64,000 nucleotides of DNA from Gekko japonicus. Its lineage: Eukaryota. Shown piece after piece: positions 1 through 64,000 of this stretch (the first letter of the stretch is position 1; every line of letters starts with the position of its first letter). The notes beneath the pieces are model-generated. The model was not told the origin of the DNA. It saw only the letters and a list, made by a program, of their open reading frames with translations, and did not search any database. The DNA lies in the NCBI RefSeq assembly GCF_001447785.1, contig NW_015172553.1:3153731-3217730 (forward strand), written 5' to 3'. The position numbers and the translations under genes are program-made.

Positions 1-87
1 TCTCTGGAAGGCTGCAGTTGGGAACAGAATGCTAGCTGCTTAGCTAAGACCCTTGAATCTGGTCCAGCGAGGCCATACATATTGATG

Positions 88-498
88 CTCTCTAGTGCGT
101 GCCTAAAATTAAAAACAACAACATACAAACCTGACTTACCCAAACTTTCCAAGGAGATGCAAGGCCATTGTTCACATTAGTGTTTGTCATGTTTTATTTT
201 GTCATGATTTAATTTTATGGATACTTTGGACATATAGAGGGGATGAACCAAAGGAGACGAAGCAAGTATACAAGACGAGTGTGGATGGGAGAGTTGGAAG
301 GGGTCGACCTCAGCGAATGTACCTCAATCAGATTGAGGACATTTTTAGCAAAGGCCAGTTTAGGAGTACCCTAATTAAGTTAATAACAATGTACCTACCT
401 ATATAGTTTAAGTTTAAAAAATTTGGCTCTCAAAATAAATTTCGATCGTTGTACTGTTGATATTTGGCTCTCTTGACTAATGAGTTTGCCCACCACTG
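88..498 (+). mobile_element. 3' fragment of a hAT (Charlie/Buster-type) DNA transposon: transposase C-terminus plus right TIR
   Basis: 88-180 reads LSSACLKLKTTTYKPDLPKLSKEMQGHCSH*, the typical ...CL.L..T.Y.PD...L....Q.H.SH* end of Charlie-type transposases. The element ends at ...GAGTTTGCCCACCACTG (TIR CAGTGGTGGGCAAACTC on the - strand). The left part is not present. Confidence 0.8.
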
Positions 499-670
499 AA
501 CTATGGCAACACCCACCCAGTCAGACAATGACAGCCAATGATGGCCCTGTGACACACACAGTGGCACACACAGGAGCAGCCGGTGACTGTCCACCAATCC
601 ACCCAGTGCCTCTCAGCACAACTTCCTCCCCCACAGACAGCCAGTGGACAAGGAGGGAAGCTCTACCAAC

Positions 671-790
671 AGAGCCAGCATGGTGTAGTGGTTAAGAGTG
701 ACGTTCAACCCCACACTCCTCCACATGAAGCCACCTGGGTGACCTTGGGTCACTCACAGCTCGTTCAGAGGTCTCTCAGCTCAAAAAAAT
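671..790 (+). mobile_element. tRNA-derived SINE (Squam3-like), truncated
   Basis: Head AGAGCCAGCATGGTGTAGTGGTTAAGAG and body CCCCACACTCCTCCACATG...GTGACCTTGGGTCA, shared with copies at 12686-12966, 44228-44463 and 46597-46842. Confidence 0.6.
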
Positions 791-1273
791 ATGTCTAGCT
801 CACCACCTAGCTAGAGCTTGAACCTCAGGCTGCCAGACAATATTAGGATCTCCTGGATATACTACACACCATGTCATACAATAATAATTATTATAAGAGC
901 AACCCCAATGGAGGCATGGCCTGAGCATCCACACACACACACACCCAGGCCATCAAGGAAGAGCACTCATGTGGCAGACCAGATGCCCACCTTTTCCGCA
1001 ACAAGACCCTGACAGGCAGCAAGAGTGCTGCCCACTCACAGTCATCCCTGCTCTGAGCCATACACACCCTTGCCCTAAAAAGGCAAAAGCAAAAAGACAG
1101 AGGCCAGGTGTGAACCCACAGCTCCCACACCAAAAAACAGCATCCTAACCATTGGGCCAAGAGAGTCTGTTCGAAGGAGGCATGACAGCAGGTGTTAGAC
1201 ACGCCTTTGCATCCCTGACATCAGCCACGTGGGGCCAGGCAGAGTCCATTGCACAGACAGGCATGCCTCAGTG

Positions 1274-1503
1274 GTAGCATTGCTAGGTCCTCCCGGCCAC
1301 TGGCGGGGGGGGGGGGGGGGGGTAAAGTGGCCATCTCCAGGTTAGAAAACTCCTGGAGATTTGGGAATAGAGCCTGGGGGAGACAGGGACGTCAGTGGGG
1401 TACAGTGCCATGGAGTCCACCCTCCAAAGCATCCATTTTCTCCAGGGGAGACGAGCTGTAATTCCAGGGGATTCCTAGGTCCCACCTGGAGGCTGGCACC
1501 CCT
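1274..1503. mobile_element. hAT MITE (TAGGGTTGCC TIR family), degenerate
   Basis: Body is the reverse complement of the 24171-24389 copy (CTCCACCCTCCAAAGC, TTTTCTCCAGGGGA, CCCACCTGGAGGCTGGCACCC). Confidence 0.55.
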
Positions 1504-2949
1504 GCTCAGTGGAAAGGCACTGGGATAGCACGGGCAGGGCTTCCTGGTTCGATTCCCACACGGGGAGAGGTCAGAGGCAGGCAAAAGCCTGGGAGCTCAT
1601 GCTGTGCCCCTGCAAAATCCAAAAGGGGGAATGGGAGAGCACAGCTGATAAGCTGCCCTGGAGACCCGTCATTTTAACATGCTCCGTAACCCCTCTATCC
1701 TGCACCCATGGCGGCAGCAGCTCCCTTGCATCCACCCCAGGCCACCTGCACCTGAACTACCAAGCTGCACAGCTTATGTCAGCATTGCTGTGGAGGAGTG
1801 TGGGACCCCCTCCCCACGTTACAGCAGCCACACATACCCTAGGTACACCCACCAGCCCATTCCCTGTGCAAGCTACACACAGCAGCTAGCAGAACATGTG
1901 TGGGGAAAGGGCTGGGGACCAATAGGTGGAGTCACCCTTCAGGATGCCCCCGGACCCGTTGTTATGCCACTGAACAAAATAGAGGTCCAGGCGCCCCAGA
2001 AAAAAACAATGATCCCAGCGTGAGCATGCCTCAGTCAGAGGCCACCCTCTCAGATATATGAAGGGGAAGCCCTAAGGGGAAGTCATGGGGGCGGGGTTGA
2101 GAAGGTAGGGCAGGGAGGGGTGTGGAGCTGCTTTCGTTCTCTCACAAACCAACAGACAGGGACAGAGTTGTAGCACACCCCAGACTTTATTGAGCAGGAA
2201 ATCACAAACAGGGCCAATGATTTGGCTTGCCAAAGAATTGGGCTGCCCGCTCCCCTTGTCCAGTAAGGCAGTTGTGCCTTTGTGATCTGCTCCCAGGGGC
2301 CCCAAGGAGATAGATGCTAGGGGAGTCCTGAAAAGCTACTGCAACCTCCCCCCCCCCACCTCCAAGATCTATCTGGGAGAGAAGATAATCATTTAAGACT
2401 ATGGCCTGGTGGAATAGGCGGCTTTAACAAAACCTGAGCACCGCATGGATGGGAGTGAGGCAGACTTGCTGGCCAAAATGCTGCCCGAGGCAGGGTGCTC
2501 CAGGAGCTGGGCTGGAAATGGTGACTGAGCAGACTGGCAGGGACTGTACTGGTCATGTTCCCAGGTCTCTGTATTGACTTGCCGCCTGCACAGATGCTAA
2601 ACAGAAACATGTGCAGAGATGGTTTTGATCTGCTGGAAGGTCCTTTTCTCCTTTGGTTGCCAAGATCTTGGCTTTGTGTAACGATCAAGATGGAAAAAAG
2701 TAAAAGTCGGATCTACATGGATCCTCAGTACCATCAATATTCACATCCCCACTTAACACAAAGGTAATTAATAGTCCATAGGTCAGTCATTCTCTGAGAG
2801 TAACCAACTCCACAGGTTTGTTGTACTAAAATCAGAACATAGTTTTCCGTCCAGAGCTCTTCGCCCAGCAATGCTAGCTTCCTATCGCTTCCAAAAAGCT
2901 TCATTAAGTAGATACTGAAACAAGAAACGTACAAGCAAAATAAATATCA

Positions 2950-3830
2950 AAGATTCACGTTCGCTTCAGGGTCTAACGGTGACAGTCACTTCATGGTGAA
3001 AGCACCAGGATCGCTCTGGGCACCAAACTGGCTGCGGTCTTACAAGAACCACCGTACTCCTACTTCAAAACGACCATTAAGCTGTTCCGAATTCGTTCAA
3101 CCGCCTCGCTCTACGTCTACCGAACTCATACTTTATAAGATTGCCCCGTTTGAGCATCCGTCGCTTTGACTCGGCAAGCCGGGGGGGGGGCGAGGAGCGT
3201 CAAAAATATACAGGAAGTAGCACCTGTTTCTGACTGCGCATGCGCGTTTCCCTTATGGCCTTTCTAGCTGTAGCGTAAGTGTAGGACTCAGCCACCACCC
3301 CCGACGCGCCGCGTGGCCTTGGGGGGGTGGAGCTGCGTTTGCGCAGGAAGAGGCGGCGGGCAGTCATGGCGGGCGACGGACACTCCGGGCTGCCGGTGGG
3401 GACGGCTGTAGCGGTCGTGTGCTTGGTCGTGCAGTTGGTGGGCCGCGGGGCGCATGCGCTGTACTTCCACATAGGGGAGACCGAGAAGCGCTGCTTCATC
3501 GAGGAAATCCCAGATGAGACGATGGTCATCGGTGAGAGGCGGTGGGCGGCGGCATGGAGGGAAAGGCCGCGGCTCCGGTTCTAGTAAAGACACTGACCCT
3601 GTCTCCCTTCGTCCTCCTCACCAGGTAATTACCGGACGCAGCTGTGGGACAAGCAGACCGAGACTTTCCTTCCGTCCACGCCGGGGCTGGGCATGTTCGT
3701 GGAAGTCAAGGACCCCGATAAGAAGGTAACGAGCTACCCCTGCCGCCCAGTTGCCTTATCCTCGCCCGTCATTTTGTGCAGCGTGTCTGATGCTGGCGGA
3801 GGGTGAGTGCGGGGAGGAAGAGAGACGTCC
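2950..3830 (+). promoter_or_regulatory. CpG-island promoter of TMED4 with NRF1 and ETS motifs
   Basis: CpG-dense stretch over exons 1-2. NRF1-type TGCGCATGCGCG at 3235-3246 and ETS CAGGAAGT at 3211-3218, upstream of the ATG at 3366. Confidence 0.7.
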
Positions 3831-5602
3831 TGGGAACACCGACTTCCCCTTGGCTTCTCTCCTGCCCCCACCCCATTTCTTGTTCTGAATCATTTTTTTC
3901 TTTTTTAAAATATGTGTGCACCTGGAAGTCAAGGCGACCTCTGGTGACTGACCCCTACTGGGGTCCTGGAGGATATTCAGAGAGGTGGCTGAATAAAGCC
4001 TGCCTCTGTCCTCCCTACTGCTGGTACCCCAGGAGGTCTCCCATCCAAGTACTTGCCAGAGTTGACCCTACTTAGCTTCCAAGATCTGACGTGATCGGAC
4101 TTGCCTGGCCTATCCAGGTCAGGGCGTTCTGAATCATTTTTCCTTTCCCATGAGAACGGCCAATGGGAGGCATAATGAAGGAGCCTGGTCAGCAATGCTG
4201 AAGTGGTAGACAGTCTTCCTTGGGAATTTCGCACTCACACCCTGGCCCTCTTTCCTTGGGTTGTAGCAGGTGCCTGGACCCTGCTGTAGAGGAGAGTGTT
4301 TTTTAGCCTAGTTAACTTGTGATTTTGATTCTTTCTGATGGTTGCTATTCCAGGTGGTTCTGTCCAGGCAGTATGGCTCTGAGGGCCGCTTCACTTTCAC
4401 GTCACACACCCATGGAGAGCATCAGATCTGCCTCCACTCCAACTCCACTCGCATGGCGCTTTTTGCAGGGGGCAAATTGGTAAGCCAGTTTCCTGTCTTT
4501 TGGCATCACGTGCCCTAGTCTTGTTTTTGGGGGTTCTCTGACACTCCACAGCTTGGAGTGGCTGGCCTCCTCACTTATCCTTGTTTATAGCAAGAGAAGT
4601 GCTTGTCAAATGTGAGGAAGAGACACTGGTGGATATTTCCAGACCTTCTCTTCCATCTCCTGGCTTGCTTTCTGTCTCTCTGTGGCTCTCAAGGCATCAT
4701 TTTCTCAGCAAACGAGATGGAAGTGAGGAGAGAGCTCAGGCAAGGGTGAAAAAGCTGGGCCAGGGACTTGTTTGAATTCTTAGGGTGTGCTACTGTGTTT
4801 TATGGGCCACTGTCTCATTTGCCATGTTCTGTGTCCAGCGAGTACACTTGGATATCCAAGTTGGGGAGCACACCAATAACTATCCTGAGATTGCAGCAAA
4901 GGACAAGCTGACGGAGCTGCAGTTAAGAGCGAGACAGCTTCTGGACCAGGTGGAACAGATCCAGAAGGAGCAGAACTACCAAAGGGTAAGGTGCTCTTTG
5001 AGCCTTATTCAGGTTAAAGAAAAACCTTTCAGACTGTCTCAATAACAACAAATAGCTGGGATTTTATCTTGTAATTTGTGGCATGCCAGAGGATGTTCAG
5101 CCAAGAAGTGGTGCAAGAGTAAAGCAACAGCAGAAGAGGGTGGGTGTCAGACCTTTCTCCTTGGGGTAGGGGTGTTTCAGCTACTGTTAAACGTGATGTT
5201 TGTGGGAAAGTGGTGAAAGGCCATAATGACACATGGGGTGACTGCAAGGAACCAGGGTGAGAGGAATGGCGAGCTTGCTTTGGAAAGGAATGTCTTGGTA
5301 TTTGGGGGGGTGTTGAAAGAAGCCCCATGTTTGGGAGGGGGGAGTTACTCATGCCCCAGGTATGTAAATAAGGAAACTGAACTGTGCCTGTGGGGGAGGG
5401 CAAAACCAGAGCAATCATGTTTCTGATTCTTAACATTGTGTCCATTTTGCAGTACCGAGAAGAGAGATTCCGCATGACCAGCGAAAGCACCAACCAGCGG
5501 GTTTTGTGGTGGTCCATTGCCCAGACTATCATCCTCATCCTCACTGGTGTTTGGCAGATGAGACACCTCAAAAGCTTCTTTGAGGCCAAAAAACTGGTAT
5601 AA
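3366..5602 (+). CDS. TMED4: Transmembrane emp24 domain-containing protein 4 (p24 alpha, GOLD domain), 229 aa, 5 exons
   Basis: Exons 3366-3531, 3625-3725, 4354-4479, 4839-4985, 5453-5602; all introns GT-AG; 690 nt total. Contains signal peptide, [66 protein letters not shown] and the C-terminal FFEAKKLV retrieval motif. Syntenic with DDX56/NPC1L1. Candidate polyA signals: ATTAAA 5629, AATAAA 6489. Confidence 0.95.
3898..4125 (-). mobile_element. 5S rRNA-derived SINE (SINE3 / 5S-Sauria-like) in TMED4 intron 2
   Basis: Minus strand has GATCTTGGAAGCTAAGTAGGGTC...AGTACTTGGATGGGAGACC (5S internal control region) followed by a non-5S tail. 16-bp TSD GTTCTGAATCATTTTT at 3882-3897 and 4126-4141. Confidence 0.8.
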
Positions 5603-7711
5603 ACACTTAAGGCAACACAAGTGCTTTTATTAAAATGTCTCACTGTCCTTCTCCAACTTCCACGGAACTCATCTTTGCCCTTTGGAATCAGAAAGATAAA
5701 ACAGAATGTGAACATACCAGGACTCATGCTCCCTCTGCAAGGATACCCTTCCTGTGGAAGCCTCCAGCTTGCTCCTTGCTCTGTTAGAGCAAAGAAATTG
5801 GTGTTGGGGGTTGTATTTGGGACCTTTGGGGTGGGAACAGAATTTTGGTACTTGCAGATATTAGGCAGAGGATGCTGTCTTGGAGAGGCTTGGGAGTGAG
5901 ATTCTTAAGATTCCCCCCCCCCAAAAAAAAAATCTCCTTGCTTTTTCCTTGTCCTGAGTGTGGGGTTGGCAGGTTCTGTCTCTGCAGTGGTTTGGTTGGC
6001 ATGGAGAAGAAAGGGAGAAATTAAGTTTATACTTGTGTTTTGATATGCATGGGGGGGCAATAGCAGTTGTCAAAGTCTTTCAGTTCTGTCTCTTTAGTAA
6101 CAGGAGCAAATGTTACTGACCCACATCCCCTCCTGATGCAATGTCATCAGCTCACCTACTCTCAGCAGCAGAGAATGCACTGCTTCTGTATGCCTTGGTT
6201 TCCTCAACACAGTCTGAAAGGTAACTTTGTCTTGGGGTCAACAATAGATGCTAGTTGTGGGACAGCAGATTTAGCAGTCTCATTTTTCCCTCAGAGCCTG
6301 ACATACAGTGCACATAGAAGTGTGAGAAGTTCCACAGCACTTAGCATGGCAGCAGTTAACTGTGGAGTTTCCTAGAGTTTTTGGGAAGAGGTGGCTGTAT
6401 GTACCTGCTATTAATGAAGAAAGCAACCCTGGGCCTTTAAAATACAGAAAATGTGCAGTTGAATAGTTGTCCTTTACCACCCACCTTAAATAAATGAATT
6501 TATGGCTTCCCTTTGTTTGGGAGGAAAATATTCTGGTTTTGGACAGTCTTTCCTTGTCCTTTCAGACATTTTGTTAATGATGTTAATCTTTATGATTGTA
6601 CACAGAGAACAGATAAGAACATGCTTTGGCTATTGTTCTTGGTATCAGAAACTTAAGCCCAGAGAAATCCTCAGTTCCTTCTGAAGAGGATGGGTGAATC
6701 CTAAATAGTAGGATTAACAGTATAAGCTCCCAAGGCTCCTCCCTTGGGCTGACACTGCAGGTAGGTGAAGAAGTAATTGTTTATGGGGGAAATCTTTTGT
6801 TTTAAAAGATGGTTAACTGCCAAAAATAGCACATGTGGCAGCGTAGCAGTTAGCAGTGCATGAAAACAATATAATTGATCCAGCCTTCACCTTATCTGGT
6901 CATCAAAGCCCTACTGCCTCAAAGGTCAGATGAGGGGGACAAACAAGGAGCCTTCTGCATGCTTAAAGGCTGAATCCCCTACAATGCTTTCGGATATCAT
7001 TTTGTAGCAGAAAGCCGCTTCCAGCTTGTGAAAGAAAGGCCAAGCACTGTTGAGGCAGCTCCCTCTAGACTTCTCTTCAGTGGCTCTTGTCATCATCTTT
7101 GTTCATTTAGACTATTTCTTTGCCTCCTTTACAGAGAAACCTGCTCACTGAGGCTTACAAAGTAAAGCAGAATAAACATATGCAAGTTATTATTATTTTT
7201 TAAAAAGCCAAGATCACAAAACAAGTTTAACAAGTTGCATGAGACAGTTCTTAAGCTCAAAGAAGAAGGTTTTTAAAAGATCAACTGCTTAAAATCCTGA
7301 GTAAAAAGAAATGTAGGGTCAGAGCCAGGCAAGTTTCAAGAGGGATGGTATTCTACAGGTCCTGTTTCTGGTCATCACAGCCCTCCATTCTGAAGAGAGG
7401 GAGACAGGCTGGTCTAGCTCATCACATTAAAACATCACATCTAAATATTAATGACAAATGAACATTACTAAAAGGTGGTAAGAAAAGCAAGGACACAAAC
7501 AGAAGAGACCACTGTGCGTTGTCACATCAAAGTATTATCTGTAGTCTTTTGAAAGTCTGTGCCATGCCAAGTACATTGGGGAGGCTACTGCACAAAAAAA
7601 CCCTATCTGAAAGGGTGGTGGACAGAGCAGTGCTTCTGATACCGGTTTCAACTTGCAAGCAAGTCATATAGGATCAGACAGTCCCATACCTGGCCCTGGA
7701 CTATTTAGAAA

Positions 7712-7925
7712 ATGAAGAGATTGGATTTATGCCCCACCCTTCACTCGGTGTCTCAGAGCAGTTTACAATCTCTTTCACTTCCCCTCCCCACAAGAGACAC
7801 CCTGTGAGGTAGGTGGGACTGAGAGCTTTCTCATGAACTGTCCTTAAGAGAACAGCTCTGAAAGAACTTATGACTGACCCAAGGTCACACCAGCAGCTGC
7901 ACGTGGAGGAGTGGGGAATCAGCTG
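7712..7925 (-). mobile_element. tRNA-derived SINE (Squam3-like), 5'-truncated
   Basis: Near-collinear with 12686-12966. Confidence 0.7.
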
Positions 7926-8602
7926 CACTCATAACCAGGACTCAAACCTGGAAAAAAGGTGGCAGTCAGTGAAGTTCTTTCAAGTCTGGTGAATTGACCC
8001 TATGCCAGGCCAGTCTTTTGAACCACTGGAAAAGGCCTCAAGGGGAGCTTTACCTAGAATGCATTTCAGTAATCTAATAACTGTGATGCAATTCTGTGTT
8101 TGTACTGAATCAGCATCTAGGTGCTGCTACCCAGTGGATGCAGCAGAACAAAGTGAAATTGGCTCTGGATAAGGTAGATGGTGGACTGCAGAGATGATGT
8201 TATAGGGAACAGATCTTCCTGTTTAAGATGAGATATGGCAGTGGAATTTTGTGCCTTTGTGGAAAGCTGGAGTCACAATTACCATCAGGCAAAAGAGCCA
8301 CATAATTACTATATGCCCATATACCACCCCCAAGCATGTGCATCATTTTAACACTAAATATATAACTTTTTAAATTACCAAAGTACCTCATGAGAGCTTA
8401 TGTCTTCCCACCGCTGTTGAAACGTAGCCCTTCTGTAGTTGGAGGGAGGGGAAGGAAGTGCTCTGCCTTCTTGCTCTCTTTTTAGCATGCAATCAGCAGG
8501 GCACCTGGATGGCAGTAAGCTGGCTGTGGAGAAAGGGGAGTAACACCACTACCTCATTGCAGCCAGCTTGCCCTTCTCCTAGCAGCCAGGATGAGTGCAG
8601 AG

Positions 8603-8804
8603 CAATGCTCCCTCTAAGCTGTGGCGTCTTGTGAGCAAAAATTCTACTTTGTGAGCTACTGGCGTTACAGCTGTGAACGAACAATTTGGCTACTGAATAA
8701 ATTAGTTTGCTCTGGAGTCATCCTTCCTGAGCTAAGACAAAAATGTGTGAGCCGGAGGCTAAAAAACAGCTAGCTCACACTCACTCAGCTTAGAGGGAAC
8801 ACTG
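8603..8804. mobile_element. hAT MITE (CAGTGTTCCCTCTAAGCTG TIR family)
   Basis: TIRs CAATGCTCCCTCTAAGCTG / CAGCTTAGAGGGAACACTG. 8-bp TSD GTGCAGAG at 8595-8602 and 8805-8812. Sibling copy at 60932-61135. Confidence 0.85.
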
Positions 8805-9349
8805 GTGCAGAGCCTGTGGAGAAGGGGGGAGGGTTGTCAGGAATGAGCCCTTCCTACCCTCGCTGCAGCAGCTGTTTCAAGGTGTGGATCATAAGCCCTA
8901 CCAAGCGAGCAGTGGTCTCTACTTTCCTGCAATGGGGCAGGTGCCACCCTAGGGAATGGTGCTCAGAAAAGCCACTAGCATCCAGGGTATCTAAACAGCT
9001 AAAACAATCTTGGGCTGATTGTGGAAGTTTTTGAAAAGATGGTAGAGGTTATTTGGTTAAGTAAACCTTTTTCAGATGGATATGATCAGAAAATTCTACC
9101 TTGTGCGCTTGATCAATCTGGCCATACACTTGTAATGTGTCTGATGCAGGGGCTACCCTGAAATAGATAACGTGGCCACTTCGGCTGATAGACAATGCGG
9201 CTTTACCTCTGTAAAGAACTATAGGACTGTAGAAGCATAACAGCAGTGGAATAGCGATCCATGACCGATCTACTTCCACGTCCAGTTCAGCGTGCTTTGC
9301 TAGCGATTACCTTTTAGAGCCCTTCCTATCCTGGGAACTGCGTATCTGA

Positions 9350-10500
9350 AGAGTAGCGACAAGACGCTGCCCAAAATTCTCTGTGGAGGAGTCCTATTCG
9401 CTTTGCATTTTTAGTCGCCACAGCAACCCAGGCCTTTTCTTGCGTTCCGGGGGCGGGGGGGTTGTTTCTGGTGATCTTTGGTGACTTCTCTAGCGGTTTT
9501 TATGCTGGGGTATAACACTGATCTTGCTATAAACGGGAATTAGCCGTGAAAGCATTTCCTTGAAGTGTAATGCAAGAACAGCCCCTCTTGCTTGCTCACA
9601 GAAACCCCGGGAGTGGGGCTGAGGAACCACAGTCCACGAAGCAAGAAACTCTGTCTCCCTAACACAGCCGCAACCGCTGCACGGCCTTGGCGCCGTTCTC
9701 AAAAGACCAATCCCGTACATGCCGCTTCAGCAGCCAGTACGCCCTTTTGCCAGACAACTGGGCCGGCATGGTCCTCCCGCAGCCAGAGGGCGCTAGGGTC
9801 GCTCTGGACGCCGAACTTTAATAACTCTCCGGTACTGGAGAAGGTCTGTGCGCAGGCGCAAGCCACCAGTCGGACGCGGCGACGTGATCATGGAGGACGC
9901 CGAGCTGAGTTTCGCCCACATGGGGCTGGATGCGCGGCTCTTACAGGTATCGTGGTAGGATCTGGGGTCCGATCTCCCTTCCATAGACGGGGGCTCCTCC
10001 GACCCGTGCATGTGATGCTCCCCTCCTTCCATTCTTTCACTAGGCTGTAGCAGAGCTGGGTTGGGCCAAACCCACGGCAGTGCAGGAGGCTGCCATCCCG
10101 CTGGCCCTGGAAGGCAAAGACTTGTTGTGCCGCGCCAAGACTGGCTCCGGCAAGACGGGGGCCTACGCCTTGCCCCTTCTCCAGCGCCTGTTGAACGCCA
10201 AAATGGTGAGGATAAGGGGAAGGGAAGAGGGAGGAGAAGAGCCCCGTGCCCTGCCTCGTGCATCCCTCCTATCCTTTTTTGGTCTGTTTCTTCTCCCGCA
10301 GGCGCCCACGGTGTCCGCGCAGGTGGTGCGCGTGTTGGTCCTGGTGCCTACCCGCGAGCTGGGCCGGCAAGTAGTGCGCATGCTGCGCCAGCTGGCCGCA
10401 CACTGTGCCCGTCACGCGCGCTTCGCTGACGTTTCGGGCTCGGATGACATGTCTGCGCAGAGGTGAGGGCAGCGGGTGCTTGCTGGTTGATAGGCAACGC
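9350..10500 (+). promoter_or_regulatory. CpG-island promoter of DDX56 with NRF1 motif
   Basis: CpG-dense over exons 1-3. TGCGCAGGCGCA at 9849-9860, about 30 nt upstream of the ATG. Confidence 0.7.
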
Positions 10501-13500
10501 TTAAGGGTAACGGTGGGGCTTCTTATTTAAATACAATAAAAAATATTTTTTAAAAATGTGTAACGGTGGGATCTGGTGGTGGAGGAGGAGGAGGAAAGTG
10601 CCCCCAAGCCACAGCTGACTTGTGGTGACCTCATGGAGTTTTAAAGGCAAGAGGCATTCAGAGGTGGTTTGCTATGGCCTGCCTCCATGTCACAATTCTG
10701 GTATTCCTTGGAGGTCTCCCATGCGGTTATTAGCCAGGGCCGACTCTGCTTAACTTCTGAGATCCGACAAGATCAGGCTAACTTGGGCTATCCAGGTCAG
10801 GGGGATCTGGTCTGTTCTCTGATTTGCAGGCTGGAGGGCCGTTGTTCCAAATCACTTCCTTTTGCTCGTATTCCAGGCCCATCTTAATGGAGAAGCCAGA
10901 TGTGGTAGTGGGCACACCATCCCGGGTCCTGGCCCACTTGCAAGCGCGCAACCTGAGCCTTCAGGACTCCTTGGAGTTGCTGGTGCTGGACGAGGCAGAC
11001 CTTCTTTTCTCTTTTGGCTTTGAGGATGACTTGAAGAAGCTGCTCTGGTGAGGTGGGAGCCGGTCTGCCTTGTCTAGGTAGACAGCCGAGGGTGGGTTGG
11101 AATGGAGTCTTCCAGGTTGTACTTGCCTGACCAAGTTTGTCTCTTTAATGTACCGGTTCTGGTAGTTTACAAACTGAGTGGGGGGGAGTTCAATGTGTAA
11201 GTTACAGGCAGCAGGCAAAGAGAGGTGAGAAGTCTAATAGGTACAGTAAGATCTGCAAAATGTGTAATAGGTCTCTTGAGCCTTTCCCCTCAGTGAAATC
11301 ACATGACAGTTCTGCTGTGGGCTTCCCCAGTTATGTAGGTCTGAAAGGGATGGCATGAGTGCTACTTACAGTGAACAGATTATATATATTTACAAAATTT
11401 GTATGCTGCTTTTCTGCCATCATTAAGGCCACCGGCAGATTAAAAATGCACATTTTGAAAATCATTAAAACCAAACAAAAACATATTATTAAGCCCAAAG
11501 CTAAAACACACATAAAGAGACATAAGAACAGCAATGAAAAGAGTGTAGGAAGGAAGGAATCACTGAGGGAATACCAGATGAAAGCAAGAAGTCTTCATTC
11601 GACAGTAGAAGATGGCAACAGAGAGGGGCAGGGAAGTCTGTCTGGGGAGAGTTCTGGAAGTTTGGTACCATGGTGGAGAAGTTCCTCTCCAAGGTTGACA
11701 CCTGCCTAATCTCAGAATGTTGAGGGCACCCAAAGCAGGTCTTGGAAGATGACTGCACTGCACTGGTGGGGTAGATTCTTAAGGTAGAAGGTGGTCCTTT
11801 AGGTCCCAAGCTATGCAGGATTTTAAAGATCAACTTCAGCACATTGAATTGTTCCTTAGGAACAGAATTTGCTACTTCATATAGAGGTGGCTATGCTCGT
11901 ACTTCTGAGTGAATTGTTTTCTGGATAGCGTGTGGAGACCCAGGTGCTGGACCAGGAGGGCTGCAAGGCTGACCTGTAAGCTTGTTTCTTATGAGTTTCT
12001 ATTTCCTTTCCAGTCATTTGCCCAAGATCTACCAGACGTTCCTCATGTCAGCCACCTTCAGTGCAGACGTGCAAGCTCTGAAGGAGCTGGTGTTGCATAA
12101 TCCTGTAAGAAGGGGGGGTAAATTTCTAGGGTCTGTTTGGGGTGGGTTGGAGGCTGAGTGTTCCTTGTGTCACTGAGTTTTGCAGAACAGTCCTTGCTCC
12201 TTGTCTGTCAACTCTGTTTCCATTGTTCACCCTACTCCTCAAGGGTGTTTGGCACAGAGAAGGGAGCACTCTGGTCAGTCTCCTCAAGTTCATTTTCAGA
12301 AAGGGTCTGTTTGCTTGGGTGTCCTGCACAGGTGACCCTGAAGTTGCAGGAGTCGCAACTGCCAGACAGCTCCCAGCTCAGCCAGTACCAGATTCGGAGT
12401 GAGACGGAGGAGGACAAGTTTCTGCTGCTCTATGCACTGCTGAAGCTTTCTCTGGTGCGGGGAAAAGTCATTCTCTTTGTAAGCACCATTGACCGCTGCT
12501 ACCGCCTCAAGCTGTTCCTGGAGCAGTTCAGCATCCCTGCCTGTGTGCTAAACTCAGAGTTGCCTGTTCAGTCTAGGTAAGCCTCAGTAGGGTTGGGGGT
12601 TTCTGTATGCAGTTGAAGTCCTTAGTTGGGGCAGTTTTGTTTGGGGATACTTTGTGCTCCTTAGCAGCATGTCAAAAGAATGAACTATGAAGAAGAAGAA
12701 GAGATTAGATTTATCCCCCGCCCTTCACTCGGAGTCTCAGAGCGGCTTACAAACTCCTTTCCCTGCCCTTCCCCACAACAGACACCATGTGGGGTAGGTG
12801 GGGCTGAGAGAGCTCTGAGAGAAACTCTTCTTGAGAGAACAGCTCTGAGAGAACTTGTGACTGACCTAAGGTCACCCAGCCAGCTTCACGTGGAGGAGTG
12901 GAGAATCAAACCCAGTCCTCCCAGATTAGAGTCCGCACACTTAACTACTACACCAAACTGGCTCTATGGGAATTGTAACCTGCCTAGCTCGGATTTGTGG
13001 GCCAGATATCCAACAGTTAGTGCCCTGGCAGAGTTCCTGGCAGAACATGTCGCCCATAAACTATGGGGATGGCTCCCTTGGGGCCCTCTGGGACTGCAAG
13101 AGGACCTGTTGACCAGAGGCTCACTGGTACTTCTGATTCACTTCCAGATGCCATATCATCACTCAGTTCAACAAAGGCTTCTATGATTACATTGTCGCCA
13201 CAGATGAGCAGCACCTGGCAGAGCCAGAGGTACTGGGGCAAGGAAAGAAGAAAAGGGGCAAAAGAGCAGAGAAGTAAGTTTGCCTTGGCAGGGTATATAT
13301 TGGCTTAGTAGACAGAGTTTCAAATGTTTAAGTATCAAATAGGAGGCCGAAGTAGATAACTGAATGAAGCCTTCTGCCTGGCAGCCTGTGTGCACATCAG
13401 TCCCCCTCTGATGTTGCTGGTGCTTCTTGGCCCAGTAGGCCTTTCTTCAAGCTTTGTGGGTGTGGCGTGGAAGATCCATTTGAGAGGCTCAGGGGTGTTG

Positions 13501-16500
13501 GGTGTTTTCCCCAGACTGGCTGATTGTGAGCAGCATCTGGGATGCAGCTGTCCTGAGTGTCCTCTTGCTACTTCCCTTCTAGAGGTAAAGAGTCTGGTGT
13601 TGCACGTGGCATCGATTTTGAGAATGTGTCTGCTGTCATCAACTTTGACTTTCCTCCTTCAATTGAGTCCTACATACACCGAGCAGGAAGGTCAGTAGCC
13701 CTGGGAAAGCATCGGGGGGGATATCTGTGTTTACGGAAGTGAAAAAGCTTCATATATCTGTAATGTGGAGATCCGTTAGGGATTTTCAGTAAATTGCTGC
13801 CTTGCAACTTGACCAGGCCATGGAATGACTGTGTGTCATCTGGAATTTGGGAAGGCTTTTGTGTGGATAGCAAGTAATGCAGAAGTTTGATTCTTGGAAT
13901 CTCAGTGTATTATAGAAAGGGCAATTTCTAGTGCTGCTTTGTGGAGATGCTTTTCTTTTGTTTAGAAGTGAAGGTGTGTAGTGACTTGTGTGTGGTGGTG
14001 CCTTAGGTGTGGCCTACCTAGCTGCTGTACCTTTTTTCTTTTTTTGCACCTTATCTGTGCATTCTTTGTTGCAACAGAGTGGTATTTCTCCGCAATCAGC
14101 AAGAGAGATGAGGATTGCTGTAAACAAAACCTGGCACAGATGTAATTTGTTTGCAGATAGCAAACCTATTTTCCATATTGTTGGGAGTGTGCAGCAGTTT
14201 GGGACTTCACTGCATGCTGTGAACGTGGAGGCCAGGCCATACCAGGGGCTCTGTTAGTGGGTTTCAGCCACCTGCAAGTGCCATTTGAGCTCCAGTGCTC
14301 AGTCTCCATATGCAGTACTGTCCTGTAGTTTCCAGGTCTGTCCATGATGCAGCGGGTTCAAGGCTGTCAGTATCCCAATGTCTTGGTCTCAGTTGTGCTT
14401 TTCCTTTCTTCTTTCTTGCAGAACAGCCCGTGCCCACAACCCTGGAACGGTGCTGACTTTTGTGTCTTGCTCAGAGAGTGCCCAGCTGGCCAAGATTGAG
14501 GCAGCACTTGTGGGAGGTGAGTGTGAGAGCTGTCAGTTGGTCCCATGCAAGCAGGTTGCTGAGGCCAGCCAGAATGGGCACTAGACACAAAGCTGTCATC
14601 CCTTTCCGGCCAATTCGGGGGGGTTCCCTTGTGGCTATTCAGTGCGATAGTTGCTGTGCCATAACCAAAACTGTCCCTGCTTGTTCCCCAGAAACCAGTG
14701 CAATCACCTTACAACCGTATCAGTTTCAGATGGAAGAAATTGAAGGCCTCCGATATCGCTGTCGGGTTAGTGTGTTCGCTTGAGTAGCATCAAAGTATGC
14801 ATGGGGAGGGGAAATTTGATGTCCTCAGGGACAATACAACACAAATTCTCTTGTTGTGCTTTACAAAATGGGAAGAGGTGGATGTAATTTTTTTCATGTA
14901 AGGCTGCTTGTGAGCGTGGCTGTGAGGCCTGTGCAGAACTTCAGCATCTGCTGGGAGATTAGATCTGCCTGGCCATGCTTTATTGTTCAGAAAATGAAAA
15001 ACGACTGAGATGTAGAGTCCCCATAGAATCCTCAGAACTGGCTCTTGGGTTCTGCTAGTGCTCACGTTCTGTTGGAAGTTTCCTGGGTTGCTTTTAATAT
15101 AGGTGCTTCTCAGTATTAAGAGCGGGACAGAGATGCTCTCCATGGGGCTCGGTTGACCTATTGCCTCCTTGAATTCCAACTAGTGGCAGATTAGAATAAG
15201 CAGCTTCCACAGACTGGGGTGGGGTGGGGAGCACCTAAGCTGACTTGAGTAAACACAATTAATGCAATTTAAGCACAGGCTGGAAATTTTAAACACATTT
15301 TTTCCTGCAGTCAAGGTGGGGATTGCCAGATATATTAATGCAGAAGTACCTGTATTCCTCTTCCATCCCCATGTTACACTTTTATCTTCGTCTGCCTGTG
15401 GGTGCTTATGACCAGGTAGGCAGAGCAGGTACCTCATGGTTGCTGCACTGCCTGAACTCTGCCCCCTTCTTGCTTCCAGGATGCCATGCGTTCAGTCACC
15501 AAGCAGGCAATCAAGGAGGCTCGGCTCCGGGAGATCAAGGAGGAGCTGCTCAACTCAGAGAAACTGAAGGTATAACCCTGGTCATGGGGGGTCTCCCCCT
15601 CACCCGCAATGTATTGACAATCTTTCTAGAGATGCATGCCTGCTGTTTTCTTTTGGACATCCTTTCCCCCCGCCCCCCTTCTAGACATACTTTGAAGACA
15701 ACCCCCGGGATCTGAATCTATTGCGCCATGACCAGCCCCTTCATCCAGCCATCGTCAAGCCGCACCTGCGCAATGTGCCAGAATACTTGGGTAAGGAGCA
15801 GATAAGAGTGCATGGAAAATGCTGGAAAGAAGCAGAGAATGGACATAATTGTGCCTGTTGAGAGCACATGTCTGCTGCCTTGAAAGAGTGGTGCAGTGCT
15901 GCACAGTAACAGTATACCACAGGGTGCACATTAACTCTTGGTCTTCGTACTCTTTACTTAAAAATGATCTTGTTGTAAGAAACCATGAGCGTAGAAATCT
16001 CAGCAGTCCCTGTAAAAGTGAGGGGTTGCTTCCATATTTTGACTGGAGAATATTTGTTTACTTTATAGCCCACTTTTCTTTCTGAGACTCAAGGAGGATC
16101 CAAATAGAAAAACAAAGCAGTCAGATTGCATTCAGCAGCCAAAAATCAATGCAATAGGACTAGGGTTGCAAAATTATAAAACAATGTAAACCAAAATAAA
16201 TAAGACATGGCATACAATAAACAGTGCAGAAGCTAATCATAGAATCAGAGTTGGAAAGGACCGCCAGGGAAATTTCAGGTGGCAGGGCATAGCAGGAAAG
16301 TTACTGGGGATAGCAAGCCTTGAAGGACTTTCTAGGTGATAACCAGAACTTGAACAGAACCTGATAACTGATCAGTAACCAATAGAGGGACTGCAATAGT
16401 AGGTATCTGTGGGGAAGCAAAATGAGTATGTAGATTGGCATGATAGACAGATGCAATAGGATGATGATGAAATCAGCTGGAGTAGAAGGTTGGTGGGGAG

Positions 16501-18126
16501 GATCAGGGACCACACTAGGACCGATTCCCCACAAGCAACTCTGCCGCTGTTGCTCTTCCGTTTCCCCCGGTTGTATTGGTCAATTTCACACTATTCGCTG
16601 TGCGGCCGCATTTTGACCCGCATCTCCCCCCGATTTCCTCCATGTCTTCTCAATCCTCAAAAAACAGGATCGAGAAGACATGGGGGAAATCGGGGGGAGA
16701 TGTGAGTCAAACTGCAGCCGTGCAGCGAATAGTGTGAGATTGTCCAATGCAACCAGGGGAAGCAGCGAAAGAGCGATGGCGGCACAGCTGCTTGTGGGGA
16801 ATCGGTCTGGGTATGCGCTTCTGCATCCTGTTTGTTTGGACAGCAGCCAATTGCTCCTTCTGCTTTTCTTCGCAGTGCCCCCTAGCCTACAAGCTGTTGC
16901 ACGGCCCCTCAACTGCAAACGCAAGCGGCGGAAGCCACTGCCTCCCCGTACTAAGGTTTGTGTTCTGTGTCTCAGTTCCAATGTGGTATCTGCAAGGAGG
17001 CTCTCTGAAATTGGAACAACCAGCTCTTCCTCTCCCCCACCTCCTCTTTGTAGTATTGCCAAGAGTCCCAAGAATGATATCTGTAGTCCAGTCCGTGCTT
17101 AGGCACAGTCAGTAGTGTTGCTATTAATATTGCAATGGGGGTGGGTGCTACAGAGGTGGCCTGCAGTCTGGGTGGGGGCTGTCTGAGGTATCCCCCATGT
17201 TCTCGTGCCCTATTCTTGGGGGAGGCAGCTCTTTCTCCAGTAACCCATGCTAAGATTCCACCACTTCATTCAATTAGTATAATGGAACCCTTCCTGAGTT
17301 CCCAGCTCTTGATTGCAGATGAGACTCCATTAGATGCCAAAATAAAATGAAAATTGTTCTTTTGCTGCTCTCTTGCAAGGATGAGTTCCTCATCTAGGCC
17401 TTTAGGTGGAGCCTTCTGTTCCCTGCCACTGAGAGCATGCTGATTAGTTCAGTTGGCATTCCTTCGCAGTGAGAAATAATCAACACGGCTCTGGACGGCT
17501 GCTGGGTAGTGAACTTTGCCTCCACCCCTTCTGTTTGACTCTCCTTGTCTGGCTATTGCACTCACAATCCTGCACTTAGAGTTCATTTAAACGATCAAAT
17601 ATTTCCAAATGTGTTTATGGGTAAGAAAAATATAAGTTATGAATAATAAAAACAGCTTAGTCAACAGCTGCAGCAGAATGAATTTTAAAAAGCAATCTCT
17701 GTAGATCCCACACAAGGCAGCAGATAGCCAGCTCAACGAAAACTGAGGATACCCTAAATCCTAAGAAGTTGTGTGTGACACCAGAGAGAGTAAATAATGC
17801 ACCGGGCTGAGGTCCTGCCTAAGCAGAGCATGGCAGAGGGCTTCAGAAGATGACCTTAATGGTCCAAGAATTTGGGACTGGGTGGGCCATTTTGGAGACT
17901 ATCAGGAACTTGCTGTATGGCTGAATGCAGGGAAAGTGTGTGGAAGAGAGCTGGAGTAATCTTTGAAGGTTTCCAGTGTAGCCTTCGTGAGTTGCTTGGG
18001 AGAAACAGGGCAGCAGTCTCTCATTCTTCTGTTTCCTCCGTGCAGGAGCAGCAAAACCCACTACGCAGCTTCAAATTCACAAGGCAGAAATCACGGACTC
18101 CAGCCAAGAGAAAGAAACCCTCCTGA
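9890..18126 (+). CDS. DDX56: DEAD-box RNA helicase DDX56 (Dbp9 ortholog, 60S biogenesis), 548 aa, 14 exons
   Basis: Exons 9890-9946, 10044-10205, 10302-10462, 10877-11047, 12014-12104, 12332-12576, 13148-13273, 13583-13690, 14422-14516, 14692-14765, 15480-15569, 15685-15790, 16876-16955, 18046-18126. Total 1647 nt, phases consistent, GT-AG introns. Motifs [35 protein letters not shown] and C-terminal NPLRSFK. ATTAAA at 18309. Confidence 0.95.
10598..10802 (-). mobile_element. 5S rRNA-derived SINE in DDX56 intron 3
   Basis: Same 5S-derived head as 3898-4125; flanked by a GGATCTGGT duplication. Confidence 0.7.
12686..12966 (-). mobile_element. tRNA-derived SINE (Squam3-like), full length
   Basis: Minus strand begins AGAGCCAGTTTGGTGTAGTAGTTAAGTGTGCGGACTCTAATCTGGGAGG (A box) with a GGTTTGATTC B box, and ends in a (TTC)n tail. 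Confidence 0.8.
16519..16807. repeat. 289-bp near-perfect palindrome (foldback MITE, possibly PIF/Harbinger-like) in DDX56 intron 12
   Basis: Arms 16519-16657 and 16666-16807 are reverse complements around the loop CAAAAAAC. Termini GACCGATTCCCCACAAGCA / TGCTTGTGGGGAATCGGTC; flanks TAG / TGG. Confidence 0.85.
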
Positions 18127-18888
18127 GTTCCTGGCTCTGGCGGACAGTGTTACGTATGCATTAGAGAGCAATGTGACTATGGACCCTCCACTCTGGGGCT
18201 GTGCTTTTCTGCCAGGATAGGACATTTCTATATGAAAATACTAGAAGAGTGTTTGGGCCTTTAAATATACAGATTTTAAAAGACTTCCTACCCTTTCCTC
18301 GGAAAGCAATTAAAATGGCTGAAACCTCTTAGACTTTTAAGTCCTTAAGGTAAAAAGTTGTGTTACAAATATAAACCATTTGTGAGTTTATGGTTTATTC
18401 TGGAATGACTCAGACAAACGTATTTCCTTCTCATACTGGTCTTCCCAGATTAGGGGATTGGGGGGGGGGGGGGTAAAGACAGGACATGAACTTGGCACTG
18501 GTGCCAGAGACTTCCTGGCTTCTGGCAGCTGCATGGATGGATGCTGGTGCAAAGGTTGTTACCCCCCCCTTTAGTCTTCACAAGCCCACTTGCAGCAGTG
18601 GAAGGGAGATTGCTTCTGGGTGTTTGCCAGAAGGTGGTGGTCCTAAGGCAGAATAGCTCAGGAGTCTGAGAAGACTGGTACACTTGCCATTAATGTCTTC
18701 CTTGGGGGTTGAGTGCACAAATCGCTCCACTATCAGCTGTCTCCCTTTTTTGCTCTAAGTCTGCTTCTACCTGTTGATAACCACCTGCAGATGCTCCTTG
18801 AAATAATGTCCAAATATTGTCTTGAGCAGATGAATTAGGTGAGCATTCTGTCCATTGTGGTGTGAACCAGTGTGGTGCATGGTTCAGT

Positions 18889-19370
18889 GCAGGGCTGTTG
18901 AACCAATTTGTTATGAGGGCTGGATCTGACATAAATGAGACCTTGTTGGGCTGGGCCATGTGTGTCATAAAATGTAATGCCAGGTAGCGGAGATATAAAC
19001 TTTATAAAGGACACAAGACAAACACAAAGATTTTTTAAAACTTTAAATAAAACATGCTTAAAACACTAGCACTCTTGCAATATTTTGTCTATTTAACAGT
19101 CTCTGATAACTGACACCTCTTGCTCTGAATTATTGCATCAAAATATCTGCTGTAGTAATCTTGAGTATGCTGTTCAGGTGTGTACCTGTAAGCTGCAAAC
19201 CTACTTTTGATTTATTGAGATGCATTACAGAAATCTCATGCTCAGTGTTCTGAGCCTAGGACCCAAGGAAAAACATGAAATGGCTGGGCATTGCAACCTT
19301 TTGTACCCAGGTTGCTTCATGTACTGGTCAAGAACATGAGAAGGCATCCTGACACAGACTGAGGGCTGTT
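18889..19370 (+). mobile_element. Probable non-autonomous hAT (Charlie-type) element, degenerate
   Basis: Starts CAGGGCTGTTGAACCAATTTGTTATGAGGGCTGGATCTGAC, resembling Charlie-type termini. Right end and TSD not resolved. Confidence 0.4.
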
Positions 19371-20160
19371 TGTTTGTCTAAAAAACTATAGTCTTCCCCA
19401 GAGAAATCACTACAACTTCCTTCAAAGAATATGTGCTGGGTGAACTTGGTCTGGATGTGCACTCTCAGCCTAATCCACCTCACTGGCTTCTTGTTATTCC
19501 TCCTCTAAAATAGTTCACATTGCTTTCTTACTGAGAAAGACTGGATCATGAGGGCATGAATACACTGAAACTCTGGCTGGTTCCTAGTTGCACTTGCACC
19601 CAGGAGAGCCCTGGCATACGGAGCCCAACAAAACACACACACAGCATAAAGAGCCCAACAGAATATACACACACTGTAGCAAGGCACACAAAAGCTCATA
19701 CCTTAAAAAAAACTTTGTTAGTCTTAAAGGTGCCTGGTATTTCTCCCGTGCGATTGAGGCAGCCCAGCAAAACAAGCTCTCCCTCGTTCCCTCCCTTCAG
19801 GGAGGAGCCTCAGCCAGTGGACGGAAAGAAAGGCTTCCCTTTGTCTCCTGTGCACGATTGAGGCAGCCTGGCCAGGAAGCAAACTCTGGCTGGTTCCCTC
19901 CCATCAAAGTCAGTATTGTCTCGCCAGACTGACAGTGGCTCTCCAGGGTCTCAGACACAGAGGTCTTTCACATCACCTACTACCTGGTCCTTTTAACTAG
20001 AGATGCTGGGGGTTGAACCTGGGACCTTCTGCCTGCAAAGCAGAGATGCTCTACCACTGAGTCATTGCCCCTCCCAAACTGTAGCATTTTGTCTAGAGGT
20101 AATCAGGGTAGGATAACAGGTTTGGGTGGAGGCATTTTGTCTAAAGGTAATCTGCTTTCT

Positions 20161-20500
20161 GGAGCTGCGGTGGTTCAAGTGGTTAAGACGCTGAACTGCA
20201 GGCTGTGAAAGGTCGGTAGTTCAGTAGTTCAAGACCCGAGTTGCCGCATGACGGAGTGAGCTCCCGTCTCTAGTTCCAGCTCCTGCCAACCTAGCAGTTC
20301 GAAAGCAAGAAATTGCAAGTAGATAAATAAGTACCACTTCAGTGGGAAGGTAACAGCGTTCCGTGCGCCTTGGTGTTTAGTCATGCTGGCCATGGAAACA
20401 TCTTCGGACAGCGCTGGCTCTTCGGCTTTGAAACTGAGATGAGTACCGCAACCCGAGAGTCGGATTCGACTGGCTTTTGAGCAAGGGAACCTTTACCTTT
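20161..20500 (+). mobile_element. Sauria SINE (tRNA head, Bov-B/RTE-derived ACCTTT tail)
   Basis: GGAGCTGCGGTGGTTCAAGTGGTTAAG head and GGGAACCTTTACCTTT tail. 12-bp TSD AATCTGCTTTCT at 20149-20160 and 20501-20512. Confidence 0.88.
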
Positions 20501-23500
20501 AATCTGCTTTCTCCAAGCCAGCAGGGATGTGCTGTGGCTGTTGTTCCGACAGGCCTTTGCTCGGAAAAGGACGTTCTTGGCTGCTGGGATGAACAGGGGA
20601 GCCATGCACCCATTCTTAATGGCTGGCAGTGGTGGCAAGGCAGTTGGACTATTGCCCTGGCTCCGTGCCTTATCAGGATATACAAGGCAGGAGTCAAGGC
20701 CAGGACTGGATTGTAAACCTTGAGGAGACAGGGTAGGATAACAGGTTTGGGTGGAGGCAGTGGTCTTATATGACGTTTCAGGGCAAAGATTAGGTGAGTG
20801 GCTCGTCGTAGATAGGAAATGTGCAGCTCAGTATATTCATTAATTTTCTTTGCCTTTTGTTGTACGCCCTGCTCCCCGCCCTTCATGATGTGTTTGTGTA
20901 CCTGCAAGCAAGAGCTGCCTTGCATATTTACTGTAAAACATTTATATCCTCAACCAAGGAAGTTTGCGAACTGCTTATCATAGACATCTGCAATAGATTG
21001 GACTAAAAGTCAATAAAGTAATTATCAGTAAGATGAAACCAAATAACAATCTTAACCATAAAACAATTTAGAAGCAAAACTATTATTCAAAAGGCAAAGT
21101 AAGGTTTCACGGGCATGGTACCAATGGATGGTATTTACTTGTGGGTGAGGGCCTGTGAGCAATTGTTGGGTGGAACATTCAGACTGCCTTCACAATGATG
21201 ATGTGACGGGGAAAAGGAAGCATCTAATTTCTGAGACTCTTTGATCTTTGCTGCCCAGAAAGTTGGACACAAACTGCTCCTCCAGTGAAACTGAAGAAGA
21301 GGCGGGTGGAGGTACAGGAGTCTCCTCTTCAGCAGAAAGAAACAGCAGTGTTTCTTCCTTTTGCTCAGTGCACACATCCTGTTGCTCAAAGAGCATCCTG
21401 TGCAAACCATTTTAGAAGTGACCTCAATTTGGAAAGTAAATGGTTTCCTGTACTTTATTTAAGGACCTGTGATAAATGTTCCTGCATAGACCTGCTTTCT
21501 TTAAAATTCGGTGGTTTTTGCAATTGGAACTAACTGAGCTCTGCAAAGATCCGCACATGCCATGCCTCCAAGTCTTGATTCATTCTGGCCTACGTAGACT
21601 AGTACTTCTCAAACTTCAGCAACTCTGGGAGCCACATTTTGATTAAAGATTCTTAGCAAACCCAAGCCCTCTTCATCTCCGTCACCCATGCTCACTATGT
21701 TGCAGATGCCCCTGTTTTCATAGGGCACAGCCTGCTCCATGGAGGCCCACTTCTCCCATCCCAAGCAAGAGCGTGAGAATTACATTTGCTACACTTTAAA
21801 ATCCAATTTAATAAAATGTTTGTGACTCACAAGGTCAGGTAACAGAGTTTAGCTGATTCTTTTGAACCGTAGGCTCTAACTCAAGTTCTGATCAATTGAA
21901 AGCAACTTTGTATAGAACCCCCCCCCCAATAGGTTAATATCTCCTAGGTAGAGGCCAGCTGAACAGGGTGGGGGAGAAATGTTCAGAGCTGCTCATAAAA
22001 CTAGAAACAGGCCAACATTGCACACAAGGTGAATGAACACACAGAGTTGTAACTCTTCATCGCGAAACCATTTGCCTTGAAAAACAGTGGGACAATTTTT
22101 TTATTTGAAGGTAACTATCCTGGCTGTCCTTCCTTGGTGCCATTCCCCGTTGAAAGAGGGGAAGCTAATTCCATCCTCCAATGTGAAGAGTTCTATCCCC
22201 ATTGCTGGAATCTCTTTTTGCACTATCCAACTGGATTTGAGAAGGACTTATCTACTGCCCTTGCAAAGGATTAGCAGATCCTCTGCTGTACTCTTGTGGA
22301 CCACAGTTTGACAGACACTGAAAGTGTGCTTTTTTGTAGAAATAAGAATGCAGAGTTGTTTAGTCATCCCATGCTAAAAAACCCAAAATTACATGCTAAA
22401 AAACAAAAATTACACTCTTCAACAATAAGAGAAAATTATGGTTAGGTTTTCCCAATTTCATCCTTAAAGTAAAGGGACTGTTGGTGGTTCCAAGAGCCTC
22501 CTGGAGCATGGTTATTGGGTCACTTTTGCCTTAGAGCCCTCCTCTAGTACAGAAGAGACAGTGTTGCCTCTGCCTTGGGCTGACCACATGAAACAAATTC
22601 TAGGAGCCTGGACTGGGCACAGTAATTGGCTTTGGTACCTACCTTGGGGGCTTCCTGGGATGGAGGCAAGAAAGTCTGGGACATATGAAGCTGCCTTCAA
22701 CTGTTAGGCTATTGGTTGACCTTGCCTAGAATGGTCTGCCAGCCAGGATCTCAGTCAGAGGAAACTTTGCTAAGATATGTCTAATTGTAGATGCCAGGGG
22801 ACTGAACCTAGAACCTTGTGCGTGTCAGCAAGGCCTTCTGCAGGTGCCGGCCTGCAAATGGGCAAAATCAACAGAAGCCTTGAGATGTGCTTTCCCTTAT
22901 GCAGGGACCACACTGCAAAAGGGCAAAATCAATAACTGCCTGTAGATGCCTTCTCCTTTATGGAGCATCCTGCCTGATGAAGCCAAGAAGGCCCCCACTC
23001 TCCAGGCATTCCTCGAACGATGCAAAACTGGATTATTCAGGAGGATATTTTTATAAAGGCCTTTATTATTGTGGAGTGGTTCAGGAAGATGCTTTAGTAA
23101 AAGGCTAGAAACTGTGGAGTTACAATACTGTGTACAGAGCAAATACTGTCTGTGTATAGAGCAAATACTGCCTAATACTGTATTAGGCTATTTCATTGGC
23201 TTTAATTTCTGCTCATTACATTGTTTATCTCCCATCCTATTGGCTGCATTGACTTACTGTGTAACCTGCCTTGAGCCTCAGTGAGAAGGGTGGACCACAA
23301 ATGATGTAAATAAAAGTCAGCTAGGGCCCTTCTAAGAACACCACTCCCTTCTACAATTGTGAGTGTTCAGCAGGGTCTGGTCTTATTCCTGCAATGCAGC
23401 TACAATCTTATATGTGCTTTTAGGAAAAAACGGAAGGAAAAGAAGAGACCTGCAAGGACTGGTGTGTGGGGGGGAATCTCATTTCCCCTCCCCCACTACT

Positions 23501-23769
23501 ACGTCTTTCCCTTCCCTGTAAGCCACCATGGTCTCCCTCTTCCTTCCTTCCTTCTTTTTTCTTTCCCATCTACCAGCCAATTTACCATTATGCATCCCTG
23601 GCAACTTCTCCCTGGGAAAACTCTGGCCCGGCAGGCATTGGGGAAGCTGCAAAGAACTGGCAGGGGGCACTTCACTTTCCCCTGTATCCCTCTGTCCACA
23701 CTCTTTTCTCTTTTTCTCTTGGTAGTCCTCATGTCCTCAGTTTTCCTTCTCCTTCCACCCGCCAAACAA

Positions 23770-23980
23770 CCTTCCTTTTATCATGCCCCCCCCCAACAGG
23801 GACCTAAAGCCGCTTACATCTTCCTCTTCTGTTTTATCCTCACAACAACTCTCTGAGGTAGGTTAGGTTAAGAGTGTATGACTGGCACACAGTCACAGGA
23901 AAACTTCTATAGCAGAGTGAGGATTTCAGGCTGGGTGTCCCAGATCCTAGCCTGGAACTAACCACTGCAGCACACTGGCT
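23770..23980 (-). mobile_element. Old tRNA-derived SINE (Squam3/L2-tail type)
   Basis: ATCCTCACAACAAC...GAGGTAGGTTAGG...AACCACTGCAGCACACTGGCT; similar to 34070-34295. Confidence 0.55.
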
Positions 23981-24170
23981 TTTGTAGAGAAGCTGTTGTC
24001 TAACAGTAGCAAGTCATGAAAGTCAGGTGGTAGCAAGTAGCCCACTGGTTACGGGGGGGCCTGAACCCCATATCCTCCTCTAGAGGCCAAAATAGCCCTG
24101 GAAAGGGTCCTCCCCCTCCTTTTGCTGACAGAAACCAAGGTTTGAAGGTTGGCAGTACTAAGAGGGAAAT

Positions 24171-24389
24171 TAGGGTTGCCAGCCTCCAGGTGGGGCCTGG
24201 AGATCTCCTGCTTTTACAACTGATCTCCAGCTGACAGAGATCAGCTCCCCTGGAGAAAACGGCTCCTTTGAAGGGTGGACTCTGTGGCCTTGTACCATGC
24301 TGAGGTCCCTCCCCTGCCCAAACTGCGCCCTCTCCTGGATCCACCCCCAAAGTCTCCAGGTATTTCCCAACCCAGACCTGGCAACCCTA
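24171..24389. mobile_element. hAT MITE (TAGGGTTGCCAG TIR; Blackjack-like)
   Basis: TIRs TAGGGTTGCCAG / CTGGCAACCCTA. 8-bp TSD AGGGAAAT at 24163-24170 and 24390-24397. Further copies near 1274, 33068, 35623, 39004, 41000 and 41858. Confidence 0.88.
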
Positions 24390-25499
24390 AGGGAAATTGT
24401 TTTTAAAGTGACATGCACCTGGTTCTTTTAGAGGTGCAGTTGAAAGACAAGACCAACATAATACTATGACTAAGATTTACCAATTAATTTGCTTATTAAG
24501 CACTAAAGCAGAAAGGTCAGAAAGATTGTACACGGTGTGTCTAATCACCTCACCCATGATTATCTGCTGAAGGTGCCTGTCCAGTATCATTAACTGTTCA
24601 GCCTTTCTCTCCTGGTCATGAAGAACACAGTCAGGTGGCACCCAAGCTGCTTGATGTTTTCTCTCTCTTAGCCTTTCCTTTCTCCCAAGCGCTCATCCAG
24701 TCTCACGAATTCAAGGCTCAAATATAAAGGTATGTATACGTCCAAAATTATGTCTAATGGAAAAGACAAGAATAAACTGCAACGACCTTCAGGGTCAAAG
24801 TCTGTTTTGATAACGCGAATGTATCAGGCATCAAATCTTCTGTCCGTGGGCAAAGCAAGGTGAAATTCTCCCCAGCATCTCCAGACTATTCTTCCCCCTT
24901 CTTATCTGCCATGAATACTGCCTGTTGGCAGGTTCTTAAGGGAAAGTTTGCTAGACATTCTTTCGTCTTCCTTTCCAAACAATTTGCATTAAATGTTATC
25001 TCTTGCTAAAACAGAATTCTGCTTTCATATATGCACATGCCTTTAGAAGCGACACTTTCCTCTTTCTCCGCTGTATCCTCTGAGCATCATTGCTTTGGCC
25101 GTGTTCTTGATGGTACACTAGGGCCTGAAGCATTTTGGGATCCTTGGGTTCCATTTCACCCTGGCCTGGTGGAGCTGGGCTTTCTGCCATGTGCCAGTCT
25201 GAAAGGGTGGTAGCCTTTGTGGGTTTCCAAGCCCTCCTGAAAACCTGGCCTGGCTCTAATGAAAGCAAAGCCCGCAAGATCTGGAGGACTCAGCAGGCTT
25301 GGGGGTTCCAGGGGTTCAGCCTTGTCTGAAACTACACCCCCCAGCCTCTGCTGAAGAGGAGCATTTTGAGAGTGGGGTGGGTGGAAGAGGCCTGCTGCTG
25401 CAACATGGGCACGTTATGAAGGGGCTTTGGGAGAGAGGGAAGGGCACTGCCTCCCCCTGTCTGTCCCCAACAACACAGTTTTCTAATGAAGTTTGGTGT

Positions 25500-25692
25500 G
25501 TGTGTGCCATCAAGTCACAGCTAACTTCTGGTGACTCCATAGGGTTTTCAAGGAAAGAGACGTTCAGAGGTGGTTTGCCATTGCCTGCCATGTCATGACC
25601 CTGATATTTCTTGGAGGTCTTCCATCCAAATACAAGCCAGGGCCAATCCTGTTTAGCTTCCAAGATCTGTTGAGATTGGGCTAGCCTGGACA
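25500..25692 (-). mobile_element. 5S rRNA-derived SINE
   Basis: GGAGGTCTTCCATCCAAATAC...TTAGCTTCCAAGATCTG; same family as 3898-4125. Confidence 0.7.
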
Positions 25693-26446
25693 AGGTAAAA
25701 ACAACAGCTGGAAAACATGCGCCTCTGCTGGACCCTCATGCCAGGACCCACAGCTAGTGACTAGGAGCATGGGCTGCCTCTGACGGTGTGACGGACTGCA
25801 CTTTTAAGAAGCTTAGACATGCTGTGTAAACAGATAAAGGACTGTGAAGGGTTCATTCTTCACAGAGCCAGAGAGCCTTGAGTGACAGGCTGTTCCAAGA
25901 GATCTGATTGGTTAGCATCAGCTGAGCAGAGAACGGCCATTGGCACTTACCGTGAAGGGTCCTTCTCCTCTGAGGTCAGGAGGACATCTCCATGGGTTAT
26001 TCCCACCTTGCCTTTAGGGAGGCAGGAAATAGTTTCCCCCCCTTCCTGTTGGCGCCTCCGGAATAGCTCATCCCCCAGTTCTGGGACTCCGAAAGCAGTG
26101 CTTGCAGACTAACTCTAATGGCTTTGCTCTATAAAACATAACAATATCTGAAAACTTGTCAAACAGAACACTGCAGAATAAATGAGATTAGAATTGAGGA
26201 AGAAGAAAGCAGCACAGAGAAAAAAGACAATGGGAGGGCCAAGATGTCCTCCTGTAATTTCGGATTCTCAAGACTTCTGCATAATGTTTTGCAGTTACTG
26301 TATGTTTTGATATGTTATACTTGATCTTAATAAACATTTCAAAATTAAAAAAAAGAAGAGAGGAGAAGGACCCTTCGTGGTAAGTGCCAGCCGTTCTCCC
26401 TCTGAGGTGGAGGACATCTCCATGGGACCTCCCAGAGCAGTGTCCC

Positions 26447-27500
26447 TCAGTTGGGTGGGTCGTCATCTTCCTCCAACGATACAACGTGCTGAAGTATTCT
26501 TCTTCCAAACGCCGCATCCACGGATGCAACCATGTTGATCTTGTAGTGTCACACAAATGTGGACATGGCTGACCAAGTGGCAGCCTTACACACTTCCTCC
26601 ACTGAAGCTCTGTTAGCAAACGCTGCGTTGGTTGCGGCGCTCCTCAGAGAATGGGCTGTAATGCCTCTGGGAATCTCTTGCCCCAAGGCCTTGTAAACCT
26701 CTGCAATGCAGGATTTGAGGATTGAGCTTATTGCAGCTTTGGACATCTTGTCACCTTTATGCAGTGGAGAAATGCTAATAAACAAGAACTCCATCTTCCT
26801 CCAGGATTCCGTCCTCTTGATATAAATCTTGAGAGCTCTTTTAACATCCAAGGTATGCCACTCCAGCTCCTTGGGATGCTTGGGATGAGGGCAGAAGGTA
26901 GGCAGACAGATTTCCTGTGAACAATGAAATGTGGAGGATATCTTTGACTGGAAGGTTGGGTCAGTACGTAGTACCACTTTGTCTCTGTGAAAGACGCAGA
27001 GGGATGATTTGAATGACAACGCCCAAAGTTCAGAGACTCTCCTTGCGGAGGTGATGGCAACCAGGAACAAAGTTTTCATTCTCAACCCCTTCAGCCCCAC
27101 CTCTCTGAGATGCTCAAATGGTGCTCTCGTGAGTGCCTTTAGAACTGTGTTCAGCCTCCAATTCAGGAAAGCGGTGTATTTGCAGTGGTGATTTCACCAT
27201 GGCTCCCTGCAGAAAAAGTTGAATGTAAGGGTGTCTGTTAATCTTGAAAAAAAAACCCCCCAATGAAGAGAGAACTAGATAAGGCCGCTATCTGTCTGCG
27301 AAGGGTAGAAGACTTGAGACCCGTGTCCAGACCCTCCTGCAGGAAGGAAAGAATCGAGGCCACAGAAGGCAAATGAGGTTCAACCATCTTATGTCTGCAC
27401 CATCTCATGAACGCCTTCCAGGTAGTGTTGTATATGTGAACCATAGACTGGATGCAAGGATGGTATCCATGACCTGTGTGGAGTATCCTAGTTTAGCAAG
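26447..27500 (-). pseudogene. DIRS tyrosine recombinase (ORF3), frameshifted, with a nonsense codon before the catalytic Tyr
   Basis: Motifs YNTTWKAFMRWC, ITSARRVSEL (Arg), TAHSLRSAA (HxxR) and ATWSAMSTFV*HY. TGA at 26549-26551, probably a CGA>TGA change. Confidence 0.88.
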
Positions 27501-27508
27501 ATTGCACC

Positions 27509-27852
27509 CAGAGGTCATTTCGGGGGGGAACGCGGGGGAACGCAGTTCCCCCGGGTGAGGTGCAGGGGGGTGGGGCACATGACGAAGCCCCGCCCCCTGC
27601 TTCCGGGTGCCCCGCTTCCAGCCCTCATTCAGCCAGGAGGAGGCAGGAGAAGAGGGAGGGTAAGTTGCTTCCTCCCTGCCTCTCCCCACCCCTGCCTGCC
27701 TGGGGCCAGGGGGAGGGCCTTGGTGGGGCTTCCTCGCACTCCCACTGGCCTTGCAGGTCCACCGCCGGGCCCCTGATGTCAGGGGGTGTGGCATATGCTA
27801 ATGAGTTATGCTAATGAGTTCCCCTAGCTCTTTTTCTACGAAATGACCCCTG
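27509..27852. mobile_element. hAT MITE (CAGGGGTCATTTC TIR family) nested in DIRS
   Basis: TIRs CAGAGGTCATTTCG / CGAAATGACCCCTG. 8-bp TSD ATTGCACC at 27501-27508 and 27853-27860. Confidence 0.9.
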
Positions 27853-27860
27853 ATTGCACC

Positions 27861-28330
27861 GCTCAATCTCCAAGTGGTCAGACATAACCAGTCCGGATCT
27901 GGATGCCACACTGGTCCCTGAGACAGCATATCCATGGCACTGGAAGGATCAATGGTGGGAGAACAGCCATCTCCTGTAGTGCTGAGAACCACGGACGTTG
28001 GGCCCATCTTGGAGCCACCAGGATGGCTTCTGCTCTGAGCCCCCATACCCTGCGGATGGTTTTGGAGATCAGAACAAATGGTGGAAACGCAAACAGTAGG
28101 CCACGGGGCCAAGTTGCAGTGAGCGCATCCATTGCCTCCGCCTCCTGGTCGTAGTACCTGGTGAAAACCCTTGGCAGCTTGTGGTTTGTTGGTGACACAA
28201 ACAGATCCACTGACGGTCAACCAAAGTGTCTTACAATCATGCTGAAGAGCCTTGGATGGAGAGTCCATTCTCCCTCCAGAATGGTCTCCCTGCTGAGCCA
28301 ATCTGCCTGAATGTTGTCGATCCCTTTTAT
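27861..28330 (-). pseudogene. DIRS ORF2 C-terminal DNA N6-adenine methyltransferase-like domain
   Basis: DLFVSPTNHKLPRVF...DALTATW...LFAFPPF...ILVAPRWAQRPWF, the DIRS MT-domain signature; frameshifted near its end. Confidence 0.8.
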
Positions 28331-29112
28331 GTGTTCTGCCGTATGGAAGCAATGTTCCTCTCTGCCCAGGAGAGAATCTTCATTGCCTCTCTGTGTAACT
28401 GTGGAGATCGTGATCCACCCTGTTTGTTGATGTACGCCTTGGCCGAGATATTGTCTGTCCTCACCAAGACATGTTGGTTGCGCAGATGGGGGGTGAAGTG
28501 GATCATAGCCTGATTAATCACTCTGAGTTCTAAGAAGTTGATAAGTAGCGCCATCTTGTTTGAAAGCCAACTCCCCTGGACTGGAGAGCCCTCCAGTGTC
28601 ACCCCCCAACCTTGTAGACTTGCATCTGTGAAGAGTTCCCTGGTGTGGCCTACATAGTAGTCCTTGCCCGTTAACAGGCTGTCCACGTCCATCCACCAAC
28701 GTAGACTTTTCTTGACCTTGTAAGGAACCTGAAGGTTGATGCTCCTCTTTTCCATAATGAGGAGCTGGTAAGGGCGGAGAAAGACTTGTAAAGGTCTGGT
28801 GTGTACGCAAGCCCACTGTATCATGTCTATACTGGCTATCATCTGTCCCAACAACATGAGGGATGAGGCTCTGCTGCGGTATACCAATGAAGCCAAGTCC
28901 TTGAGTTTCCGGGCTTTGGACACCAGGAGGAAAAGGGCATTGCAAGTAGTGTCGATCACTGCTCCCAAATGTTCGATCCGTTGTGTTCGTAGAAGAGAAC
29001 TCTTTTAGAAGCTGATCAGGAACCCATGATCTTGAAGGCATTGTATCATTTATTTGGCGTTCTTGACGGACTCCGCCTGATTGCTAGTCTGAACCAACAG
29101 GTCATCTAGATA
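28327..29112 (-). pseudogene. DIRS ORF2 remnant: RT C-terminal part and RNase H
   Basis: YLDDLLVQ at the 29112 end, then LGAVID, LFTDASLQGWG, INFLELRVI and VLVRTDNISAKAYINKQGGSRS. Confidence 0.88.
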
Positions 29113-30224
29113 TCATGGGTATAGCCTCATGGATCGTTCTGAGTGTTGCCTCTGTCTTCTTGTCAGTGGGGTCCTTGATGGTACCCTGGCCATCTTCAGA
29201 TAGTAATCCTGAAAACTGAATCGCTGCTTCCCGGCCATCCACAGGAGACACCTGTAACAACTCATTAGCATAATTAGGCAGTGCATACAATTTTTTGGCA
29301 AATGCAGGAAACTGCTTATTGACCATGGGTTTGTCCCACTCTGCTCTGACATTCAAAATACTTTGCGAACAGAAACACCTTTTCCATATATTCCTCGTGG
29401 GGGGGGGGGACTCAGAATTACCCCTGGATTTGGACTTGAATTTGGCCACCTCTTGGTACTCTGAGGGTGGCAAATAATGAAGTTCAAGTGCCTTAATGGC
29501 TTTGGTCAGAAAATATTGATAGTTCTCTGCCTTGAAAAAATGGCTGGACTGCTCCAGGGGCTTTATTTCCTCCTCCTCCTTTCCCTCCTCCCTGTCATCT
29601 AAAGAGGAGGCAGTAGATTCCACCTCCTCCCTCCATCATTCCCCACTGGGTCTCCCCTGGTGTGTGGGGGGTGCCTTTTGAGCTGCCTTGGTAGGGAGAG
29701 GGAAATATGGTGCTTTGAGGGGAGGATTTTCGGTGGCCAGGGGCTTTAGATCTGGACTGGAATTGGGACATCTCCTGCTGGATGGTCTGCCTGATGATGG
29801 CCATCAGATCAAAGGAATGGACAAGGACCCCTTTGTCTGGCAGCTTACCCCTCTGCATGGCTGCTCCAGACTCTTCCTCCTGCTCAGAGAGGTCCAGGGA
29901 GGCGTTAGGGCATGCTCCTTCTGCCCCCACATGTCCTGAAATCACCCCTTGGAGGGTGCCGAAGCTTGAAGCTGGACCCTCAAAATGGCTGCCCGCGGCC
30001 CAAAGGTGCGCTGTAGAAATGGCAAGCTCTTCTTTTGAGGGCTGCCAGCGGTGCTCGAGGGTATGCTGTGCTGCCGCCAGTACAGCCACACTCATCGGGA
30101 CAACGCAATCTAGCCTTGAAGGCAGGTCAGCCACAGAATCGCTTTGCGTGATCGCCAGCTCTGTGGCACGTGCTGCTCCTTCGTTGTCTGAGGAGAAGCC
30201 CCCGGGAAGGTCTTTTGCCAACAT
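29102..30224 (-). pseudogene. DIRS ORF1 (gag, LAP2alpha-like domain), frameshifted and 3'-truncated
   Basis: ORFs 29595-30224 and 29102-29623. EWDKP...KKLYALP...VSPVD...KDPTDKKTEA is typical of vertebrate DIRS gag. Confidence 0.72.
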
Positions 30225-30695
30225 TGCTGCGGCCGCCGAAGACTACCTCTTTGGGTCCCAGCGATCCCTTTCAACTTCGCTCCAAACTTGGAGCAATTGA
30301 AAAGAGGGAGGGAAGGAAAGGAGAGATCAGAAGAAAAAAGGCAAGGCAAGGAAGAAGAAAAGAAGAAAAAAAGAACTACAGCTAAACCCTAGCTAGGTTT
30401 TTTGCTGCTGCTCCCTACTGAGGCAGGAATAGAATTGGAGGATGGGCTATTCCGGAGGCGCCAACAGAAAGGGCAAAAAACTATTTCTTGTCTCCCTAAA
30501 GGCACAGTGGGAATAACCCATGGAGATGTCCTCCACCTCAGAGGGAGAAATACTTCTGAACAGGATGCTGAGGAGAGAAGCAGTCTGATTTCAGCCCTAG
30601 CTGAGAAGAGTCAAGTACTGACAGTCTTGGAATTCAGCCCTGACTGAGAGCAGGGAATTAACTCTGAAGACGGAAGAGATTCCTGGTCTGATGTG

Positions 30696-31551
30696 AACAT
30701 AAGAACATAAGAGATGCCAATGTTGGATCAGGCCAAAGGCCCATCCAGTCCAACACTCTGTATCACACAGTGGCCAGAAATACCAGTGCCATCAGGAGGT
30801 CCACCAGTGGGGCTAGGACATTAGAAGCCCTCCCACTGTTGACCCCCCCAAGCACCAAGATGACAGAGCGTCACTTGCCCCAGAGTCCCTATCTATACCT
30901 TGTGGCTAATAGCCACTGATGGACTTCTGCTCCATATGCTTATCTAATTCCCTTTTGAAGCCGTCCATGCTTGTAGCCGCCACCACTTCTTGTGGCAGTG
31001 AATTCCGAGTGTTAATCACTCTTTGGGTGAAGAAGTACTTCCTTTTATCCGTTCTAACCCGACGGCTCAGCAATTTCATTGAGTGCCCACGAGTTCTTGT
31101 ATTGTGAGAAAGGGAGAAAAGTACCTCTTTCTCTACCTGATCTTTCCCATGCATAATCTTATAAACCTCAATCATGTCACCCCTCAGTCGTCGTTTCTCC
31201 AAGCTAAAGAGCCCTAAGCGCCTTAACCTTTCCTCATAGGGAAAGTGTTCCAACCCTTTTATCATTCGAGTTGCCCCTTTCTGCACTTTCTCCAAAGCTA
31301 TAATATCCTTTTTAAGGTGTGGTGACCAGAACTGCACACAGTATTCCAAATGAGGTCGCACCATTGTTTTATATAGGGGCATTATGATATTGGCTGATCT
31401 GTTTTCAATACCCTTCCTAATAATCCCCAGCATAGCATTGGCCTTCTTTATTGCAGTCACACACTGTCTCGACATTTTCAGTGAATTATCTACTACAACT
31501 CCAAGATCTCTCTCTTGATCAGTCTCTGCCAGTTCAGACCCCATCAACGTG
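30696..31551 (-). mobile_element. CR1 LINE, 3' part (ORF2 C-terminus, 3' UTR, TTCTTATG repeats)
   Basis: The 213-aa ORF 30906-31547 (RDLGVVVD...RPHLEYCVQFWSP...LEKRRLRGDMIEVYKI) is CR1 ORF2. It runs into the N gap. Confidence 0.92.
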
Positions 31552-31873
31552 NNNNNNNNNNNNNNNNNNNNNNNNNNNNNNNNNNNNNNNNNNNNNNNNN
31601 NNNNNNNNNNNNNNNNNNNNNNNNNNNNNNNNNNNNNNNNNNNNNNNNNNNNNNNNNNNNNNNNNNNNNNNNNNNNNNNNNNNNNNNNNNNNNNNNNNNN
31701 NNNNNNNNNNNNNNNNNNNNNNNNNNNNNNNNNNNNNNNNNNNNNNNNNNNNNNNNNNNNNNNNNNNNNNNNNNNNNNNNNNNNNNNNNNNNNNNNNNNN
31801 NNNNNNNNNNNNNNNNNNNNNNNNNNNNNNNNNNNNNNNNNNNNNNNNNNNNNNNNNNNNNNNNNNNNNNNNN
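31552..31873. other. Assembly gap (322 N)
   Basis: Run of N. Confidence 1.
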
Positions 31874-32369
31874 CTTCTAGAAACCAAAAGAGTCAGAGAA
31901 TACTCCAGGAAAGTGTACTAGAGTGTTTGGGGAAAACACTGGAACAAAAGCCTCTCAACATCAAGATTTAAGTCACTGTGAAAAGCTTAAGAAACTCTCA
32001 TTAGCCTGAAACATAAGAACTGAAGTCTGTGCCTGTACTGGTTTTACCTCAGACGTTTCGGCCCCTGATTTCACCTGACCTTTCCCCTCTATGTAATATA
32101 AAATATTTTATTTTTGAATTTCAAAAAACCTTGAGTTGTTTAAGTTAAAATGAACTCCTGGTCCTTCCCTCAAGTTCCTGGGCTGAGCCCCACAACCAAA
32201 ATATTTCCTCTGACAGGGTGGCACAGCCAGAGTTCTTCAGCAAAGAATTACCAAGAATTCAGCAAAGAATTACCAAGGCAGCTCAGTCAGTAAAGGGAAA
32301 GAAAAACAGAGGGGAAACCTTGCCTCTGAGGGAGGGAAGTAGATGGGGCCATCATAGAGGGGGATGCTA

Positions 32370-32640
32370 TATCTTTTATCAGGGATGCAAGGGAGGAGCC
32401 AGCTCCAGGGATTCGCAAATAGAAGCTACTCTGTCAGAGCAATGGGAACCCTGAACTCCCTGGCTGAGTTAATAATAATGGGGATTTTACAGTCCTGGCC
32501 CAGCCTGATTGGTTTCCCAACTGTCAGACCAGGGCTGCTCATAACAGGAAGCCAGGGCAAAGGAGGACATGCTACTCCAGCCCAGTGGGTCTCACCCTTC
32601 TCAAGGAGTCTGCCACCGCAGTCCAGGAACAGCTTACAAA
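32370..32640 (+). promoter_or_regulatory. NPC1L1 proximal promoter (non-CpG, tissue-specific type)
   Basis: GATA TTATCA 32376-32381; HNF1-like GTTAATAATAATG 32468-32480; reverse CCAAT ATTGG 32508-32512; TATA-like CATAACA 32540-32546; directly upstream of the signal-peptide exon. Confidence 0.55.
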
Positions 32641-35600
32641 ATGCTGAGTGCCTTCTTGATTGCCCAGCTGGCCCTGTTGCTGAGCAGGGTGGGGCCAGGC
32701 CTGGTAAGTGGGGCCAGGGAGCCAGTGGTGGACATGCGGGATTAACTGGGGCTTCAGGTGGGGCAGGAAGTACTTGCTTTGAAAATGTATGGGTGGCATG
32801 TGAGAGGGGGCTGGACTTGCCTCCATCAGCTGCCCCTCAGTTTAGAAGCCTTTGGAGACAGATGACCAAGCCTGGCCAACTTGACTCTTTGGGGGGGTGG
32901 GGGTGAGTTATTTCTGGCAAGACCCAATATTGGCAAGCATTGATCAAAACTGTGCTTCTGAGCCTGTAGAAGTAGGAGCTGGCAGATGCAGTCTTTGCCT
33001 CGCATGGCTGGTGTGTGGTCTACAAGTGGTTCCCTCTCAAACAGTCCCTTAATGGTAGTACTTCACATAGGGTTGACAACCTCCAGATGGCAGCTGGAGA
33101 TCTCCCACTATTACAACTGTTCTCCAGGGAACAGAGAGAGTTCACCAGGGGAAAAATGGCTGCTTCGGAAGGTGGACTCTATGGCATTATACCTCACTGA
33201 AATCCTTCCCCTCCCCAAACCCCACACTCCTCAGGCTCCACTCCCAAAATCCTCAGGTATATTCCAACCTGGAACTGGCAACCCTAACTCCACAGTCAAT
33301 GTGTGTGTGGCCTTTTGTTGGTGTGCAAAAAAAGTGGTTGTGTAAGGGGGAGTCTTTGGATTACTCCCATTGCTGGCAGGCCCATAGCTACAGTGGGGCA
33401 TATCGGGGCTAGCCCCCCTGACATACTGGCAATGCCCCATTGCTTCCCATCCAGCCTAGGGCCCCTGAGCAGTGGTAGATGTGGGGAAGGAGCCAGGTAT
33501 TCCTTTAATTCGATTAGCCAGTGCCCCCTAAGAAATTTAAATGCCCCCCCTACTTAAAAAATCCTAACTACGGGCCTGATTGCTGGTAACTCTAAGTTCC
33601 CTTGCTTGAAAGCCAGTCGAATCCAACTCTAGGGGACGGTGCTCATCTCCGTTTCCAAGCCAAAGAGCCAGCGCTGTCCAAAGACTTCTCCATGGTCATG
33701 TGGCTGGCATGACTAAACACAGAGGTGCAACGAACACTGTTACCTTCCCACCGAAGCGGTACCTATTTATCTACTTGCAATTTCTTGCTTTCAAACTGCT
33801 AGGATGGCAGGAGCTGGGGCCAGAAAGTGACACGGCACTCGGGTCTCAAACTGCCGAGCTACCGACCTTCCAGTCTGCAGTTCAGCGTCTTAACCTATGA
33901 GCCATCGCGGTCCTCAAGTGCAGTACTAGAGAGAAGTTAATTTGGGGAAATGAGAAAGACAAATTAGTTTAGGTATGACAAGAGAGGGAATTTCTGCAGG
34001 GAGATCCCAACTGTGCTATCAGTGAGAGGGATAAGGGCCAAGGAGCATGAACAATCATGAGTGGCAGATTTATTTGTTTCTACCCCATTTTTCTCTCCAA
34101 TAGCGACCCAAAGCAACCTACAATATTGTTCTCCCCTCTTTCATTTTATTTTCACAACAGCCCTGTAAGATAGGTTAAGGTGAGAATGTGTGAGTGCCCC
34201 AAGATCACCCACTAAGCTTCTATGGCAGAGTGAGGATTTGAATCTGGGTTTCCCAAATCCTAATCAAACACACTGACCACTCCACCATGCTGGCTTCATG
34301 GTTTTATTAAGTGTTCAAAAAGTTGAGCAGTAGGCAGCGCCTCTTGGGCTACTAGGCTGCCCTGCATGAGGGAAGGGCATATTTCCCCTACCACATGAAC
34401 ACAGAGGACTACATATGACCCCTCAGTTTCCTCTACAGAATCGGGAGCCCATCAGATATGTCCAAGGTTTGCTCTCATTTGCCACCATTCAGTGCCCATG
34501 AAGGAAACCAGGTTGCAGTAAAACCAGAGGTGTACCTATGCAGTAAAACCAGAGATGTACCTAAGGAAGCATTTCAGGGTGCAGGGATGTAGATCACGGT
34601 AAGCAAAAAATTATTGAAGCAGAACAAGAGATGCCATTGCTCTGTGCAAACGTCTCATTTATGGCTGAGAAAAGGCAAGTGGCAACCAAGGTGTAGACTG
34701 ATAGATACGTAAACAAGATTTCTTTATGATAAACGTGAAGGCAGTTAACGCTGTGCTCTACAGACAGTAAAGTACCAAACCCAAACCAAAAGTTTTCAGC
34801 CCCAAAGGTAAACTAAAGGTAAAGGTTCCCTTGTTCGAAAGCCAGTCGAATCCGACTCTAGGGTTGCGGTGCTCATCTCCGTTTCAAAGCCGAAGAGCCA
34901 GCGCTGTCCAAAGACTTTTCCGTGGTCATGTGGCCGGCATGACTAAACACCAAGGCGCACAGAACGCTGTTACCTTCCCACCGAAGTGGTCCCTATTTAT
35001 CTACTTGCAATTTCTTGCTTTCGAACTGCTAGGTTGGCAGGAGCTGGAACTAGAGACGGGAGCTCACTCCGTCATGCGGCACCCCTGGGTCTCGAACTGC
35101 TGAACTACTGACCTTCCACAGCCTGCAGTTCAGCGTCTTAACCACTTGAGCCACCGCAGCTCCAAACCAAATGGCAAAATGGTGTAAATTAATTAGTCCT
35201 CTTGCTTTAGAAAGCAGTCTCATTTCTGCTATTCTGATAAAAGTACATATAAGCTTTCCCGGGGAAGGAGGCAAATAGATCAGGAAAGCAGCGCAGGGTG
35301 GAAGACTAAACTCCTGGAGTGACAGCTGTTCTCCAGACTGCAAGGATTCATGCTGAGTGAGCAACATCTAAAAAACGACAGCTCCCGACTTGGGAATTTC
35401 CTGTGCTCAATCCTAGTTAGGTCCTTAGAAGTCTATGCCGTTCCCACCCCCCCCCCCTCGCAGTCTTGTCTCCCTCTTGTCCAGCTTCTCCACCATCTCT
35501 CTTGGCTCCCTTCATCTCTTTGCATCAGAATAGTCACCAAGTCACGCATTACAAAGTCCTTGTCCCTTTCCTTGTTGGGTCAACACATTATCTGGAAGTT

Positions 35601-38600
35601 TGTGCTTGGAACTTTATTCCCAGTAGGGTTGCCAACTCCAGATTGGGGAACTCCTGGATATTTGAAGGCAGTGTCTAGGGATGGTGGGGTTTGAGAAGGG
35701 GAGACGGAGACCTCAGCAGGGTATGATGCCACAGACTCCACCCTCCAAAGCAGCTGGTTTTGTTTTTTTCCAGGCGAACTGATCTCTGTATCAGTTCTAA
35801 TTCTGGGAGAACCTTAGGCCCCATCTGGAGGATGGCAACATGAATTATATGGGGGGAAAGCAGAATATATTTAATAAATTATGCAGTCCAAAAGTATGTT
35901 TGAGATCTAGCTGAATTAGCAACACTTCTTCTGAGTGCAGAGTTCAGGTTTCTTGGCCCCATCCTGAATTTTATACACACCTGAATCCTCCTAACCCCCA
36001 ACCCACCTTCCTGCTGACTTCTTGTATTTCCTCTTTCTGGGCCCTGTGGAACCAAGGCTGCTGCTCCTACACAGATCCATCGTGCTGGATACTGTTCGTT
36101 CTACGACACGTGTGGCAAGAACCCCGAGATTAATAATGGCATTCTTACCCCCACTGTGCCTTGCGTCTCCAACACACAAGCCCGGCAGCTTTCTGGCTAC
36201 CACCTTGAACTCCTGAAGACGACCTGCCCAATGTTATACAAAGGGGCCAATGACACCTTTGCCTGCTGTTCCATTCTACAGCTGGGAGCGTTGAAGCTCA
36301 GCCTCACCATCTCCCAAGCGATTCTGTCCCGATGCCCATCATGTGCTGAGAACTTTGCCAACATCTACTGCCAGAACACCTGCAGCCCGAATCAAAGCCT
36401 CTTCACCAATGTCACTCGTGTCTTTAACACCACCACCATCTTCGACATAAAAAAGCAGGGCGTCTTGGAGTACCAGTGCTACTACAAACAGGATTTTGCT
36501 GACCGGTCCTTCAACTCTTGCAAGGGTGTCCGTCTGCCTGCCACTGGTGGCTATGCGATTGGTGCCATGTGTGGCAAATACGGGTCCACTTTGTGCACCA
36601 CTCAGCGGTGGCTGGATTTCCAGGGGGACTCAAGCAATGGGCTGGCTCCTTTGGCCGTCTTGTTCAAGTTGGTGTCAGATGACACCGTCGTTGGGGATGA
36701 CATTGTGCCACTCAATGCGACTACTTGGAAGTGCAGTGAACCCGTGAGAGGGAGTGGAGACAGATGCTCCTGCCCAGACTGCCCTGATTCTTGCCCTCAC
36801 ATCCCATCTCCCACCCCTGCACCTCCACCCTTTAAAGTAGGTAATATGCGTGGATCCTTATTTCTGTGCTTGCTTCTGTTCTGCCTTCTCACGCTGCTTT
36901 TTATGTCTTTCCTGGTGTGGCGATGTTGCTCCTCAGCTAAGAAATCAAAAGATCAGAGCCTCAAGATGGTGAGCAATGGGTTGACCTCTTCTGAAAAGCT
37001 TAGCCGGGCAATCCAGAACTTCCTGACCAGAGCTTTCAGCAGCTGGGGCATGCTGGTGGCCTCTTACCCTATTACAGTCATTGTCATTTCAACAGGGGTG
37101 GTGGTTGCGCTCTCCAGCGGAATAGTCTTCATCCAACTTACCACAGACCCTATAGAGTTGTGGTCCTCCCCTGACAGCCGGGCCCGGCAGGAGAAGGACT
37201 TCTATGATCAGAACTTTGGGCCTTTCTTCAGGACCAACCAGGTAATCCTGACAGCCAAAGGCCATCCCAACTACACCTATGATTCTCTCATCCTGGGCAA
37301 GAAGAACTTCAATGGGATTTTGTCGATGGATGTGCTAAAGCAGTTGTTGATCCTGCAGTCAAAGCTGCAAAACATTGAGGTCTGGTCTGAAAAGCATGAC
37401 AGGAATATTTCTCTCCAAGATGTCTGCTATGCACCTCTGAACCCCCAAAATCCCAGCCTCTCTGACTGTTGTGTCAACAGCCTGTTGCAGTATTTCCAGA
37501 ACAATCTCACTCATCTGGAGATGACGGCGAACCAGACAATAAACGGACAGCAGGGCACAGTGGACTGGAGAGATCACTTCCTCTACTGCATCAAGTGAGT
37601 GACAGATTATGGCTCATGTATACCACAGGCAAGGAGGGGGCTGGATGTTAAGTGAGGTGGCTAAATATGCCCCAGTGTGGAGACTGCATAGATTTGTTCG
37701 GGTTCGGGTCTGGCTGATTCCCATGTGGGGAGCCTGGAGCGAATTCCCACCCCCTGTCAGTTTTCCTAGCAAGCAATTCAAGGTAGATGGTTCCTTTCCT
37801 GTAAGGCATCCTGGTTTCATATGTAAAAGCCAGGGTACCTGCTTAACTTCCTCTTTTCTCATGACAAACTATGATCAGACAACTACAGCATTGTTTGGCC
37901 CACCCAGGTTGTGTGCTGCACCAACACACAATGCAGCTACTTTATACCCAGTCAGACCTTCGGGCTCCTAAGGTCAGAGAACAGAGGTTACAAGTGCAAG
38001 CAGGTCTTTAGCAGCTAGTCTTCCCCAACCCTGTCTTAGGGATCTTTTAAGTTTGTATATACACAAGTGTGTGTGATTGGTGTGATATTTTTGTGAAATA
38101 AGATAGAACCCTTCCAAATAATAAAGCTGACTTTACCGACTACCTGAAGGGGCAAAGATGAAGAGAGAGAAAGAGACGAAAATCACAGCAGCTCTCTTAT
38201 ATTAAGCAATGATTTCTTATTCTGCTGTTCTTCTCTGCCTACAAGTCATTTTTACATCTCAATGGCAGCTATAAATTTCCTAAGCACATTATTCTGCCCA
38301 CAATTAGTTTCAATGGAACCCACCTGTGAATGTTTGTGTACAGCACCCCTGAGGAAGAGAAACCGAACTGGGAGAGAAAAAGGGGGTGGGGAAGTCACAC
38401 TTTTCAGGGGCATGAGGAGATACTGAGAGAAAGAAGCTGTACTTATGGAAGCTCGGATTTGGGTGTGTGTGTGTGTGTACAAGCACATATGACAGGAAAA
38501 GAGGCATGCTAAAGGGAGGAGTGAGTTAGTAGTGGAGAGAAAATGATAGTGATTGTCTGAAATATCATCAAGGAAGGGGAAAAGAGAGGGGAAGGAGAAA

Positions 38601-41600
38601 GTGACATCAGTGTGGCCTGTAATCTAATTCAGTTCACTGGCTCATGGCGAAAAAGATTGTGTGCTCCCACCTCCTTTGCCGTTTAAAGAGTAGACAAAGA
38701 AACGGGAAGAAAGCTGTAAACTCAAATCCCCGCGCCTCTGAGTGCAGGAAATGACTGTTAATCAGCCAGTCACAGGGATGCTTTGGGATGTCTAACTAAA
38801 GACTTCAATTCCCAGGGGCAACTGCTCTTAAAGATATATGGCAGTTCTACTTAAAACTACAGTTAAACGCTGGCTGGGGGCAGCACAGTGGCCTGATTCC
38901 TTAAGAACGGGCATTGCTCCAGTCTGAAGGACAGATTTTGGGGAAGGGAAAGAACTAAGGACTCCCCAGCCTAAAAACAGATCTTTTATCCACACTGTTC
39001 TGGTAGTTGCTATCCTCCAGGGGGAACCTGGAGTTCTCCTGGAATTACAACGCATCTCTAGACTATGGAGATTAGTTCCCCCAGAGAAAATGGAAGCTTC
39101 AGAGGGTAGAGGGGGATCCACATGAATTCACATCCCTGCTGAGCTCCCTCCCCAAACTTTGCTCTCCCCACACTCTGACCCCAGTCTCCAGGAATTTCAC
39201 ATGCCAGAGCTGGCAGCCCTAATTTGTGGAATGACCATTATGCTTACAGCATGCCTGACAAGATGTAAAAATGTATAGGAATTACCTTACTGAAAACTTC
39301 ACGGGGGGGGGGGCTGTTATCCTTGTGAAAGGATAATTCTGTTATTGCTAGCTCGTGAGAAATTTCCACCTAATGTTCTGAATAGGGATGCTTGAATACC
39401 TGCTAGTTTGGCTCACATCTGAGAGTGGTGATCAGGCACCCAATTAATTTGCAGGCTGTTCACGGCCTGTCTGCATCTATTCGAAAGAACAGGCTGCTTG
39501 CAGTCATCAGAAGCTGACTCTGAGCTTGTGCCTAACTGGCTGGGAGTCGGTTTCTGATTTCCTGCTGTGGAAATTTTTCTCTCTATCCTGCCAAGTTTGG
39601 GGGGTTTTTTTGGGGGGGAGGAATCAGGACTCCCAGCTGGTTGCAGCTGTCAGGTCCTTCTGATCTCCCAACCAGGAAGCTTCGCTACATCTCAGGTTTG
39701 CTGAGATGCAGCAAAGTTATGTATGTGTGGGTAGTCGGTGATAAGAAGTATAGTCAGGGGTCATTTCCTGCAGGAGCACATAGGAGCGGAGCTCCGGCAG
39801 TAAAGAGCCCAGGGGGCGGGCACATGCAACAAGCCCCACCCCCTGCTCCCAGCAGCCCTCAGTCAGAGCAAGAAGCAGCCAGGTAAGCTGCAGAGCTCCC
39901 CCCAGCCCCCTGGTCCGAAACAGTCCAGTGGCACCTTTAAGACCAAGTTTTATTCAGGTACAAGCTCTCCCTCCTCTGCGAGGACAGATCTGCACGTTTC
40001 CCCCCCCCCCAATAGCTAGCAATCCAAAACAGTCCAGTGGAGCCTGAGCGGTGGGTATTGCCTTCTGACACACTTCAGATGATGTCAGGGGGTGTGGCAC
40101 ATGCAAATATCATGCTAATGAGTTATGCTAATGAGCTCCTGCACCTCTTTTTCTACGAAATGACCCCTGAGTATAGTTGATTCCACTTCTGCCCTCCCCG
40201 AGCTGATAGCTACACCTGTAGAAAATAGGAGACTGTTCCTGTTCTTTGTAGCCCAAGCTCTTACTCTGAGGTGTGTTACGGGGAAGAAATTTATTACTTC
40301 TCCTCACCAGGCTCACCTCCATCTGTCAGTTTGAGCCACAGAAAAAGGAGATTAATTGTTTCTCTCTCTCTCTCTTTTGAAGTAGGGAGATCAGAAGCCA
40401 ACCACTTCTTTCCCCACCCCCCAACTTGGAGTGGTGGGAAGAGAAACAATTTGTTTCTTCTCTTTTTGTTGCAACACAGATCAAAAGCCAGTCACTCAGC
40501 TTCACCATGTAGCAATTTTTCTGAGGAGGATGGATCAGAGACTCATTCCTAGCCGATTCCCCTTCCACTGTGCCCCAGCACAACAAGCCCTGTCTGCAGG
40601 AAAGTGGTGGGAGATCAGACCCCAACTCCAAGCTCAGGCCCTCATCAGCTGTGAGTAGGTTTTTGATGCAACAGGCAGCTGCAAACTGGTTCAGCAGTTG
40701 TTTGATGCAAGGTGAACATATCCCTGATCAGCTGATGGTCTGAATGTGTCAAACAGAATATGTTTGACTACCAAACGGCTTCCCTGCAAAACTCGTGGCA
40801 TTTCTAGTTCTGGTCAGAAATGCTAAAAATTCTCTTCATTTTTTGGATGATCTCCTGATGTCAGTATGAACCACTATAAATTATCAAAACGAATTACTTG
40901 AGAATGGGACACCGCCCCCCCCCCCCCCCCCCCCGCCCACCCCTGCGCTATACAATCAGAAAACCGGAGGTCCTTCCCCCAAAAGTTTTTCCCCCCTACA
41001 GTTGCCAGCCTCCAGGCAGGGCCTGTAGGTCTTCTGAAATTAAACTGATTTCCAGACCTAAATCAATTTCCCAGGAGGAAATGTCTGCCAGAGCATTACC
41101 TTATGCCCAAGGCAAGACTATAAAACTGTGTCCCCTATACTTTCATACTAGTTATTTTGGTTAAAAGGTAAATATATAAATAATGGGTCGATTTGTTTTG
41201 TTGCATTTGGTCAAAGCCACAGCACAGCTCCCCTGGAGAAAATGGCTATTTTGGCCCCTCCCTTCCCCAAGCCCTGCCCTCCCCAGGCTCCACCCCCAGA
41301 ACGTCTAGGTATTTCCCAGCCCACAGCTGGCAACTCCAAGCTAGTAAGCCATGCATGGTCTTCCTTATTCACAAGAGATAATTTTTAGATATACAGAGAA
41401 ATAACTAACAAGAAGAATAACAGTCATGAGATTGGCATACAAAATCAACTAATGCATAAGTGAGTATTCAACTTACTGTTTTAAATATACAAAATTAAAC
41501 CACATCAGGTACAACCACTTTTTACAATTGCACTTTTCACACTTTCAATGACATTAACATTTGACCTTTTTTTTTTTAATTTTTAAAGCTTACCACCAGA

Positions 41601-44600
41601 AAACTTGGAACATTAACATGACCTGCCTAGCACTGATGAGTTGAAAGATCTTAACTGTTTCTTTTTCAAACTTTCTCTGATGCCACAAAGCAACCAATCA
41701 CTGTTTTTGAAAAGAGAAGAAAGAGTGGGGGCCTGGAGCGCTCCCAGAATTTACAACTCATCAGACTAAGGATTAGTTCCCCTGGAGAAAATGGCAGACC
41801 GTCTGGCATCATATTCTTCTTCAGCTCCCTCCCCTTCCCAAAGTCCACCCTACCCAGTAGGGTTGCCAGGTCTGTGTCAGAAAATACCTGGAGACTTTGG
41901 GGGCGGATCCAGGAGAGGGTGGGACTTGGGGAGGGGAGGGGCCTCAGTACAATGCCATAGAGTCCCCCCTTCAAAGCAGCCGTTTTCTCCAGGGGAATTC
42001 CAAAAACAACATCCGTGACAAAAATAACAAAGAGTCAATAAAGATAAGTTGCTAAAATGTTTACTGTAGTAATTTCTGTAGAAAATTTTCTTCTATTATC
42101 GCTCACACGCTAACGAATACAATACGCAATGAACAATTTGTTTCACAATATTTGGGTTCTGTTATTAGAGAGTCAACATGGAATGTTTCCTTCAAGAATT
42201 GATAAGTAGTGATTGATAAGAATTGAGATTGCTACATGCTCAGATAAAGCAAATATTGTGAAACGAATTGTTCATTGCTCGGTATTCGTTAGCGTGTGAG
42301 CGATAATAGAAGAAAATTTTCTACAGAAATTACTACAGTAAACATTTTTGCAACTTATCTTTATTGACTCTTCGTTATTTTTGTCACGGATGTTGTTTTT
42401 GGAATTCCACTTCCTCCCGTGTTCTCTCATTTATGTTTTCTCCAGGGGAGCTGATCTCTGTCAGCAGGAGATCAGTTGTAAAAGCGGGGGATCTCCAGGC
42501 TCCACCTGGAAGCTGGCAACCCTACCAGTCTCCATCTCTAAATCTCCTGGAATGTTCTTACCTGGAGTTCCTGACCTTATTTCTCTCTTATGGTGCAATT
42601 CCTAATACTGAGGAAGGGCCCCATTTCTAACTTCTATTGCTTCATCTTTAGCCCAATCAACATAGTTCAGGGGCCTTCCAGAAGGCTGCTTTTCTTCTAG
42701 TGGAAACTTGGAATGCTGAAGGTATCTCCCTCACTCAGTGCAACAATGGGGGATGGGCTTTCCCCCTCCGATTATCTATTTATGGCTTTGTCTTATTCTC
42801 TTAGCTCACCGCTCTCCTTCCAAGACATCACAGAGCTGAAGCTGAGTTGTATGGCAGACTATGGAGCTCCTGTGTTTCCCTTCCTGGCAGTAGGGGGTTA
42901 TCCAGGTAGGAGATATATGACTTTGCACAAAAGAGATCACGAGTTGCAAACTAATGTCCACAACTAGTCAGGTGTCCATCAGAAGACCAGGGACATACCT
43001 CCCCTTTCAACAAACAGGGTTGACCCAGGTGTCCATCTAGTTGGAGACTCTTCCTTCTCCCAAGTTTTCAGCTGTCCCTTGGAATTTAGATTGTGTCATT
43101 TAAGCAAGAGGTGTGGTTCCTGACATGCTCTAAGGGAACTGCTTATGTACATCACACTCTGTACCATGAAGGGAAAGGCCAGAAAAGATTCATTTCATTG
43201 CTGTATTGCTAGGGAAGATTGGAATATTGAAACCAACCAGGAGCAGGCCTGAGTGTCCCCTGCACTGCTGACTCCACAGGAACCACTCAGTTCAGACCAG
43301 CCAGTAATGATGACAGTAGACACAGGCTTGCCTTTTGCTGCTGGCAAAGTCCAAGCTGAGTGGCTCCTGGGGTGCCACTGCCTGTGTCTCAGAGGTAGTT
43401 TGCTAAGCCAGGGGCTCTCCAAGGCAGCAGCCCATTAGGACCTTTCCTGGTAAGCTGAAAGGCCAGTCCACCCCTGGGTGCAGAGTCCTTCATATAAACA
43501 AAGCCCTAAAGGCATTTGGACACTCAAGGAACTACTGAGGCCCAAAAAAATCAATAAAACAGAGCTAGAGAGCAGAACAGGAAGGTCCTCACAGCCCAAG
43601 TTTTCCTGGAAAGAGAAAGTTTGGAGAGCTCGTTCCCGTGGAGCGCTGGAATGCTGAACTTATCTCCCTAGCTTGATGCAACAATGCGGGGATGACTAGC
43701 TTGGCTAGAGAAGGTCAAAGCTGCGGATTTTAAGCCTAGCCCAGCCCATCAACTGAAAGAATCCAAGCCTCCCTGAGGCACCAGTCATTGTGACCATGTC
43801 CAAGACAGTTTCGATCCCTTCTATTTGCATTCAGCTCCAGAGCAGGAATTTCTGACCTTCCACAGGTCTTACTAGCGCCATCCAAGGGAACTCTGATAAT
43901 TCCTCAGTTAAAATCATTTATGGCACTCAGTGCAGTAGCGTCTTTGCTTTGTGGTGAGCGTTATGGATGGCAGAGGGATTTTCTTGGCAAGTTGCCTAAC
44001 GTCTTATCAGCAGAGCTAATTGCTTGAGATGACTTCTGGGCAGGTGAGTCAGGAAGAAACAGGTAAAAATACATTACAGTCCTCGAGTTCCAAAGTACTA
44101 TCCTCCTCTGGTGAGCATAGAGCACTGTCCGTGGCCTGGAGATAGCGACTATTTCTGTAACACCTCCAGGGAAAAGAGAAGTTCCTCGTGTTTAGGCATG
44201 GTTTCAGGTGGTAGCTGTGTTAGTCTGAGAGCCAGTTTGGTATAGCGGTTAAGAGCACGGACTCTAATCTGGGAGAACTGGGTTTGATTCCCCACTCCTC
44301 CACATGCAGTTGCTGGTGTGAACTTGGGTCAGTCATAAATGCTTTCAGAGCTGTTCTCTCAAGGGCAGTTCTCGAGAGAGCTCTCTCAGCCTCAGCTACC
44401 TACACTCTGAGACTCCTTCGGGTAGTGAAGGGTGGGGGTATAAATCCAATCTCTTTTTCTTCTAATAGCAGAATAAAATTTGAGTCCAGTAACACCTTAA
44501 AGAACAACACAACTTTCAACGGTATGAAGCTTCATGAGTAAAAGTTAATTTGGCCATATAAGTAATGAGGAGGGCTAAACTTATGTTGTCCCCTGCCCAC

Positions 44601-47600
44601 CCCCAGCCGTAATCAGGTTGAAAGTCGGGAACTGTGCCTTGATCATGGAGGGGAGGGGAGGGGGGGACTGCGTAAGAGGGAGTGGGACTCTCTGGCTTCC
44701 CTGGGGTTCTGTGTTCACTGCTTCTTGATTCCTTTTCTATCTACCCCATAGGAGAGGAATACTCTGAATCCCAGGCACTCATCCTTACCTTTTCCTTGAA
44801 CAACTACCTCAGCAGTGACCCCCATTTTGACATGGTGATGTTGTGGGAGAAGCGATTCCTGGAAATTTTAGGGAAATTCCAGCAGGAAAGCAGGAATATG
44901 CTGACAACTATTCCATTGCCTACATGGCTGAGGTATGGGGGGGCATTCAATCTCTTCTCTAGCCATCAAGGGCAGTTTGATCACAGTCGGACACAAAGGA
45001 GTGGGCCAATCCTTTCTCCTGCCATCGTTAGCAGGGAGCACAAACTACCTTCCTTGACCATGGGTGCTAAAGCCAGGTGGGATTTAGACTGAAGGGAACT
45101 TGTGAGGAGTTGGAGGCCAATTAGGTTGCTCCATCCTTGGAATATAATGGATCCAAATGGACTGCAGCTGCCCACTGGGAATTTCTGGCAGCCATGCCTG
45201 GTGCTCCTGCCAAAGCCTTAACTGATGTATGGAATTAAGAAATCACACAGGAGGTTGACATAACTGCTCCCTGCCTATAGAGCCCATTTCATTCCTTGCT
45301 TCAATGAGGAGCTCAGAGTGGGTTTTCTTGCAGGAGAAAGGTCCTGCTATCATTGCTCCTTGACCTCTGATCTGATTGGTGCATTCTAACCAGCTGCTGT
45401 CTTTCCCCACAAACTTCAGCGCTCCCTGGAGGATGAAATTAACCGCACCACCTGGGAAGACTTCCCTATCTTTGCTATCAGTTACTTGGTGATCTTTTTG
45501 TACATCACGCTGGCCTTGGGCGAGTACTCCAGCTGCACACATCTCCTGGTATGAAAGGCTGCTCGAGCACGGGCGGGGGCAAGGAATCAGGCAGACCAGG
45601 GTGGGGAAGCTTGTCCCTGTGGAGGTGATTTTAGCCTGCCTTCTATGGCTGTCAAGACTTAGTGGGGATGTTTTTCAACAGAGCAGAATGCGCAGATAGT
45701 ATGGAAAAAACCGTCACCCCAAAATAAATTGCTTCCAAAATAGAAGGAAGGAGAGGAAGTAAGGCAGCATACGCCAACAGAAGGCACAGTGCAAGAAGTG
45801 CATGCAGAATGCTTGCGCTTCCCTTAGGAAGAGACGGGCTTGGTTCCGGCAGCAGACACACCCTTAATTGCCCTTAACAAGGGTATCAAGAATCTGGTGT
45901 TCACCCATTCAGAATGCTGGCAGCAGATGCCTCAACCTCCTGTACTCTGTTCCATGAATTAAATATATGAAACAGGCATAGCCACATAAATGTATTTAAG
46001 TTGAATGTTTTGTGGGGATTGCAGTTTTTCATGCTTGTTTTGTTAAGGCTTGTGGGACAGCATCTTTGAGAGCTACAGAACATTAACAAGCCTAGGTCTG
46101 TGTTCCTCACAGAGTGCCCCCACCTTTGTCAGAGCCGCCACAATGGAGATGATTAAGGAGACAAAATTCCAGGAGCCTTGGTCTCCCCAAGGGCCCACAG
46201 TACTATGAGAACCACACAATTAGCTTTCCTATGATAGTTTGGTTGGCTATGGGTAGTAAGGGCCCAGAAGCCATCTTTGCCTGTTGGAACTGTGATGGTT
46301 CTTAGCAGACTTGCTCTCTCCTTAGTCATTAGCAGACATTGCCCAAATGATAGACACATGCTCTTAAAGAAATTTTCCATATTCCATAGTTTACAACTAT
46401 AGGTCTTTAGTCTTTGCACCCTTCCAGATCAAGGCAATGCAGGAGTCAAGACTAACCCCTCTTGGGACAGCTCATCACAATACCCGGTTAAAGGAGAGAG
46501 ACCCCACCCTCCTCCTTCCTGTCTATAATCACCCTACCATCCCTTAGAAACTGGCCAATCGCCATCCCTTTCCCTTCACATTGCTTTGCCCCAGTACAGC
46601 CAGCTTGGTGAAGTGGTTAAGAACAGTGGACTCTAATCTGGAGAACCGGATTTGATTCCCCTCCTCCACATGCAGCCAGCTGTGTGACCTTGGGTCAGTC
46701 ACAGTTCTCTCAGAGCTCTCTCAGCCCCACCTACCTCACAGGGTGTCTGTTGTGGGGGAAGAAAGGGAAGGCAATTGTAAGCAACTCTCAGACTCCTTCG
46801 GGTAGTGAGGAGCGGGGTATAAAAAACAACTCTTCTTCTTCTTGTACTTATCATGTTGTTCCTTTTTCAGGTGGACTCCAAGGTGACACTAGGCCTCGGT
46901 GGGATCCTGGTAGTGGTGGGGGCCGTGCTGTCTTCTTTGGGATTTTTCTCTTATGTGGGGCTGCCCTCCTCCCTCATCATTGTTGAGGTTGTTCCCTTTC
47001 TGGTCTTGGCGGTTGGTGCTGATAACATCTTCATCTTCGTGTTGGAGTACCAGGTGCGAAGAATGTCCATGAGACATGAGATCAGAGATGCAGATACTTG
47101 TGTCCCCAGGCAGCTTTTCCTTAGAGGTGTGGGTAAATGGAGGGATACCTGTGAGCAGGGGATATATTCTCACCTTACCATTTTCCTGGAGTAGCCTGGG
47201 TTTCGGACTCGACTGATACCAACCTGGAGCTATTTCTGCACCTCAAGAGGGCTGGCTGGGACCAGCCCCATAGTTAGGGAATTCTTTGGGAGGGGGCCTC
47301 GGGGCCCCCCGGCCAACTAATTAAATGAAAGTACAGTGGAGGTGGTAAGTTGGAGCACTTTGGAGGCAGCCCAGGAGGGAGGGGGCCTAGAAGAAACATT
47401 AGGGGGCCAGGCCCCATGTTAGCTACGGGCCAGGCTGGGACCATCCCCATTTGGGAACAGAGGAGGAAGCCATGCTGGGTGTGCTCTGTAGTAGGGTCTC
47501 TCCTTGTAATCTCTCTGTCCATCTTTGCAGCAATCTGAGCAGCAGCCAGGGGAGAGCAGGGAGCAACACATTGGACGAGTGTTGGGGAATGTGGCTCCCA

Positions 47601-50600
47601 GCATGTTCCTCTGCAGTCTTTCTGAAGCCATCTGCTTCTTCTTGGGTGAGTGGGTTGCTGCTTCTTCTGCCACCTCATCAGATTGAGTGCAAAACTCTAA
47701 ATAAGAAATGTTCAGGTGAATGTTCTATGAAACTGCCTGGAATATCACATCAGAGTATTGGTGTATCTAGCTCATTCTTGTCTTCTCCAGTTGTCTTCAG
47801 CTCATGACTCAGGACCCCAGGTGGGACACAGAACCTCTCATCTGCTGCATTTTAAGCCTCTATAGAACCACTATTTTTCTGCTGCTTTTTATTTATTTAT
47901 TTATTAGATTTATACCCCGCCCTCCCCAGCGGGCTCAGGGCGGCTACAACAAAGGCAATTGCCATAACAACAGTTAAAAGAACATAAAAACAATCATTAA
48001 GTAAAGTGCGGTGCTCTTGATGTTAAAATTTTCTTAAACCAAGATGAGTTCCATTCATCAACCTAACCTGACAGCATACATTCTTTGGTTAACTAGGCGT
48101 CTGCCTAGGGCCGGCTCATCTCCAGGTCTAATCCACCGTTGAAGATGGCAACTCGGTGGTGGTACAGTGACGGCGGCGGCTCCTATGCAAAGGCCTGGCG
48201 GAAGAGCTCCGTCTTGCAAGCCCTGCGGAACTGCACCAGGTCCCGCAGGGCCCGAACCTGCTCTGAGAGCTCATTCCACCAGACAGGAGCCACCACCGAA
48301 AAAGCCCCGGCCCTGGTTGCAGCCAGCTTGATGTCCTTGGGGCCGGGAACCATCAATAGGTGCTGCGACCCCGACCGTAGCGCTCTTGGGGGAACATATT
48401 GAGAAACGCGGTCCCTTAGGTACGCTGGACCCTGGCCATTTAGAAGAATCTGCACTTAGTGCACATGTATAGAGAGCAAGAAACCACCCCTTTTGCCTCT
48501 CTTTGCACATCACAATGAACCGAGGTCACTCAGTGGGAGAGAGGATTTTTCCATAGTTCCAGCACTTGGCTGCTCGCTACGGTACATATCCTGGTGTTCA
48601 GCTTGTGTTTCCTGTCTCTGATTTTTCCCCCCCATTTTCTGCCCATGGCACCAGTGACATCACCCTGGCTCCCCTCTGTCGCGTGACAGGGATGGCACAT
48701 GAAATCCTGTCAGCTGTTTGCTGTGGGTCCTGGGCCTGGAAAGGCTGGACACACTGGTCTGGTCTGCCCTGACTGAAAGTAGCTCTCCAAGGCTTGAGGC
48801 TGAGAATGGGCTTCCCCAGCACCTGCCATGTGATGCTGCCAGCCATTGAACCTGGGACCTTCTGCATGCAGAACAGGTGTTCTGGACTGAACAGCAGCCC
48901 TTCTTTATGGCTTGACTCAGGCTGGCAACAGGAGCCACAGAGAAATGGGCTGAACTGCTAGAAGGTCTCTTGGATGGTTGGCCAGCGATAGGGCTTCTGC
49001 AGATATATTGAAGAGCCGCTGCAGGGGCCCCGGTGTGGATCGAGCTTGTCGGCTGAAAAGCCCAACACAACACTGATTCAAAGAATTCTGAAGACAAGTT
49101 TTAAGTGTTTTCTCAGAATGTGAAAAGAGAGCAAGGCACTCTTGGTGGGTGCAATAACGTAATGACTGAACTATCAATTCTTGCCTGACTGGCTACTTCA
49201 TCTCTCTGTAGGTGCTTTATCAGAGATGCCGGCAATTCGGACTTTTGCCCTCAATTCTGCTATGGCCATCCTCTTTGACTTCCTGCTTCAGATGACCACG
49301 TTTGTGGCCCTGGTGTCTCTGGATGCCCGCAGGCAGAAGGTTGGGGAGCTCTCCTTTGAGAGTTATACAATCAGTGTGTGGGGTGGGGATGGTATTGTCT
49401 TGTGTTTCCTCTTTACAAAGCAGGAGGGCTCCCCAAGGCTAACTCAGTCCAGGGTGTTAATGGCCTGCAGGTGAGTAGGTCACACACCCCTGCTCCCTGC
49501 ACTGTCCCCTATAATACCACCTTTACCATGCCAGGCCTCACGTTTTGACCTGTGCTGCTGTGTTCGCCTCGAGAAACGGGGAAAGGTGAAAAAGCACAAG
49601 AACCTCCTTCGCTCTTTCACAAAGCGGTTCTATGTGCCTGTCTTGCTCAACAGCATCGTCCGAATGCTGGTGGTGAGTAGAACTGGAAGAACAGGGGGTT
49701 GCCTGGGATCAGGTGGCCCAGGACCTTGTAGGCCTGGGGAGTGTTGTGGTGGGGTGAAGAAACAGCTCCATCTCAGGAAGGGAAGCATTTTCACTGCAAC
49801 TGGTGCCTCTTTGTCTAGATGGTGCTCTTCATCTTCATGTTCTGCATGGGGATCTTCCTGATGTTCAATATCCAGGTGGGGCTGGATCAGGAGCTGTCTA
49901 TGCCAGAGGTGAGAGGCTATCTGTTTGCTGCATGGGTGGGAAACAAAGAGATTTCTCCATAAGCTGTTATAGTGATGGCAAAATGGAGCCTTCTCTCAGT
50001 ATCCTCAGGGGCTTAAGTAGTTGCCATAAATCTGCAGAAATCCTTATTTTATAGTCTTTTTTCTCTCACATATGAAGACTTGTTTCCTTTTGCTTCCCCT
50101 GTCCCATTCTTTTTAAGCTGATGTTGCCACTTGGCTCTGGCAAGGGGGCAATAGCTACCTTGCCAAGAAGTGGCAGAAAGGAGAACTATTAAAGGAGACT
50201 GGAGCATCACCTGCCATGTTCTGTGGTCCTTTTTGTCTGCAGGACTCCTACATGCTGAAGTACTTTCAGTACCTGAACCAGTATTTTATGGTTGGTGTCC
50301 CAACCTATTTTGTCACTACTGGGGGCTACAACTTCTCCTCATATGATGGAATGAATGGTGTCTGTTCCAGCACAGGATGTGACAATAACTCCATGACCCA
50401 GAAAATCCAATACGCCACACAGTTCCCCAAGGAGTAAGTTACCCTGAGCACTACCTCATGTGCAAGAATGTCTCCTGCCTGCCATATGTATTCATGCACA
50501 ACATGTATTTTTAAACAGCAAGGAGTTTCTTTTTATAGGTAGAATCTTCGATTGGGGTGTAATGAATTAAAGTTGTAAGTGTCTGTTTCTTTAAATGTTT

Positions 50601-53600
50601 GGTAAGTTGTAGAAGAGCAAGCAAGTCAAAGAGGAGGATGAGTGAGTGAGGTGATTGGTTGGTGACTGAGAGTGTATGGGCAGAGCTAAGAAGTGTGGAG
50701 AGAGAGAAGGTAGCAGTCAGTCGGTCTGCAATTCACAGTCAGTTGTGGTCAGTCAGCTGACTACAGAGTCTGAGAAGCACTCTTCTGATTAGAATCCCAT
50801 ATTAGTGCTGTGAAAAGCATTTAAGATTTTAAAAAGAAAATAGAATACTGTAGAGGACATATTAGCGACTAGTCAGAGTACATTCTGAAGAGAAAGGAAG
50901 ATTTGAGAGTGAGGAATGTTTGTGAAGTGAAAGGGAGTGATACCTCAGTCAGGAGTTATTAATATACAGTATTTTATTCACAAAAGAGATAAGTTACAAA
51001 TCATCTTGAAACCAAGACGCTTCTTGTACAAATAACGTTTTATTGTGTTTATTGTTAACCTGGAGTTCTATGCTATTAAAATATAAGAGTCTCATCCTCA
51101 GGACCACATAGTGCAATGGAGCCTTAGAGCTTGGGAACAATACTGTGGGAAAGGTTAATTAATAATATTGGCATTAAATTCCTGGTGACAGTGTTACAGA
51201 CCCAGAGAGAGAAATAACAAGGAAGTTAAAGACACACCATATTTAACCACACAAATTAAAAGCGAAGTCGTGGCATGGGGTGAGAAGGGGGTGATTATAA
51301 TACAACAGCTGCAGAAACACAGATGGCATTTCATTTAGAATGTGAAGCAGCTGCAGCAATTTCTACCCCCTAGTTCCCCAACCCCCATGAGAATGGAATA
51401 CCCAGCCACAAGGAAGTGCAGAGCCAGGGCTAAGTCTCCCTTACTGACTAAAAACACCCCATGTATGGTTCTATCCACTGGCTATTCCAAAATTTCACAA
51501 AGCAAAATCTAGAATTCAAAATCCTACCTTCAAACACAAATAAAGTCAGAAAAAACGTGAGCAACAACCTCCTCCTCAACCTTTCAGTGTCTTTTGGTGT
51601 GCAAAGTTCTGACTGCCCTCCTGAAGGCATATTCTGAGGCAGTGAACCTCCGAAACCCAGTGCTAGAAGGCAACATCATTGGAGGGGTGAGGCATCCATG
51701 TTGTTTGTTGGCTCTCCAAAACACAACTGGTCAGCCGTGAAACAGGATCTTGGACAAGATGGACTATCGGTCTAATCCAGCAGGGCTCTTTTTATGTTCT
51801 TAATTATGAAGCCATGCCTTCTGAGGAAATCCCCAGAACATTGGTGTCTAAAACGTCGTGATGGAGAGGAATTTAGAGCAGGGCTTCACATTGTGCCACT
51901 TTATACTGAGTCAGGCCATTGGCCTATCAAGATCAGTTTTGTCTACTCTGACTGGTAGTGGCTCTCCGGGGTATCAATTAGAGGCCTTCATCATCTGCCT
52001 GATCCTTTTAGCTGGTGATTGAACCTGGGACCTTATGAATGCAAGGGGAAAATGTATGTGAACCTAACACACATTCTCAGAATTTCAAAGAGCTCAGAGC
52101 AAGCTCTCTGTTCTTAAAAGATCCAGCATTTAAGCCTTCTTGTATATATGTGTGTTATATACACACACACACACACACACACGTATGGGGGTAGGAAGGA
52201 GAAAGGCTGGTCCTTAGCTAACAAGAGGAAAATGTTAAAACACAATGTGTATTCAAATCAGGCTTTGAAACTTTGAAAGGAAATTTCAACTAAACAGCTG
52301 TGAAAGCTACGTATTGGCTTTGATAGGCCACCTCACATCTCTGGAGTAGATTGGTAGAAATTATTGGCATTTTCCAGCACATACATTTAGCATTCTGTTT
52401 GCATGAGGAAGGCATTTGGGTTCTCCCAACTTTCCCATCCATAAGAGAAGGACAGGAGATTTTGAGTTGCAGACAAAGTGGATCTGGGTTAGCTGATTAA
52501 CCTTTTTAAAAATACACACACACACCCAGCATGTTGCACTCCTGAAGTTCACCGAGGCATGGATGACAGTGAAAAATGTTCTCAACTTCCAGGAGCTGGA
52601 AAACTACATGGGCAATTGTCAAAGCTAGCAACAGGCAACTCTGGGCAAAGTTTCCTATAGGGGCTGTCTCTCTTCTAGTAGGTGGTAACATAGTTAATTT
52701 AAGAGTGGCCCCCAGAGAGGCTAGAAACCAAACCAGATGAGAGTCTGGAAATTCTGGAGTTCCCAGTGTTTTTAAAAATTCAATTACTGAGTATGATTAG
52801 GGAATTTAATGAAACACGGGAGGCTTTTAAGTACCCCACTCCTTTCCCCAATCTGAAATGGCCTGGGAAAGCACCACTATCTGCCCCATTGGGATATAGA
52901 GATACTTGTATTAGTCAGGAATGAGGCCATTGCAGACTGGGAAAATGACATGAGGGAAAGTCTTAACTCCCCCCTCTCCTCACACTGTGGTCCCATTCTA
53001 AATTGGGCCCCCATGTACCTGCTAATTGAAAGCACTGGGCTCTCTAATCCCAGAATTCCCTGCCTTTCATCCAGTTTGGCCCAAATGATTACATTACATT
53101 TACAGGTCCTACCTGGCCATTCCTGCCTCTTCGTGGGTAGATGACTTCATAGACTGGCTGAATCCCATGTCCAGCTGCTGCCGCATACAATCTGGCCAGT
53201 TCTGTGACTCTACAAACAGTAAGTATTTCTGCAGCAAGGAGGGCTGGGAGCAGTGTGGGAAAACATGCAGCCCAGATAGCAAAGGGATGGGGGAGAGGAA
53301 GAAGGCTGTTGGTTTTCCTCAAGGAACTGCAGATGCCTGCCTGGATCTAGGGCTTGACGTGAGAGCCACCTCCCCTTTTCCTTTGGCAGCAGACCAATAC
53401 TGCTCAAAGTGCATGAAGCTGACAACTGACACTCTCCGGCCTGACGTGGAACAATTCAACGAATTCCTGCCCTGGTTTCTCAATGACACACCTAATCTCA
53501 ATTGTCCCAAAGGGTGAGTGTTGCCAAATGGGTTAGGCCAGCAGGGCTTGGGCTGCTGTTTCCACAACTATATCCACTCCCATATATAGCTGGGACATCT

Positions 53601-56600
53601 GACAGATAATAGCCTGGTACGATACTGAGCAATCTGCTTCCGTGAGTTCTAGTGGTGTGCCTTGCTGAACATTTACTGAAATATTAACCATGATGGCCCA
53701 GAAAGCATATTTTAACATTTAGAAGGTATGAAGGTGAATCTTTCAACCATCTCTCCAAATAATGACATTTTACTAGGCAGTGGCAGCAGGGATTATCTCT
53801 AGTTCTGTGCAGAGTTGGGACCATGTGGCTGAAGCAGACACTCCAGTTTGTTTCATCAAGGGCAGTGCAAGGCAACTCTAGCCGCACACCAGACTTCTGC
53901 AGCATCTCTATGGACGGAAGTCAACCACCCTCTGTGTTGGGTATTGGCTTTTCTCTTTTGTTTGATTGTGTGGTCAGAGAACAGATGGCCATTTTAACCA
54001 CTTCCTTGTGCTGTGGCCAAAAAACAAGTTGGCTCCAGGCTAGCTGGACCTGGGTTTGGGCATGGATGGGCTGGACTGCTTGTGTGTTGCTTTCTGGGGA
54101 GGGTGCCTTTTGGCCCCTTTCTTTTTTGAAGCTGAGATTCAGTCCAGAGAATCAGGCCCCTGGTGTGAACAGCTGCTGCTTGTCAGGTGTGTTCTCCTCT
54201 AGAGGGGTTAGCATCCTAGCCATGCTCTTTATCTGCATTGTTCAATTGACAGGGCAGTTCGGTATTTATCTGTTCCTCCTTCACTCACCCTGTCCCCTTC
54301 TGTCTTTGCAGGGGCCGTGGTGCCTATGACACATCAGTACGACTGGGGCCAGATGGAGAAATCCTGGGTGAGAAGCCTCTCTTTCTCTGAGGCTGCATGG
54401 AGCAAACAATGTCCATGTGGGGATGAACAGTTGCCCCCCAAGGAGGGTCCTGGGTCTCTCGTTCTATGGGGGAGAGGGTACAGATGGGATGCAATGTCAT
54501 TTTCTTAGCATAAATTTGGAGGTGGCAAAGTCATTTCAGCTGCTCTTCCACTCTGAATGTGGAAGGGGCTTGGATGGTCAGCACTGGCCCATATAGGAAT
54601 CTCCATCTGAGATCACAGCCAGTAAAATGAGAATCTCTGGCTTCCCACAGCTTCCCGGTTCATGGCTTATCACACACCCCTCAAAAACTCGCAAGAGTAC
54701 ACAGCGGCACTCAAGGTGGCACGAGAGTTGTCAGACAACATCACAGCCAGCATGCGGAAAGTACCAGGAACGGATCCCAGTTTCCGAGTCTTCCCATACT
54801 CGTAAGACCGCATGAGCCATTATGGAAGAGGAGCTGGGGGTGTGTGTGGTGTGGTACTTGCCAGTAAACTATAATAAGGAATTGAGGTGTCTGTAAGAGC
54901 CACAGGGTTGTTGTGTCCCATGGCAGGAAGGAAACGTCAAAACCCCATATCTTGACAGGACCTGAAAGTCAGGTTCAGCTTAGTAAATGAGTGTGTGCCA
55001 TAGCCAGAGAGGAGGACAGAAAGTGTCCCACTCATTCAAGAAAGACATAATCCCAACACTTGTAATGAGTAAGTCATAAGAATATAAGAGCAACTGTGCT
55101 GGATCAGGCCAATAGTCCATCAGTTTCAGAGGCCTGTTTCACACAGTGGCTAACTAGATGCCTCTGAAAGGTCTGCAAGCATGGCATGGGAGCAAGAGTC
55201 CCTCACCCCGTTGTTGTTCTGCAACAGAGGGTTAGTGTCTCTGACCAATCAGGCTCCATTGAGTCACTGTGACAGCCACTCAAGGACTTACCTTGCCCAT
55301 GAATTTTTGTCTAACCCCTTTTTAAAGCATAACAAAGCCAACAGTGGGGGGAGAACAGATTTCTTCCCTTGGAAGGCAGGAGCAAAGTTGGTTTCTGTAC
55401 TCCAGCACTCCTTAAAGCCTCTCTTTTTGCAGGATCACCTATGTGTTTTATGAGCAGTATTTGAACATTGCCATAACAGGCTTCGTCAACTTGGTCTTCT
55501 GCCTGGTGCCCACCTTTGTTGTGTGCTGTGTCCTGTTGGGCATGGACTTGCGTTCGGGCTTCATCAACTTGCTCACCATCATCATGATTGTGGTGGACAC
55601 TGTGGGAGCCATGGCATTGTGGGGGATCTCGTACAATGCCATCTCTCTCATCAACCTAGTGACGGTAAGCTATGCCTGGCTCTACAAGAAGTAGTTTGTG
55701 GTTTGCGAAGTGAAGTTTGTGGTGGGTCAACTGACTTGAACTTCCCACAGACTTTCAAGCAGTTCCTAGAAGTTTGTGCAGGTTCCTGAATGGAGACATT
55801 TCCAGACAGACTCTGTCTGCTCAAACAAAATGTTTACCGAATTTCAAAACAGTCAGTTTCAGACTTGTCCTGTCAGTTTCAAGAGGTTTTCACACACACA
55901 CCTTTTGCCAGCATTCTTCTAGTGTTTGCAAAAAAAAAAAAAAACCCCTTACTTGGAGTGTGATTCTGTGCTAGACATCAGTCCTGCTGAGCTGGCATTA
56001 CCACCATGGCACTGGATTCTGCTGGGCACTCTTTGATTGCACTGGTACTGCTGGGCACTCTGTACATTGCACTGGTTCTGCTGGGCTTGTCAAAATGCCC
56101 CCACAACCACTTTCAGTTTCTGCTACAGAGATTCTCTGGCTTTACCTTAGTCCTGTTGGGTTTGAACTCCCACAGTCACAGTTTCTGCTGGGCACATTGC
56201 ACTAGCTCTGCTGGGCTTGCAAAAATGCCCCCCTCCCAGTTTCTACTGCAGAGATTCTCTGAGACTTTGATTCTGTTCTGCTGGGCTTCTATTGCCCTTG
56301 CAGGTTTTTGTGGGCTTTTTGCTGCTTTTGGAAACAATAGAGGATGGGGGCACCTTGGGGGGGGGGCTGTAACTCGAACCCTGTAACTCCAATCCTCATC
56401 AAACTGGGAGGGCAGGTAGAGGAGAATCAGTTGGAGATCCCCTGCACGTTTGGTGTCTCTAGCATGCTGGGGGACCATTCTACTGCAACACTACTTTCAC
56501 AGATTCATTTAGCCTCTAAAAGTTCGGGATGGTTTGTGGCTCAAAAACTGGGTATACCACAAACCACCAACCGTCACAAACTGCATTTTCCTGGTTTGTG

Positions 56601-59281
56601 CCCATTCCTATTTCTGGGGATTGTTCTTTCCTATGGAGAATTCTGGAAGGGGAAGATATTATGAAACTATAGGTATGTTGGCATGGAGCAGCAGGGAGAC
56701 TGATGCATGGAGAGAGGTAGACATTTCAAAGCAAAGAAGGCTGCTCAATTACCATGCAGTCAAAAATGAGTTTAGAAACTTTCATGTTTGATTATTTTAT
56801 TTTACATTGATAGCCCACCTGTTTGTGGGGGTGGGGGTTAAAAAATGAGCAAAAAGCAACCTGCCATGGGCTCTTCTACACGGCCAACACTGGTAGCTGG
56901 GCAACAGAGATGCTTCCGTAGGCAAAGCAGCCTGAAGGGCTCTGCTGCTGTGCCAGAGCTTTCCCTTTGTCCTGTCATGAATATTTCCTTCACAAATATA
57001 TTGTTAAAATGCAGCTGATTCTCCATCGGCTTACAGCAAAAGGAGCAGGTACATCAGTACAGAATGACAGTCAAGTCCAGTCTTGACTTGCTACAGACAT
57101 TGTGCAGAACTTGTTAGAGTCTCTTGGCATGCCAAACTGTGCACATTTGAAATGAAAGAGCTCTGCTGAGACTTCTTGCTAACCACTCCATTCTCTCCCC
57201 AGGCCGTGGGCATTTCAGTGGAGTTTGTATCCCATATCACCCGCTCTTTTGCCATCAGCACCAGGCCCACCAAGCTAGAAAGGGCCAAAGAGGCTACTAT
57301 TAATATGGGCAGTGCGGTGAGTACAGTAGCGGGACCAATGTGGGAAAAGGTCATTTGGACACTATTGTTGTTCCTGGAGCATACTGGGTTTTGGGGTGCC
57401 ACCAGAGGATGTGGCAAGGAAGAGAGAGCCCAACCTTCATGGCTGTTGGATAAGGTAACTTCTTCATCCAATCTGTTGTCATAGCCTCCCCCAACACACT
57501 CACTACCACCCTTCTCCATTGCAGGGACCTGAAGTCCTGCCCCTGACCTGCCCTCATTCTTGCTATGGCTAGGAATCCCCTTCAAGGTCCCCATCTAAAT
57601 GGACTCTGTCCTAATAGATAGGTCATCCCAAGTTACCTTGGAACTGATGCAAGAGCTAGTCAGCTTTTGTTCTTGGTAATTGCTTGTGTCCGTGTGATGT
57701 AATTTGGTGCCATGCTTGAGAAGATACCCAAAGCTTGTCCTGGGCAATCCTAGCAGCACAGTAGATGGCTTCAAGAGGGATTTAGATAAACATGTGGAGC
57801 AGAGGTCCATCGGTAGCTATTAGCCCCAAGGTATAGATAGGAACTCTCAGGCTGGGGCAAGTGATGCTCTGTATTCTTGGTGCTGGGGGGGGGGCAACAG
57901 TGGGAGGGCTTCTAGTGTCCTGGCCCCACTGCTGGACCTCCTGATGGCACCTGGTCTTTTTGGCCACTGTGTGACAGTGTTGGACTGGATGGGCCACTGG
58001 CCTGATCAAGCACTGGCTTATCTTATGTTCCAAGTCCCATGGTCCAGTGCTGCCCATTTGATGTGACATGCTGGGCATGTTTGTTCTCTTTTTCCTTCAG
58101 GTTTTTGCTGGCGTGGCAATGACCAACCTACCCGGCATTGTGGTCCTGGCCTTTGCCAAGGCACAGCTGGTCCAGCTTTTCTTCTTCCGCGTCAACCTCC
58201 TCATCACTGTGCTGGGCATGCTGCATGGCCTCATTTTCCTGCCTGTCGTCCTCAGCTATTTTGGTAAGCCCACAACCTCTCCCAGCCAGCCTTGTTTCCC
58301 TTTCCTTCCTGGCCATGCTCCACAAGGCAATGAGACTGAAATTCTGGGGGAAATGATGTTCTGAGGGAAGCAGGGCATGAGAGCCTCTGGCAAAACTCGG
58401 AGGGTGAAGGCATCACTTCGGGTGGCTGTTTCCTACAGAACTAGGGTGGATGGATGCCCCCCCTCCTCCACTGCTACAGGAAATATCTCACTAGTACAAT
58501 ACATACATTCTGTACCACTGCCTGTCTTCCCACTGTCTGCGATGTGTGTGTTTTCACGGATGCACTTATCAGCAAATACTGTGCTGCTTGAGTCATTTGT
58601 TCTATATCTGCTTCAGACCTTTAAAACGTTTTTAAAGCACCACTTGCAAGTTCTTCCTATTTAACCCCCCCCCCCGGGTCTATTTAAAAACACATTTTAA
58701 AGATAAAATTGAGCTGTGTGAGGTAGGGGATAAGGAATTCTCAGCCAGTTGGCTTCTGCCCATCCAGACAGAACCAATTTCCCCAGGAAGATGAGTGCAT
58801 TTCTACAGCCAATTCACCGCTCAATGCTGGACAGTAGCTGTCCCAGAGAGAGACATTACATTGCACTGAGCCTTTCATTCAGGCCAGGGTACGTGGTACC
58901 ACACCTCCTTCTCTGGCCTGCTCTAACCCTTTCCTTCTTCCATCATCAGGGCCCAGTGTCAACCAGGCTTGGGTACAGGCACAACAGCAGAGAGTGGGCA
59001 GCCTGGCCGTGAGCAACCCTGCTTTTGAAGGAAAACAGAGCCCAAGTGAAAGTGTCTCTCCCAGACACTGCCAGCCTCTGGAAACAGGCTCAGATTCCAG
59101 GGGAAACCATGAAGAGGGAAAGGACCTGAACAGCAAAAACGGAAGGGTTTGGACAGTCACCACGAAGAAGGAGTCAACTTGCAGAACAGCCTCAGCGCCA
59201 GGCACAGACTCTGGGAAAGGTGTGCAACATCCAGCCTCCGCTGTGGAAGGCAATCACATCAGCAGGACAAGGCAGGCCTAG
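32641..59281 (+). CDS. NPC1L1: NPC1-like intracellular cholesterol transporter 1, 19 exons; frameshifted in exon 4 as assembled (1377 aa if the 8-bp duplication is removed)
   Basis: Exons 32641-32703 (signal peptide [21 protein letters not shown]), 36057-37594, 42805-42905, 44752-44932 (+8 nt), 45420-45548, 46871-47053, 47531-47645, 49212-49339, 49535-49672, 49819-49908, 50243-50433, 53106-53218, 53390-53513, 54312-54367, 54651-54801, 55433-55664, 57203-57316, 58101-58263, 58950-59281. Cys-rich N-terminal domain (RCPSCAENF), [10 protein letters not shown], sterol-sensing domain ([19 protein letters not shown]), ASRFMAYH. The large exon 2 and the synteny distinguish it from NPC1. Exon 1 and the exon 2 acceptor are less certain. 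Confidence 0.93.
33068..33286. mobile_element. hAT MITE (TAGGGTTGCC family)
   Basis: TIRs TAGGGTTGAC / GGCAACCCTA; near-perfect TSD ACTTCACA / ACTCCACA. Confidence 0.8.
33377..33578. mobile_element. hAT MITE (CAGGCCCGTAG TIR family)
   Basis: TIRs CAGGCCCATAGCTA / TAACTACGGGCCTG. 8-bp TSD ATTGCTGG at 33369-33376 and 33579-33586. Confidence 0.85.
33595..33914 (-). mobile_element. Sauria SINE (older copy)
   Basis: Collinear with the reverse complement of 20161-20500. Confidence 0.8.
34804..35163 (-). mobile_element. Sauria SINE
   Basis: AAAGGTAAAGGTTCCC tail through ...CCACCGCAGCTCC head; highly similar to 20161-20500. Confidence 0.88.
39755..40169. mobile_element. hAT MITE (CAGGGGTCATTTC family) carrying a short Penelope-type 3' fragment
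   Basis: TIRs CAGGGGTCATTTC / GAAATGACCCCTG. 8-bp TSD AGTATAGT at 39747-39754 and 40170-40177. Confidence 0.88.
41994..42434 (+). mobile_element. Inverted-repeat retro-insertion (Penelope-like element footprint) inside a hAT MITE
   Basis: Arms 41994-42154 and 42250-42408, 95-nt spacer, 26-nt unpaired tail. 15-bp TSD GTTTTCTCCAGGGGA at 41982-41996 and 42435-42449. The structure is seen directly; the Penelope assignment is inferred. Confidence 0.65.
44228..44463 (+). mobile_element. tRNA-derived SINE (Squam3-like) inserted in a Penelope-type 3' fragment
   Basis: GAGAGCCAGTTTGGTATAGCGGTTAAG head and TTC tail. Flanks TAGCTGTGTTAGTCTG / GAGTCCAGTAACACCTTAAAG. Confidence 0.7.
46597..46842 (+). 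mobile_element. tRNA-derived SINE (Squam3-like)
   Basis: Full head and body; (TTC)n tail ends about 30 nt upstream of the NPC1L1 exon 6 acceptor. Confidence 0.8.
47263..47433. mobile_element. hAT MITE (CAGGCCCGTAG-type TIR)
   Basis: 8-bp TSD GCTGGGAC at 47255-47262 and 47434-47441; imperfect TIRs CAGCCCCATAGTTA / TAGCTACGGGCCAG. Confidence 0.7.
47886..48447 (-). mobile_element. L2 LINE 3' fragment
   Basis: ORF 48183-48455 (GPAYLRD...RALRS...[16 protein letters not shown]...[10 protein letters not shown]) is the L2 ORF2 end; (TAAA)n tail. Confidence 0.85.
50558..51275 (+). mobile_element. Solo LTR (718 bp) in NPC1L1 intron 11
   Basis: TGTAATGA...TCGTGGCA termini; 5-bp TSD TGGGG at 50553-50557 and 51276-51280; internal TGATTGG box. 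Confidence 0.6.
55666..56610. mobile_element. Degenerate DNA-transposon-like element with internal CTGCTGGGC-containing repeats
   Basis: Right end TTTGTGCCCATTCCTA resembles TAGGGATGGGC-type TIRs. Repeated ~27-bp units at 55980-56300. Left end eroded. Confidence 0.4.
57757..58030 (+). mobile_element. CR1 LINE 3' end
   Basis: [19 protein letters not shown] followed by a 3' UTR matching the reverse complement of 30696-30905. Confidence 0.85.
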
Positions 59282-59467
59282 AGAAGGACCCAGCTGCTAC
59301 GTTCAATGTATATGCATGTTTGTGGCGTGTCTACACAACAGAACTCATGCTGCTAGCCTAACCATCTGACAGTAAGCGATCTGGCATCTCCCTGACAATC
59401 CCTATCCTAAGTTTTCAAACTGGAAACACGTGTGCTTGTTTTTACCAGACAGAAGAGCAGCTCCTCC

Positions 59468-60102
59468 CGTAAGCTAGAGAGAGAGGAATGGGAAAAAACA
59501 TGGAAATCTATTAAACTATTAAGAGCTACGTCCTACAAAGAAAATATAATAAAAATGATATACAGATGGCACTGGATGCCAGATAGGCTGCAAAAATGTT
59601 ATGTAAATGTTTCAGGGAACTGCTGGAGGTGTAAAAATAACATAGGAACGCATTTCCATATATGGTGGAAATGCGAGAAAATACAAAGATTCTGGAAAAC
59701 TACTAAGCAGTTGATAAAAGATATTACAGAAATAGACTTACTGTACCATTGAGCCCAGAAATCTTTTTATTAAACATTACACCTGACGGTCTTAAATATA
59801 ATGAAACATGTATTATTGCATATGTAGCTACAATGTCGAGAATATGTATCGCAAAGAATTGGAAGTCGGATAATATACCGAGTAAAGAAGAGTTGATAAG
59901 CAAGCTTTTTGACGTAATAGAAATGGATAAATTAAATATGTACTTGGTGGGAAAAACAGAAGATAAATTTAACCAAAAATGGCATAAGGCCATAAAATGG
60001 TACGAAGAAAAACTGTAATGTTAACCCCCAAATTGTTATTAAAGGGGAGATAAATGTATGTAAATGATGGGAAAACTGTAAATAAAACCTATATATAAAA
60101 AA
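59468..60102 (+). mobile_element. L1-clade (L1/Tx1-type) LINE 3' fragment just downstream of the NPC1L1 stop
   Basis: ORF2 C-terminal zinc knuckle CWRCKNNIGTHFHIWWKC with one frameshift near 59750. AATAAA 60081-60086 and polyA tail. 17-bp TSD AGAAGAGCAGCTCCTCC at 59451-59467 and 60103-60119. Confidence 0.9.
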
Positions 60103-60931
60103 AGAAGAGCAGCTCCTCCTAGTGGAACAATAGAGCAAATGGCAAAATGGGCATCAGGCGGCTGCTTCACCCCCATTTCAGAACTCTAGAAACTACTGAT
60201 TTCAAAACGAGCATTACTCTCACTTTTAGGGACTGCTTACACAAAATACACTGGTATATTTTCAGTGTTGTAGAAGTCTCACTTCCAGATGCTAAAATTT
60301 CCAGAATGCTGAAACTTTGTAGAAGAAAGCTGGAATTGTACCAACTAGTTATAGTGGAAGGAGCTGCTTCTGCCTAAGGCACATCAGTTCTATCTCCCCA
60401 TGAACTAGGTGTACTTGGGGAGGATTTACATTTCCTTCCCAAGATGCTGTCTACATGACTGTCAGTCAGGCCAAGGGCATTTGTACTTTTAAATGTCATA
60501 AATATGCCAAATAGCAGAATTTTATATGCTAAGTTATGGATGACATGATTTGTTGTAAAAGCAGTAAAAAATGTTTAAGTTTGATAAAAAATCATTATTG
60601 CATATGTTTCAGTTCATCCCATGGCTTCAAACATTATACAAGTTTTACATCTCTAACAGATGATGTGATAAAAAGTGGAGGCTTTCATGGTAATTAAATA
60701 ATCTCTTCCATTTAAAAAAAAAACCCCTCTTTTTCTGTGTTCTCTTGTGCCTTAATATGCTTGGTGTCGACAAGTGTGTTTTCAATTCCCATATTTATTT
60801 AGAAAATGTATATATTGCTTGTCTGCAGACCAGTTCGTGGAGACGCACAAGGTAAAAACAATTAGTACAATAAAAACAACAACAATCAAGTACCATAACA
60901 GAAAACCACTGGAAGATACGGTGGTCCTATT

Positions 60932-61135
60932 CAGTGTTCCCTCTAAGCTGAGTTAGTGTGAGCTAGCTCAGTTTTTTAGCCTCCAGCTCACACATTTTTG
61001 CCTTAGCTCAGGAAGGAGGGCTCCAGAGCAGACTAATTTATGCAGTAGCCAAATTGCTCGCTCACAACTTGAGTGCCAGGAGCTCACAGAGGAGAATTTT
61101 TGCTCACAAGACTCCACAGCTTAGAGGGAACATTG
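60932..61135. mobile_element. hAT MITE (CAGTGTTCCCTCTAAGCTG family)
   Basis: TIRs plus 8-bp TSD GTCCTATT at 60924-60931 and 61136-61143. Confidence 0.88.
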
Positions 61136-61625
61136 GTCCTATTACGAAGTGAAACCGAAAGTTCTTTTGCATTAAATGCCCCCGGGCTTCGATTTCAACA
61201 CAGCACAAAGTGTAACAGGGAAATGTGCCAGCCCCATAAGAGTGCTCAGCTCTCATCTGTTGCAGCATGGAATGTTGCTGGTAGATTTAGCGCCCAAAGC
61301 TTTTCCTACTGTATATCTACTGATCCCCTTGGGGCCTGTACTGCATTGCTTCCTTATCCCTTTTCAAGTTTCCTTCTTTGTCCTCTTTTGCCCTGTTCAC
61401 GCTCCTTCTTTTCCATTCTTTGCTTCTGGTTTTTTGAATACGCTACCTCATATTGCTTCTGAGGTCAGCTCTGAGGTGTGCTCTCAAAACACAGGAAGGA
61501 TGGAAAGGTTGCACTAGCAACAAGATTGGGATATGTACGTGATGCCAGGTTCCAGCTGCCTCCAGCAAAGTCTGGGGAATAGCTGCAATCTAAAGGACAA
61601 GGGCCTCCTGAGCTTGTAGAACATA

Positions 61626-61712
61626 TTTAGAGTCCAGTGGCACCTATAAGACCAACAAAGGTTTATTCAAGGTATGAGCTTTTGTGCGCATGCACACTTT
61701 TTCAAATACCCT
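61626..61712 (-). mobile_element. Penelope-type 3' end with a decayed minimal type-I hammerhead ribozyme (61671-61710)
   Basis: Minus strand: GGTAT-TTGAAAA-A-GTGTGCATGCGCAC-AAAA-GCTC-ATACC, followed by GAATAAAC...TTGGTCTTATAGGTGCCACTGGACTC. Confidence 0.65.
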
Positions 61713-61900
61713 GGAATGGAAGGTCCAAACTTATAGACAGGGGCTGAACAGCAAATGAACATGTAACATGATGAAAATGTTTTAAGATATGTGAAGACAA
61801 AACTAAATAACAAGGTTATAAGGTCAACAGGTATGAAGCAATAAATATGTCAAAATAAGACTGAGATTGTCCATTCATTGCTCTCAGGCATGGAAGTAAC

Positions 61901-64000
61901 TTTTTTAAAAAATGAGTATATATTTTTATTTATTTAGTCTGTTACATCGAATATTTGTAGCTATTTACAGTTTCACCCCTTTCCTCCCTCCCTCCCTCCC
62001 TTTTAATCTTCGTCTTTTCACCCCAGCCATGGGCACAAAGTCTTAATCTTCCACTGAATGTCTTTTCTTCTTTCTTTCAGTATCCAATCTAGGTAGGTCT
62101 TCCATCTGGTCTTGATTTCCGTCAATTTTTCTTCCCATGTTGTTCCCTTGTTGATTGATACCACGATATCTGACTGTATAAAGTCAAACAAATAGTTGTG
62201 CCAGATTTCTATTATCCATTTACTTTTGTCTTTCCAACCCAGAGCTATAACCGCCTTTCCCGCCAGTATCATAGCCTTAACTAGATTTAGAGTAGTCCTA
62301 TCCAATAACGGGCTTCCTATTGTACTTAACAACATTAGATTAAAGTCTATGGTTAATGTTATATTGCATACTTTTCTAATAATTTCAATAATTTCCCTCC
62401 AGAAGGTTTTTACTTCTGCACATTCCCACCACATGTGTGCATACCAGCCTTTAGAATGTTTACAGTGCCAGCACAGCGAACTCAATCCGGGAATCATATT
62501 AGCTAGCTGTGCTGGTGTCTTATACCATTTTGTAAGGAATTTATATTCAAGTTCTTTAAATCTGGTTACTTTGATATCTTCTATTCCTTTCATAATTTTA
62601 TCAACCTCCTCTCTGTTATCTGACCTTCATGGCACCATCTCTTTTGTAAGTATTCTGTTATTTTATCTTTATTTGTTAACATCTTTCTATATCTTTTTCC
62701 TACCAGTCCCTTTTTCTGCTTGGCCATTTCTTTGTATATTACTTCCATTGGTGCATCTGTCCAGAGGTCTTCCTTTTCGCTAATCATTTTAACTGTCTTA
62801 TATAGCCCTGCTATTTTTAACTAATATAGGCTGCGGTCACACGGAACATTAGCCACGCTACAGAGACGGAAGATAGGCGGATTTTCTGGGCGCGATCACA
62901 CCACCACATCTGGGAAGCGTAGAGCTCCTGTGCCGAACCCGAGGCTTCCCGCCAAAGATGCGGGGTAAAAAACTAGTACCTCCGAGGTACTAGTTTCCGG
63001 AAACTGCGGGGCAAGGGCGGACACCTGATCGCATTTCCGGTGGAATCCCGTGGCATCCAGCGCCCGCCCATGTCCCGTCGCGAACAGGTTTTTCCCCCCC
63101 AAGTCTCCACAGGATGCGCACAAGCGTCCAACGGCGCATGTGCACAAAGATGCCCCCTCCCACTGCAGCCAGGCTTGCCGCCTCTGGAGAGTCGCTATGG
63201 CCACTGTCGCGCAGGCAGTTAGAGCGGCTGTGATGAGGGGGCCCACCTCCCCCTCCATTGGTTATGCCTCGGAGCTCTGTTGGGGTCCGGAAGCGTCTCC
63301 GGTAAGCCCACCACCCGCCTTCGGATGTGCAGATACGATTGCTCAGTCATATGTATACACAAACTTCAGGTTTTTTTAAAAAAATCCATCCCGTTTGCCA
63401 CGGAAACAGCGCCTAGCGATTGCTGGTGTGATCGCGCCGCACCGCTTCTTTGCCGCTCTGCAGGATAGTCGTGTGATCAGCACCTCCCCCCTAAACACGG
63501 GACCTCGACGGGACGTGTGATTGTGCAACCGCACGTTATTTTGCTCCGGGACAAACAGCCACGCTTCCCCCCCGCATTTTCCTGCCCGTGTGACTGGGGC
63601 CATTGTTTGCCTATCTCTTCTGTTATTTCCTGTAAGGGTTTTAGATTTCCACCACTAAACATATCACCCACTCTATAATAACCTTTAATTTTTAGCATTT
63701 CCCACCATTTAATTTCTTGCAGTTTCAAGGGGTGCCCATCTTGAAACTTTTCCTAGCCAGTGGGGTTGACATTTCTTCCAGATTTCTGATGCTCTTCTAG
63801 GGCCTATTGTTAGTTTTAAGTCTTTTGTCGTTACTATAGAAAAGATGCCAAATCTACCTATATTACTATTGATTTCATTCTCAAAATTAACCCACTTCTG
63901 TGCCTTTTCCTCGCCTATTTCTAATAATGGTTTTAGCTGAAAAGCTTCATAATAGTTGTTTAGGTCCGGGATTCCCCATCCTAATTCTGATTTGTGACTA
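61901..64000 (-). mobile_element. L1-clade LINE (ORF2 3' part and 3' UTR), continues beyond the window
   Basis: ORF 62018-62593 with CWHCKHSKGWYAHMWWEC; upstream ORF2 pieces run to the window end; G-rich 3' UTR, AATAAA and polyA near 61901. Confidence 0.88.
62829..63601. mobile_element. CpG-rich non-autonomous DNA element with nested inverted repeats (Harbinger-like?) inserted in the L1
   Basis: Outer imperfect TIRs GGCTGCGGTCACACGG / CCGTGTGACTGGGGCC; inner 15-bp IR 62889-62903 / 63424-63438; interrupts the AT-rich L1 ORF2. Confidence 0.65.

What the first reader, a model, noticed from the sequence alone, without database searches (positions are those of the whole stretch)
44881..44896. NPC1L1 is frameshifted by an 8-bp tandem duplication in exon 4: candidate loss of the dietary-cholesterol transporter
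Seen: exon 4 (44752-44932) is 181 nt and contains AGCAGGAA twice in tandem. With one copy removed it is 173 nt, reads ...[16 protein letters not shown] and joins exon 5 ([11 protein letters not shown]) in frame. With both copies, the frame shifts after about codon 613 and reaches TGA at 45490-45492. That gives a ~651-aa product with many downstream exon junctions, lacking the sterol-sensing domain and all later TM helices. Skipping exon 4 does not restore phase, and the +5 alternative AG runs straight into TGA. The other 18 exons keep frame and have GT-AG sites. Established: NPC1L1 mediates intestinal cholesterol uptake, is the ezetimibe target and needs its SSD; such premature stops usually trigger NMD. 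Inference: a very recent null allele or incipient pseudogenisation in this lizard, or a consensus artefact. It is not a homopolymer-type error.
Basis: partly seen in the sequence, partly recalled or inferred. Interest (0 to 1): 0.85.

Follow-up and report, generated by a model that had tools for sequence, protein, structure and literature searches.

The report
Unconfirmed NPC1L1 frameshift, gecko draft assembly
The Japanese gecko draft genome really does carry an 8-base duplication that breaks the cholesterol-uptake gene NPC1L1, but it is the gene's only defect, so an assembly error is more likely than a true gene loss, and no sequencing reads could be examined here.

Summary
AGCAGGAA occurs twice in tandem at 44881-44896, inside exon 4 of NPC1L1. 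The frame shifts after Glu613 and meets TGA at 45490-45492, giving a 651-aa product without the sterol-sensing domain.

The window is Gekko japonicus assembly V1.1, built from Illumina reads only with SOAPdenovo and SSPACE. NCBI already annotates this gene as "LOW QUALITY PROTEIN" (XP_015276574.1). Its model matches the window exactly over 19 GT-AG exons, except that it drops bases 44892-44893 to mend this one site.

In 24 other tetrapod sequences, including Gekko kuhli, this segment has a fixed length equal to the single-copy reading. The 760 codons downstream show no second lesion and no extra change on the G. japonicus branch. The lesion is therefore either very young or not real.

Unchecked notes from this scan report many similar 5-28-nt frameshifts in essential genes of the same assembly.

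My odds:
- assembly artefact, about 0.65
- real heterozygous or segregating null allele, about 0.2
- fixed loss, about 0.08
- splicing or recoding rescue, about 0.02

Interest is low until reads are checked. Runs from an independent animal are named for that test.

The parts
44881..44896 (+). Perfect tandem duplication AGCAGGAA AGCAGGAA. It is an 8-nt insertion relative to all orthologues and causes the frameshift.
   Evidence: TRF; sequence; alignment of 25 sequences
44892..44893 (+). The two bases (AG) that NCBI's model XP_015276574.1 leaves out to restore the frame. This is the only place where that model departs from the window.
   Evidence: Exact mapping of P0272 to the window
44752..44932 (+). 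NPC1L1 exon 4, 181 nt (173 nt with one repeat copy). It encodes the C-terminal end of the middle luminal domain.
45420..45548 (+). NPC1L1 exon 5 ([43 protein letters not shown]). It encodes the helix that leads into the sterol-sensing domain.
45490..45492 (+). Premature TGA reached in the shifted frame. It lies in exon 5 of 19, so nonsense-mediated decay is expected if the lesion is real.
   Evidence: the NMD expectation rests on established knowledge
32641..59281 (+). The whole NPC1L1 gene: 19 exons, all GT-AG, encoding 1379 aa in NCBI's mended model. Exons: 32641-32703, 36057-37594, 42805-42905, 44752-44932, 45420-45548, 46871-47053, 47531-47645, 49212-49339, 49535-49672, 49819-49908, 50243-50433, 53106-53218, 53390-53513, 54312-54367, 54651-54801, 55433-55664, 57203-57316, 58101-58263, 58950-59281.

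Best explanation
The gene is the single-copy orthologue of NPC1L1 in Gekko japonicus and is most likely intact in the animal. On this reading, the second AGCAGGAA copy is a local error of the 2015 short-read draft assembly (Gekko_japonicus_V1.1). It would be a small spurious duplication introduced where de Bruijn contigs were joined, extended or gap-filled. What is shown: the duplication is in the assembly, it is the only defect of the gene, and it is absent from all relatives. What is inferred: that it is absent from the animal's DNA.
For: (1) The window is G. japonicus V1.1. XP_015276574.1 (P0272) maps at 100% identity to 19 exons. (2) That assembly is Illumina-only, built with SOAPdenovo plus SSPACE, with contig N50 29.6 kb and 335,470 contigs. 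(3) NCBI's pipeline labelled the model LOW QUALITY PROTEIN and mended exactly this one site. The meaning of that label is described in the paper read. (4) There is one lesion in 1379 codons, and all 18 junctions are GT-AG. (5) There is no relaxed constraint downstream. Identity to G. kuhli is 95.3%, and changes unique to G. japonicus number 11 against 7 for G. kuhli. (6) The segment length is invariant from Xenopus to primates, and Gekko kuhli reads [16 protein letters not shown], identical to the single-copy reading. (7) As leads only, not checked by me: this scan holds 31 'frameshift' notes in 765 windows of the same genome. They include 5-28-nt indels in PLOD1, HOXA13, GTF2H5, KHK, PHKG1 and ABHD3. 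A follow-up also found WDR83, WDR83OS and STX10 broken yet otherwise conserved. That is far more than one viable animal should carry.
Against: No read-level evidence was obtained. A perfect 8-nt tandem duplication is also a classic product of replication slippage. Inside a de Bruijn contig every k-mer comes from reads, so if the site is not at a joined or filled gap, the duplication must exist on at least one haplotype. The genome paper's main text does not mention GapCloser, so the exact error mechanism is conjecture. NPC1L1 null alleles are tolerated in mice and humans (established knowledge), so a real null allele is not implausible. The genome-wide pattern of broken genes rests on unchecked notes.
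Confidence: 0.65

Rival explanations
1. A real germline 8-bp tandem duplication, heterozygous in the sequenced animal or segregating in the population. The assembler would then have kept the null haplotype. The animal would still have one working NPC1L1 copy, and the null transcript would be removed by nonsense-mediated decay.
For: The duplication is clean and perfect, as slippage produces. The single lesion with no decay fits a very young allele. It is absent from relatives. NPC1L1 loss-of-function heterozygotes are healthy in humans (established knowledge).
Against: The base rate argues against it. One animal carries few heterozygous multi-base coding indels, whereas this draft appears to hold very many broken conserved genes (unchecked). 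No reads were examined.
Confidence: 0.2
2. A real, homozygous or fixed loss of NPC1L1 in Gekko japonicus, that is, very recent pseudogenisation. The 651-aa product would lack the sterol-sensing domain and all later helices, so intestinal sterol uptake through NPC1L1 would be abolished.
For: The frameshift and the premature stop in exon 5 of 19 are real in the assembly. The truncation point, residue 613, lies before the SSD at 671-823. Formal splice rescues all destroy the invariant AYMAE segment.
Against: There is no second lesion in about 2.3 kb of downstream coding sequence. There is no excess of amino-acid change on the G. japonicus branch (11 against 7). Gekko kuhli and another close gecko carry the intact form. 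NCBI treats the gene as coding and flags it for low quality.
Confidence: 0.08
3. The duplication is real, but the gene still makes a working protein through a cryptic splice site or recoding.
For: 29 donor/acceptor pairs formally restore the exon 5 frame without a stop, for example a GC donor after 44942 used with the normal acceptor.
Against: Every such pair replaces or deletes the segment [23 protein letters not shown], whose core is invariant across tetrapods. Each must also outcompete the canonical donor GAG|GTATGG at 44932/44933. No recoding signal was looked for or seen.
Confidence: 0.02

Closest known systems
RefSeq XP_015276574.1, 'LOW QUALITY PROTEIN: Niemann-Pick C1-like protein 1 [Gekko japonicus]'
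   Same: It is the same locus and the same lesion. The model is 100% identical to the window's 19 exons.
   Different: NCBI silently mends the frame by dropping 2 nt. This leaves two extra residues (QQE-SE-YADNY) that no other tetrapod has. It does not say whether the lesion is real.
Gekko kuhli NPC1L1 (KAL8174111.1) and other gecko orthologues
   Same: It is 93-97% identical at the amino-acid level and matches the window exon by exon in tblastn. Its sequence is identical on both sides of the duplication.
   Different: It carries a single copy, with an uninterrupted frame.
Human NPC1L1 inactivating alleles and Npc1l1-knockout mice (established knowledge, not searched here)
   Same: Truncation before the sterol-sensing domain would be a null allele. 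Such nulls are viable and lower sterol absorption.
   Different: Those are verified alleles. This one is unverified and sits in a draft assembly.
Single-lesion 'broken' conserved genes in the same draft assembly (scan notes s1-818634, s1-830833 and others; LWS single stop reported in the paper read)
   Same: Each shows one disabling change in an otherwise fully conserved gene.
   Different: I did not check them. The lesion types vary and are mostly deletions of 5-28 nt.

Membership tests
NPC1L1 (orthologue of human NPC1L1) | NPC1 N-terminal sterol-binding domain and middle luminal domain | tested here: met
   Pfam NPC1_N at 32-286 (E 1.8e-66) and NPC1_MLD at 401-628 (E 2.4e-71) on P0272
NPC1L1 (orthologue of human NPC1L1) | Sterol-sensing domain / Patched-type transmembrane core | tested here: met
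   Sterol-sensing at 671-823 (E 1e-52) and Patched SSD at 650-805. The exons are intact in the window but out of frame as assembled.
NPC1L1 (orthologue of human NPC1L1) | Closer to NPC1L1 than to the paralogue NPC1 | tested here: met
   Exon 2 against PDB: rat NPC1L1 549 bits against human NPC1 259 bits. The best database relatives are all named NPC1L1.
NPC1L1 (orthologue of human NPC1L1) | Conserved neighbourhood (TMED4 - DDX56 - NPC1L1, as at human 7p13) | tested here: inconclusive
   There is a DEAD-box helicase upstream (Pfam DEAD hits at 10080-11048). TMED-like and DDX56-like ORFs were recognised by eye. The human gene order comes from memory.
NPC1L1 (orthologue of human NPC1L1) | Uninterrupted reading frame | tested here: not met
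   There is a frameshift at 44881-44896 and a TGA at 45490-45492. This holds for the assembly only.
Unitary pseudogene / lineage-specific gene loss | Disabling lesion confirmed in reads or in several individuals | not testable with these tools
No same-species ORFs were found in the protein collection.
Unitary pseudogene / lineage-specific gene loss | Further lesions or relaxed constraint after inactivation | tested here: not met
   There is a single discrepancy in 1379 codons. Unique changes downstream number 11 against 7, and identity to G. kuhli is 95.3%.
Unitary pseudogene / lineage-specific gene loss | Lesion shared with related species | tested here: not met
   G. kuhli, a close gecko-like Logan ORF and 22 other tetrapod sequences are single-copy.
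Draft-assembly indel artefact | Assembly method prone to local multi-base indels | tested here: met
   Illumina only, SOAPdenovo plus SSPACE, contig N50 29,574 bp. That such pipelines make these errors is general knowledge; no supporting paper was found.
Draft-assembly indel artefact | Two-copy form absent from raw reads | not testable with these tools
Draft-assembly indel artefact | Many other conserved genes of the same assembly broken in the same way | not tested
   Only unchecked scan notes support this. I did not test DDX56 and TMED4 in this window for lesions.

The most novel reading that the evidence does not exclude
The duplication is real and homozygous or fixed. Gekko japonicus would then be a natural knockout of NPC1L1, the ezetimibe target. 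It would be a vertebrate that has just lost its main intestinal sterol-uptake route, caught before any secondary decay of the gene.
Probability: 0.08. Interest if true: 0.6.

Novelty: not a real feature. Interest (0 to 1): 0.15.

Why it matters
If the lesion were real and fixed, it would be a rare natural knockout of a drug target. It would also be a handle on how an insect-eating reptile manages sterol balance. As things stand, the main value is cautionary. A single clean frameshift in an otherwise perfectly conserved gene of a 2015 short-read draft, already flagged LOW QUALITY by NCBI, should not be counted as gene loss without reads. The same caution applies to the many similar notes this scan holds for the same genome.

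Tried and rejected
- **Same-species ORFs from independent read assemblies.** The exon-4 ORF query and the exon-2 ORF query found only other species, at most 86% identical. Neither the one-copy nor the two-copy G. japonicus form is on record.
- **Literature.** Searches for NPC1L1 pseudogenes or loss in reptiles found nothing relevant. Neither G. japonicus genome paper mentions NPC1L1 (no pseudogene mention of it). A search for papers documenting gap-closer frameshift artefacts gave nothing citable.
- **DDX56 as an in-window quality check.** There was no PDB relative, and Pfam matched only the DEAD-domain ORFs. I abandoned this check.
- **Splice rescue.** I enumerated the options and rejected them.
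- **Joined model.** I did not build a joined spliced coding sequence or send one to any search tool. Exons were searched by reference, and NCBI's own model P0272 served as the full-length protein. Only adjacent exon pairs were joined inside scripts, to place junctions and the stop codon.
- **Assembly gap.** The N run at 31552-31873 was left as it is.

Full report
**Observation.** The sequence at 44881-44896 is AGCAGGAA AGCAGGAA. It is a perfect two-copy tandem repeat of period 8. It lies in an exon bounded by AG at 44750-44751 and GT at 44933-44934.
- The frame starting at 44754 reads [45 protein letters not shown] and then turns into unrelated sequence.
- The frame starting at 44753 reads ...[14 protein letters not shown] up to the donor.
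- The next exon, 45420-45548, reads [43 protein letters not shown].
- With both copies, the last correct residue is Glu613. A 38-residue foreign tail follows, TGA is reached at 45490-45492, and the product is 651 aa.

Perfect 8-nt tandem duplications are not rare: the window has 4 against about 1 in shuffled sequence. The case therefore rests on the comparison with orthologues, not on the repeat itself.

**What the gene is.** The large exon 2 (36057-37594) matches rat NPC1L1 in the PDB at E 7e-164 (549 bits), against 259 bits for NPC1. An exhaustive profile-free search and a word-indexed search returned NPC1L1 orthologues from all vertebrate classes. The closest was Gekko kuhli.

The G. kuhli cluster has one other member. 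It is XP_015276574.1, [quoted passage not shown], 1379 aa, on a 3.55-Mb scaffold. That protein maps to the window at 100% identity in 19 exons, and all 18 junctions are GT-AG. The window is therefore Gekko japonicus assembly V1.1.

The only place where the NCBI model departs from the genome is 44892-44893. The model skips two bases there to restore the frame. It therefore reads [19 protein letters not shown], with two residues no other species has.

Pfam places NPC1_N at 32-286, the middle luminal domain at 401-628 and the sterol-sensing domain at 671-823. A stop after residue 651 would therefore remove the sterol-sensing domain and everything after it. A DEAD-box helicase gene (DDX56-like) and TMED-like exons lie upstream on the same strand. 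As far as I recall, this matches the human 7p13 arrangement.

**Comparison with relatives.** I aligned the segment in 25 sequences, from Xenopus and platypus to primates, turtles, alligator, snakes, lizards and six geckos. It contains no indel anywhere except the two extra residues of the mended G. japonicus model.
- Gekko kuhli reads [17 protein letters not shown], exactly the single-copy reading of the window.
- A Logan-derived ORF from a still closer gecko-like genome is recognisably similar even in the translated intron flank. It reads [17 protein letters not shown].

So the 8 nt are an insertion specific to this assembly or this species.

**Is the gene decaying?** No.
- There is a single lesion in 1379 codons.
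- Downstream of the break, G. japonicus and G. kuhli are 95.3% identical, and 97.4% in the membrane core.
- With Heteronotia and Paroedura as outgroups, changes unique to G. japonicus number 11 against 7 for G. kuhli. Upstream the counts are 8 against 8.

The lesion is therefore either very young or not real.

**Can splicing rescue it?** Formally, 29 donor/acceptor pairs restore the exon 5 frame without a stop. Every one of them replaces or deletes the [23 protein letters not shown] segment, whose core is invariant across tetrapods. Each must also beat the canonical donor. Skipping exon 4 does not restore phase.

**Real or artefact?** The decisive test is to count one-copy against two-copy reads. 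I could not run it.
- The protein collection holds no ORF from independent G. japonicus read assemblies for exon 4 or exon 2.

The judgement therefore rests on context:
1. V1.1 is an Illumina-only assembly made with SOAPdenovo and SSPACE. Its contig N50 is 29.6 kb and it has 335,470 contigs. By general knowledge, that kind of assembly carries multi-base indels where contigs were joined or gaps filled.
2. NCBI's pipeline kept the gene as coding and flagged it LOW QUALITY. The paper read describes what that label means.
3. This scan's own notes on the same genome list 31 "frameshift" findings in 765 windows.
   - Among them are 5-28-nt indels in PLOD1, HOXA13, GTF2H5, KHK, PHKG1, ABHD3 and AP5B1.
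   - One follow-up found WDR83, WDR83OS and STX10 broken but otherwise conserved.
   - These notes are unchecked and count only as leads. If even partly right, they imply far more broken essential genes than a viable animal can carry, which points to the assembly.

Several points weigh on the other side:
- A clean tandem duplication is a normal slippage product.
- Within a de Bruijn contig the k-mers come from reads.
- The genome paper's main text does not mention a gap closer.
- NPC1L1 nulls are tolerated in mouse and man (established knowledge).

My odds are:
- assembly artefact, 0.65
- real but heterozygous or segregating null allele, 0.20
- fixed loss, 0.08
- splicing or recoding rescue, 0.02
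- the remainder unassigned

**Known or new.** The lesion in the assembly is already recorded implicitly by RefSeq's LOW QUALITY label. I found no paper on NPC1L1 loss in reptiles. The chromosome-level G. japonicus paper does not mention the gene.

That paper does provide what is needed to settle the matter, from an independent wild female: Illumina DNA (SRR22243198), PacBio (SRR22262064), visceral RNA-seq (SRR22574970) and the assembly on Zenodo.

**Verdict.** The gene-loss reading is unproven and less likely than an assembly error. Interest is low until reads are examined.

Noticed in passing
window 3327-5602 (+) and 10080-15700 (+): TMED4/TMED9-like exons (for example [26 protein letters not shown]) and a DDX56-like DEAD-box helicase gene lie upstream of NPC1L1 on the same strand. 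Pfam DEAD hits fall at 10080-11048. This looks like conserved synteny with human 7p13. I did not check these genes for frameshifts.
   Followed up: partly
window 31552-31873: The only N run in the window (322 N) lies about 770 bp upstream of the NPC1L1 start codon (32641). Part of the promoter region is therefore unsequenced. A CR1/L2-like reverse-transcriptase tail ORF (30906-31547, minus strand) abuts the gap.
   Followed up: no
window 26188-29623 (-): A cluster of long minus-strand ORFs (143-213 aa) looks like a retroelement with a tyrosine-recombinase-like part (DIRS-like). This was recognised by eye only.
   Followed up: no
window 59432-59752 (+) and 62018-62593 (-): Two ORFs carry the Cys/His knuckle typical of LINE ORF2 C-termini (CWRCKNNIGTHFHIWWKCEKIQRFW and CWHCKHSKGWYAHMWWECAEVKTFW). 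They lie just downstream of NPC1L1.
   Followed up: no
P0188 (Gekko kuhli KAL8174111.1) against window 36057-37594: The G. kuhli model lacks its N-terminus and a 32-residue stretch (the first membrane helix after the N-terminal domain) that the window's exon 2 encodes. This looks like an annotation gap in that record, which is also tagged UNVERIFIED_CONTAM.
   Followed up: no
literature, bioRxiv 10.1101/127654: That paper reports LWS opsin of G. japonicus as inactivated by a single premature stop in the same V1.1 assembly. It is another single-lesion case that would need read confirmation.
   Followed up: no
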